Of a stretch of DNA of 64,000 nt, positions 1 through 64,000 are shown in pieces. Both the position numbers and the translations under genes were made by a program. Source of the stretch: Eledone cirrhosa (lineage: Eukaryota). Location of the stretch: NCBI GenBank assembly GCA_964016885.1, contig OZ024742.1, forward strand, positions 217,868,001 through 217,932,000, read 5' to 3'. Numbering within the stretch: position 1 is the first letter of the stretch; each line of letters begins with the position of its first letter. The notes below the pieces were generated by a model. The model was not told the DNA's origin and did no database searches. It saw only the letters and a program-made list of their open reading frames with translations.

Positions 1-252
1 CTTACTTAAATGTAAGTATGCATGTATACGTACATACATATATGTATACAGACGTACAGTAGCATGCACATATATATATATATATATACATATATACATA
101 CATATGCATAGAGGTACACATACATATATGCACGTATCAGTTTAGCGGCGCTAACGTCGCTTTGTTCGTTTGTAAACAAACTGTACAGCCTGAATTTATG
201 CCATACGGTGTTAAGGCAACCACGTCACCTTTTTGTTCAACACTGACACAGG

Positions 253-297
253 AACGATGTACTAGTTTCAAGCTTGTTAGCTATCATCAGCACCCTT
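253..297 (-). ncRNA. Minimal type I hammerhead ribozyme (inverted unit)
   Basis: Reverse complement reads aagggtg CTGATGA tagct-aaca-agctt GAAA ctag TA catcgtt; one stem I mismatch. Confidence 0.75.
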
Positions 298-749
298 TAC
301 CCATCTGCCAGATAGTTGAACGTTCGAAAGTATATACTTTCCTTATGAAAATTAACGGCTGAGCAGCCTAATTTGCATATTGAGTGAGTTAAATCGGTCA
401 GGCATACCGAAAACGATAAATTGAAACAAAATGAAAACGAAATTTCATTTCTCACTCTTAGTATGGCACTTACTTAAATGTAAGTATGCATGTATACGTA
501 CATACATATATGTATACAGACGTACAGTAGCATGCACATATATATATATATATACATATATACATACATATGCATACAGGTACACATACATATATGCACG
601 TATCAGTTTAGCGGCGCTAACGTCGCTTTGTCGTTTTCGGTATGCCTGACCGATTTAACTCACTCAATATGCAAATTAGGCTGCTCAGCCGTTAATTTTC
701 ATAAGGAAAGTATATACTTTCGAACGTTCAACTATCTGGCAGATGGGTA

Positions 750-794
750 AACGGTGCTGATGATAGCTAACAAGCTTGAAACTAGTACATCGTT
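750..794 (+). ncRNA. Minimal type I hammerhead ribozyme
   Basis: Stem I aacggtg/catcgtt, core CTGATGA (757-763), stem II agct/agct with a U.U at its base, GAAA (778-781), palindromic ACTAGT stem III, GUA cleavage triplet ending at 787. Confidence 0.85.
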
Positions 795-1205
795 CCTGTG
801 TCAGTGTTGAACAAAAAGGTGACGTGGTTGCCTTAACACCGTATGGCATAAATTCAGGCTGTTCAGTTTGTTTACAAACGAACAAAGCGACGTTAGCGCC
901 GCTAAACTGATACGTGCATATATGTATGTGTACCTGTATGTATATATGTATATATATATATATATGTGCATGCTACTGTACGTCTGTATACATATATGTA
1001 TGTACGTATACATGCATACTTACATTTAAGTAAGTGCCATACTAAGAGTGAGAAATGAAATTTCGTTTTCATTTTGTTTCAATTTATCGTTTTCGGTATG
1101 CCTGACCGATTTAACTCACTCAATATGCAAATTAGGCTGCTCAGCCGTTAATTTTCATAAGGAAAGTATATACTTTCGAACGTTCAACTATCTGGCAGAT
1201 GGGTA

Positions 1206-1250
1206 AAGGGTGCTGATGATAGCTAACAAGCTTGAAACTAGTACATCGTT
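1206..1250 (+). ncRNA. Minimal type I hammerhead ribozyme
   Basis: Same motif as 750-794 with a c>g change in stem I. Confidence 0.75.
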
Positions 1251-1673
1251 CCTGTGTCAGTGTTGAACAAAAAGGTGACGTGGTTGCCTTAACACCGTAT
1301 GGCATAAATTCAGGCTGTTCAGTTTGTTTACAAACGAACAAAGCGACGTTAGCGCCGCTAAACTGATACGTGCATATATGTATGTGTACCTGTATGCATA
1401 TGTATGTATATATGTATATATATATATATATATGTGCATGCTACTGTACGTCTGTATACATATATGTATGTACGTATACATGCATACTTACATTTAAGTA
1501 AGTGCCATACTAAGAGTGAGAAATGAAATTTCGTTTTCATTTTGTTTCAATTTATCGTTTTCGGTATGCCTGACCGATTTAACTCACTCAATATGCAAAT
1601 TAGGCTGCTCAGCCGTTAATTTTCATAAGGAAAGTATATACTTTCGAACGTTCAACTATCTGGCAGATGGGTA

Positions 1674-1718
1674 AACGGTGCTGATGATAGCTAACAAGCT
1701 TGAAACTAGTACATCGTT
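1674..1718 (+). ncRNA. Minimal type I hammerhead ribozyme
   Basis: Identical to 750-794. Confidence 0.85.
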
Positions 1719-1957
1719 CCTGTGTCAGTGTTGAACAAAAAGGTGACGTGGTTGCCTTAACACCGTATGGCATAAATTCAGGCTGTTCAGTTTGTTTACA
1801 AACGAACAAAGCGACGTTAGCGCCGCTAAACTGATACGTGCATATATGTATGTGTACCTGTATGCATATGTATGTATATATGTATATATATATATATATG
1901 TGCATGCTACTGTACGTCTGTATACATATATGTATGTACGTATACATGCATACTTAC

Positions 1958-2077
<120 letters not shown>

Positions 2078-2975
2078 ACGAAGGAAGTGTAGTAAGGAAC
2101 CAGGTGGACCATAATGCACGAGAGTTCTCGATACTTCGGACAGTAGTGTGGGTAATAGGAAAAGTGTCAGGACCCCGAGTTTAGATCTAGCTGTCGAAAC
2201 GGCCGGAGCTCAGCCGTCGGGGTCCTGACTCTTTTCCTTATGGCCATTATAACCTATGTTTATTGCTCTGGCCTCTTTTGGTCCATGGAACGCTTGCCAG
2301 CATAACTCGGAAATTGCGTTTCGCTTATTTCTACCCGTCGAAATACGATTCTCACTGAATTTATATTTGTATTAATCTCCTGAGTCTAACAATTAACCAG
2401 TTTTTTTTTTTTTTTTAGATAATTCTATTGACTGATTAATTGCTTAAGTTTATTTTAAAAACTACCCGGTCGAGAGCTTAATTCGATTTGTGCTGTTTTG
2501 CAATTTTTGCATTGATTTATACATACTGAATTCATTTGCCAAAATCTGGGGTTTTCTCCCCTGTGGAGTTACACAAGTGCTTTCACTACTACAAAACACT
2601 ATGTGATCCACAACGCTGCCACAGAACAAAATACCTGTTGATAAAGTGACAGCCTTGTTCGATCATTATACCAAAAGCTTATTATTTTAAGCAGACAGTA
2701 TTATTGATTTAGGTGTCACAGAAACCCTGTACTGGATTATACCATCATTTCCAGGGGTCTGGGTGAATATTTCATTTATTTTGTTTGACCCGTTAAGCTT
2801 GCCTCGTTTTTTTGGCTTGGGTGGTTGATAGCTTCTTAACCGCCGTCTCAGTTTGTATGGCCTTTATAACCTATGTTTATTGCTCTGGTCTCTTTTGGTC
2901 CATGGAGCGCTTGTCAGCATAACTCGGAAATTGCATTTCGCTTATTTCTACCCACCGAAATACGATTCTCGCTGA

Positions 2976-2982
<7 letters not shown>
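2078..2982 (+). mobile_element. Probable non-autonomous PLE remnant with ~125-bp direct repeats (pLTR-like)
   Basis: 2241-2365 is repeated with divergence at 2858-2982. (TA)n on both sides. The 5' part is homologous to the reverse complement of 6521-6622. Confidence 0.5.
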
Positions 2983-3036
<54 letters not shown>

Positions 3037-3375
3037 AATTTTAGCACAGTATCAACGAATCTTTTGGGTGCAGCCAAGCTAACGAATGCAGTTTCGGTGT
3101 GCAGCTAAGTACTCAATAGGGAATAATCCCTAGAGTTATAACATTACGTTTAGACAGCTTTGCAAATCAAATACAGCGACCGATAGATGGGCCGCAGTGA
3201 CCATAGCGACGAAGAAAACCGAACTCAGGAAAAATTTTTGACTGACCTGGACCATCGCGTTAATATCATAGACTATATATATATATACTCTTTTACTCTT
3301 TTACCTGTTTCAGCCATCCGGCTGAGGCCATGCTGGGGCACCGCCCTTGGAATATATATATATATATATATATAT

Positions 3376-3790
3376 AGTTAAAACTTAGACGGGAACAAAA
3401 ATAGAGAGGCAGTACAAATAAGAGTTTATTAGGTTCACGCTTTTGAGAGTGGGGGGGGGGGGGGAACGACGTTTCGTGTGGATTCCGGAGGCTGAGTGTG
3501 TATATGTGGGCATGCGCACGTGTGTGTTTGTGTTTTTACTTGGTGTAGATGTAGGTGGCGTGGTTCGAAAAAAATGTGAGTGTTTGTTTGTGGGTAAGTT
3601 CCTAAAGTTGTTCCGAGGAGTGTGCGATGAGATGCTGGATATTTCTCATGTTATAGAGTGGATAGCTGGAACGATGACCGGGGGTGTGGAATCCATTAGT
3701 TGTGGTGGTCGGAAGTGGAGAGATGTGGGGTGCGCGCGCAAAAGGAAGTGGTCAGAGGGTCAAGGCAGGGTGAAGAGAGAGCAGTAGAGG
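3376..3790 (-). mobile_element. PLE 3' fragment (GIY-YIG C-terminus-like plus tail)
   Basis: Minus-strand SDHFLLRAH...AIHSI...N peptide resembles a GIY-YIG C-terminus. Partial hammerhead GAAACGTC near 3467. Ends at (TA)n. Confidence 0.4.
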
Positions 3791-4499
3791 AGGATGACAG
3801 GTGGAGTAATGGTCTGTTGTGGTGAGGACTGTGTGTCTGTGTGTGCGGAGGAGCGGTGGACAGGGGAGAGGATGGGTAGGTGTGAAAGGTAGAGGGGCAA
3901 GGTGGTGATGTGGGGGGATGGGGTTATATTAGTAGAGGTGTTAGTGGGGTGTGTGTTTGTGAAGGGCTGTAGATGGAGCGGGGAGAGGGAGAGGGAGAGA
4001 AAAGGTGTTGGGGACGGAGGAGGGAGTGTAGTGTACTGGTGTGTGTGTGTGTGTTTGGATGAGTGTGTGTTTGTGGTAGAGGGGGTGTTAGTGGGTTTTA
4101 GTATTCCTGGTGGTGGGGAAAGGATTAAATGCGGGTGTGTAAAATGGGGGTTAGTGGTGGTTGGGTGTGTGGAGTGTGTGGTGTACGTAGGTGTGGGTGG
4201 GTGTGTGTGATGGTGTGTGTTCCTGTGCGTGGGGTTGGGGGGATGTTAGTGATATTAGTTGTGGGGTGGTCGGAGTGGATGTGTGGGTGAGGGTTAGTGG
4301 TGGTAGTAGGGTGTATGGATAGTGTGAGTGCGTGTATATATGTACAGGTGGGTGGGTGCGCGGTTGTTAGGGGAAGGGGTGGGGATGTTAGTATTGATAG
4401 TTGTGGGTGGGCCAAGGGGGTGGGGCGGTGAAAAGGAGGAGTGTGTTAGTGGTGTTAGTGGGGAATGTGTGGGGGGAAAGGTGGGCAGTCGAAGGCTAA

Positions 4500-6515
4500 A
4501 GGAATAGGGGTGGGGAGTTCAGGCCGGGGGTGTATGGGTCTGTAGGGTGAAGATGGTCTGTTGTTCGACCGTGAGGCGGGTGGCGGGTGTTCCATGGCAT
4601 TGGAGTAGGCCACAGACTGTGAGGTGGTGGGCGGAATGTCCAGGGGAGCCAAAATGGCGGGCGATGGGGGAACTCCCGCCGAGACGAATATCCCGGAGGT
4701 GTTCAGTGAAACGGTCTACCAGGCGACGTCCAGTCTGTCCGACGTAGGTTGCGCCTAGGACACAGAGAGAGTGGCCGTTGCGACCCTGGAAGGTGGTGGT
4801 GTTGGTGATATGGGGGCAGGTGAGGCAGCGAGGCCTGGAGCAGGGAATGGAACCGGGAGGGGGGGGGGGCAGAAGAGCGTGAGTTGGGGGTTAGGGAGTT
4901 GCGGACGAGGAGGGTGCGGAGATTGCGTGCGCGTTTGAAGGAGGGGAGGGTGGGGATGGGAAGATAGGGGAGGTGGAGGGGTCGGACTGGAGGCGTCGAA
5001 AGAAGCGGAGGATGGTGCGGTGGAGGGGTAGTAGGTGATGGGGAAGGGGAGACGGTGGGTGGGGTGAGGGCGGTGGAGCGGTGGACAGCACGGGCGCTAG
5101 TGAGGGCGGTGTGGACGGGATGGGGGGGGGGACCTCTCCGGATGAAATGGCTGACTAGGGAAAGGGCCTAGGACTGAAAGTCAGCATCTCGGCTGCAGAG
5201 GCGGCGGATCCGGAGGAGTTGGGAGTGGGGAATAGAGTGTTTTGTGTGTGTAGGGTGGGAGGAGGTGAAGTCGAGGTAGGAGTAGGAGGAGGTGGGTTTG
5301 AAGAAGGCGGTGGTGACGAGGGAGTGGTGGGAGGGGTCGATGGCGACGGAGATGTCTAAGAAGTGGACGTGGGTGGTGGAGATAGAGGTGGTTTACTGGA
5401 GGGAGAGGTGGAAGGAGCAGAAGAAGGAGAGAAAGGAGTCGAGCTGTTCTCGGGTGAGGGTCGTGGCTTCGATACAGTCGTCGATGTAACGACCGTACAG
5501 TTTGGGCGTGGGGCCGGTGTACGGGACAAAGATTTGGGCCTCAACATGGCCAACGAGAAGGTTGGCATAGTTTGGGCCCATTCTTGTGCCCATGGCTACC
5601 CCCCTAACCTGTTGGTAAAACTCACCCGAGAAGGAGAAGCAGTTGAGGGTGAGGACCAGCTCGGTGAGGCGAAGGTGGGTGGGGATGGAGGGGATGAGGG
5701 AGGGGCGAAAGTCGAGGTAGTGCCGGAGGGCACGTAGGCTGTCGGCGTGACGGATGACAGTATAGAGGGACTTGATATCTAGGGTGAAGAGGAGGCGGTG
5801 TGGGCCGGATGGGAAAGTGAGGGAGTCAAACAGGTGAAGGGCGTGGTTGGTGTCGGAGATGTGAGAGGGGAGGGTGGTGACGAGGGGGGCGAGGATGGAG
5901 TCAAGCAAGGTGGAGATGAGTTCTGTGGGGCAGGTGCAAGCGGAGACGATAGGGCGGCCGGGGTTGTCGGGTTTGTGGAGTTTGGGGAGGAAGTAGATAG
6001 TGGGGGTGCGGAGGGTGAGGACGATGAGGTGGGATGCGGTGGGAGGGAGGAGGGAGGAGGAGACAAGGTGTTGGTAGAGGGGTGTGAGGTCGGAGGGTAG
6101 AGGGCGTTAGAAGAGGGGGTTTCGGAGCTGCCTGAGGGATTCGGCCGTGTCATATATCTCGAGGGTATTGTCCGGCAAATCACCACGGCGCCTCCTCGAT
6201 GGTATTGTCCGGCAAATCACCACGGCGCCTCCCTTGTCCGCCGGTTTGATGACGATGTCATCTCGGCTACGGAGGGAGCGGAGAGCGAGGAGTTCGCCCC
6301 GTGTAATGTTATGCCGTTTGGAACGGTGGCGGAAGTCGAAGCGATTTACTGCGCTACGGCTGGCGTTGACGAACGTGTCCAGGGTTCTAAATTGCCCTGG
6401 TGCCGAAGTCCAAGACGATGGTCGTCGGCCCAGGGCGAGAAACGGGTCTGGCGTGTTCGGAGCCGGTGGGGTTTGATGAAAATGTGCCTGTAGCTTCGTG
6501 CGTCGCACGAATCGG
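4500..6515 (-). pseudogene. Penelope-like element (Neptune-like) RT plus GIY-YIG endonuclease, disrupted
   Basis: KPADKGGAVV, LFTLDIKSLYT, QQVRGVAMGTRMGPNYANL, RYIDD, the CSRPRCLTCPHI Zn-finger linker and YVGQTGRRLVDRFTEH lie in minus-strand frames, broken by stops and frameshifts. Confidence 0.9.
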
Positions 6516-6619
6516 ATATATATAGGTAAAGGTTCAGGGCCCCGACGGCAGAGCTCAAGCCGTTTCGACGGCTATTTCTGGATTCCAGAAAGTATCGAGT
6601 TCCTTACCACACTTCCCTC

Positions 6620-6696
<77 letters not shown>

Positions 6697-6824
6697 AAAA
6701 TGGAGCGCTGCGTGGTTGCACATGGGTTACATATGAATAAAATTAGTCCTTCATCAGTGATCTTCCAACTTTCATTGGTATTTCATCGCTTTTAAAATCA
6801 TATACCTCTGGTTGGTGCGAGCAA

Positions 6825-7772
6825 TCTATATATATAAAACTGTGGTTGTCTGTCTGTCTATCGATTTTTGGCACACATCTCCTCTTAGAATCTCTCACGG
6901 AATTGCACCGAAATTGCTATACTTGTACATTGAGCCCTAGCGAAGACATCGGAAAAAAAATATTTCAAATTGACCCACCTTATGTGACGAAATCGAATAT
7001 AATGTATCGATTTTTGAGCGTAAGTTATCAGTTATTTCCCTTTGTTCTGTTTACATTGAGCGTCTTACGTAAAAAATTACGCTGGCTTTCTCAGCGTTTA
7101 AAATGACATTAACACAATACGCGAACAGTTGTGGAACCAGCAAAATATTGACCTGCAAAATTCATCAGTTCGAACACTAAGCTTCCGTTTTGCTTCATTT
7201 CCATTTAAAAGCATTTTAAAACAATATTTTTACTTGAAAACAAGTCTATTTAAAGACTACGTAAAACAAGCAAATATTTTGTCGTTAGGCGTGCAGACAG
7301 ACAGTCGTGCAGACAGACAGTCGTGCAGAGAGGTGATATACGCGTGCAGACAGACAGTCGTGCAGAGAGGTGATATAGGCGTGCAGACAGACAGTCGTGC
7401 AGAGAGGTGATATAGGCGTGCAGACAGACAGTCGTGCAGAGAGGTGATATAGGCGTGCAGACAGACATAACTGATAATTTGGTTACGCTAATGTTTTTCT
7501 CTGCGTTGCAGTGTTTACATTTTCGATCTTTGTTAATAAATAACCAGTGCAGTTTCTATCCCCAGCATCCTCTTTTGTTATAACATTCGGGTTATCGTTA
7601 TGTTTTCTTAACTTCATAAGGCATATTGTTGGTTGAGGGAATATTAATCAAAAACACCACATGCAAGTCTGCACAGTAGACACTACAGTTTTTAAGCCAA
7701 GAAAGAAACTTAACATTGTAACTTTAACACAGCTACTGAGCGACCCCGAGCAACGCCGGGCTTTACTGCTAG
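6825..7772 (+). mobile_element. Non-autonomous Helitron
   Basis: 5' TCTATATATATAAAA and (TGTC)n; 3' hairpin cccgagcaacgccggg followed by CTAG; inserted between A and T with no TSD. Confidence 0.8.
7288..7467. repeat. 37-bp minisatellite inside the Helitron
   Basis: gcgtgcagacagacagtcgtgcagagaggtgatatag repeated about 4-5 times. Confidence 0.9.
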
Positions 7773-7934
7773 TAACAAATAAAGTTATTGGGACAAGTAA
7801 AATAGGGTGAAACGAGCGAGACATGTAAACAAACAACGATGGTATGGCAACTGAAAGATAGGAAGAGACAAGCACATGAAATCTGTAAGCTTAAGCTTGG
7901 TGAATTCATGGGCGAGAGATACAGACCATACAGT

Positions 7935-8012
7935 CATCGCCCGGTCCAGGAATCGAACTCACACCCTCACAGTACTGAATCCAATTCTCTTACTACTCAG
8001 CCACATGCCTTC
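7935..8012 (-). mobile_element. tRNA-derived SINE head fragment
   Basis: Minus-strand A box tggctgagtag and B box gagttcgattcc; homologous to 62590-62720 and 63429-63760. Confidence 0.7.
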
Positions 8013-8235
8013 ATATGTATTTAAGGAGTGTACTGTAGGTTCACCATAGTCTGGCCAGATTGGATCTTGAGCTGATCAATCGCGAAACGCGCGTCACAAC
8101 TCGATAAACGAAGACCTAACAGTTCGTCCTTTTTATTATTTTTAGTAAAACCAATGCCTACTCATACATCTGAACATCTTCACTACATATTCCCTCATAA
8201 ATTTTCTCTTATCACAGTCATATATCTCGAGGGTA

Positions 8236-8430
8236 TTGTCCGGCCGTTTCCTCTTCGTATTGGTTGCTGTCGCGATCTCAGGCATACTTGGGCCTCGCAC
8301 TGCCGAGCTCCTCCGCAAGATCGGAACGTCAGCGGCCCATCTTAGGAAGGAGCCCCGTGAGGTAGGGTGGTTGTTGCAGCGGGTGTCGCTGGCCATTGTC
8401 CGCGGGAATGCTTTTGCTTTTGACGCAGCC
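8236..8430 (+). mobile_element. CRE-clade non-LTR retrotransposon 3' fragment (restriction-like endonuclease end)
   Basis: FLFVLVAVAISGILGP...REVGWLLQRVSLAIVRGNA matches the CRE C-terminal pattern. Confidence 0.7.
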
Positions 8431-9199
8431 CCTTTATCACCGCGCCCTAGGCCCAGAGCCCAATCATCCTCCCCCTCCCCATTCTTCTGTGACACTAGAG
8501 TCTTTGCCTTTCCCTTCCTTTTCCGTTTTTTTTTCATATTTTCTTATTTTACATTCCATGCTTTCTTCCCAATCTAAATGTTCTTTCTTTCTTATTCTAT
8601 TAAATTGTTTTTACTAAGATTTAAATAAAGCTTTACCAATCTAGACTTCAACAAGCCGCCGCTTTCACTGTATCACAATATATTGACGCTTATAAGGCAC
8701 CTTATCGTTTTACCACATCATTCCTTTCACAAATTTCTTCTACACTTCAAACCTCCATAAATTTCTCATTTTAGTATTGATTATTAGCCCTTCCCATATG
8801 TACCACCCTTCCCGACCTCTAGCCTCTCCTTTTCTATTCTAGTTGGATAGCCTCTCTTTATTGGTTGATTGTTTCATTGTTGTTTATTGTTTCGCCCCTG
8901 ACTGACCAAGCGCTAACTAACTACGAACACCAATTTTAGTATTGGTTTTCCATCTATACCTAATGATCCATGCGCATCACTCACTGGTTAATTTCAAGCA
9001 CACTGACCAACCCGAATTTACACTGGTTAACACATGTAGCTATTACATGTTTATATGATGGTTGCAAGTTCAAACGAATGTATGTATAAATATACGTATC
9101 CGTAAGTTTGTAAACTAAGGTGTATGTATGGTGATACATATGCGTGTATGGGTGGACAGGTAGGGGGGTATATGTCTAAGAACTTCTATATAAGCATGA

Positions 9200-9990
9200 A
9201 TATACAAACTCAAATTAAATATTAAGATAGTTGAAAGACCAGGTATTCCCATAAAAACCCTAATTAGCAAAACATACCCATTTCAAAGATCCCCCTGTGC
9301 TGATAGGAAATGCATAGTCTGCAAGCTGAGTCCGCAAATTAACTGCAAAACTAGGAACGTATTATATAGCATAATATGTACTGAGGGACAGTGTAGGAAT
9401 AAGAACATAACATACATAGGTGAAACAGCCCGTAACATAGGAGAAAGGGTAGGTGAACACTGGTGAGAACTCCAGGATGGCAAAAACTCATCAGTAATCC
9501 ATCAATATGCCAAAATAGAACATAGGAGCACATTAGAGAACATTAGAAAAAAATTATATCCACACACAGAACAGATGCAATGCTCAGACAAATCACAGAG
9601 GCAATAAATATAAACGAACTCCAATCAAAATTAAACAGAAAACATGAGTAGAATAGCAACATCACAACGAGTAATTAAGGACAAAATGAAGACACAAAAA
9701 AAAAAAAGAAATAACAAAACCAATCAAACACACACAGATAGAACAAACGACCAACTAGTGACAAGTAAATAAACACATAAATAAATTAAAACATACACAC
9801 GGATGTAACGCATGCGCAAACTAACCACACAACACACAATACACAAAAACGAAATAGTGTAGGACAGAACAAAGGAGTGACACACAAAATAAAGACCTTG
9901 TCACTGAGGAGGTCACAAAATATGTGACGAAAGAGCTTTGACAATATATAAACAACCTTCGGATTATCGAACCAACCAACCAACCAGAAA
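9200..9990 (+). mobile_element. PLE 3' fragment: GIY-YIG endonuclease, 3'UTR and hammerhead
   Basis: CADRKCIVC...NVLYSIIC...YIGETARNIGERVGEH...RQITEAINI...LNRKHE, with a hammerhead downstream. Confidence 0.8.
9898..9944 (+). ncRNA. Minimal type I hammerhead ribozyme of a PLE
   Basis: ttgtca CTGAGGA g gtcaca-aaata-tgtgac GAAA gagc TT tgacaa; perfect 6-bp stems I and II. Confidence 0.75.
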
Positions 9991-10014
9991 TTTATAATAA
10001 ATTGAAGTGAAAAT

Positions 10015-10134
10015 CAACAGGTGCGTGTGTTTGTATTGGCAACATGACCCTCCCAAAGTATAACAATATCTGTTTCAACACACCTTTTCAGATAAGAAAT
10101 CTCGCAAAACAAATTCAAAAACGAAATATATATC

Positions 10135-10186
<52 letters not shown>

Positions 10187-10334
10187 CGCACACACACACA
10201 CACACATATATATAGATATATATTTCGTTTTTGAATTTGTTTTGCGAGATTTCTTATCTGAAAAGGTGTGTTGAAACAGATATTGTTATACTTTGGGAGG
10301 GTCATGTTGCCAATACAAACACATGCACCTGTTG
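10015..10334. repeat. ~320-bp near-perfect palindrome centred on (TG)n(CG)n(CA)n
   Basis: 10015-10145 is the reverse complement of 10207-10334; the ORF track gives the same peptide start on both strands. Confidence 0.95.
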
Positions 10335-10574
10335 GTTATCACTGTGTGTGTCTAATTTAATAGCATTACAGACAATAAATCAATCCACAGTTGTATAAAT
10401 AGCGTTGCAAATATTGATGGAGATCTGAAAGAAAAAGAAAAAAAGGAAAAAAAGGAAATGATAAAAACGAAACCAGGCAGCGAACAGGGGGGGGGGGCAG
10501 ATCTGACTGTATAGGGAAGTAGGAGAAAGAGCTATAAAGGCCATAAATGAGAGGAAAAGTAGGGAAAAAAGCAA

Positions 10575-10810
10575 GGACTATGAGGTCACGGGATTCCTTC
10601 CTCAGACGGGCTGCTGACGATCCGATTTTATGGAGGAGCTCGGCAATATGGAGTCCGAGGACGCCTGAGGTCTCGATAGTGACCGGTGCGAAGAGGCGGC
10701 GGCGGAACAAGCCCCGGTATTTGCTTGTCTTCCTTTCCTCTGCATTGCGGGCCGCAATACCGGGGTTTGTAGCCGAAACGACCAAGTTGGAGACGGAGAA
10801 CGTCCTCAGT
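10575..10810 (-). mobile_element. CRE-clade 3' fragment
   Basis: AARNAEERKTSKYRGL...FAPVTIETSGVLG...LHKIG...RKESRD. Confidence 0.7.
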
Positions 10811-11009
10811 AGGAGTGTGTAAACGTCATTGAAGATGGATAAGAGTCCTGAAGTACTAGTGTCTAGCGTTCTCACACGACTACCGAAGTAGCTGCGACAT
10901 GATCACAGCTCAAAATACCTATAGTTACACTTAGGTATGTTATAAAAATGCTTTCATGTTCACATCTAGTATGAATCATGTTATGTTAATGCTGCAGCTT
11001 TGAAACTTA

Positions 11010-11104
11010 GTTACACACACACACAAACACACATATTGTGTATGCGTTGCTTCTATGTATGTGTGTATACATACATACACACACACACACATATATATAT
11101 ATAT

Positions 11105-11164
<60 letters not shown>

Positions 11165-11239
11165 AGAGAAAGTGAGAGACCCACAGACAGATACATACAC
11201 ACACACACACACATATACATATATATATATATATATTGA

Positions 11240-11284
<45 letters not shown>

Positions 11285-11411
11285 AGAGAGAAAGAGAGAA
11301 AGTGAGAAACCCACAGACACACACACACACACATATATATGTATGTACATGTAGATATAGAAAAGGATAGATAGATAGGTAGTTAGATAGATAGATAGAT
11401 AGATAGGTAGT

Positions 11412-11486
<75 letters not shown>

Positions 11487-11515
11487 ATAGGTAGATAGAG
11501 ATAGATAGATAGATT
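11010..11515. repeat. Compound (CA)n/(TA)n/(GA)n/(GATA)n microsatellites
   Basis: Direct reading. Confidence 0.9.
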
Positions 11516-11908
11516 ATACACTATAGAAATTTCTGCCTCAGCAATATCCTGCCTGCTTAAGTCAAAATACACCGTACAGTTTACTGAATAAAGTAATCTC
11601 AGATAACTTAATATCCCCTTTTTATCCATACGCTTCTCCAGCTTCATTAGAACTAATTACATGAACAAATATAGACGTAGTCGCCGTGAACGCTCTATTG
11701 AACTGCCATATGCCTTCGGCATATTTTCTTCCATCTTTTTCTCTGGAACATATGTTTTTTTTACCATCCACTAAGACTTTATGGCAGTTCAAGAGGTTTT
11801 CAATTCTATTTTAGTGCATTTTATCAACCCATAATCATAATAAAACAATATTCGCTTTATTATACTACACACAACTCCCTCTTTACATATCCGCATCACC
11901 CCCACCCC

Positions 11909-11940
<32 letters not shown>

Positions 11941-12180
11941 TACACCCTCTCTCTCTCTCTCCCACACACACACACATACCCCCCTCTATCACACACACAT
12001 ACCCCCCCCCTCTCTCACTCACACACACACCGACATACACAAATATCTATGCATATATATACATAACAAGACTGTTTTTGCAACTCTGCGTTTGTCTCGT
12101 TTATTATTGAGGTTTCGGCATATATTTAGCAAGCCTTCTAAGCCGAAACCACTAGGCGTCGCGGTCGGGCTTTACTTTCC

Positions 12181-12287
<107 letters not shown>

Positions 12288-12394
12288 ACACATACACACA
12301 CACACGCACAAGTAATGTTAAATATTTACATATACACTTGGATCGCTGCTATGCAGAGCAGTACCTGCCCGGTGGTCAAAGACAACGGCCACCG

Positions 12395-14537
12395 ATCATA
12401 CCGTTTCACAACACGCGCTCGGTCTGTCAAGGATGCCTTGTCTACTCCCATCTGTACGCACTGAGTCTCGAGCCAATACTGTGGAAGTTGGAGTTGTTCC
12501 AAGGCATCCTGCTCGACCCGAGACGTGGAAGGGCTGCGTCGGCCTATGCGGATGTCACCGTGATGGTGTCGAACACCTCGGAAATCGAAGTGGTCAGCAA
12601 CTTCTTAGAGGTATATGAAACGTTGATGGGAGCAAAGATAAACCTGAAGAAGTCCATGGGTTTGCAGCTCAGCACCTAAAGAGGCAAATCCATGCCATTC
12701 AACAATGTCGTCGAACGCTGGAGAGACGGCCCGTGCAGTTGCTCTGGGTCTGGTTTGGGCCAGACCCCCAGGCGAATAGGAACTGGGACGAGGTAAAGAA
12801 ATGGGCCGAGAGGAAGCTATCCATGAAAAGTCGGACAGAGGTGGTGAACGCGTACATCACGTCCGTCATTTATTATTTCCTGACCGTCCTTGCTTCACGA
12901 AATCGGAGCAACTGCTTCTCAACTTGTGGAAGGGACAATGGGTGAGGCGGTCCATCTGTAGTGACCTATATTCCGAGGGCTCATGGATACATTCTCCGTG
13001 CGTTGTTTGGCTCAGTTCAGCCAAGCGCCGCCAGCGTAGGAGAATGTATCTCGACTTCCGCCCCAGAGGGAACAATTCCCGCGGCGATTCATAAATCTCT
13101 CTCTTGCTGCTTGGACTCTGAAAGGTCAACACACAGTCATGCAACGGCGAGAGTTTCACTTTGGCCTGTCGGCCTCCTTGGGCCTGGCACAATGCCACAT
13201 TCACTTCTTAACTCTTAATAATGTTTGTTCTTTACTTTGACATGTCACTCAACTTAACTCTTTGTAATTAGTTGTGAATAAAACATGTAAAAATGTTAAG
13301 AAAGACTTTACGACTAATTCCACAAACAATCACTAATCTCACATTTAACAAAACCACACCTTTCCTGTTACAACAAATACACATCATTATAATTCTTCTT
13401 GGTGATATTCCTATTATTAGTTTTCTGCTAAACATCTGTTGCCAACACCCTCTACGCGGAGGGCTGGGCATGCCGTGGTTGATAATATACAAACATGTGC
13501 TGAGGTTACGGCATCTCCAGATATTCCTAAACGATGAACAGGTAGGGTCACCGTTTGTTTGATAGGTCTTCCCGCGGCTCGCCTCTTTGACTGAGTTGTC
13601 GTTGGTCTAGCGAAGACCGAAACAGGGCGTCAGTCATCTGGAATGTTGTCCGGCGCTTAGCGTTCTATACTAGTCGGGCAATACGGTTAATTCCACGCTT
13701 GAGTTCTATAGATGACTACTAGTGGTGGGTAAGGGCGTCGACGTTCTCGGAGAAAATCTAGACGTCGACGAAATCAAACAAACCGTTCTGTTCCAGAGAA
13801 CTTTCGAGTCGGGGACTATGGAGGATTTCCAGAAATCTCTGGCTTGGCAGAGCTACCAGAGAGCATTGCCGGTTCGAGACAAAGTGCTGTCAGAGAGGCC
13901 TACCCAAGATGCGTACAGAGTGACGAAATCGTTCTGCATGCACTCGTCCAGTGTCCCTGCATTGCTGACTTGTAGAATTTTGTTTAACAGCCATTATCGC
14001 GTGTAGGACAAATCCAGCTATCGACCGACTTCATCGTGAAGATCGCCCCGCTGCCTTCTTTTGGCCGTGAACGACAGGCAGTGTTCCTCTGTCTGGTGAC
14101 TGTAGCGAAAGAAGTTGTGTGGTGGACGCGGCTGAAAAAACTGATGACAGACACTTTTTTCTTCGCCCAAGTCCTCACCAATCTTTTCAAGTTCCACCTG
14201 GAAAAGAAGGTGAAGATGGAGAGGAAAGTGTTGGAGCCAGTACATTTGGGTGGGTGAATGTAGTGAAGATGGCTCGTGTGAATGGACCTGCTCTGACCAT
14301 GTACCTATAGGAAGTAGAGGGACACCTTCCTACGGTGCTCTTGAAGATCAGGGTGATCTGTAGGATTTCTAAGTTACCCCTGGGTGGTACTCCTCACTAT
14401 TGGAAAATTTTATTGTTATAAAATTATTTTTAATTGTTACCCGTTATCTTTTTTTACACGTTTTATGTAAACCTCCACATTCCCTGTTTTTGTATTGTCC
14501 TTTATGATTCGGCCCTAGTGGCCAAGAAAGAAATAAT
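12395..14537 (+). pseudogene. Old 5'-truncated Tx1-clade copy (ORF2 RT/C-terminus and 3'UTR) with an insertion at 12960-13432
   Basis: RSVCQGC...LEPIL..LELFQG...SAYADVTV, ICCQHPLRGGLGMPW, ARVNGPAL; 3' motif gccctagtggc; many stops and frameshifts. Confidence 0.9.
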
Positions 14538-15069
14538 CATTACATACCTTGTATTATTTCAAATTTCATTACTGTTTTCCAAATATCTTTTATTTTATTT
14601 TCAAAATTTTCATAATCAAATTTTCAAAATAGTAGACAGTCACTTAGTTGCGACCGGTAGATAGTATCAGCAACGGAAAGATCATTGGAAAAATGTATCG
14701 TTGGTTTGATTTGACGAGTTCCACCCCACTCGGTAAGCAAATGAGATCTGGGGTCGTGGCAATCAAACTCTACGCTATCAAAGAACTTCATGCCTGGCTT
14801 CTTGATACCGCATATGTCAGACGGTCAGTTGCCCCACTAAACATTAAAAAAATCGCTGTTTGCCTGCTGTAGTCACATAAAAAAGTGCTTATTATTTGAG
14901 TCATCAAGAAACTTGGAAACTAGGGACAATTTGACATGGAAATAGTCAGATGTCAACTAACCTAGCCTACCAGCACAAACTGTTGAAATAACAGCATCAA
15001 AATTTGGGTCTGTCTCCGTATCACATTGTGGTCTTTTGCATATGGATTGTATATCGTCGCCTTAATGTT

Positions 15070-15147
15070 CCATCTGAAGACGGTCTGTCATAGATTGCGT
15101 CATGGTATCATGATATAGCCATCACACCATAGAAATACATATCATGG
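15070..15147 (+). ncRNA. Candidate type I hammerhead with enlarged stem II region
   Basis: ccat CTGAAGA [51 nt] GAAA tacata TC atgg, about 40 nt upstream of a (TA)n tract. Confidence 0.4.
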
Positions 15148-15471
15148 CTATTGCGTAACTAATGAAATCTAGCATTAGTGTTGTATTATATATATATATA
15201 TATATATGAAAACGACTCAGTACAATGAACAAGTATATTAGTTATTAGTTTAACGCTTGATTTGCTAGGAAAAGAGTCTCAACATTTCGGATACCAGTCC
15301 TTCATCAGAGGATAGAATGAGAAATATAAGATGAAATAAGAAGATAGAGAGCGAAAAGAGGAAGGAACGGACAACATTTTTTGTGGGTATTTATGAAAGC
15401 ATATATGCTTGTGTAAGAACATTCTCTCATATATAAACACTCTAGTGTATGTGTGTATGTATGTAATTATT

Positions 15472-15546
<75 letters not shown>

Positions 15547-15710
15547 GGGAGAGAGGGGAGAGAGGGGGGAGATAGATAGATAGATAGATAGAGAGTGATG
15601 TGTGCGTGTGCGTACGTGTGTCAGTGTGAAAAACCAGGGTTATTTCAGAAAGATGTGAAGAACGGCTGGGCAAACATTAACATTACCTAAGACAGCAGTA
15701 ACTGCCAGGA

Positions 15711-15752
<42 letters not shown>

Positions 15753-15887
15753 GGTGGTGGTGGTGGTGGTGCTCGTGGTGGTAGTGCTAATATTATTATT
15801 AGTTGAATCTATTGGTGTTGATACTGATGTTAGATTGATGTACCTGGAAAAAGTAACATGGATGTTGTACAGACACAGGCACACACA

Positions 15888-16080
15888 TACAGAAACACAC
15901 GCATGAGCACACACATGCAGAAACACACGCATGAGCACACACATACAGATACACACGCATGAGCACACACATACAGAAACACACGCATGAGCACACACAT
16001 ACAGAAACACACGCATGAGCACACACATGCAGAAACACACGCATGAGCACACACATACAGATACACACGCATGAGCACAT
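15888..16080. repeat. 28-bp minisatellite
   Basis: acagaaacacacgcatgagcacacacat repeated about 7 times. Confidence 0.9.
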
Positions 16081-16654
16081 ACACACACGCACACAAGCAC
16101 ACACACATGCACACCAAGCACGCGCGCGCACGCACACACACCCACACACACGCACGCACACGCACACACATATATAGTAATACTAGCAAATATACAGAAA
16201 CGCTCGTCACAACCCATCTAGCCAAAGAACATGTGAGAGAGAATGAGCGAGAGAGGGTGAAAGAGAGATAGAGAGAGAGGGTGAAAGCGAGAGAAGGAAA
16301 GTGAGAGAGAGATAAAAGAGAGGGTGAAATAGTGAGAAAGAAAGCGAGAGAGAGATAGAGAGAGGGTGAAAGAGAGAGAAAGAAAGTGAGATAGAGATAA
16401 AGACAGAGGGTGAAAGAAATATGGAGAAAGTGAGAGAGAGATAGAGAGAGAGGATGAAAGAGAGAGAGAGAGAGAGAGAGATAGTGAAAGAGAGATAGAG
16501 AGCCAGACAGATAGATGATAGAGAGTGGTCGAGAGAATGAAAATAAAAAAGGGAAATGGTGATGGTGTTAGTGAGGAAGGGAGAGAGGAGGGGATGTGTG
16601 AAACGCGTGGTTTCTTGTGAGGCTTAATGTAACAAGTGGTTTTATGTCAATAAT

Positions 16655-16838
16655 ATTTGTTTCTACTTTTGGCACAAGACCAGCAATTATCCTAGTGTAT
16701 TACTGGTACTTTATTTTATCAACCCGTAAGGATGAAAGGCCAAGTTAACCTCGGCGGGATTTGAATTCAGATCATAAAAGGCCGTAACTCTGCTGCAAAG
16801 CATGGCGTCCGACCCTCTACCGATACTGCCAATCCAAT
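16655..16838 (-). mobile_element. tRNA-derived SINE (same family as the 55772-56888 array)
   Basis: Reverse complement ggattggcagtatcggtagagggtcggacgccatgc...ttcaaatcccgccgaggttaac...aaataaagtaccag. Confidence 0.8.
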
Positions 16839-17129
16839 AATATTAAAGTATGGATATGCTTCTTTATGGACTTTTACACAATGGGTTAGGTTTTGTAATT
16901 AAACAAACTGTTATAACTGTTTAACTACTATGATAACTATTATAAATACTATAATAACTGTTTAACTACTATAACTGTTATAAATACAATAACTGTTATA
17001 ACTACTATAATAACTGTTATAACAGTTATTAGTATATAGTATAACTACTATAATAAATGGTATAAAAAAAACTTAAAATAAATAATGGTTAATGCATATC
17101 TATTGCTGCTGTTGTTAATACAACTACTG

Positions 17130-17425
<296 letters not shown>

Positions 17426-17526
17426 GTTGTTGGCGGTGGCGGTGTCGTAGAATGCTGACTCTACTGCTCCCACAGGTCTCTCACTTTCCTTCTCTCGTCT
17501 CTTTCTCTCCCATCTCCCTTTCTCCC

Positions 17527-17568
<42 letters not shown>

Positions 17569-17766
17569 ATCTCTTTTCCACCTCTTCTCATTCATCTCCC
17601 TCTCTCCCGTCTTTCTTTCCTATCTCCCTCTCTTCCCCCCTCTCCTGCCCCTCTCTCTCTTTCACCCCTCTTTCTCTCTCTCACTGATAATAATTGGCTG
17701 GCTGGTTGCATGAACAGATGGTTATATGCTTCCGAATAGACAGGCTGACTAAATGATTATATTAGA

Positions 17767-18520
17767 TGGTTGGCTGGCTGGCTGGCCGGTGGTTGGCTGG
17801 CTGGTTGGTAGGTTAGCCAGCTGGTTGGTTGGCTGGTTGGTTGGTTAGCCAGCTGGCTGGTTAGTTAGTTGGCTGGCTGGCTGGCTGCTGGTTGGCTGGT
17901 TGGTTGGTAGGTTAGCCAGCTGGTTGGCTGGGCTGGTAGGTTGGTTAGCCAGCTGGCTGGTTAGTTAGTTGGCTGGCTGGCTGGTTGGCTGGTTAGTTGG
18001 TAGGTTAGCCAGCTGGTTGGTTGGCTGGGCTGGTAGGTTGGTTAGTCAGCTGGCTGGTTAGTTAGTTGGCTGGCTGGCTGGTTGGCTGGTTGGTAGGTTA
18101 GCCAGCTGGTTGGTTGGCTGGGCTGGTAGGTTAGCCAGCTGGTTGGTTGGCTGGTGTGTTGGTTAGCCAGCTGGCTGGTTAGTTAGTTGGCTGGCTGGCT
18201 GTTTAGCTGGTTTGTTGGTTAGCCAGCTGGCTAGTTAGCTGGATGGTTGGTTGGCTGACTGACTGGTTGGTGAACTTCTGGCTGGCTGGATGGCTGGCTG
18301 GCGGGTCGGTAGGTTAGCCAGCTCATTGACTTGCTGGCTGGCTGTTGGCTGGCGGCTGGATACTGGCTGGCTGATTGGCTGGCTGGTGGGTTACTGGTTA
18401 GTTGGCTGGCTGATGGTTAGCTGGCTGGTTGGTAGCTGGCTGGTTGGCTGGCTGGTTGGCCAGCTGGCTGGTTATCTGGCTGGCTGTCTGGTTGAGGTTA
18501 GCCAGCTGGCTGGTTGGCTT
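17767..18520. repeat. Degenerate (TGGC/TGGT)n-derived repeat
   Basis: Recurrent ggttagccagctggctggtt motifs. Confidence 0.85.
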
Positions 18521-18619
18521 GTTCAATGGTTTGGGGGATGGTTAGTAATATAACATGTTAGATGGTTAGATTGTGATTAGATGGGAGGGCAAATGAATAA
18601 ATTTAGATTTGCGGTGAGG

Positions 18620-19030
18620 TGGTGGTTAGATGGTGGTTAGATAGTAGTTAGATGGTAGTTAGATGGTGGTTAGATGGTGGTTAGGGTTAGGGTTAGATGG
18701 TGGTTAGATGGTAGTTAGATGGTGGTTAGATGGTGGTTAGATGGTGGTTAGATGGTAGTTAGATGGTAGTTAGATGGTGGTTAGATGGTGGTTAGATGGT
18801 AGTTAGATGGTGGTTAGATGGTGGTTAGATGGTGGTTAGATGGTAGTTAGATGGTGGTTAGATGGTAGTTAGATGGTGGTTAGATGGTAGTCTAGATGGT
18901 GGTTAGATGGTAGTTAGATGGTGGTTAGATGGTAGTTAGATGGTAGTTAGATGGTGGTTAGATGGTGGTTAGATGGTAGTTAGATGGTGGTTAGATGGTG
19001 GTTAGATGGTAGTTAGATGGTGGTTAGATG
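18620..19030. repeat. 11-bp tandem repeat TTAGATGGT(G/A)G
   Basis: About 35 units, with a TTAGGGTTAGGG interruption at 18681. Confidence 0.95.
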
Positions 19031-19551
19031 GATGACCAGATGCTCAGTCATTTGCACGTTAATTTCATGAGCTGGCTGTTCCATTGATAGGATCGACTGG
19101 AACACTCGTAGTCGCAACCGACGGAGTGCCATTTATATGCTGGTTATATGGTTTTTATATGGTGATTGTAAACATGGTGGTTATATATTGGTTATATTGA
19201 TGGTTAGATTGTTATGCATTGTTATGGGGGGCGGGGGCAGGGTAATGTTACACTCCATATAATACAACGGGAAGTGGTTTGGGTGGTCTAAAACCTACCC
19301 AGACACATACCTATCTATCTACTTACCAACCTACAAAACTACCAGGCTCAATTTTTAGTTGGGGTGTATAGCTTTGTGGCCTGGCATTCTGATCTAATTG
19401 GTAATGCTGTATTAGTGGTGTTGTTGTGATTGGGTGTGGTGGTGATGAATGGATAGATGGTGGAGGGTTCACCACCTATAACGCAAACTCAATAAACACA
19501 TGGCAGATCAGATAATAATGCCATCTGGTGGTTGCGAGTGGAAACGATAGA

Positions 19552-19669
<118 letters not shown>

Positions 19670-19762
19670 ACGAAACTACGTAGTCGAGGAATCTAGGAGC
19701 AGTTTAGGTATGATACATTTTATTACTAATTATATCTAAATGTTTCTTCTCTCTTCATAATG

Positions 19763-19807
<45 letters not shown>

Positions 19808-19810
19808 ATG

Positions 19811-19906
<96 letters not shown>

Positions 19907-19908
19907 TG

Positions 19909-19970
<62 letters not shown>

Positions 19971-19974
<4 letters not shown>

Positions 19975-20604
19975 TAGGTACACGTACATACATATAGGTA
20001 TACAGACGTACAGTAGTATGTATATATATATACATACATGCACACATATATATATATATATGTACGTATGGATTCACCGAACATTTATTATAATGCTCGG
20101 TGTGTTTGTAAACAAACATCCCGTATTAAGCCGTAGTGTCCAGCAACCATCGTTGCTCGTTTGTTCAACACTGACAAAGGAACGCTGTACTAGTTTCAAG
20201 CTTATTAGCTATCGTCAGCAACGTATACCTTCCTGCCAGATTGTTGAACGTATATACTTACCTTATGCATATTAACGGCTGAGTAGCCCAATTTGCATAT
20301 CGAGTGGGTTAATCGGCCGGGTGCACCGAAAACGATAAACGGAAAAAATGAAACGAAATTTCATTTCCCACTCTTAGTACGGCTGTTACTTAAATATAAG
20401 TATGTACACGTACATACATATATGTATACAGACGTACAGTAGTATGTATATATATATACATACATGCACACATATATATATGTACGTATGGATTCACCGA
20501 ACATTTATTATAATGCTCGGTGTGTTCGTAAACAAACATCCCGTATTAAGCCGTAGTGTCCAGCAACCATCGTTGCTCGTTTGTTCAACACTGACAAAGG
20601 AACG
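19971..20604 (-). repeat. 1.5 units of a 420-bp retrozyme-like repeat, a diverged relative of 1-1960
   Basis: ttgttcaacactgacaaaggaacg at 20161 and 20581; clear block homology with the 468-bp unit; abuts (TA)n. Confidence 0.88.
20181..20224 (-). ncRNA. Minimal type I hammerhead ribozyme
   Basis: Reverse complement acgttg CTGACGA tagct-aata-agctt GAAA ctag TA cagcgt. Confidence 0.85.
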
Positions 20605-20890
20605 GAGAAAGAAACTGAGAAAGAAACGGAGTGCGTAATTTTGAATGTTTTGTTGCTGTTATTGTTGTTGTTGTTATTGTGTGTATTGTGTTGGCAGGGT
20701 GTTATCTTTATAAGAAAATGAAAGTTTCTTGCGACAACCACTTTGTGTTAACTTTGACGGGGAAATTATGATTTGATATCTTTCTCCCCTCATAGCTTTC
20801 TCTCTTACACAGTGTTGACAAGTAGGTCAGTGGTCAATTGCTGCTATCATTAGCTATCTATCTATATTAGAACAATAAAAACAACACAAT

Positions 20891-20915
20891 CTATCTATCT
20901 GTCTGTTTGTCTGCC

Positions 20916-20968
<53 letters not shown>

Positions 20969-20977
20969 GCCTGTCTG

Positions 20978-21075
<98 letters not shown>

Positions 21076-21100
21076 AATCTATCTATCTATCTATCTATCT
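20891..21100. repeat. (TGTC)n(TATC)n microsatellite, target tract of the Tx1 cluster
   Basis: Direct reading. Confidence 0.95.
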
Positions 21101-21316
21101 CTCTTTCTGTCTAACGTGTGGAATATCGCCGGTAAGTTTTTTGTTAATTTCTATGCAAAAAACCGATCTAATTGTTTGAAAAAAATACAACACTTTGTAG
21201 ATTAACCCCCAAGCTGAATTGTCAGCTGGGTGGTAATCCCATTTTTCGCCCCTGTAGGGGTGAAAATTTTATTTAAAAGTTTGTTTTAAAATATCAAAAT
21301 TTACAAAGTAAAAAAC

Positions 21317-23050
21317 TTGAGCAACACTAGAACGCTGGAGAACGTTAATAGAGAAAAGAGAGAGAAAGAGGCAGATATTAACGTTATATCTGCTTCTGCT
21401 GCTATGGACGTTGCCATAGATACTGTCACAAAAGAAAAAAATATATCAACATTTGAAAATGTCATTATTATTAACAACATAATTATTAACAACAACATCA
21501 CACAAAAAAAGAAAAAGTCTTTCACTGACACAGTCAACAAGAAACAAGATTTTATAAATCTTGATATCTCCAACGCAAGACATATGCTCCAGCAAGGGAG
21601 AAAATTTGTAACTTTCGAAGAAAGAGGTGGGTTTAGAATTAACTCACCCCTTGAAATAAAGGAAGACACAAACCGCCGATCAGTCACTTTTAGGACTGCG
21701 TCAAATTCGTCAAGAAAACCGACATTTGTTAATCAGTCAGATATAGAAGATTCTTTCAAGGAGATTCTAGGAAATGTCGATTTTCTCCAGCGAGGAAAAC
21801 AGTACGGAAGTGTTTCCGTACTGTTTAAAAGCGAGGCACTGGCCCCAAAAAACTCTGTGACACCAATAGTGTCAAAAGCATACACCTTTTTCCCTACATA
21901 CATGGGGAAAAGGACACAAAAAATAAAAATAAAAAACATACCTCCAAGCATTAACATCTGGTGGATCTTGGCTGGCTTCGTAGAGCCAGAAACAGACATA
22001 ATACTTTCGATACGAAAATCCATTCGACAAAGGTGGGCGGGCACCAATTTAAAGATTCTGTTGCAAATGAAACCGGAGAGAATCTCCAAAATATCCGAAA
22101 GAGTCGTTATTGATAATAACAACAAAATAAACATTTCGGTAGAAGGAAGAAAATTTCACTGCTTTCGCTGTGGTAGCACATCTCACCTAAAAGCCTCTTG
22201 TCCACAAACACACAACATCAACATCATAAAAAAAAACGCTATTACCAACACCAACACCAAAACAACCACCACCACCACCACAAGTACAACGACAGACGAC
22301 ACGAGCAACCACACCAAAACAAACAGACACTCAACCAACAACAACAGAAAAAACAGAGACAACACCCCTGAAGAACACATCCCCACTCCATCAAACACTA
22401 CCACAAACACACATACCGAAACACCACCACCACCACACAACATACCCTTATCCCACACACCTGACGATGATTATTCATCGACGGATGAAGCTGCTTCTCC
22501 TTCTTTAAGTGAAGAAGAGGGAGAACCGCGGAAATCCAAAAAACAAAAAAAGAGACACCACAAAACCCCCAAAACTCCAATCACCAACACACAACCACAG
22601 ACACAAACAACAACACAAACAACACCACAGTCAAACATCCCCCTATCAGCAAAACCAACACCAACACCACCCCAAACACAAGCACCCACCATAAAAAGAA
22701 AACTCCCGGATGAACAACAAACTAAAACAATACAACAAAAACACAAACAACAATACGCATACATCAACACAAACAATAAGAGTTTGATGGAGGTCATCTC
22801 CCAAAACCCCAAGGTGGAGACGGAGGGCAAAACTTTCGTCAAGGCAGAATCGTCTCCACACCTTAAACTTATAAGGGTTTCTATGGAAACCTATAAAGAC
22901 CTGAAAATTAAATTTTCACAGGACGTGGGCAACCCCTGCCACAAACCCATCAACCGCGTCCTGTTGAAAGGTTTCCCCACCCCACCCAACACCCCATCCA
23001 GCACCCAAATGGAGATTGAACAACCCGATCTCCAGGAAACGAAAAGGTAA
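21317..23050 (+). CDS. ORF1 nucleic-acid-binding protein (CCHC knuckle); start uncertain, first ATG at 21404
   Basis: 577-codon open frame with CFRCGSTSHLKASC knuckle; homologous to family B ORF1. Confidence 0.85.
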   Translation: MSNTRTLENVNREKREKEADINVISASAAMDVAIDTVTKEKNISTFENVIIINNIIINNNITQKKKKSFTDTVNKKQDFINLDISNARHMLQQGRKFVTFEERGGFRINSPLEIKEDTNRRSVTFRTASNSSRKPTFVNQSDIEDSFKEILGNVDFLQRGKQYGSVSVLFKSEALAPKNSVTPIVSKAYTFFPTYMGKRTQKIKIKNIPPSINIWWILAGFVEPETDIILSIRKSIRQRWAGTNLKILLQMKPERISKISERVVIDNNNKINISVEGRKFHCFRCGSTSHLKASCPQTHNINIIKKNAITNTNTKTTTTTTTSTTTDDTSNHTKTNRHSTNNNRKNRDNTPEEHIPTPSNTTTNTHTETPPPPHNIPLSHTPDDDYSSTDEAASPSLSEEEGEPRKSKKQKKRHHKTPKTPITNTQPQTQTTTQTTPQSNIPLSAKPTPTPPQTQAPTIKRKLPDEQQTKTIQQKHKQQYAYINTNNKSLMEVISQNPKVETEGKTFVKAESSPHLKLIRVSMETYKDLKIKFSQDVGNPCHKPINRVLLKGFPTPPNTPSSTQMEIEQPDLQETKR

Positions 23051-23091
23051 GTGCACCTTTCGTCCTTTTTCTCCAACTTTTCTTCACCAAC

Positions 23092-26000
23092 ATGGCTGGT
23101 TTACGAGTTGGAACCGTGAATGTGCGTGGCCTAGGGATGCCCTGGAAACAGGGCCAACTTTTAAACGACCTTAGGTCACACAGTATGGATGTGATAGCCA
23201 TCACCGAGTCCAGAATCCACAACAGGCAGCAACTAACCCCCATCTTCGACGACTTTGAGATCTACGCATCTCTCTGTCAGCCAGGAGGTGGAGGTGGAGT
23301 GGCTGTTATGTTTCGGAAGAACCTGGACGTCGGAGTACAGCAAGTACACTTGGACCCGGAGGGTAGACTGGTAGTCCTAGACGTGAACAGTATCGGAGGT
23401 GGAGCCTTCAGACTAGTGGCCGTTTATGCCCCGACCGGGCAATCGCAATCACGGCCAGACTTCTTGAAGCGTCTAGAGTCTTTTCTGGGAACGTCTCGCT
23501 CCTTACTTTTAGTGGGGGACTGGAATGGTATCCTAGATGCACGATGGGACTATGTGGGAGCATGTCCCAGTAGAGCGGGGTGCAACAGCCTCAAAACTTT
23601 AATCGGCCAATTCCAACTGGCCGATAGGTATCGACTGGATTTACCGACTGCACCACAGTGGACGTGGGTAAACCGCAGTGGGACATCTAGATCGTATTTA
23701 GATAGGTTCTTCATTAGAGAAAGGGACAAGGATATGTTAAGCTGTCCACGAATGCACATGGTTGCCTATTCAGATCACAAGTTAATCGTCTGCTTAGTCA
23801 ACCGTGATAGAATACATAGACAGGGTCCCGGATACTGGAAGCTGAACGTGTCGTTGCCGGCACGTAAAGCTTACAGTGAACGGATAAGTAAACTAGTCAA
23901 GCAACAGTTAACGGGAGCCATCGTCAACAATAGATGGTGGTACTCTCTCAAGAAAGCAATTAGAATAGAATCGATAGGGTATAGCAGAGAGTTAGCCTTA
24001 GAGAAAAACAGAATAGAAAGAGAACTAGTAGCCAAGGTAGAGGAGGCACTTAGAAGTGGCAACGCGGCTAGAGTGTTAGCGTCGAGAACGGCACTGGACC
24101 AGTTCTTCGATGCGAAACACGAAGGCTGCGTGGTCAGAAGCAAAACACGTGCTCTAGGAAACGAAGGAGCGAAAGCTGTCAGCTGGGCCCGAGTGGCGGA
24201 GGCAAAAAGTGGCAACAAGTCCACGATTCGGTCTTTGAAAGACCAAAACGGACGCGTGCTACTTGACCCCAAGCAAATGTGCGCGGCCTTTCAGCGGCAC
24301 TTTGCGCGACTGTTTGAGCAGAACGACGGTGAGCCGAACGGGGCAATGGACTTTAGTTCATACCTCGACGGCCTGCCGCGTCTCTCGAACACGGACGCCG
24401 AGTTCTGCGAAAGACCGATCACGGACACTGAGATACGGGACGCTCTGGGCCGCTGCGGGAAACGCAAGTCACCCGGTCTAGATGGTCTACCCTACGAATT
24501 TTACATAGGCATGCCGGACTTGTTCTCTGGCGTCCTCGAAGCCGTCTACTGCAATTGGCAGCAGAACGGGAGAATTCCCAGTTCTGCAGGCAAGGGCGTA
24601 GTAACGCTGATCAGGAAAGACGAGAACAAGGGGGACGAAATTAACAACTTCAGGCCCATAACTCTGCTCAACACAGAGTTAAAGATTTTGGCCAAGGTGC
24701 TAGCGACGAGGTTGGCGCTTGTCGTCGAGAACCTGGTAGGGAAAGCGCAAACGTGTGCAATCCCGACCAGGTCCATACACGACAACCTCCACCTCATGCG
24801 ATACATCATAGAGAGGGTGGGTAGTAAACCCGGCTTCGGTGGGGCTCTGATCAACTTGGATCAGTCTAAGGCATTCGATAGGGTCGACCATCGATACTTG
24901 GAAGCGGTTCTCAAGGCGGCCGGTTTCGGTCCCGTGTTCAGAGGATGGATCGAGGCGATGCACACCAGCATCTGCTCGAGGGTCAAGGTGAACGGCTACC
25001 TATCGGAGCCGTTCGCAATCACGCGTTCCATTCGACAGGGATGCCCTCTCTCCTCCATTCTGTATGTATTGACTCTAGAGCCACTACTGCGGAAATTGGA
25101 GCTGTTGCAGGGCATCCCCCTAGAACCGGGACTGCGCAAAGCGGCGTCGGCTTATGCCGACAACGTGACTGTAATGGTGTCGAGCACCTCGGAAATCGGG
25201 GTGATCGGCAACATACTGAAAGAATACGAAACGCTGACGGGAGCAAAACTAAACCCAGACAAGTCTGTCGGTTTGCAACTCGGTACGTGGAGAGGCAAAC
25301 CGATGACATCCGACAGCGTCGTTGGACGCTGGACGGACGGACCGGTGAAATTGCTCGGGGTCTGGTTCGGTCCAGACCTCCAGGTGGAGAAAAACTGGAA
25401 CGAGGTCACGGCCAAGGTGTTTGCACTCACTCAGAAGTGGGCAGAGTGCAAACTGTCCTTGAAAGGTCGAGCGGAGGTGGCGAACACTTTCATAGCGTCC
25501 GTCATCTACTACCGCTTGACTGTCGTGCCTTGTCCCCGTGAACACCTCGCCAAGATGGAACGCATGCTCTTCCAGTTTCTGTGGAAGAAGCAGGCTCCCC
25601 TGGTGAGGAGATCCGTCTGCTGTCAGCACCCTTCCAACGGAGGGCTGGGAATGCCGTGGCTGATGATGCGCAAACATGCGCTGAGGCTGCGGCATCTCCA
25701 GGTATTCCTCACCGACCCCCAACCGGTGTGGGCACCGTTTGTGAGACAGGCTTTCCCACAGCTCGTCTCGCCAACGGAGCTGCAGTCCTGGGTGAAAAAA
25801 AGACCGAAAACGATGGGCGCCTGGCACATTGAATGCGCTCAGGCGCTCACAGTCCTCTGGCAAGCGGGCGCAGCAATCAGTGGAGACTCCACTTCGACAT
25901 TCTATAGAGGGATTGTACGTTACAAGGGCGACGACGTGCTCGGAGAGACTCTGGGCGTCGAAGACGATGAGCTCACCAGTATGTTTGGTAGGACTTTCCG

Positions 26001-26538
26001 CCCGGGACCTATGGACAACTTCCAGAGGTCCCTGGCCTGGCAGTGCTACCGAGGAGCTCTACCGGTTCGTGACAAGATCTACAGGCACGGACGCCCTGGC
26101 AGGGATCCTTCCAAGAGGACGTGTCCAAGATGTGCGCAGGACATTGAAACAGTTCTGCACGCAATTGTACACTGCCCGGGCGTAAGCGACCTGTGGAACT
26201 ATGCAGAACAACTGCTGTCGCGTATGGGACAAATACAGTTGACTGCCGAGTCCATAGTAAGGATCAAACCGCCAGACTCTTTCAAAAACGAAAGAGAGGC
26301 GGTTTTCCTCTGTACGGTGGCTATGGTGAAAGAAGTTATATGGTGGACGAGGTTGAGAGGACTGAGGACAGATGCCTTTCTCTCCGGACAACAATTGATT
26401 CCCTTCTTTAAGTATCACTTTAGAAGGAGAATCAGGGTGGAGAGAGAGGCACTGCACCCCAGTAAATTTACTGAAAGGTGGGTGAATGAAGCGAAAATGG
26501 CCCGAGTGATTGGGCCTTCTCTGTTTATAAGCCTGTAG
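23092..26538 (+). CDS. ORF2 APE endonuclease plus RT plus C-terminal Zn knuckle (RT active site YADN)
   Basis: NVRGL, GDWN, SRSYLDR, SDH (APE); KSPGLDGLP, RPITLLN, LDQSKAFDRV, RQGCPLS (RT); CPRC...HAIVHC. Confidence 0.95.
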   Translation: MAGLRVGTVNVRGLGMPWKQGQLLNDLRSHSMDVIAITESRIHNRQQLTPIFDDFEIYASLCQPGGGGGVAVMFRKNLDVGVQQVHLDPEGRLVVLDVNSIGGGAFRLVAVYAPTGQSQSRPDFLKRLESFLGTSRSLLLVGDWNGILDARWDYVGACPSRAGCNSLKTLIGQFQLADRYRLDLPTAPQWTWVNRSGTSRSYLDRFFIRERDKDMLSCPRMHMVAYSDHKLIVCLVNRDRIHRQGPGYWKLNVSLPARKAYSERISKLVKQQLTGAIVNNRWWYSLKKAIRIESIGYSRELALEKNRIERELVAKVEEALRSGNAARVLASRTALDQFFDAKHEGCVVRSKTRALGNEGAKAVSWARVAEAKSGNKSTIRSLKDQNGRVLLDPKQMCAAFQRHFARLFEQNDGEPNGAMDFSSYLDGLPRLSNTDAEFCERPITDTEIRDALGRCGKRKSPGLDGLPYEFYIGMPDLFSGVLEAVYCNWQQNGRIPSSAGKGVVTLIRKDENKGDEINNFRPITLLNTELKILAKVLATRLALVVENLVGKAQTCAIPTRSIHDNLHLMRYIIERVGSKPGFGGALINLDQSKAFDRVDHRYLEAVLKAAGFGPVFRGWIEAMHTSICSRVKVNGYLSEPFAITRSIRQGCPLSSILYVLTLEPLLRKLELLQGIPLEPGLRKAASAYADNVTVMVSSTSEIGVIGNILKEYETLTGAKLNPDKSVGLQLGTWRGKPMTSDSVVGRWTDGPVKLLGVWFGPDLQVEKNWNEVTAKVFALTQKWAECKLSLKGRAEVANTFIASVIYYRLTVVPCPREHLAKMERMLFQFLWKKQAPLVRRSVCCQHPSNGGLGMPWLMMRKHALRLRHLQVFLTDPQPVWAPFVRQAFPQLVSPTELQSWVKKRPKTMGAWHIECAQALTVLWQAGAAISGDSTSTFYRGIVRYKGDDVLGETLGVEDDELTSMFGRTFRPGPMDNFQRSLAWQCYRGALPVRDKIYRHGRPGRDPSKRTCPRCAQDIETVLHAIVHCPGVSDLWNYAEQLLSRMGQIQLTAESIVRIKPPDSFKNEREAVFLCTVAMVKEVIWWTRLRGLRTDAFLSGQQLIPFFKYHFRRRIRVEREALHPSKFTERWVNEAKMARVIGPSLFISL

Positions 26539-26771
26539 GTTGAGGAAGAGAGCAAAAGGAAGAAAGGAGCACTTGCACAACACGCTCCTGGAGTTGAGGG
26601 TTGTTCTATCGACGGGGTATTAAACAACCCATTTGTGGCGCCTCCCCCCTATTGGGGATTTCGATTGTTGAAATTGTTTGTTTTTATATTTTTTACACGA
26701 CTGTATGTAAAATCCCCGGCATGTCTTTGTATTGTCCCCTTTCTTGTTGCGCCCTTGTGGCTAATAAAGAA

Positions 26772-26841
<70 letters not shown>

Positions 26842-26843
<2 letters not shown>

Positions 26844-29463
26844 GTTAGCTGGGCCCGCGTGACAGAGGCCAACAGTGGAACTAAATCCACCATCCGGTCT
26901 TTGCGAGACCTGGATGGACGGGCGATTCTTGAGCCTAGGCAGATGTGTGAGGCCTTTCAAAGGCACTTTGCCCGACTGTTCGGGAGGGGCGGGGAGCCGG
27001 TTGGGAACGTGGACTTCGGTCCATACCTCGACGGCCTTCCGCGCCTCTCGGACAGGGAGGCGAAGTCCTGCGAGGAGCCGATTTCGGCCGCTGAGATAGA
27101 GGACGTGCTGAGCCAATGCGGCAAACGCAAATCCCCGGGTCTCGATGGTCTTCCTTACGAATTATATCTAGCTATGCCGGACTTGTTCCCTGATCTCCTC
27201 GAGGCGGTCTACTGCAACTGGCAACAGAACGGGAGAATTCCCTGTACTGTGACCAAGGGCGTAGTCACGCTAGTGAGGAAGGACGAGAACAAGGGGGACG
27301 AAATAAGTAACTTCAGGCCCATAACTCTGCTAAATACAGAGTTACAGATTTTGGCCAAGGTGCTAGAAAAGAGGTTGGCGCTTGTCGTGGGCAACCTGGT
27401 GGGAGATGCGCAGACATGCGCTATCCCGTTAGGTCCATCCATGACAACCTCCACCTCATGCGATACATCATAGAGAGGGTTGGGAACGAACCCGGCTTTG
27501 GTGGGGCTCTGATCAACTTGGATCAATCTAAGGCGTTCGATAGGGTCGACCATGGTTACCTGGATGCGGTGCTAGCGGCGGCAGGCTTCGGACCCGTTTT
27601 CAGGGGCTGGATCACTGCTATGCACAGCAGCCGCATCTGCTCTAGGGTCAAGGTGAACGGCTACCTCTCGGAGCCGTTCAAAATCGCGCGGTCCATCCGA
27701 CAAGGGTGCCCTCTCTCCTCCCTTCTGTATGTGTTGACTCTCGAGCCACTACTGCGGAAGTTGGAGTTGTTGCAGGGCATCCCTTTGGAACCGGGATTGC
27801 GGAAAGCGGTGTCGGCCTACGCCGATGACGTGACAGTAATGGTGTCGACGGCCTCCGAAATCGAGGCGGTCGGCACCTTACTGGAGGAGTACGAAAAGTT
27901 CACAGGGGCTAAGCTGAACCGGGACAAGTCGATCGGTTTGCAACTCGGCGCGTGGAGGGGCAGACCGATGCCCTCCGATGGCGTCGTCGGACGCTGGACG
28001 GAGGGCCCGGTGAAGTTGCTCGGGGTCTGGTTCGGACCGGACCTCCAGGTGGAGAAAAACTGGGCGGAGGTTACGAACAGGGTGTTTGCACTGACCCAGA
28101 AGTGGGCCAGTTGCAAACTATCCCTGAAAGGTCGGGCGGAGGTGGCGAACACCTACATAGCGTCCGTCATCTACTACCGCCTGACCGTAGTGCCCTGCCC
28201 AAGGGAAACCCTCACCAAGATGGAGCGGGCGCTCTTCCAATTCCTTTGGAAGAGGCGGGCTCCTATGGTGAGGAGATCCATCTGCTGTCAACACCCTTCG
28301 AAAGGAGGGCTGGGGATGCCGTGGCTAATGATGCGTAAACACGCATTAAGGCTACGGCACCTCTACGTATTCCTCACCGGACAACCGGTGTGGGCCTCGT
28401 TTGTGAGACGAACCTTTCCCAGACTCGTCTCACTCACCGAGCTGCAATCCTGGGTCAAGCAAAGACCGAGAAAACTGGGCGCCTGGCACACTGAGTGTGC
28501 CCAGGCGCTCACCGCCCTCTGGCAGGCGGATCCGGTTATCAGTGGAGACTCCACCGCAACATTCTATAGAGGGCTGGTACGCAGCAGGTGCGACGACGCC
28601 CTCGGAGAAGCCCTAGACATGGAGGAGGACGAACTGGCCAGCCTGTTCGGTAGGACATTCAGCCCGGGACCTATGGACAACTTCCAGAAGTCCCTGGCCT
28701 GGCAGTGCTACCGAGGGGCTTTACCCGTTCGAGAAAGGCTCTACAGACACGGGCGCCCGGGTAGGGACCCCGCCAAAAAGATCTGTCCCAGATGCGTGTG
28801 CGACGAGGAAACCGTTGCACACGCATTGGTACACTGCTCGGGCGTAGCCGATCTGTGGGGCTATGTCGAACAACTGCTGTCAAGGGTGGGACCGATCCGG
28901 TTGACCACCGAGTCTATTGTAATGATCAAGCCGCCTCCCCCCTTCAAAGATGAAGCAGAGGCGGTGTTTCTGTGCGTAATAGCCATGGCGAAAGAGGTTG
29001 TATGGTGGACGCGTCTGAAAGGACTGAGGTCAGGCACCTTTCTCTCTGGCCAACAACTGGTCCGTTTCTTCCGATTTCATTTCGGAAGAAGGATCAGGAT
29101 GGAGAGAGAGGTGCTGCACCCCAGCCGTTTTTATGAAAGGTGGGTGAAAGTGGCGAGAATGGCCCGTGTGAATGGGCCTTCTCTTTACATAAGCCTGTAG
29201 GTGGAAAAGAGGAAGGAACGAGGGAGCACCCCCTCTCTGTGCTCCTGAGGAAAAGGGTTGCACACTTTTTTCGGGGGTGTGTGCGACCCCCCAAGGCGCC
29301 TCCTCTCTATTGAGGATTTTGTTAAAAATTTTATTTTTTGTTATATCTTATTTTATTTTTATATTTTGTTATTGCCTCCTCCTTATTGAGGACGCCTTTT
29401 TGTGTAAACTCCCCCCTTTGTACTTGTCCCACTTTTGATGCCCTAGTGGCAAATAAAAGAAAC
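26842..29463 (+). mobile_element. 5'-truncated Tx1 family B copy (B0) with an ORF2 frameshift near 27430
   Basis: Starts mid-ORF2 directly after (TATC)n; cccgttagg versus cccgtccagg in intact copies. Confidence 0.95.
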
Positions 29464-29753
29464 TTATCTATCTATTAATCTATCTATCTATCTATCTCTG
29501 GGATGGACACACGCGTATAACTTGCTGAGTAAGTTCTGTTTAAATTTCTATAGAAATTCTTGTCTGATAACTTTAATTTTTGTACCATTTTGTAGAGGGA
29601 CTGCCAGGTCAAACTTTGATCTGGTCAGTCTCTCAAAATATTCTACGCCTTTAGGCGAAATAGTTAAAAAAAAAGTTTTTTCTTGTTGAAAAGTCAATAT
29701 TTTTTTAAATGGCCGAAGCTTCTTCACCAAAATTCGAAGGAGGAAAGGGGTAG

Positions 29754-31502
29754 ATGAACTTACAGCTTCCCCCTGCCACTGTCACAGTAGCAGAGGTCAA
29801 GAAGATAGGTCAGCCAGAGGAAGAATTCTCTCCACCTGTTAACCGACAACTTGACGTTGCCATGGCAACAACCCAAAGAACCAGCAGCAACAGCAACAAC
29901 AACAACAATGCGACGGACGAAAACAACACCAATAACAATAACAATAACAACAACAACAAGACCAATAACGGTGACAACAACAACAATGATAACAACAACA
30001 CCACCAACGACAACAACAACACAAACAAACAAAATTTCTCCTTCGCCGAGACGACAAGGAAAACCCTCGACTATCTACCAGTAGATATAACAAAAGCGAA
30101 GGAGCTACTGGCGGATGCGAAAAAATATATAGTGTACGGGGAAAATGGTTCATTCACAATCCATTCCCCCCCGGAACTAAAAAGCCAGAGACTCCTAAAC
30201 ACGGTCATGTTTAGGACAATCTCGAACAAAAGTAAAAAACCAGCTCAACCATCACAGAGCGAGATAGAGCTGGTTTTAAAAGACGTCATGAAGGACATCA
30301 CCTTCATTCAGAAGGATAGACTCTACGGGAGTCTATCCATTCTCATGAAGGACAGGGACACAGCAGTGAAACTGTCCATCAAACCAATCACATCCACCGC
30401 ATACACCTTCTACCCTACGTACATGGGTAGAAGAACACAACAAATAAAAATCCACACCATCCTGCCGATTATGGACATATGGTGGGTTTTGACAGGTTTT
30501 CTGGACCTGGAGGATGACATGCTGGTGTCCATGGGAAAGGCATCGGGTGACGCGTTCAGTGGAACGAGCCTCGAACTTGTAGTTCAAATGAGGCCCGAAA
30601 GGATCGCCCAGATCCCTGAACGCGTCATACTGGATGATCTAACCTTCATCAACATTACCGTTGAGGGTAGACGGCCCTCGTGTTACCTCTGCGGAACCAG
30701 AGGTCACCTGAGGGCTGTCTGTCCCCAACTTAATAAGAAAACCCCAATCCTGCCTACACCACCAACAACTGCACAACCAACACAATCACCACAACTACCA
30801 CTACAAAAACAACCACCACAGCTCAAACCAAAACAAAACAATGTCCAACCCATCCCCTCCACTCAAAAAACAAAAACAATTTCCAAAACACCCGTACCGC
30901 AAACACAACCCGAAAATATACCCCTCCCCTCCAACGCGGAAGATGACCCTAGTTCGTCGTCAGACGAGGAGGAGCACTTCCACACAATCAAAAGAAAAAA
31001 AAGAAAACACACCTCAGACACACAAATGAAAAAAAACCCTCCCCAAAACATAACACTGACACCAACACAAAAGAGCTCACAACAACAGCAAACAAAAAAC
31101 ACCACACAAAAACAAAAACATGCATACACATACATAAATACAAGAAACAAAAAACTGTTAAACATTGTGTACAACAACAATCTAATAAAAACACAAGGGC
31201 CTAACTTCACCCAGGCAGGGGATTTCCCCCACCTCAAAATGATTAAGGCCCCACAGGACACCTATAAAACTTTAAAAAACAATTTTAAAGAGGACGTGGG
31301 TCCCCCCTGCGTCGGGCCCATTAACCGCGTCCTCCTAAAAAACTATCCCACCCCCTCCCCAAACACCCACACAACTCCAAGCTCCCCAACCACACATCAC
31401 ACTGATGCCCCCACACTTCCACAAACCACCACCCCACCCAACAACCCATCCCCCACCCTAATGGAAATTGTGCAGCCCGATACCCGGGACGCAGAGAGGT
31501 AA
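29754..31502 (+). CDS. ORF1 (582 aa, CCHC knuckle)
   Basis: CYLCGTRGHLRAVC; poly-N N-terminal region. Confidence 0.9.
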   Translation: MNLQLPPATVTVAEVKKIGQPEEEFSPPVNRQLDVAMATTQRTSSNSNNNNNATDENNTNNNNNNNNNKTNNGDNNNNDNNNTTNDNNNTNKQNFSFAETTRKTLDYLPVDITKAKELLADAKKYIVYGENGSFTIHSPPELKSQRLLNTVMFRTISNKSKKPAQPSQSEIELVLKDVMKDITFIQKDRLYGSLSILMKDRDTAVKLSIKPITSTAYTFYPTYMGRRTQQIKIHTILPIMDIWWVLTGFLDLEDDMLVSMGKASGDAFSGTSLELVVQMRPERIAQIPERVILDDLTFINITVEGRRPSCYLCGTRGHLRAVCPQLNKKTPILPTPPTTAQPTQSPQLPLQKQPPQLKPKQNNVQPIPSTQKTKTISKTPVPQTQPENIPLPSNAEDDPSSSSDEEEHFHTIKRKKRKHTSDTQMKKNPPQNITLTPTQKSSQQQQTKNTTQKQKHAYTYINTRNKKLLNIVYNNNLIKTQGPNFTQAGDFPHLKMIKAPQDTYKTLKNNFKEDVGPPCVGPINRVLLKNYPTPSPNTHTTPSSPTTHHTDAPTLPQTTTPPNNPSPTLMEIVQPDTRDAER

Positions 31503-31526
31503 GTGCCTTTTCTCTTCACCACCAAC

Positions 31527-34500
31527 ATGGCTATGCTAAGAGTAGGCTGTTTAAATGCGCGTGGCCTGGGCTCAACTTGGAAGCAAGCAATGCTTCTAAA
31601 TGACCTCAGGTCACAACGTATAGATGTGATGGTTATTTGCGAGGCCCGGATCAGCAACGTGCGACAGCTGGCCCCCGCCTTTGATGACTTTGAGATGCAC
31701 GCATCTCTCTGTCAGCCCGGAGGCGGGGGTGGAGTTGTCGTTCTGCTGCAAAAACATCTGGGTCTCGCAACACAGATGGTACATTTGGACCCGGAGGGTC
31801 GACTAGTGGTTCTGGACCTTGGCAGTGGTAAAGGCGGAGCGTTTAGGTTGGTAGCCGCCTACGGCCCTTTCGGGTCAATGCGGCCGGACTTCTTCCATCG
31901 TCTGGAGACTTTTCTAGGGACGTCCCGCTCCTTGCTATTAGTGGGGGACTGGAATGGTATCCTAGATGCACGCTGGGACTACGTAGGGGCCTGCCCCGAT
32001 AGCGAGGGGTGTAATAGCCTCAAAGGGTTAATCGGTCGATTTGACCTGGCCGATAGATATCGACTAGATTTTCCGACTGCGCCAACCTGGACTTGGGCAA
32101 ATCGTAGCGGATCATCTAGGTCGTACCTAGATAGGTTCTTAGTTAGAATTAAGGATAAGGACTTTTTAAGTTGTCCAAAAATGCGCATGGTTGGCTATTC
32201 AGACCACAAATTAGTGACCTGCATGGTCAACCTTGACAGAACTCATAGACAGGGCCCCGGTTACTGGAAGCTCAACTTGTCCTTGCCGGCAAGTAGAGCC
32301 TACAGGAATCGGATTAGTACGTTAGTTAAGGAACGGTTGACTGGAGCGATCGTCAACAGCAGGTGGTGGGTATCTCTAAAGAGAGAGATTAGAGTAGTCT
32401 CGATAGAATTTAGTAAGGTTCTAGCTGCGGATAGGAATAGGAAGGAAAGGGAGCTAATAGATAGAGTAGAAGAGGCAATTAGAAGCGGCGACGTGGCCAG
32501 AGTGCTAGCGTCGAGAACGGCTTTGAGCCAGTTTTTCGACGCGAAGCACGAAGGCTGCGTTGTCCGAAGTAAAATACGTGCTCTAGGGAACGAGGGGACC
32601 AAAGCTGTTAGCTGGGCCCGCGTGACAGAGGCCAACAGTGGAACTAAATCCACCATCCGGTCTTTGCGAGACCTGGATGGACGAGCGATTCTTGAGCCTA
32701 AGCAGATGTGTGAGGCCTTTCAAAGGCACTTTGCCCGACTGTTCGGGAGGGGCGGGGAGCCGGTTGGGAACGTGGACTTCGGTCCATACCTCGACGGCCT
32801 GCCGCGCCTCTCGGACAGGGAGGCGAAGTCCTGCGAGGAGCCGATTTCGGCCGCTGAGATAGAGGACGTGCTGAGCCAATGCGGCAAACGCAAATCCCCG
32901 GGTCTCGATGGTCTTCCTTACGAATTATATCTAGCTATGCCGGACTTGTTCCCTGATCTCCTCGAGGCGGTCTACTGCAACTGGCAACAGAACGGGAGAA
33001 TTCCCTGTACTGTGACCAAGGGCGTAGTCACGCTAGTGAGGAAGGACGAGAACAAGGGGGACGAAATAAGTAACTTCAGGCCCATAACACTGCTAAATAC
33101 AGAGTTACAGATTTTGGCCAAGGTGCTAGCAAAGAGGTTGGCGCTTGTCGTGGGCAACCTGGTGGGAGATGCGCAGACATGCGCTATCCCGTCCAGGTCC
33201 ATCCATGACAACCTCCACCTCATGCGATACATCATAGAGAGGGTTGGGAACGAACCCGGCTTTGGTGGGGCTCTGATCAACTTGGATCAATCTAAGGCGT
33301 TCGATAGGGTCGACCATGGTTACCTGGATGCGGTGCTAGCGGCGGCAGGCTTCGGACCCGTTTTCAGGGGCTGGATCACTGCTATGCACAGCAGCCGCAT
33401 CTGCTCTAGGGTCAAGGTGAACGGCTACCTCTCGGAGCCGTTCAAAATCGCGCGGTCCATCCGACAAGGGTGCCCTCTCTCCTCCCTTCTGTATGTGTTG
33501 ACTCTCGAGCCACTACTGCGGAAGTTGGAGTTGTTGCAGGGCATCCCTTTGGAACCGGGATTGCGGAAAGCGGTGTCGGCCTACGCCGATGACGTGACAG
33601 TAATGGTGTCGACGGCCTCCGAAATCGAGGCGGTCGGCACCTTACTGGAGGAGTACGAAAAGTTCACAGGGGCTAAGCTGAACCGGGACAAGTCGATCGG
33701 TTTGCAACTCGGCACGTGGAGGGGCAGACCGATGCCCTCCGATGGCGTCGTCGGACGCTGGACGGAGGGCCCGGTGAAGTTGCTCGGGGTCTGGTTCGGA
33801 CCGGACCTCCAGGTGGAGAAAAACTGGGCGGAGGTTACGAACAGGGTGTTTGCACTGACCCAGAAGTGGGCCAGTTGCAAACTATCCCTGAAAGGTCGGG
33901 CGGAGGTGGCGAACACCTACATAGCGTCCGTCATCTACTACCGCCTGACCGTAGTGCCCTGCCCAAGGGAAACCCTCACCAAGATGGAGCGCGCGCTCTT
34001 CCAATTCCTTTGGAAGAGGCGGGCTCCTATGGTGAGGAGATCCATCTGCTGTCAACACCCTTCGAAAGGAGGGCTGGGGATGCCGTGGCTAATGATGCGT
34101 AAACACGCATTAAGGCTACGGCACCTCTACGTATTCCTCACCGGACAACCGGTGTGGGCCTCGTTTGTGAGACGAACCTTTCCCAGACTCGTCTCACTCA
34201 CCGAGCTGCAATCCTGGGTCAAGCAAAGACCGAGAAAACTGGGCGCCTGGCACACTGAGTGTGCCCAGGCGCTCACCGCCCTCTGGCAGGCGGATCCGGT
34301 TATCAGTGGAGACTCCACCGCAACATTCTATAGAGGGCTGGTACGCAGCAGGTGCGACGACGCCCTCGGAGAAGCCCTAGACATGGAGGAGGACGAACTG
34401 GCCAGCCTGTTCGGTAGGACATTCAGCCCGGGACCTATGGACAACTTCCAGAAGTCCCTGGCCTGGCAGTGCTACCGAGGGGCTTTACCCGTTCGAGAAA

Positions 34501-34964
34501 GGCTCTACAGACACGGGCGCCCGGGTAGGGACCCCGCCAAAAAGATCTGTCCCAGATGCGTGTGCGACGAGGAAACCGTTGCACACGCATTGGTACACTG
34601 CTCGGGCGTAGCCGATCTGTGGGGCTATGTCGAACAACTGCTGTCAAGGGTGGGACCGATCCGGTTGACCACCGAGTCTATTGTAATGATCAAGCCGCCT
34701 CCCCCCTTCAAAGATGAAGCAGAGGCGGTGTTTCTGTGCGTAATAGCCATGGCGAAAGAGGTTGTATGGTGGACGCGTCTGAAAGGACTGAGGTCAGGCA
34801 CCTTTCTCTCTGGCCAACAACTGGTCCGTTTCTTCCGATTTCATTTCGGAAGAAGGATCAGGATGGAGAGAGAGGTGCTGCACCCCAGCCGTTTTTATGA
34901 AAGGTGGGTGAAAGTGGCGAGAATGGCCCGTGTGAATGGGCCTTCTCTTTACATAAGCCTGTAG
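31527..34964 (+). CDS. ORF2 APE-RT, intact YADD
   Basis: ATG at 31527 aligns with the family A start; all APE and RT motifs present. Confidence 0.96.
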   Translation: MAMLRVGCLNARGLGSTWKQAMLLNDLRSQRIDVMVICEARISNVRQLAPAFDDFEMHASLCQPGGGGGVVVLLQKHLGLATQMVHLDPEGRLVVLDLGSGKGGAFRLVAAYGPFGSMRPDFFHRLETFLGTSRSLLLVGDWNGILDARWDYVGACPDSEGCNSLKGLIGRFDLADRYRLDFPTAPTWTWANRSGSSRSYLDRFLVRIKDKDFLSCPKMRMVGYSDHKLVTCMVNLDRTHRQGPGYWKLNLSLPASRAYRNRISTLVKERLTGAIVNSRWWVSLKREIRVVSIEFSKVLAADRNRKERELIDRVEEAIRSGDVARVLASRTALSQFFDAKHEGCVVRSKIRALGNEGTKAVSWARVTEANSGTKSTIRSLRDLDGRAILEPKQMCEAFQRHFARLFGRGGEPVGNVDFGPYLDGLPRLSDREAKSCEEPISAAEIEDVLSQCGKRKSPGLDGLPYELYLAMPDLFPDLLEAVYCNWQQNGRIPCTVTKGVVTLVRKDENKGDEISNFRPITLLNTELQILAKVLAKRLALVVGNLVGDAQTCAIPSRSIHDNLHLMRYIIERVGNEPGFGGALINLDQSKAFDRVDHGYLDAVLAAAGFGPVFRGWITAMHSSRICSRVKVNGYLSEPFKIARSIRQGCPLSSLLYVLTLEPLLRKLELLQGIPLEPGLRKAVSAYADDVTVMVSTASEIEAVGTLLEEYEKFTGAKLNRDKSIGLQLGTWRGRPMPSDGVVGRWTEGPVKLLGVWFGPDLQVEKNWAEVTNRVFALTQKWASCKLSLKGRAEVANTYIASVIYYRLTVVPCPRETLTKMERALFQFLWKRRAPMVRRSICCQHPSKGGLGMPWLMMRKHALRLRHLYVFLTGQPVWASFVRRTFPRLVSLTELQSWVKQRPRKLGAWHTECAQALTALWQADPVISGDSTATFYRGLVRSRCDDALGEALDMEEDELASLFGRTFSPGPMDNFQKSLAWQCYRGALPVRERLYRHGRPGRDPAKKICPRCVCDEETVAHALVHCSGVADLWGYVEQLLSRVGPIRLTTESIVMIKPPPPFKDEAEAVFLCVIAMAKEVVWWTRLKGLRSGTFLSGQQLVRFFRFHFGRRIRMEREVLHPSRFYERWVKVARMARVNGPSLYISL

Positions 34965-35517
34965 GTGGAAAAGAGGAAGGAACGAGGGAGCACCCCCTCT
35001 CTGTGCTCCTGAGGAAAAGGGTTGCACACTTTTTTCGGGGGTGTGTGCGACCCCCCAAGGCGCCTCCTCTCTATTGAGGATTTTGTTAAAAATTTTATTT
35101 TTTGTTATATCTTATTTTATTTTTATATTTTGTTATTGCCTCCTCCTTATTGAGGACGCCTTTTTGTGTAAACTCCCCCCTTTGTACTTGTCCCACTTTT
35201 GATGCCCTAGTGGCAAATAAAAGAAACTTATCTATCTATTAATCTATCTATCTATCTATCTCTGGGATGGACACACGCGTATAACTTGCTGAGTAAGTTC
35301 TGTTTAAATTTCTATAGAAATTCTTGTCTGATAACTTTAATTTTTGTACCATTTTGTAGAGGGACTGCCAGGTCAAACTTTGATCTGGTCAGTCTCTCAA
35401 AATATTCTACGCCTTTAGGCGAAATAGTTAAAAAAAAAGTTTTTTCTTGTTGAAAAGTCAATATTTTTTTAAATGGCCGAAGCTTCTTCACCAAAATTCG
35501 AAGGAGGAAAGGGGTAG

Positions 35518-37266
35518 ATGAACTTACAGCTTCCCCCTGCCACTGTCACAGTAGCAGAGGTCAAGAAGATAGGTCAGCCAGAGGAAGAATTCTCTCCACC
35601 TGTTAACCGACAACTTGACGTTGCCATGGCAACAACCCAAAGAACCAGCAGCAACAGCAACAACAACAACAATGCGACGGACGAAAACAACACCAATAAC
35701 AATAACAATAACAACAACAACAAGACCAATAACGGTGACAACAACAACAATGATAACAACAACACCACCAACGACAACAACAACACAAACAAACAAAATT
35801 TCTCCTTCGCCGAGACGACAAGGAAAACCCTCGACTATCTACCAGTAGATATAACAAAAGCGAAGGAGCTACTGGCGGATGCGAAAAAATATATAGTGTA
35901 CGGGGAAAATGGTTCATTCACAATCCATTCCCCCCCGGAACTAAAAAGCCAGAGACTCCTAAACACGGTCATGTTTAGGACAATCTCGAACAAAAGTAAA
36001 AAACCAGCTCAACCATCACAGAGCGAGATAGAGCTGGTTTTAAAAGACGTCATGAAGGACATCACCTTCATTCAGAAGGATAGACTCTACGGGAGTCTAT
36101 CCATTCTCATGAAGGACAGGGACACAGCAGTGAAACTGTCCATCAAACCAATCACATCCACCGCATACACCTTCTACCCTACGTACATGGGTAGAAGAAC
36201 ACAACAAATAAAAATCCACACCATCCTGCCGATTATGGACATATGGTGGGTTTTGACAGGTTTTCTGGACCTGGAGGATGACATGCTGGTGTCCATGGGA
36301 AAGGCATCGGGTGACGCGTTCAGTGGAACGAGCCTCGAACTTGTAGTTCAAATGAGGCCCGAAAGGATCGCCCAGATCCCTGAACGCGTCATACTGGATG
36401 ATCTAACCTTCATCAACATTACCGTTGAGGGTAGACGGCCCTCGTGTTACCTCTGCGGAACCAGAGGTCACCTGAGGGCTGTCTGTCCCCAACTTAATAA
36501 GAAAACCCCAATCCTGCCTACACCACCAACAACTGCACAACCAACACAATCACCACAACTACCACTACAAAAACAACCACCACAGCTCAAACCAAAACAA
36601 AACAATGTCCAACCCATCCCCTCCACTCAAAAAACAAAAACAATTTCCAAAACACCCGTACCGCAAACACAACCCGAAAATATACCCCTCCCCTCCAACG
36701 CGGAAGATGACCCTAGTTCGTCGTCAGACGAGGAGGAGCACTTCCACACAATCAAAAGAAAAAAAAGAAAACACACCTCAGACACACAAATGAAAAAAAA
36801 CCCTCCCCAAAACATAACACTGACACCAACACAAAAGAGCTCACAACAACAGCAAACAAAAAACACCACACAAAAACAAAAACATGCATACACATACATA
36901 AATACAAGAAACAAAAAACTGTTAAACATTGTGTACAACAACAATCTAATAAAAACACAAGGGCCTAACTTCACCCAGGCAGGGGATTTCCCCCACCTCA
37001 AAATGATTAAGGCCCCACAGGACACCTATAAAACTTTAAAAAACAATTTTAAAGAGGACGTGGGTCCCCCCTGCGTCGGGCCCATTAACCGCGTCCTCCT
37101 AAAAAACTATCCCACCCCCTCCCCAAACACCCACACAACTCCAAGCTCCCCAACCACACATCACACTGATGCCCCCACACTTCCACAAACCACCACCCCA
37201 CCCAACAACCCATCCCCCACCCTAATGGAAATTGTGCAGCCCGATACCCGGGACGCAGAGAGGTAA
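35518..37266 (+). CDS. ORF1 (582 aa)
   Basis: Identical to B1 ORF1. Confidence 0.9.
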   Translation: MNLQLPPATVTVAEVKKIGQPEEEFSPPVNRQLDVAMATTQRTSSNSNNNNNATDENNTNNNNNNNNNKTNNGDNNNNDNNNTTNDNNNTNKQNFSFAETTRKTLDYLPVDITKAKELLADAKKYIVYGENGSFTIHSPPELKSQRLLNTVMFRTISNKSKKPAQPSQSEIELVLKDVMKDITFIQKDRLYGSLSILMKDRDTAVKLSIKPITSTAYTFYPTYMGRRTQQIKIHTILPIMDIWWVLTGFLDLEDDMLVSMGKASGDAFSGTSLELVVQMRPERIAQIPERVILDDLTFINITVEGRRPSCYLCGTRGHLRAVCPQLNKKTPILPTPPTTAQPTQSPQLPLQKQPPQLKPKQNNVQPIPSTQKTKTISKTPVPQTQPENIPLPSNAEDDPSSSSDEEEHFHTIKRKKRKHTSDTQMKKNPPQNITLTPTQKSSQQQQTKNTTQKQKHAYTYINTRNKKLLNIVYNNNLIKTQGPNFTQAGDFPHLKMIKAPQDTYKTLKNNFKEDVGPPCVGPINRVLLKNYPTPSPNTHTTPSSPTTHHTDAPTLPQTTTPPNNPSPTLMEIVQPDTRDAER

Positions 37267-37290
37267 GTGCCTTTTCTCTTCACCACCAAC

Positions 37291-40200
37291 ATGGCTATGC
37301 TAAGAGTAGGCTGTTTAAATGCGCGTGGCCTGGGCTCAACTTGGAAGCAAGCAATGCTTCTAAATGACCTCAGGTCACAACGTATAGATGTGATGGTTAT
37401 TTGCGAGGCCCGGATCAGCAACGTGCGACAGCTGGCCCCCGCCTTTGATGACTTTGAGATGCACGCATCTCTCTGTCAGCCCGGAGGCGGGGGTGGAGTT
37501 GTCGTTCTGCTGCAAAAACATCTGGGTCTCGCAACACAGATGGTACATTTGGACCCGGAGGGTCGACTAGTGGTTCTGGACCTTGGCAGTGGTAAAGGCG
37601 GAGCGTTTAGGTTGGTAGCCGCCTACGGCCCTTTCGGGTCAATGCGGCCGGACTTCTTCCATCGTCTGGAGACTTTTCTAGGGACGTCCCGCTCCTTGCT
37701 ATTAGTGGGGGACTGGAATGGTATCCTAGATGCACGCTGGGACTACGTAGGGGCCTGCCCCGATAGCGAGGGGTGTAATAGCCTCAAAGGGTTAATCGGT
37801 CGATTTGACCTGGCCGATAGATATCGACTAGATTTTCCGACTGCGCCAACCTGGACTTGGGCAAATCGTAGCGGATCATCTAGGTCGTACCTAGATAGGT
37901 TCTTAGTTAGAATTAAGGATAAGGACTTTTTAAGTTGTCCAAAAATGCGCATGGTTGGCTATTCAGACCACAAATTAGTGACCTGCATGGTCAACCTTGA
38001 CAGAACTCATAGACAGGGCCCCGGTTACTGGAAGCTCAACTTGTCCTTGCCGGCAAGTAGAGCCTACAGGAATCGGATTAGTACGTTAGTTAAGGAACGG
38101 TTGACTGGAGCGATCGTCAACAGCAGGTGGTGGGTATCTCTAAAGAGAGAGATTAGAGTAGTCTCGATAGAATTTAGTAAGGTTCTAGCTGCGGATAGGA
38201 ATAGGAAGGAAAGGGAGCTAATAGATAGAGTAGAAGAGGCAATTAGAAGCGGCGACGTGGCCAGAGTGCTAGCGTCGAGAACGGCTTTGAGCCAGTTTTT
38301 CGACGCGAAGCACGAAGGCTGCGTTGTCCGAAGTAAAATACGTGCTCTAGGGAACGAGGGGACCAAAGCTGTTAGCTGGGCCCGCGTGACAGAGGCCAAC
38401 AGTGGAACTAAATCCACCATCCGGTCTTTGCGAGACCTGGATGGACGAGCGATTCTTGAGCCTAAGCAGATGTGTGAGGCCTTTCAAAGGCACTTTGCCC
38501 GACTGTTCGGGAGGGGCGGGGAGCCGGTTGGGAACGTGGACTTCGGTCCATACCTCGACGGCCTGCCGCGCCTCTCGGACAGGGAGGCGAAGTCCTGCGA
38601 GGAGCCGATTTCGGCCGCTGAGATAGAGGACGTGCTGAGCCAATGCGGCAAACGCAAATCCCCGGGTCTCGATGGTCTTCCTTACGAATTATATCTAGCT
38701 ATGCCGGACTTGTTCCCTGATCTCCTCGAGGCGGTCTACTGCAACTGGCAACAGAACGGGAGAATTCCCTGTACTGTGACCAAGGGCGTAGTCACGCTAG
38801 TGAGGAAGGACGAGAACAAGGGGGACGAAATAAGTAACTTCAGGCCCATAACACTGCTAAATACAGAGTTACAGATTTTGGCCAAGGTGCTAGCAAAGAG
38901 GTTGGCGCTTGTCGTGGGCAACCTGGTGGGAGATGCGCAGACATGCGCTATCCCGTCCAGGTCCATCCATGACAACCTCCACCTCATGCGATACATCATA
39001 GAGAGGGTTGGGAACGAACCCGGCTTTGGTGGGGCTCTGATCAACTTGGATCAATCTAAGGCGTTCGATAGGGTCGACCATGGTTACCTGGATGCGGTGC
39101 TAGCGGCGGCAGGCTTCGGACCCGTTTTCAGGGGCTGGATCACTGCTATGCACAGCAGCCGCATCTGCTCTAGGGTCAAGGTGAACGGCTACCTCTCGGA
39201 GCCGTTCAAAATCGCGCGGTCCATCCGACAAGGGTGCCCTCTCTCCTCCCTTCTGTATGTGTTGACTCTCGAGCCACTACTGCGGAAGTTGGAGTTGTTG
39301 CAGGGCATCCCTTTGGAACCGGGATTGCGGAAAGCGGTGTCGGCCTACGCCGATGACGTGACAGTAATGGTGTCGACGGCCTCCGAAATCGAGGCGGTCG
39401 GCACCTTACTGGAGGAGTACGAAAAGTTCACAGGGGCTAAGCTGAACCGGGACAAGTCGATCGGTTTGCAACTCGGCACGTGGAGGGGCAGACCGATGCC
39501 CTCCGATGGCGTCGTCGGACGCTGGACGGAGGGCCCGGTGAAGTTGCTCGGGGTCTGGTTCGGACCGGACCTCCAGGTGGAGAAAAACTGGGCGGAGGTT
39601 ACGAACAGGGTGTTTGCACTGACCCAGAAGTGGGCCAGTTGCAAACTATCCCTGAAAGGTCGGGCGGAGGTGGCGAACACCTACATAGCGTCCGTCATCT
39701 ACTACCGCCTGACCGTAGTGCCCTGCCCAAGGGAAACCCTCACCAAGATGGAGCGCGCGCTCTTCCAATTCCTTTGGAAGAGGCGGGCTCCTATGGTGAG
39801 GAGATCCATCTGCTGTCAACACCCTTCGAAAGGAGGGCTGGGGATGCCGTGGCTAATGATGCGTAAACACGCATTAAGGCTACGGCACCTCTACGTATTC
39901 CTCACCGGACAACCGGTGTGGGCCTCGTTTGTGAGACGAACCTTTCCCAGACTCGTCTCACTCACCGAGCTGCAATCCTGGGTCAAGCAAAGACCGAGAA
40001 AACTGGGCGCCTGGCACACTGAGTGTGCCCAGGCGCTCACCGCCCTCTGGCAGGCGGATCCGGTTATCAGTGGAGACTCCACCGCAACATTCTATAGAGG
40101 GCTGGTACGCAGCAGGTGCGACGACGCCCTCGGAGAAGCCCTAGACATGGAGGAGGACGAACTGGCCAGCCTGTTCGGTAGGACATTCAGCCCGGGACCT

Positions 40201-40728
40201 ATGGACAACTTCCAGAAGTCCCTGGCCTGGCAGTGCTACCGAGGGGCTTTACCCGTTCGAGAAAGGCTCTACAGACACGGGCGCCCGGGTAGGGACCCCG
40301 CCAAAAAGATCTGTCCCAGATGCGTGTGCGACGAGGAAACCGTTGCACACGCATTGGTACACTGCTCGGGCGTAGCCGATCTGTGGGGCTATGTCGAACA
40401 ACTGCTGTCAAGGGTGGGACCGATCCGGTTGACCACCGAGTCTATTGTAATGATCAAGCCGCCTCCCCCCTTCAAAGATGAAGCAGAGGCGGTGTTTCTG
40501 TGCGTAATAGCCATGGCGAAAGAGGTTGTATGGTGGACGCGTCTGAAAGGACTGAGGTCAGGCACCTTTCTCTCTGGCCAACAACTGGTCCGTTTCTTCC
40601 GATTTCATTTCGGAAGAAGGATCAGGATGGAGAGAGAGGTGCTGCACCCCAGCCGTTTTTATGAAAGGTGGGTGAAAGTGGCGAGAATGGCCCGTGTGAA
40701 TGGGCCTTCTCTTTACATAAGCCTGTAG
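37291..40728 (+). CDS. ORF2 APE-RT, intact YADD
   Basis: Identical to B1 ORF2. Confidence 0.96.
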   Translation: MAMLRVGCLNARGLGSTWKQAMLLNDLRSQRIDVMVICEARISNVRQLAPAFDDFEMHASLCQPGGGGGVVVLLQKHLGLATQMVHLDPEGRLVVLDLGSGKGGAFRLVAAYGPFGSMRPDFFHRLETFLGTSRSLLLVGDWNGILDARWDYVGACPDSEGCNSLKGLIGRFDLADRYRLDFPTAPTWTWANRSGSSRSYLDRFLVRIKDKDFLSCPKMRMVGYSDHKLVTCMVNLDRTHRQGPGYWKLNLSLPASRAYRNRISTLVKERLTGAIVNSRWWVSLKREIRVVSIEFSKVLAADRNRKERELIDRVEEAIRSGDVARVLASRTALSQFFDAKHEGCVVRSKIRALGNEGTKAVSWARVTEANSGTKSTIRSLRDLDGRAILEPKQMCEAFQRHFARLFGRGGEPVGNVDFGPYLDGLPRLSDREAKSCEEPISAAEIEDVLSQCGKRKSPGLDGLPYELYLAMPDLFPDLLEAVYCNWQQNGRIPCTVTKGVVTLVRKDENKGDEISNFRPITLLNTELQILAKVLAKRLALVVGNLVGDAQTCAIPSRSIHDNLHLMRYIIERVGNEPGFGGALINLDQSKAFDRVDHGYLDAVLAAAGFGPVFRGWITAMHSSRICSRVKVNGYLSEPFKIARSIRQGCPLSSLLYVLTLEPLLRKLELLQGIPLEPGLRKAVSAYADDVTVMVSTASEIEAVGTLLEEYEKFTGAKLNRDKSIGLQLGTWRGRPMPSDGVVGRWTEGPVKLLGVWFGPDLQVEKNWAEVTNRVFALTQKWASCKLSLKGRAEVANTYIASVIYYRLTVVPCPRETLTKMERALFQFLWKRRAPMVRRSICCQHPSKGGLGMPWLMMRKHALRLRHLYVFLTGQPVWASFVRRTFPRLVSLTELQSWVKQRPRKLGAWHTECAQALTALWQADPVISGDSTATFYRGLVRSRCDDALGEALDMEEDELASLFGRTFSPGPMDNFQKSLAWQCYRGALPVRERLYRHGRPGRDPAKKICPRCVCDEETVAHALVHCSGVADLWGYVEQLLSRVGPIRLTTESIVMIKPPPPFKDEAEAVFLCVIAMAKEVVWWTRLKGLRSGTFLSGQQLVRFFRFHFGRRIRMEREVLHPSRFYERWVKVARMARVNGPSLYISL

Positions 40729-41281
40729 GTGGAAAAGAGGAAGGAACGAGGGAGCACCCCCTCTCTGTGCTCCTGAGGAAAAGGGTTGCACACTTTTTTC
40801 GGGGGTGTGTGCGACCCCCCAAGGCGCCTCCTCTCTATTGAGGATTTTGTTAAAAATTTTATTTTTTGTTATATCTTATTTTATTTTTATATTTTGTTAT
40901 TGCCTCCTCCTTATTGAGGACGCCTTTTTGTGTAAACTCCCCCCTTTGTACTTGTCCCACTTTTGATGCCCTAGTGGCAAATAAAAGAAACTTATCTATC
41001 TATTAATCTATCTATCTATCTATCTCTGGGATGGACACACGCGTATAACTTGCTGAGTAAGTTCTGTTTAAATTTCTATAGAAATTCTTGTCTGATAACT
41101 TTAATTTTTGTACCATTTTGTAGAGGGACTGCCAGGTCAAACTTTGATCTGGTCAGTCTCTCAAAATATTCTACGCCTTTAGGCGAAATAGTTAAAAAAA
41201 AAGTTTTTTCTTGTTGAAAAGTCAATATTTTTTTAAATGGCCGAAGCTTCTTCACCAAAATTCGAAGGAGGAAAGGGGTAG

Positions 41282-42985
41282 ATGAACTTACAGCTTCCCC
41301 CTGCCACTGTCACAGTAGCAGAGGTCAAGAAGATAGGTCAGCCAGAGGAAGAATTCTCTCCACCTGTTAACCGACAACTTGACGTTGCCATGGCAACAAC
41401 CCAAAGAACCAGCAGCAACAGCAACAACAACAACAATGCGACGGACGAAAACAACACCAATAACAATAACAATAACAACAACAACAAGACCAATAACGGT
41501 GACAACAACAACAATGATAACAACAACACCACCAACGACAACAACAACACAAACAAACAAAATTTCTCCTTCGCCGAGACGACAAGGAAAACCCTCGACT
41601 ATCTACCAGTAGATATAACAAAAGCGAAGGAGCTACTGGCGGATGCGAAAAAATATATAGTGTACGGGGAAAATGGTTCATTCACAATCCATTCCCCCCC
41701 GGAACTAAAAAGCCAGAGACTCCTAAACACGGTCATGTTTAGGACAATCTCGAACAAAAGTAAAAAACCAGCTCAACCATCACAGAGCGAGATAGAGCTG
41801 GTTTTAAAAGACGTCATGAAGGACATCACCTTCATTCAGAAGGATAGACTCTACGGGAGTCTATCCATTCTCATGAAGGACAGGGACACAGCAGTGAAAC
41901 TGTCCATCAAACCAATCACATCCACCGCATACACCTTCTACCCTACGTACATGGGTAGAAGAACACAACAAATAAAAATCCACACCATCCTGCCGATTAT
42001 GGACATATGGTGGGTTTTGACAGGTTTTCTGGACCTGGAGGATGACATGCTGGTGTCCATGGGAAAGGCATCGGGTGACGCGTTCAGTGGAACGAGCCTC
42101 GAACTTGTAGTTCAAATGGATCTAACCTTCATCAACATTACCGTTGAGGGTAGACGGCCCTCGTGTTACCTCTGCGGAACCAGAGGTCACCTGAGGGCTG
42201 TCTGTCCCCAACTTAATAAGAAAACCCCAATCCTGCCTACACCACCAACAACTGCACAACCAACACAATCACCACAACTACCACTACAAAAACAACCACC
42301 ACAGCTCAAACCAAAACAAAACAATGTCCAACCCATCCCCTCCACTCAAAAAACAAAAACAATTTCCAAAACACCCGTACCGCAAACACAACCCGAAAAT
42401 ATACCCCTCCCCTCCAACGCGGAAGATGACCCTAGTTCGTCGTCAGACGAGGAGGAGCACTTCCACACAATCAAAAGAAAAAAAAGAAAACACACCTCAG
42501 ACACACAAATGAAAAAAAACCCTCCCCAAAACATAACACTGACACCAACACAAAAGAGCTCACAACAACAGCAAACAAAAAACACCACACAAAAACAAAA
42601 ACATGCATACACATACATAAATACAAGAAACAAAAAACTGTTAAACATTGTGTACAACAACAATCTAATAAAAACACAAGGGCCTAACTTCACCCAGGCA
42701 GGGGATTTCCCCCACCTCAAAATGATTAAGGCCCCACAGGACACCTATAAAACTTTAAAAAACAATTTTAAAGAGGACGTGGGTCCCCCCTGCGTCGGGC
42801 CCATTAACCGCGTCCTCCTAAAAAACTATCCCACCCCCTCCCCAAACACCCACACAACTCCAAGCTCCCCAACCACACATCACACTGATGCCCCCACACT
42901 TCCACAAACCACCACCCCACCCAACAACCCATCCCCCACCCTAATGGAAATTGTGCAGCCCGATACCCGGGACGCAGAGAGGTAA
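41282..42985 (+). CDS. ORF1 (567 aa, in-frame 15-aa deletion)
   Basis: RPERIAQIPERVILD is missing at 42118/42119. Confidence 0.88.
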   Translation: MNLQLPPATVTVAEVKKIGQPEEEFSPPVNRQLDVAMATTQRTSSNSNNNNNATDENNTNNNNNNNNNKTNNGDNNNNDNNNTTNDNNNTNKQNFSFAETTRKTLDYLPVDITKAKELLADAKKYIVYGENGSFTIHSPPELKSQRLLNTVMFRTISNKSKKPAQPSQSEIELVLKDVMKDITFIQKDRLYGSLSILMKDRDTAVKLSIKPITSTAYTFYPTYMGRRTQQIKIHTILPIMDIWWVLTGFLDLEDDMLVSMGKASGDAFSGTSLELVVQMDLTFINITVEGRRPSCYLCGTRGHLRAVCPQLNKKTPILPTPPTTAQPTQSPQLPLQKQPPQLKPKQNNVQPIPSTQKTKTISKTPVPQTQPENIPLPSNAEDDPSSSSDEEEHFHTIKRKKRKHTSDTQMKKNPPQNITLTPTQKSSQQQQTKNTTQKQKHAYTYINTRNKKLLNIVYNNNLIKTQGPNFTQAGDFPHLKMIKAPQDTYKTLKNNFKEDVGPPCVGPINRVLLKNYPTPSPNTHTTPSSPTTHHTDAPTLPQTTTPPNNPSPTLMEIVQPDTRDAER

Positions 42986-43009
42986 GTGCCTTTTCTCTTC
43001 ACCACCAAC

Positions 43010-46000
43010 ATGGCTATGCTAAGAGTAGGCTGTTTAAATGCGCGTGGCCTGGGCTCAACTTGGAAGCAAGCAATGCTTCTAAATGACCTCAGGTCACAAC
43101 GTATAGATGTGATGGTTATTTGCGAGGCCCGGATCAGCAACGTGCGACAGCTGGCCCCCGCCTTTGATGACTTTGAGATGCACGCATCTCTCTGTCAGCC
43201 CGGAGGCGGGGGTGGAGTTGTCGTTCTGCTGCAAAAACATCTGGGTCTCGCAACACAGATGGTACATTTGGACCCGGAGGGTCGACTAGTGGTTCTGGAC
43301 CTTGGCAGTGGTAAAGGCGGAGCGTTTAGGTTGGTAGCCGCCTACGGCCCTTTCGGGTCAATGCGGCCGGACTTCTTCCATCGTCTGGAGACTTTTCTAG
43401 GGACGTCCCGCTCCTTGCTATTAGTGGGGGACTGGAATGGTATCCTAGATGCACGCTGGGACTACGTAGGGGCCTGCCCCGATAGCGAGGGGTGTAATAG
43501 CCTCAAAGGGTTAATCGGTCGATTTGACCTGGCCGATAGATATCGACTAGATTTTCCGACTGCGCCAACCTGGACTTGGGCAAATCGTAGCGGATCATCT
43601 AGGTCGTACCTAGATAGGTTCTTAGTTAGAATTAAGGATAAGGACTTTTTAAGTTGTCCAAAAATGCGCATGGTTGGCTATTCAGACCACAAATTAGTGA
43701 CCTGCATGGTCAACCTTGACAGAACTCATAGACAGGGCCCCGGTTACTGGAAGCTCAACTTGTCCTTGCCGGCAAGTAGAGCCTACAGGAATCGGATTAG
43801 TACGTTAGTTAAGGAACGGTTGACTGGAGCGATCGTCAACAGCAGGTGGTGGGTATCTCTAAAGAGAGAGATTAGAGTAGTCTCGATAGAATTTAGTAAG
43901 GTTCTAGCTGCGGATAGGAATAGGAAGGAAAGGGAGCTAATAGATAGAGTAGAAGAGGCAATTAGAAGCGGCGACGTGGCCAGAGTGCTAGCGTCGAGAA
44001 CGGCTTTGAGCCAGTTTTTCGACGCGAAGCACGAAGGCTGCGTTGTCCGAAGTAAAATACGTGCTCTAGGGAACGAGGGGACCAAAGCTGTTAGCTGGGC
44101 CCGCGTGACAGAGGCCAACAGTGGAACTAAATCCACCATCCGGTCTTTGCGAGACCTGGATGGACGAGCGATTCTTGAGCCTAAGCAGATGTGTGAGGCC
44201 TTTCAAAGGCACTTTGCCCGACTGTTCGGGAGGGGCGGGGAGCCGGTTGGGAACGTGGACTTCGGTCCATACCTCGACGGCCTGCCGCGCCTCTCGGACA
44301 GGGAGGCGAAGTCCTGCGAGGAGCCGATTTCGGCCGCTGAGATAGAGGACGTGCTGAGCCAATGCGGCAAACGCAAATCCCCGGGTCTCGATGGTCTTCC
44401 TTACGAATTATATCTAGCTATGCCGGACTTGTTCCCTGATCTCCTCGAGGCGGTCTACTGCAACTGGCAACAGAACGGGAGAATTCCCTGTACTGTGACC
44501 AAGGGCGTAGTCACGCTAGTGAGGAAGGACGAGAACAAGGGGGACGAAATAAGTAACTTCAGGCCCATAACACTGCTAAATACAGAGTTACAGATTTTGG
44601 CCAAGGTGCTAGCAAAGAGGTTGGCGCTTGTCGTGGGCAACCTGGTGGGAGATGCGCAGACATGCGCTATCCCGTCCAGGTCCATCCATGACAACCTCCA
44701 CCTCATGCGATACATCATAGAGAGGGTTGGGAACGAACCCGGCTTTGGTGGGGCTCTGATCAACTTGGATCAATCTAAGGCGTTCGATAGGGTCGACCAT
44801 GGTTACCTGGATGCGGTGCTAGCGGCGGCAGGCTTCGGACCCGTTTTCAGGGGCTGGATCACTGCTATGCACAGCAGCCGCATCTGCTCTAGGGTCAAGG
44901 TGAACGGCTACCTCTCGGAGCCGTTCAAAATCGCGCGGTCCATCCGACAAGGGTGCCCTCTCTCCTCCCTTCTGTATGTGTTGACTCTCGAGCCACTACT
45001 GCGGAAGTTGGAGTTGTTGCAGGGCATCCCTTTGGAACCGGGATTGCGGAAAGCGGTGTCGGCCTACGCCGATGACGTGACAGTAATGGTGTCGACGGCC
45101 TCCGAAATCGAGGCGGTCGGCACCTTACTGGAGGAGTACGAAAAGTTCACAGGGGCTAAGCTGAACCGGGACAAGTCGATCGGTTTGCAACTCGGCACGT
45201 GGAGGGGCAGACCGATGCCCTCCGATGGCGTCGTCGGACGCTGGACGGAGGGCCCGGTGAAGTTGCTCGGGGTCTGGTTCGGACCGGACCTCCAGGTGGA
45301 GAAAAACTGGGCGGAGGTTACGAACAGGGTGTTTGCACTGACCCAGAAGTGGGCCAGTTGCAAACTATCCCTGAAAGGTCGGGCGGAGGTGGCGAACACC
45401 TACATAGCGTCCGTCATCTACTACCGCCTGACCGTAGTGCCCTGCCCAAGGGAAACCCTCACCAAGATGGAGCGCGCGCTCTTCCAATTCCTTTGGAAGA
45501 GGCGGGCTCCTATGGTGAGGAGATCCATCTGCTGTCAACACCCTTCGAAAGGAGGGCTGGGGATGCCGTGGCTAATGATGCGTAAACACGCATTAAGGCT
45601 ACGGCACCTCTACGTATTCCTCACCGGACAACCGGTGTGGGCCTCGTTTGTGAGACGAACCTTTCCCAGACTCGTCTCACTCACCGAGCTGCAATCCTGG
45701 GTCAAGCAAAGACCGAGAAAACTGGGCGCCTGGCACACTGAGTGTGCCCAGGCGCTCACCGCCCTCTGGCAGGCGGATCCGGTTATCAGTGGAGACTCCA
45801 CCGCAACATTCTATAGAGGGCTGGTACGCAGCAGGTGCGACGACGCCCTCGGAGAAGCCCTAGACATGGAGGAGGACGAACTGGCCAGCCTGTTCGGTAG
45901 GACATTCAGCCCGGGACCTATGGACAACTTCCAGAAGTCCCTGGCCTGGCAGTGCTACCGAGGGGCTTTACCCGTTCGAGAAAGGCTCTACAGACACGGG

Positions 46001-46447
46001 CGCCCGGGTAGGGACCCCGCCAAAAAGATCTGTCCCAGATGCGTGTGCGACGAGGAAACCGTTGCACACGCATTGGTACACTGCTCGGGCGTAGCCGATC
46101 TGTGGGGCTATGTCGAACAACTGCTGTCAAGGGTGGGACCGATCCGGTTGACCACCGAGTCTATTGTAATGATCAAGCCGCCTCCCCCCTTCAAAGATGA
46201 AGCAGAGGCGGTGTTTCTGTGCGTAATAGCCATGGCGAAAGAGGTTGTATGGTGGACGCGTCTGAAAGGACTGAGGTCGGGTACCTTTCTCTCTGGCCAA
46301 CAACTGGTCCGTTTCTTCCGATATCATTTCGGAAGAAGGATCAGGATGGAGAGAGAGGTGCTGCACCCCAGCCGTTTCTATGAAAGATGGGTGAAAGTGG
46401 CGAGAATGGCCCGTGTGAATGGGCCTTCACTCTACATCAGACTATAG
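43010..46447 (+). CDS. ORF2 APE-RT, intact YADD
   Basis: As B1, with FRYHF and YIRL C-terminal variants. Confidence 0.96.
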   Translation: MAMLRVGCLNARGLGSTWKQAMLLNDLRSQRIDVMVICEARISNVRQLAPAFDDFEMHASLCQPGGGGGVVVLLQKHLGLATQMVHLDPEGRLVVLDLGSGKGGAFRLVAAYGPFGSMRPDFFHRLETFLGTSRSLLLVGDWNGILDARWDYVGACPDSEGCNSLKGLIGRFDLADRYRLDFPTAPTWTWANRSGSSRSYLDRFLVRIKDKDFLSCPKMRMVGYSDHKLVTCMVNLDRTHRQGPGYWKLNLSLPASRAYRNRISTLVKERLTGAIVNSRWWVSLKREIRVVSIEFSKVLAADRNRKERELIDRVEEAIRSGDVARVLASRTALSQFFDAKHEGCVVRSKIRALGNEGTKAVSWARVTEANSGTKSTIRSLRDLDGRAILEPKQMCEAFQRHFARLFGRGGEPVGNVDFGPYLDGLPRLSDREAKSCEEPISAAEIEDVLSQCGKRKSPGLDGLPYELYLAMPDLFPDLLEAVYCNWQQNGRIPCTVTKGVVTLVRKDENKGDEISNFRPITLLNTELQILAKVLAKRLALVVGNLVGDAQTCAIPSRSIHDNLHLMRYIIERVGNEPGFGGALINLDQSKAFDRVDHGYLDAVLAAAGFGPVFRGWITAMHSSRICSRVKVNGYLSEPFKIARSIRQGCPLSSLLYVLTLEPLLRKLELLQGIPLEPGLRKAVSAYADDVTVMVSTASEIEAVGTLLEEYEKFTGAKLNRDKSIGLQLGTWRGRPMPSDGVVGRWTEGPVKLLGVWFGPDLQVEKNWAEVTNRVFALTQKWASCKLSLKGRAEVANTYIASVIYYRLTVVPCPRETLTKMERALFQFLWKRRAPMVRRSICCQHPSKGGLGMPWLMMRKHALRLRHLYVFLTGQPVWASFVRRTFPRLVSLTELQSWVKQRPRKLGAWHTECAQALTALWQADPVISGDSTATFYRGLVRSRCDDALGEALDMEEDELASLFGRTFSPGPMDNFQKSLAWQCYRGALPVRERLYRHGRPGRDPAKKICPRCVCDEETVAHALVHCSGVADLWGYVEQLLSRVGPIRLTTESIVMIKPPPPFKDEAEAVFLCVIAMAKEVVWWTRLKGLRSGTFLSGQQLVRFFRYHFGRRIRMEREVLHPSRFYERWVKVARMARVNGPSLYIRL

Positions 46448-46730
46448 GTGAGGAAGATGAAAGACCAAGGGAGCACCCCTTCTCTGTGCTCCTGAGGAGA
46501 AGGGTTGCACACTTTTTTCGGGGGTGTGTGCGACCCCCCAAGGCGCCTCCTCTCTATTGAGGATTTTGTTAAAAATTTCATTTTTTGTTATATCTTATTT
46601 TATTTTTATATTTTGTTATTGCCTCCTCCTTATTGAGGACGCCTTTTTGTGTAAACTCCCCCCTTTGTACTTGTCCCACTTTTAATGCCCTAGTGGCAAA
46701 TAAAAGAAACATATCTATCTATCCTGATAG

Positions 46731-47079
46731 GTGCTCCACCCCAGTCGTTTTTATGAAAGGTGGGTGAAAGTGGCGAGAATGGCCCGTGTGAATGGGCCTT
46801 CTCTTTACATAAGCCTGTAGGTGGAAAAGAGGAAGGAACGAGGGAGCACCCCCTCTCTGTGCTCCTGAGGAAAAGGGTTGCACACTTTTTTCGGGGGTGT
46901 GTGCGACCCCCCAAGGCGCCTCCTCTCTATTGAGGATTTTGTTATAAATTTTATTTTTTGTTATATTTTATTTTTAAACATTGTTATTGCCTCCTCCTTA
47001 TTGAGGACGCCTTTTTGTGTAAACTCCCCCCTTTTTACTTGTCCCACTTTTGATGCCCTGGTGGCAAATAAAAGAAACA
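46731..47079 (+). mobile_element. Short 5'-truncated family B copy (B4) with a 15-bp TSD
   Basis: tatctatcctgatag at 46716-46730 and 47080-47094. Confidence 0.92.
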
Positions 47080-47087
47080 TATCTATC

Positions 47088-50093
<3,006 letters not shown>

Positions 50094-50218
50094 CTCCCTG
50101 ATGACGTAAGGCTTCTCTACAGGTATTACATAACTGTATTTATCCCCTTACAGAAACTAATTAGTTGGAGTGAAATTTTAGTAAGTAAGTCAATTTTCAT
50201 AACTTTCTTATTTACGTC

Positions 50219-50315
<97 letters not shown>

Positions 50316-50405
50316 TAGAAGGGATATTTAATTTGTTGGAAGTCCGACAAATATAAATGTTTATAACTGATTTAGAGCACTCAACAAAATAGTGGAGTAA
50401 ATATT

Positions 50406-50722
50406 CAATGATATTAAATAAATGGAAACTATATTTATAAAACCATATTTATTTTATATATATTTCAAGGGTACCAAGATACATTGGTACGCTTTCCTCA
50501 GATAAAATACAAAGTTTGTTTCATAAATAGAGACATACCTATGAAAATTCTATCCAGAGAATATCCAACCGATAAGGTATGATTTTCATGGGTATGTCTC
50601 TATTTATAAAACAAAGTTTGTATTTTATCTGAGGAAAGCGTACCAATGTATCTTGGTACCCTTGAAATATATATAATAAAATAAATATGGTTTTATAAAT
50701 ATAGTTTCCATTTATTTAATAT

Positions 50723-50727
<5 letters not shown>
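50406..50727. repeat. Inverted repeat (arms ~50406-50548 and 50582-50727) carrying a hammerhead; inverted pLTR-like
   Basis: Arms are reverse complements; the right arm ends in (TA)n. Confidence 0.9.
50621..50683 (+). ncRNA. Type I hammerhead ribozyme
   Basis: tattttat CTGAGGA aagcgtaccaa-tgtatc-ttggtaccctt GAAA tatata TA ataaaata; 8-bp stem I, 10-bp stem II, AUA triplet. Confidence 0.85.
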
Positions 50728-50786
<59 letters not shown>

Positions 50787-50830
50787 GGAGAGATAAACAG
50801 ACAGAACAAAAGCATGTAATCTAGTAAATA

Positions 50831-51264
50831 CTATCAGAATGGCCCGGCGTTGCTCGGGATTCTAAACATAGATTGGCATGTTTATCCCTCCTTTCTGAAA
50901 CAGTTTCGTCGTATGTTCACCAATTGATGCAGAAGTCCTAATAAAAAGTGAAGTCGCCTTGGGTGAATAGGCTAATAAATACGTTTGTTTATATTTTGTT
51001 TTTGTGTATGCAAAATACACGAATATATAATTATATATATATATATATATTAAAATGACAGATTAAAGTTTAAGCAAAGAATCGCTGCTTTCACCCTTAA
51101 CGGGATCTTCTGAAACTAAAAAAAACCAATCTGTGAACACAGAAGTAAATATTTCGAAAAACGTTGCAACCGAAGGAAAACAGGAAGTCGATACTTTGGT
51201 TCGTGAAGACGTTCCCTGACAATGAACGGAAAATAGCGAACATAATACGTCAGCAATGAGAAGA

Positions 51265-51309
<45 letters not shown>

Positions 51310-51549
51310 TAGCGAAGTCATAATGTCGTAATGCAGATAGCCAGACATACAGACAGATATTATAAGGGCGCGACGTTCCGGCGCCTAATACGGTACCTAT
51401 GGCATTGAACATTTGAAATATATTTTTCTCAAAACACTCACAGGACCATAAGTAGTATTACATGTGTAAAGTTTGAAAACAATAGGTTAGGTGGTTCTCG
51501 AGTTTTAGGGAGTCAGACAGACAGACATTCTCCGTTTTAGATATATAGA
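50831..51549 (-). mobile_element. Non-autonomous Helitron
   Basis: Minus-strand 5' TCTATATATCTAAAA...(TGTC)n and 3' hairpin cccgagcaacgccggg identical to that of 6825-7772; terminal CTAG mutated to ATAG. Confidence 0.75.
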
Positions 51550-52099
51550 TATGTTTGATAATGATTAAAGAAAATATGGAAGAACATTATTGTAATTGAT
51601 TTAAATGAATTTAAAATAAAATACAGTGATTCAAGAACCAAGAAATAGAATGTTGTAATCTAGGAGTTATTAAAATAAACATTTGACGGGTATTATGCTA
51701 GTAGATAAATAATATTGATGTGAGGGTTATGTCACTTCCCCAGACGTATGGATGGTGTTTTGGGATCTAGTCTTCCATGCAAGCCCATTGAATATTTATT
51801 CAGATTGGCATTCGATTAAATCGATCTCAGTACTTGACTGCTAGTTTATTTTAACGACCCTGAAATGCAAATATGGCCTCAGCGGGATTTGAACTCTGAG
51901 CACAGAGAACCAGAAAAAAAATGACCGAAGATATTGTATCCGATACTCTTAGAAAAATGGGCGATCAACTCCATAAAATTAATTGCTCTGGGCGTGTAGT
52001 GCATTGGCGTCGGCGGTAGACTTTAGAAACTACCACGACGGTTTACCGTGGCTCTCGTTTGAAAAAGCGAAGAACTGAAAACCCGATAACAGCAACTAA

Positions 52100-52600
52100 A
52101 ATATGGATAGCTAAGGGGTTGACAGAGCGATAAATTGCCTGGTTTGTATGGTTTGCCAGATTTATTCGTTGAAGTCTTGGCAGACGTCTGCTTCAGTCGA
52201 CAACAGAACAGGAAAACTTCCAGTTATTTGAGTCGAGAAGTTATACCGTTGTTGAGAAAAGATGCGATCAAGAGGAACGCAATGGACAATTTTCTGGCTA
52301 TAGTTTGTTTAAATGCAGAATTTAAGATTTTCGCCAAAATGTTATTGAAGTATTCGCTTGTTGTCGGTAGTTTTGCAGTAAAAGCACAGACTTGCACAAT
52401 CTCGAACAGACAAGCTCTATCTCATCCTTTACATTGTCGAGAATGTGGGTAATAAATTTAGCCTTAGCTCAGCGATACTTGGTGGCTGCACTCAAAGCAG
52501 TTAGTTCGGGTCTCGTTTCCAGGAGTTGGAAGGCATTAGTGTACAGCAGCATGCTTGATCCGTCAAGGTTGTCTTCTCTTATTTCTTCTGTGTGCATTGG
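52100..52600 (+). pseudogene. Highly decayed Tx1 RT fragment
   Basis: PGLYGLPDLF...LLRKD...DNF...LNAEFKIFAKML...AQTC, RQGC. Confidence 0.7.
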
Positions 52601-52650
52601 CTGTCGGTATATTTAATTATTTGTGTTATCGTCTATTTTCATTATTTACA

Positions 52651-52830
52651 CGGTTGATTGGCAGTATCGGTAGAGGGTCGGACGCCATGCTTTCCAGCAT
52701 AGTTACGTCCCTTTACGATCTGAGTTCAAATCCCGCCGAGGTTGACTTTGCCTTTCATCCTTACGGGGTCGATAAAATAAAGTACCAGTAATGCACTGGG
52801 TAATTGCTGGCCTTGTGCCTAAAGTAGATA
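52651..52830 (+). mobile_element. tRNA-derived SINE
   Basis: Same family as 55772-56888; B box gagttcaaatcc. Confidence 0.8.
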
Positions 52831-52914
52831 CAATTAGTTACACGTATGTAAACTCTCACTGCTTTGTATCCTTTTACTTTGTCATTGCCAATTTGTGGCT
52901 TTATAAATATATTA

Positions 52915-55705
52915 TTAGCGTTAGAGAAAAATAGAAAGGAGGGGGAGCTGGTAGATAAGTTAGACGAGGCTATTTGTAGTGGCATCGCAACTGACGTGCT
53001 AGCGGCGAGAATGGCATTAGACCATTTCTTCAACGCCAAACACGAAGGTTGCATTGTCAGAGCTAAGGCGTGTGCTCTGAGAAACGAGGGAACTAAAGCT
53101 GTTCGATGGGCCCGCATGGCGGAGGCGCAGCGTGGTAATAAAACCACAATTCGGTCTTTGGCGGACCGAGACGGGCACGAGATAAGCGATTCCAAGCGGA
53201 TGTGTGAGGCCTTTCGCCAGCACTTTGCTCGGTTGTTCAGGGAGAGTGGCGAGTCAGAGAGAGTAGCGGATTTCAGTCCCTACCTTGACGGCTTGCCGCG
53301 CATCTCGACGGTCGACGCTGAGCGCTGCGAAAGGCCGATTACTTCAGCCGAAATTCGGCTGCATGAGGCGCAAGTCACCCGGTTTGGATGGCCTGCCCTA
53401 CGAGCTTTACGTAAATATGCCAGACTTGTTCTCCGAACTCCTCGAAGCACTCTGCTGCAACTGGCAGCAGAATGGGAGTATTCTGTGAGCAGGGGAGTGG
53501 TGACGCTGATAAGGAAAGACGAGAACAAGAGGGATACATTAGACAACTTCAGGCCCATAACTCTGCTCAACACAGAGTTTAAGATTTTGGCCAAGGTGTT
53601 AGCAAAGAGATTGGCGCTCGTCGTCGAGGATTTGGTTGCGGAGGCGCAAACTTGCGCAATCCCAGCCATGTACATACACGACAATCTCCACCTCATGCGA
53701 TATATCATAGAGAGGGTAGGGTGTAAACCTGGCTTCGGTGGGGCACTGATCAATTTAGATCAATCGAAAGCATTCGATAGGGTCGACCATCGGTATCTGG
53801 AGTTTGTCCTCAAAGCAGCTGGCTTCGGCCCTGTCTTTAGAAGCTGGATCGTTGCAATGCACAGCGGCACACGCTCGGTGGTCAAGGTTAATGGCCACCT
53901 CTCGGAATCATTTCGGCTCTCCCGATCGGTCTGTCAAGGGTGCCCTCTCTCTTCCCTTCTGTACGTATTGACTCTCGAGCCTTTACTGCGGAAGCTGGAG
54001 CTGTTGCAGGGCATCCCGCTCGAACCGGGACGTGGAAAAGCGGTGTCGGCTTATGCGGACGACATCACCGTGATGGTGTCGAACACCTCAGAAATCGAGG
54101 TGTCGGCACCTTATTGAAGGAATATGAAAGGTTGGCAGGAGCCAAACTTAACCCGGAAAAGTCGGTGGGCTTGCAGCTCGGAACCTGGTGAGGCAAGCCC
54201 ATGCCGTCCAACAGCGTCGTGGGGCGTTGGACGGACGGACCGGTAAAGTTGCTCGGGGTTTGGTTCGGACCAGACCTCCAGGTGGAAAAGAATTGGGACG
54301 AGGTAACGAGCAGAGTAGCCAGTCTCACTCAAAAATGGGCTGGGAGGAAGCTATCACTGAAAGGTCGCGCGGAGGTGGCGAATGCGTACATCACGTCCGT
54401 CATCTACTACCGCCTGACCGTCGTGCCTTGCCCCCGTCCGCGCCTCGTCAAGTTGGAACGGCTCCTCTTCAAATTCTAGTGGAGGGGACAAGTTCCGTTG
54501 GTGAGGCGGTCCATCTGCTGCCAGCACCCTCTACGTGGAGGGCTGGGCATGCTGTGGTTAATGATGCGCAGACATGTGTTGAGGCTGCGACATCTCCAGA
54601 TATTCTGCCTCAACGGTGAACAGGTGTGGTCGTCGTTTATCAGACGGGCCTTTCCGCAGCTCATTTCTTTGACTGAGCTGCAGTCCAGGGTCAAGAAGAG
54701 ACCGAGACTGGGTGAGTGGCACCTGGAATGTTGCCAGGCAATCACTGCCCTCTACCAAGCGGGCAATGCGATCAGTGGAACTTCCACTCTCGAGTTCTAT
54801 AGAGGATTAGTGGTGGGCAAGTGCGATGACGCACTCGGAGAAGCTTTGGGCCTCGACGAAGTCGAACTGACCAGTCTGTACCGGAGGACTTTTGAGCCGG
54901 GGACGATGGACAATTTCCAAAAATCCCTCGCTTGGCAGTGCTACCGGGGGGGGGGGGAACTGCCGGTTAGGGATAAACTCTACAGGCACGGAAGTGCTGT
55001 CAGATGGACCTGCCCAAGCTGCGCACAGAATGACGAAACCGTTCTGCACGCACTTGTCCAATGTCCGTGCATTACTGACTTGTGGAGTTATGTCGAACAG
55101 CTACTGTCGCGTGTGGAACGAATCCGGCTATCGGCTGAGTCCATAGTGAAGATCGATCCACCGCCTTCCTTAGGTCAGGAAGAGCAGGAAATTTTCCTCT
55201 GTCTGGTGGCAGAGTAGCGAAAGAGGTTGTATCGTGGACGAGGTTGAAAGGACTGAAGACAGACACTTTTCTCTTCGGCCAATCCCTCATCAACTTTTTC
55301 AAGTTTCACCTGGAAAGGAAGGTGAGGGTGGAGAGAGAAGTGCTGCTCCCCAGTACATTTACTAAAAGGTGGATGAATGTGGCGAGAATTGCCCGTGTGA
55401 ATGGGCCTACTCTGACCATGCGTCTAAGGCTAGCTAACTTGAGGAGAGGGGTGCTTTCCCTGGGTGCCCTAAAAGCGCAGGGTGGTTCAGGATTGGTGGG
55501 CTACCCGAGTCACCCCAGGGTCGTCCACCCCCTATCGGGGAATTTATTTTGTTATATTTATGCATAGTTTATTTTATATTTTTATATTTTCATTGTTAAA
55601 TTAGTCTTGCCATTGTGCACTTTTACTCGACCTTATTGTAAACCCCCACTGTTCCTGTCTTTGTATTGTCCCCTACATGTCGGCCCTTGTGGATAATAAA
55701 TGAAA

Positions 55706-55707
<2 letters not shown>
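52915..55707 (+). pseudogene. 5'-truncated, disrupted Tx1 copy D ending at (ATT)n
   Basis: LALEKNR through RT (YADD) to ARVNGPTL; stops and frameshifts; 3' gcccttgtggataataaatgaaatc then (ATT)n at 55708-55761. Confidence 0.92.
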
Positions 55708-55761
<54 letters not shown>

Positions 55762-55771
55762 GTCATTACGA

Positions 55772-56888
55772 GAGCGGTGGATTGGCAGTATCGGTAGAGC
55801 CGTGAACTACATATTTACAGCTCTTTACGCTCTGAGATCAAATTCCCACGAGGTTAGCTTTGCCTTACATCCATACGGGGGGGGGGGGGGGGGGTCGATA
55901 AAAGAAAGTACCAGTTACTGGGATCGATTTAATTGACTTTCCCTTCCTCAAAAATTGCTGCTGTGTGCCTAAATCAGAAACCATTATTATCGGTGGATTG
56001 GCAGTATCGGTCGAGGGTCGGACGCCATGCTTCGACGCATAGTTATACGGCCCTTGCCATTCTGAGTTCAAATCCCGCCGAGGTTAACTTTGCCTTTCAT
56101 CCTTACGGGGTCGATAAAATAAAGTACCAGTAATGCACTGGGTAATTTGCTGGCCTTGTGCCAAAAGTAGAAATAATTATTATTATTGTCATTAGGGTGG
56201 TGGATTGGCAGTATTGGTAGAGGCTCGGACGCCATGCTTTGCATCATAGAGTTACGGCTCTTTATGATCTGAGTTCAAATCCCGCCGAGGTTAACTTTGC
56301 CTTTCATCCGTACGGGGTCGATAAAATAAAGTACCAGTCACGCACAGGGGTCAATTTCATCGACTTCTCCCTCCCCCCAAAATTGCTGGCCTTGTACCTA
56401 TATAAGAAACCATTATTGTCATTACGAGAACGGTGAATTGGCAGAGCGGTGGACAAAATGCTTTGCAGTATATAGTTATGACCCTTTGCGTGCCGAGTTC
56501 AAATCCCACCAAGGTTAGCTTTGGCTTTCATCCTTACGGCGTCGATAAAATAAAGCACCAGTAATACACTGGGGTCGATTTAATCGCCCCCCCCCCCCAC
56601 CAAATTGCTGGCCTTGTGCCCATAGTAGAAATCATTATTATTATCATAAAAAAAATAATAAAGAAAGCATTATTATTATTTCATTACGAGAGCGTTGGGT
56701 TGGCAGTATCGGCAGAGCGGCATATAGTTATGGCCATTTACGTGCTGAGTTTAGATTCCGTCAAGGTTAGTTTTGTCTTTCGGCGTTGATAAAATAAAGT
56801 ACCAGTAACGCACTTGAGTCAATTTAATCGATTCCCCTTTACCTTCAAATTGCTGGCTTTGTGCTAAAAGTAGAAACAATTATTATTG
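55772..56888 (+). mobile_element. Head-to-tail array of five diverged tRNA-derived SINEs separated by (ATT)n tails
   Basis: Units start near 55772, 55991, 56195, 56431 and 56690; each has ttggcag...ga(g)ttcaaat...gataaaataaagtaccag...aattgctggccttgtg. Confidence 0.88.
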
Positions 56889-57437
56889 TTATTTCGAGGC
56901 TGTTGCTGCTGTAGTAGTACTATTTGTATCGAACAACTAGTACTATTACAGCAGCAACTTTCTGTAGAAGTAGTGGTGGTAGTGGTAGTAGCAGTAGTCG
57001 TAGTGGTGGTATGTCCAGTACATTGGCGCAGATGATTCGAGAACATGCAATAGTGGACAGTTCAATGCAAGAGCATCTTTCTTTTATTCTTTCTTTACCC
57101 ATTGCGGCAGGTCACTACTGACTAGTGAACGCGAGCAGGTGCAGTGTTATTGATGGGATAATGCCTGAGAAATTGTTGTTGGATCAACAATGGCATCAAT
57201 TCATATGTGACAACAGGAGGATGGAATGAAGAAGGTAAACGCAGTGTGATACAAGATCATTTGACAATTTCTACGTGATTAACTCAATCAGTAAAAGTCA
57301 AGAATTTCTATAGAAACACATTTCTCAAGCTGAACAGTTTCCAATGTTTTATATTAACGCTAGCATAAAGCACGCTTTGTCTTCGTCAATTTTAATGTCT
57401 AATGCATCTTTCCTTTCTCCTTCACATTTTAATCACA

Positions 57438-57570
57438 GAATAGGCTGTATAGTTGAGTAGGTCGCTTTGGAATCACAGGATTCATGGTTCAATTCCACTG
57501 CATGTCACCTTGGGGAAGTGTCTTTTACTTTAGTTTCGGTTCGATGCAAGCCTTGTGATAGAAATATATG
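57438..57570 (+). mobile_element. Decayed tRNA-derived SINE (second family)
   Basis: B box ggttcaattcc followed by caccttggggaagtgtctt; related to 62828-62985. Confidence 0.6.
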
Positions 57571-58098
57571 ATAAATATAAACTATATACAATCATGGTGA
57601 ATAGTTTATGCCCGTTCTTCCGTGGTAGATTTAATTCTTCATCCGTTTTGACACCACCACAACTTCAGCCGTGGTGTGCCTTTAGAGGAGTTCACTTTGT
57701 TACAAGCATATGGGACCAGGTTTTCGATCTGAGGAAGTTTTGAAATCTTAATGTGCTCCTTTCGGTAGCCGCTCACGAGTTCAGGCTGCATCCCACACAC
57801 CGCCCATCCACACACTAGCTTTTGAGACTCCGCAAAAGGCCATAGGCATGGCTCCATCTCTTCAAACTAATTAATAAAAAAAAAAAGAAACATTACTATT
57901 CAGTTAAACCCCTTTAAATTCTGAATTGAAATTATGGAAGGTTTGTCTTTGTTTTTCCCCGGTGGAAGAAGGTGATGAATTAAATATTTGTCGATAAAAT
58001 AATTTCTTGGGGTTGGTAGATTTAATCGATGCTCCCACCAGTATTGTATTCTTGTATCAACGCTGGAAATCCTTATTATGAGGGCAGTGGATGACAGA

Positions 58099-58194
<96 letters not shown>

Positions 58195-58212
58195 ACACAC
58201 ACACACAAACTC

Positions 58213-58910
58213 AACGTGCCGCCTACAATCCGCAAGTGCAACATTATCAGTGGATTTGGTTGATGCCCTGTCCATGGCCAACATTGGTAGCCTGCACAGT
58301 CAGGGTGAGCTCCGCATCCCCATTGCATTCAGAGTAGGAGCTGATGCCTATGGGTTGTTGAAATGCTGCTGTTAGGTCCCTTGATTCCACAGGTCTTCAT
58401 GATTTGTCATGCCGCTTCAATGTTGGTCGCATTGCTCGCCATACTGAACTAAACTTTATTTAGCGTGACTCGGATAAATATACCCCCAAATCTGGATTTC
58501 CAGAATTGATGGGAAGAGACCAGAATGCCTTACCCTTTGTCCTTGAGTAAGAGGTAGATGTCTCCTTTGTCCTTGAGTAAGAGGTAGATGTCTCCTTTGG
58601 GACGCCATAGTCAGTGACTTTATCGCTCCTTCCCATATCCTAGATGTAAGGTTCACTGCTTCTGTTCATAGTGATATAAGGTTCACTGCTTCTGTTGCCG
58701 AACGGAATAAAATCCTAAAATACCGGGAATTATCGACAAACTATTTTTTCCAGCCTGTGGCTTTGGAGACGTTTTGGGGAGCTGGGTTGATGACGTGAAA
58801 TTCTTGTCGACGTTAGGGTCTTACCGAGGTATCTGGTGATGCTCGTGAGGTTGCTTAGTTGTTCCAGCACTTTAGCTTCGCTATCACCCATGATAATGCC
58901 GACATCAGGC
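58213..58910 (+). pseudogene. Decayed CRE-clade 3' region (Zn finger plus restriction-like endonuclease)
   Basis: GLHDLSCR...GRIARHTELN, DGKRPE.LTL.P, LLWDA.VSD, KYREL, PVALET. Confidence 0.7.
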
Positions 58911-59527
58911 TGGCTTGCCTCAAAAATTATTAGAGGGAGAAACCAGCTCCCTTTATCGGAATTACTGCTTGTGTATATGTTTTACGTGCATATGTATTAT
59001 GTGAGCAGTGGGGGCGTATTATTGTTTATCTTAATAATCAAGTTTGAAATATATATATATATATGTATATATAGATATCTACATACACACACAGTCACAC
59101 ACAAAATCATACACATGTTAGTCGTGGTACAAAACCAGCCTTTTCCCAAATACACGCACACTCACACACAACTACACATACACGCACAAACATACCTATA
59201 TCCTTACATAACAACATCGCACGCAGCTATTCCTGATAATCTAACTAGCGCTGACTAACAAACAGATTTGCTGAGCTTGTCAGATTGACAAAACATCTTG
59301 CATTTTACACAATGTATTTGTTTCAAGATATGCTAATGTCTTCGTTTCTTATGCAGATTTTTGTTATCTTGTCAGGCAAAAACTTGATTCTACCTGAGAG
59401 ATTTACAGTGTACACAGATAACAGAGTGAAAACATCTGAACTTATCCACAATATGTCACCGTTTCGAGGAGATAGCAGATTTGGATATTTATCACATGTA
59501 ATACATACAAATATATTTGTGGGTATG

Positions 59528-59645
<118 letters not shown>

Positions 59646-59779
59646 AATTACACGAGTCCAGCCTCCTCTCATTTTATAATATATGTGTATATATATATAT
59701 ATATATAAAGAAAAAGAGATGAAATCGAAAATGCAACTGAAGTCTTATTTTTTTTAAAAATATATATATTTATTTGGTT

Positions 59780-59817
59780 CCTTTACCGGTTTCGCAGTTC
59801 TTCTGCTTTTCAAAAGG
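59780..59817 (-). ncRNA. Hammerhead variant, inverted arm copy
   Basis: Exact reverse complement of 59888-59925. Confidence 0.75.
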
Positions 59818-59887
59818 TGAGTTGAGATGGAGGGTCTGTGGTTTTTCTCAGATGTGAGAAAAACCACAGACCCTCCATCTCAACTCA

Positions 59888-59925
59888 CCTTTTGAAAAGC
59901 AGAAGAACTGCGAAACCGGTAAAGG
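59888..59925 (+). ncRNA. Minimal type I hammerhead with U3-A8 core variant
   Basis: cctt TTGAAAA gcag-aagaa-ctgc GAAA ccgg TA aagg. Confidence 0.78.
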
Positions 59926-62589
59926 AACCAAATAAATATATATATTTAAAAAAAAAATAAGACTTCAGTTGCATTTTCGATTTCATCTCTTTTTCTTTAT
60001 ACTTCCACTCGTGTAGGACACCTCGGTTATTTTTCATTTTGTAAAAAAAACCTCACTTTCTAATATATATATATATATATACATTAAAATACACACCAAA
60101 TTCAATTAATACATTAAATGCTGATTTACGAACGTTTCAACCCCTTCCTGGGACTTTTCAAAACCAGTTATTTAATAATAAATCCTCATTATCATATCAC
60201 CAAAGCAATCAACAGCCAGCAGTTACAGAGAATATTGCGATAAGATTCTAAAAAAGCTTAATTCAACGTTAAATTCTTTTTTAAAAGGACAAGAAAATCC
60301 AAGTGCTTGACGATAAAACTGGAAACATCTATAACTTAAATGATGAACAATATAATCAATTCATTTATAACGAACTCTTTAAAAAGTATAAGAAAACTAA
60401 TACCTTGATTATATTAATAGACTGGGGAAAGTTATTGCTAAACATTTTGACGTAGAGAAATATACTGAACCTCTTACACCTAGAACACCTAGATTTAATC
60501 TGAAAGATCATAAATTAGATTTCCAAAATAACCTACTATAAGACTAAGGTGTCCATTCACTTCGGATATAGGTAGAAGTAAAAAACATTATTAACAGAAT
60601 AAGCCCACAAATTAAAAATAAAATAAGGTTATATAATCGTAGCAAAATAAAGTTCTTACAATTTGATATCAATAATTACTATACCTCTATTTCTCCTTCT
60701 CTCCTTGATAAAGTTCTGTCATTTGTTGCTGATCTTACTGACATTACTTAAATTGAAATAGATACAATTTTATTAGCTAGAATAACTATAATAGAATTTA
60801 ATGGTGGATCCATGGATTAAGAAAGATCATCCGAATATCTTTGATGTCACTATGGGTTCCAGTAACTCGGCCTAAGAGACTGATTTGGTTGAATTATTTA
60901 TTCTAGATAAGCTTAAGGCCAAATTTCCTGCTATTGGGGGAGTTTTTATACCGTAATGATGCTCTCTTTACCTTTGAAAATTATTCTAACTCAGCTTTAG
61001 AGAGAGTTAGAAAACATCTACACAAATTCTTTAAAGAATATAATTCAACAGTTACAATTGATAATAATGATAGGATTGTTAATTTATTAGATGTCAGTTG
61101 AAACCTAAATGATCATTCTTTCCAACCATACCATAAATTTATGTTAATAAATTCTCTAACCTCCCTAAACCTATTAAAAATGCATTAATTAATAACATTT
61201 CTAATAGAATAAGTTCTCTTCCGGCAAATTTTAATGTTTTAAATCAAAACAGTAATTACTATAATGAGGCCTTACATAGATCAGGATAAAATGAAAAATA
61301 AAATATAACACTACTGATAAAACAATCTTATAATAAGGTCTATACTTTTAATGTACATCCCCTAAAGAATGCCAATAAACCTACACATGGTTTTTATAAT
61401 AATAGGAAGAAAACTAATAATATGAATGCTATGACTAAAACTGACATTTCGTCTAAACCAAATATTAACCTTAAAAATGACAACTTTAAACCAAATTTAG
61501 TTGACAAAGTTCTTAGTAATGTAGATGATACACTAATTAAAGCATGTAATTATAAGGTAAGGCATACATTAAGAAGGAAAATATGTATTTGGTATAATCC
61601 TTCTTTCGGTATCCAGGTCGCTTCTAATATACCTAAATTATTCTTTGATATAGTGGATAAGAATTTTATAGATATTATAGGATATTAAATTAAAATAATG
61701 TGAAATTATCCTTTTTTACAACCCATAATTTGGTGGATTACATAGCAATGAACAATAAAAAGAAACTTAATTCTTTTAGAATAAATGGAGATCTTTAACT
61801 AATACCGAACCCTCTAGAAATAGTATAGGTATACCACTAATAATACTAATAGCAATAATATCCTGGTTGACAATAATACTGTTAATGAATGCATTTCTAC
61901 TCTTAATATCGCAAATGAAACACTCACTAATCTTGGTAATATTACATTCTCAATGGTAGTGAAACTGATACTTGGTATAATGATAATATTGTTAACAATA
62001 ACGTAAACACCCTAATCAATAGTAGGGCTTCTAGAATCGATACTGATTTTAGTGATCTTCATAAAACTAGGTATACAACTAACATTTGTGCTGGTGGTGA
62101 TCATAACATGGGTATATTCAATAATAATAGTCGACCTTTAGTGACTAAATGAAATTGTAGAATTCCTAATAATTGCCCATTTGGAGGTAAATGTCTTAAA
62201 ATTAATGTTATTTATAGATGTGAGATTTCAACTAATTGTTTTAATTATATAGGTAAGCAACACATCGTAGAAGAAGAAGAAGAAGAAGAAGAAGAAGAAG
62301 GATGAGGAGGGGGAGAAAGGAATGAGGAGGAGGCGGAGAAGAATAATTGGCCCTCAGCATTTTACTGGTATTTTATTTATCGACAGCGAAATGATTAAAG
62401 GTAAATTTTACCTCGGCCGGATTTGAGCTCAGCCTGAATCGAGCCGGAACAAACATTTGTCTGCATACAAATTATTGTTAGAATAAAAAATAAAAAATAA
62501 ATTTGTCGATTGACTTTCGTCAAATCGGACCGAGGAAACAATGTTTCCGTTGGTTTTTCCAATTGCTAATACTATCTATCAGTCGCAAC

Positions 62590-62720
62590 TCCAGGTTGAA
62601 GGAGCAACGTGAAACAAAGTGTCTTGCTCAAGGACATAACGCATCGCCCGGTCCAGGAATCGAATTAACAGCCTCACAATTGCAAATCCAGTTCTCTAAC
62701 AAATCAGCCACGCGCCTTCA
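62590..62720 (-). mobile_element. tRNA-derived SINE fragment
   Basis: Minus-strand head followed by ccttgagcaagacacttt. Confidence 0.7.
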
Positions 62721-62827
62721 TTGTTAGAATAATAGATTAATATAATTCAACATTAGAAGTACATAATTCAGTGTCCCGAAATATTGGATACTTTGTTTTA
62801 GTTTATGAATAATAGAAATATATAAAC

Positions 62828-62985
62828 GCAGGCATAGCTGTATTGTTAAGATGTTCGCCCCGCAGCCATGTGATTGTGGGCTTAGAACCTCTGTGCGGCA
62901 ACATGGGCAATTGTCTTTTGCAGCCTAAGGTTCGCCAATGCATTGTGAGTGGAATTTAGTAAACGGAAAATGCAGAAATCCAATC
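62828..62985 (+). mobile_element. Decayed SINE with (TG)n tail
   Basis: gcaggcatagctgt...gggcaattgtctt...tgtgagtggaattt. Confidence 0.55.
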
Positions 62986-63136
62986 TGTGTGTGTGTGTGT
63001 GTGTGCGTGTGTGTGTGTGCGTGCGTGCGTGTGTGTGTGTGAATGAGTGTCTCTATATGAAAATTGATTGTCATTCACAATTTGACTGACTTTATCGACG
63101 TCAACTTTGCCATTCATCATCTTGTTATTATTCTCT

Positions 63137-63184
<48 letters not shown>

Positions 63185-63428
63185 TTCCCTTCTCTTTATT
63201 TTCTCTTTATTTTTCCCCGCCCCAATAACTTCCAAAGTTATTGACTCAGTGGGGATAGACGTATTGTCTTTAATGCGTTGAAACGTCCAAGACCCCCCCC
63301 CCCCAGTAGACAACTGAAGAGGGGACCGGTCCCTTGTTTGTGCTTTCCTTTTATTTCTAAATACACTTTATCAATAACCTCACAGCACATTGTTCCTTCT
63401 ATATAAAAAAAAAAATATATATATATAT

Positions 63429-63754
63429 GGAGGCACATGGCTTAGTGGTTAGAGCATTGGCCTTGCAATCGAAAGGTTGTGAGTTCAATTCTCAGACCGG
63501 GTGATGTGTTGTTTCCTTGAGCAAGACACTTTATTTCACATTGCTCCAGTTTACTCAGCTGTAGAAATGAGATGATAGGGACTGGGGTCCCTATCATTCC
63601 ACTGCAAAGTGGTCGTGGAGGTGCCACGGCAAAAAAACACCCAGCACTCACTGTAAATGTGGTTGGTGTTAGGAAGGGCATCCAGCTGTAGAAATCAAGC
63701 CAGAATCAGTTTCCGTCCCACCCTTGCAAGCAGAGAAAAAGCGGACGTAAAATG

Positions 63755-63760
<6 letters not shown>
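63429..63760 (+). mobile_element. tRNA-derived SINE
   Basis: A box tggcttagtgg, B box gagttcaattc, central ccttgagcaagacacttt, 3' ggttggtgttaggaagggcatccagc, A-rich end. Confidence 0.8.
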
Positions 63761-63793
<33 letters not shown>

Positions 63794-64000
63794 TATAAAG
63801 CAGTAATTTCTTCTCTCCCCTCTCTTCATCGCATAGAAGATTAAAATGGACTGAGTAACCAATGAAAATTAAGATAGATATATAGATATATATGTATACG
63901 CACATATATTCTGAATTTATTTTCTGAATTATTGTGAAAGCGTTGGAATTTGTGTTATCTCTTGTATTCTTATTAGTTCCTTGCAAGAAAACGAATTGCA

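Follow-up and report, generated by a model that had tools for sequence, protein, structure and literature searches.

A predicted long-range RNA duplex over a conserved splice donor and both ends of ORF2 in a LINE family of Eledone cirrhosa

In a young LINE family of Eledone cirrhosa, the end of ORF1, a splice donor, the spacer behind it and the start of ORF2 are predicted to pair with the end of ORF2 and the ~65 nt that open the 3'UTR. The pairing is predicted in 18 of 18 subfamilies. In other words, one helix would link splice donor, ORF1 stop, ORF2 start and ORF2 stop. This predicted duplex over the donor and both ORF2 ends is new here and had been missed in an earlier note made from the sequence. 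No LINE precedent for a long-range clasp closing ORF2 was found in the literature searched, and this holds even if a splice that skips ORF2 is unused. How bicistronic LINEs obtain high ORF1 and low ORF2 protein output is described as open for most of them in PMC3894237. The family may offer a compact and testable answer, with natural compensatory variants in 18 subfamilies.

The LINE family and the donor at the end of ORF1

The window is a 64,000-nt stretch of the E. cirrhosa genome (GCA_964016885.1, OZ024742.1, 217,868,001 to 217,932,000, forward strand); the positions below are counted within it. It holds the full-length element A, copies of a second type (B0 to B4), a copy C and an old copy.

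21114..26771 (ends approximate), +, element A, a full-length L1/Tx1-like LINE flanked by (TATC)n runs
21290..23050, +, ORF1 of A, open frame of 586 aa, first ATG at 21404, CCHC knuckle, terminal AGG TAA
23044..23052, +, ORF1-end donor of A, AAG/GTAAGT (slash, predicted splice boundary)
23092..26538, +, ORF2 of A, 1148 aa, with endonuclease, reverse transcriptase and zf-RVT; the would-be intron body
26763..26768, +, poly(A) signal AATAAA of A, ahead of its (TATC)n tail
26844..29464, +, B0, a 5'-truncated B copy with ORF2 stop TAG/G at 29200
46814..46821, +, B4 fragment, ORF2 stop CCTGTAG/G
49124..49176, +, copy C, donor (49127) and spacer; ORF2 interrupted near 50095, without a 3' arm in the window
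14304..14311, +, old degraded copy, ORF2 end CCTATAG/G

The element is bicistronic and non-LTR, with a poly(A) signal and a microsatellite tail. ORF2 of A and B matched PF03372, PF00078 and PF13966 in Pfam (PF13966 below its cut-off), and so carries the APE endonuclease, reverse transcriptase and C-terminal zinc-binding region of the L1 clade. From its domain layout the element is likely an L1-clade, Tx1-like LINE. ORF1 gave no Pfam match and a homolog search for it found none; a CX2CX4HX4C pattern is visible in it, and the atlas leads were zf-CCHC (0.92) and ZCCHC3-type (0.89). The nearest named relative is an Argonauta hians protein (63%), and relatives were found at 40-70%. Rfam gave 0 matches at gathering score for positions 21000-36000. 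Across the genome the family has ~4,600 ORF1/ORF2 junctions. Four sequence runs of unrecorded kind, compared with element A, yielded contigs whose depth increases toward the 3' end, the pattern expected from genomic truncated copies and thus uninformative on splicing. None of the 15 listed joints of A-matching contigs (217 more are unlisted) lies at the donor, which likewise has no bearing on splicing.

The earlier note had placed splice-like motifs at the ends of both ORFs, and all of its coordinates were verified in the window. AG/GTAAGT with the ORF1 TAA at +2..+4 occurs at 23047, 31499, 37263, 42982 and 49127; on the + strand AGGTAAGT is found at these five sites only, and on the - strand once more. 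Because the five window copies are not independent, chance was assessed genome-wide. The pattern AGGTAAGT N15-45 CAACATGG occurred 4,574 times, and its reversed control 51 times. A donor-blind sample of ORF2 starts (the first 100 of 4,680, counted by eye) had GT at the donor site in 98 cases, with 55 GTAAGT, 22 GTAGGT and 15 GTGAGT.

The donor is kept across three stop-codon variants (TAA, TAG, TGA) and three reading phases, and its letters stay constant while the spacer to the ORF2 start varies from 25 to 47 nt. It is present in phase-1 and phase-0 ORF1s and also in subfamily P (253 copies). The idea that the signals are built into the stop codons fits the phase-2 subfamilies only; in F, G and M (phase 1) and D (phase 0) the donor is retained but the ORF1 stop lies further downstream. 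GT, +5G and +6T are invariant in the 18 representatives while adjacent helix positions exchange pairs, and the donor is maintained even where +2..+4 are unpaired in the predicted duplex. On this comparison of copies, the view that the donor behaves like a selected U1-type site is well supported.

The predicted clasp closing ORF2

The arms of the predicted duplex lie as follows in the window.

23023..23097, +, 5' arm of A: last 24 nt of the exon side, donor, 45-nt spacer, ORF2 ATG context
26530..26601, +, 3' arm of A, made of the final 9 nt of ORF2 plus 63 nt at the start of the 3'UTR
26571..26576, +, anti-donor hexamer ACTTGC, predicted partner of donor +1..+6
31475..31532, +, 5' arm of B1, donor 31499, ORF2 ATG 31527
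34956..35022, +, 3' arm of B1, ORF2 stop 34964; -68.2 kcal/mol, 47 bp
37239..37296, +, 5' arm of B2, donor 37263
40720..40786, +, 3' arm of B2, ORF2 stop 40728
42958..43015, +, 5' arm of B3, donor 42982
46439..46505, +, 3' arm of B3, variant 3' end with CTATAG/G at 46447; weaker, -54.6 kcal/mol

In A the predicted duplex has 56 bp and -74.2 kcal/mol. Over the 18 subfamilies its length ranges from 46 to 61 bp, and the representatives (18/18) give energies of -50 to -78 kcal/mol with z of -3.1 to -9.1 against dinucleotide shuffles. Cognate arms pair better than non-cognate ones: none of 20,000 permutations did as well, and among seven tree-spread representatives the corresponding counts were 1, 1 and 5 of 5,040. 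The best partner of the 5' arm was the cognate 3' arm in 5 of 5 scanned elements. Cognate pairing was also stronger than that of each random window tested with its own best partner, by a narrow margin in G and D. Folds of the whole ORF2 recovered pairing between spacer and 3'UTR in 3 of 3 cases, limited in A to +1..+23 of 45. Subfamily P was obtained after the duplex had been proposed, and the duplex is predicted in 5 of its 5 copies with the 3' end in range.

The duplex also shows compensatory changes. At the donor, A-U is replaced by G-C at +3 (L) and at +4 (K, N and P); beyond it, G-C becomes C-G at +7 (K and P). At the ORF2 start, C-G becomes U-A at ATG-1 (D) and A-U at ATG+5 (P). The U1-like hexamer in the 3'UTR varies in step with the donor in A, C, G, K and L, and in J for the most part.

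Could shared ancestry and the constraint on stop codons account for these motifs without any selected function in RNA? All subfamilies trace to a single ancestor in the tree, and pyrimidine-rich and purine-rich strands pair readily. The earlier note had suggested a check of distant relatives for the motif, and there it did not appear: AG/GT stands at the stop in 0 of 8 L1-type relatives with a visible ORF1 end, from the 10 best of 31 metagenome loci, all distant (26-40% to the query); a first metagenome scan had found no relatives. However, donor letters stay constant while spacer length and stop codon vary, the shuffles, which keep composition, were beaten in 18 of 18 cases, and double changes preserve pairs. 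Descent as the whole explanation is thus largely refuted and appears very improbable.

In all 18 subfamilies the A of the ORF2 ATG lies in a base pair, as do its flanking positions in 17-18 of them, all in a single register that includes the ORF2 stop; the helix extends ~24 nt into ORF1. These features would suit a duplex that serves mainly as a translation switch, in which the ORF2 AUG stays masked until the 5' arm is opened by ribosomes that complete ORF1, and the ORF2 stop is held beside the start, with the donor kept for a minor or separate reason. A partial likeness is provided by SART1, where initiation of ORF2 is influenced by an RNA structure close to the junction of the two ORFs; as described in PMC3894237, which leaves most non-LTR cases open, SART1 has an overlapping UAAUG with the structure downstream, whereas the LINE studied here has a 25-47 nt spacer and a pairing partner 3.4 kb away. 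A mere translation switch leaves unexplained the invariant donor letters amid helix positions that swap pairs, and the survival of the donor where +2..+4 are unpaired. It is accordingly judged improbable.

Coleoids show heavy A-to-I editing, and B-type duplexes place the adenosines of the stop opposite cytosines in an internal loop. Editing of the duplex that would convert the ORF1 stop to a sense codon and yield an ORF1-ORF2 fusion nevertheless has a likelihood close to negligible, as the two ORFs are in frame in some subfamilies only and frames 0, 1 and 2 are all found. As frames are not conserved, such a fusion was rejected for all three routes considered, namely readthrough, editing and a short splice.

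The ORF2 end and traces of splicing

The opposite end of the would-be intron is less clear. CCTGTAG/G closes ORF2 at 26538, 29200, 34964, 40728 and 46820, and CTATAG/G at 46447 and 14310; a copy absent from the earlier list (ORF2 end near 55428) has CTAAG/G instead. In A the relevant features are the following.

26529..26539, +, acceptor-like region, with AG at 26530-26531 (-7) and ORF2 stop TAG/G at 26536-26539
26489..26526, +, predicted local hairpin at the ORF2 end, with the pyrimidine tract in its 3' arm

TAG ends ORF2 in 97 and TAG/G in 96 of 100 cases (the first 100 of 3,046, counted by eye). The pyrimidine-rich stretch reported before TAG is present but modest (pyrimidine fraction 0.56-0.81 at -20..-5 in 18 subfamilies), and no conserved branch point is visible near the ORF2 end in these subfamilies. 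By a crude home-made score the ORF2-end AG ranked 14th or better among 255-285 AGs in 15 of 18 subfamilies, and some AGs within ORF2 outscore it; subfamily G has TAG/A or TAG/T and ranks 65th. CCTGTAG/G also pairs with the ORF2 start context in the predicted duplex, and the predicted hairpin shows a double change in subfamily G. Conservation of TAG/G is thus also explicable by duplex or hairpin pairing, so the acceptor is a putative one.

What would a splice to this end produce? In A, splicing to TAG would give a 28-residue tail, including the junction codon. The extension of ORF1 into the 3'UTR put forward earlier is not conserved: in half of the subfamilies (9 of 18) splicing to TAG would run into a stop no more than 2 codons on. 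The other nine representatives would gain 28-79 residues, but in six of these a further AG, 7 nt upstream, would shorten the tail to 2 residues. In 15 of 18 subfamilies, then, one AG or the other would leave ORF1 with a tail no longer than 2 residues; the representatives of J, O and L2 have long tails only. With tails spanning 1-79 residues, an extension as the function was rejected. Stop-phase matching was weighed as weak evidence only for the acceptor, because early stops arise from a T before the purine run that pairs with the spacer.

A spliced RNA could leave genomic copies precisely without ORF2, and none was found among the subfamilies covered. Exact genome searches for ORF2-less junction patterns returned 0, 0 and 0 matches, and one further search returned a single match, a mutated donor. 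Of 43 matches of another pattern, 0 were joined to a 3'UTR, and 0 of 83 3'UTR starts in the loci examined showed such a junction. The searches used exact patterns, with subfamilies G, M, J and O outside them and P represented, where splicing to TAG is concerned, by 100 of 253 rows. Owing to its final letter, the pattern behind the 0/43 count misses T at +33, hence the -7 route of E and a join of the L004 type. HAL1 (half-L1) elements are ORF1-only L1-type derivatives, as retroposed ORF2-less RNA would yield; compared with them, no ORF1-only copy was found in this genome in the subfamilies tested. The ORF2-skipping junction would lie only ~250 nt from the 3' end and yet none was seen, so the spliced RNA would be rare in the germ line or poorly trans-mobilised.

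Traces of another kind exist. In locus L004 and in loci L148-L150, which represent two separate events, ORF1 runs exactly to the donor boundary and is followed by the ORF1 of another subfamily directly after CAG; both chimeras kept ORF2. These fossil joins suggest that the spliceosome may cut the donor at least sometimes. Template switching is still a viable origin, because the search was conditioned on a break at the donor, the joins have a 2-nt AG microhomology and they lie within 76 nt of the homologous position. A further locus, L151 (ORF1 end to the inside of ORF2), is one base off a GT..AG splice and was left uncounted. For the earlier proposal that splice signals bracket ORF2 and allow its removal, then, the conserved donor and two GT..AG-exact fossil joins speak in favor, whereas the acceptor letters are also paired and no ORF2-less retrocopy was found.

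The family has a second donor-type motif.

21132..21137, +, GTAAGT near the 5' end of A; also at 29529, 35293 and 41057 (B1-B3) and 47117 (C)

No conserved acceptor was found for it, nor a spliced B 5' end (3 matches, all mutants). Since this donor is equally conserved, conserved donors here need not splice. The earlier note had also considered that the ORF1-end donor back-splices to a 5'UTR acceptor, giving an ORF1 circle. At the position in question (21257 in the window) A and C have a YAG, but this AG is part of a hairpin loop and subfamilies E and K lack it, and the sole genomic match resembling a back-splice of A is a mutated donor, so that such a circle is highly implausible.

The 5'UTR donor bears on another reading, in which the ORF1-end donor is a U1-binding site that aids transcription or blocks early cleavage, the 3'UTR arm then removes U1 for polyadenylation and export of unspliced RNA, and TAG is a mere paired stop. 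This would fit the lack of ORF2-less retrocopies, a conserved 5' donor with neither conserved acceptor nor spliced B copy, the U1-like hexamer that tracks the donor variant, and the splicing-independent role of U1 in EVD (PMC5580714). However, neither AATAAA nor ATTAAA occurs in the ORF2 of 23 of 37 copies, so that U1 would have little to guard, a point that counts toward splicing; the fossil joins suggest occasional cutting at the donor; and burial of the acceptor region would be unneeded. A role confined to U1 binding is thus unlikely, though it keeps appreciable weight.

Known systems and a proposed mechanism

Both halves of the arrangement appear to have precedents. In Drosophila copia one intron removes the whole enzyme region (Yoshioka 1990, cited within PMC5580714), and Arabidopsis EVD/Ty1-copia makes a subgenomic gag RNA with a dual role of U1 (PMC5580714). 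As in these elements, a conserved U1-type donor ends the structural gene. Copia and EVD are LTR elements with one ORF and splicing demonstrated in RNA (PMC5580714), whereas the LINE is bicistronic, its sites are the ORF ends, its splice is predicted and a duplex covers both sites. It would work like copia without being a member, having neither LTRs nor a single gag-pol ORF. The second precedent is duck hepatitis B virus (DHBV), in which complementary sequences near donor and acceptor pair over long range and protect the reverse-transcribed RNA from excess splicing (PMC3356268). Such complementarity is also found here, as a prediction with covariation. DHBV is a hepadnavirus whose pairing was tested experimentally, whereas the function of the LINE clasp is predicted; unlike that of DHBV, the LINE helix also takes in the stop of ORF1 and both the start and the stop of ORF2.

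Human L1 RNA has functional donors and acceptors, and its spliced RNAs leave genomic fossils called SpIREs, the commonest at ~1.8% of full-length copies (PMC5860796). Its sites lie in the 5'UTR and ORF1, and their use is described as harmful, in line with the usual view of LINE RNA splicing as damage that the element avoids (PMC5860796). In contrast, the donor here lies at the ORF1 end and appears selected. Its GT..AG-exact genomic junctions are the two inter-subfamily joins with ORF2, and none represents the ORF2-skipping splice.

A copia-like splice that skips ORF2, restrained by a clasp like that of DHBV, is the preferred model, to which we give about an even chance. The duplex over donor, ORF2 start and ORF2 stop would likely keep most transcripts unspliced, and a minority would be spliced from the ORF1-end donor to the ORF2-end acceptor into an ORF1-only message. 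U1 would load on the donor during transcription, and the duplex could form only once the 3'UTR is transcribed; spliceosome commitment at an AG of the ORF2 end, either that of the stop TAG or the one 7 nt before it, would race duplex formation, and the outcome would set the ORF1-only share. Judging from the two fossil chimeras, the spliceosome may cut this donor in the germ line. The spliced message would encode a nearly normal, unextended ORF1 protein and, with no ORF2 in cis, would rarely be retroposed.

A more detailed version of the model is possible and is offered tentatively. It describes a timed RNA switch, in which U1 on the donor competes with a late 3'UTR arm that mimics U1 and zips over the donor and the ORF2 ends. 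The switch would set the ORF1:ORF2 ratio and gate ORF2 translation in the same fold, and read-through splicing between tandem copies would also have bred the chimeric subfamilies. Given thousands of young copies in the genome, splicing from this donor into host genes may occur as well.

The donor at the end of ORF1

The LINE copies of the window form a head-to-tail cluster that consists of A, the 5'-truncated B0, three full B copies, a B4 fragment and the broken copy C. Two older copies of the same family are also present. Copy A is located as follows:

21114-26771, copy A, full-length LINE

ORF1 has a CCHC knuckle, and ORF2 encodes endonuclease, RT and zf-RVT domains. From this domain layout, the element appears L1/Tx1-like. 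Its closest named relative is an Argonauta protein (63% identity). When the A junction was compared with the 3.0 Gb genome, 18 of the best 40 matches had the top, full-length score, indicating that the family is young. Subfamily letters past A-C are labels of this analysis.

The earlier note proposed that splicing from a donor at the ORF1 stop to the ORF2 stop would remove ORF2. Its motif coordinates were all borne out in the window sequence, and the observation is real but more elaborate than first read. The pattern AGGTAAGT N15-45 CAACATGG had 4,574 genome matches versus 51 for a control. A donor-blind search, anchored on the ORF2 start alone with a first letter that drops copies with T at -76 (A included), gave 4,680 matches. 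GT occupied the donor site in 98 of the first 100 of these (counted by eye): 55 GTAAGT, 22 GTAGGT, 15 GTGAGT and 6 other GT variants, with 2 broken sites. All three stop codons occur at this site, each within the U1 consensus. The donor is kept in F, G, M (ORF1 frame in phase 1) and D (phase 0), although the ORF1 stop falls further downstream. Subfamily P has a GTAGGT donor (253 matches; seen in the 100 listed). The spacer between donor and ORF2 is 25 to 47 nt long; in a further subfamily (L083:2600) it measures 52 nt and the donor reads AG|GTAATT. The donor is very probably under selection as a U1 site.

A predicted duplex between the ends of ORF2

A feature overlooked by the earlier note is a predicted long-range duplex, in which the spacer complements the beginning of the 3'UTR (in A, -44.3 kcal/mol; 0 of 1,000 shuffles as good). 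Of the 80 donor-centred loci that were fetched and the 3 window copies, 37 were collinear with both ends present and made up the duplex set; those left out were truncated, interrupted or not curated. In co-folding, the helix extends beyond the spacer: its 5' arm runs from the final ~24 nt of ORF1 through donor and spacer into the ATG context, and its 3' arm takes in the final ~9 nt of ORF2 plus ~65 nt of the 3'UTR. In 18 subfamilies, each represented by one copy, the predicted duplex has 46-61 bp, with energies of -50 to -78 kcal/mol and z scores of -3.1 to -9.1; no more than 1 shuffle in 100 did as well. Subfamily P, fetched after the duplex was proposed, forms it as well. Folds of the whole 3.8-kb region contained the duplex in 3 of 3 cases, partially in A.

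Cognate arms paired with a mean of -65.8 versus -54.6 for non-cognate arms, an advantage matched by 0 of 20,000 permutations. Related subfamilies are not independent; with seven representatives spread over the tree, 1, 1 and 5 of 5,040 permutations reached the cognate advantage. The arms of L2, O and I pair better with non-cognate partners. The best partner of the 5' arm was the cognate 3' arm in all five elements scanned; against random windows the lead was narrow for G and D. Double changes preserve pairs at donor +3, +4 and +7, ATG-1 and ATG+5, the last altering an amino acid at each end of ORF2. The strand facing GTAAGT reads ACTTGC or ACTTAC, that facing GTAGGT (K) ACCTAC, and that facing GTGAGT (L) ACTCAC. 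Donor +5 and +6 are paired in 17 of 18 representatives, and in B, E, F, I and others +2 to +4 lie in a small internal loop within the helix. The modelled duplex is very probably real. In duplexes of the B type, an internal loop places the adenosines of the ORF1 stop (31500-31502) opposite cytosines (34990-34995), which could be a context for editing. The B3 3' end is a variant with a weaker duplex.

Because the folded helix would block U1/U6 pairing and the 3' splice site, it may be read as a splicing brake. It would form only once the 3'UTR is transcribed, setting up a timed race with splicing. It would also hide the ORF2 AUG, so the same fold may control translation as well. By analogy, the LINE likely works like the splice of copia held by a DHBV-like brake, while belonging to neither system. 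Comparison systems in the literature are copia and EVD for splicing and U1 (PMC5580714), SpIREs, which are spliced retroposed LINE copies (PMC5860796), DHBV (PMC3356268), SART1 (PMC3894237), and TART antisense introns with a list of LINEs with introns (PMC1636488). A study of Octopus vulgaris describes 13 recently active L1-Tx1 families and does not mention splicing (PMC13282606). In a literature search that reached few subscription journals, neither an ORF2-skipping splice nor a duplex closing ORF2 turned up for any LINE, and an earlier description is possible.

The motif did not extend to distant relatives, where the earlier note suggested looking: AG|GT was at the stop in 0 of 8 metagenome relatives with a visible ORF1 end. 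One of them (L105, 1925-1935) has GG|GTGAGT directly before the ORF1 stop, as in subfamily M, which may be chance. So far, the feature is confined to this lineage.

A candidate acceptor and possible traces of splicing

Among the first 100 of 3,046 ORF2 ends, TAG was present in 97 and TAG|G in 96 (by eye); the pattern overlooks subfamily G, whose +1 after TAG is A or T. By a crude score, the stop AG ranks 14 or better among 255-285 AGs in 15 of 18 subfamilies (21 in B2, 35 in B3, 65 in G) and is nowhere outright first. The conserved TAG|G and the mostly high rank of the stop AG are consistent with the proposed acceptor. However, its letters also pair with the ORF2 start context in the predicted duplex, and no conserved branch point is visible. 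The pyrimidine tract lies inside a predicted local hairpin, in which G shows a double change. From sequence, the ORF2 end holds a plausible candidate acceptor.

A second AG is present at -7 in 11 of 18 representatives. Splicing to TAG would bring an ORF1 stop within 2 codons in B3, I, K, N, P, F, D, G and M, and would add 28-79 residues in A, C, B, B2, E and L, whose -7 AG gives 2; J, O and L2 have long tails only. Since tail lengths differ among subfamilies, the lengthening of ORF1 into the 3'UTR envisaged by the earlier note is not conserved, most subfamilies having an early stop or the -7 AG route.

Is the donor ever cut? A search for ORF1 ends without a following GT listed 43, mostly point mutants or small indels, and 3 chimeras (L148-L150). 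In these and in L004 (1479, minus strand), the ORF1 of another subfamily stops exactly at its donor boundary and is followed by the final 23 nt of B-type ORF1, which in B are preceded by CAG. L148-L150 have a second, later join, in which L-type ORF1 up to the donor boundary is followed by 76 nt of L004-type sequence, preceded in L004 by a pyrimidine run and CAG. The upstream parts of L149 and L150 match L copies at 94-96% in most segments. Among AGs, our own crude score places the two CAGs at 11 of 89 and 2 of 81. The 76- and 23-nt insertions jointly restore the ORF1 frame. Both joins fit splicing of read-through RNA from tandem copies, which keeps ORF2 in cis, so that the chimeras could spread. 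Template switching is a possible source, because the AG at the joins amounts to a 2-nt microhomology, YAG is common (41 of 89 AGs in B ORF1), and the search selected for breaks at the donor. A spliceosomal origin of the joins is nevertheless likely, and the donor is probably cut at least sometimes.

The earlier note also suggested looking for genomic retrocopies lacking ORF2. None was found in exact-pattern searches covering the subfamilies other than G, M, J and O, with P covered in part. An ORF2-skipping junction would be ~250 nt from the 3' end, the region with the largest number of copies. The spliced RNA would therefore be rare in the germ line, poorly moved in trans, or absent; human L1 is described as showing cis preference (PMC5860796). 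A second GTRAGT donor, also conserved, is located 20-35 nt from the 5' end of full-length copies (window 21132, 29529, 35293, 41057 and 47117; loci L041, L043, L053, L068, L074 and L086), directly in 20 of 26 contexts and with a 1-nt shift in 4 more, the other 2 being unrelated matches. Behind it come an AT-rich run and two hairpin-like segments. Neither a conserved acceptor for it nor a spliced B copy was found, which supports a reading in which the ORF1-end donor binds U1 without an ORF2-skipping splice. We consider U1 binding alone rather unlikely, and give a regulated splice from the donor to the ORF2 end an even chance.

Other features of the copies

B1 and B2 (29498-35228, 35262-40992) are identical across 5,731 nt; either a tandem duplication took place very recently or this is an assembly repeat. 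Among the 37 curated copies, 3' tails are (TATC)n-like in A, B, C, M and P and (ATT)n in F, D and one G, with another tail in K, which suggests different microsatellite targets. Mosaic copies, with 5' and 3' parts from different subfamilies, occur at window 46396-46710 and at L040, L090 and L148-L150. Copy C has a (GA)n run in frame within ORF2 (49791-49887). A SINE-like short repeat of ~170 nt lies at 52660-52835, 55780-55990 and 55995-56175, and two of its occurrences directly follow the (ATT)n tail of the D copy. A 468-nt tandem repeat (2.9 copies, 98% alike) occupies 627-1960.
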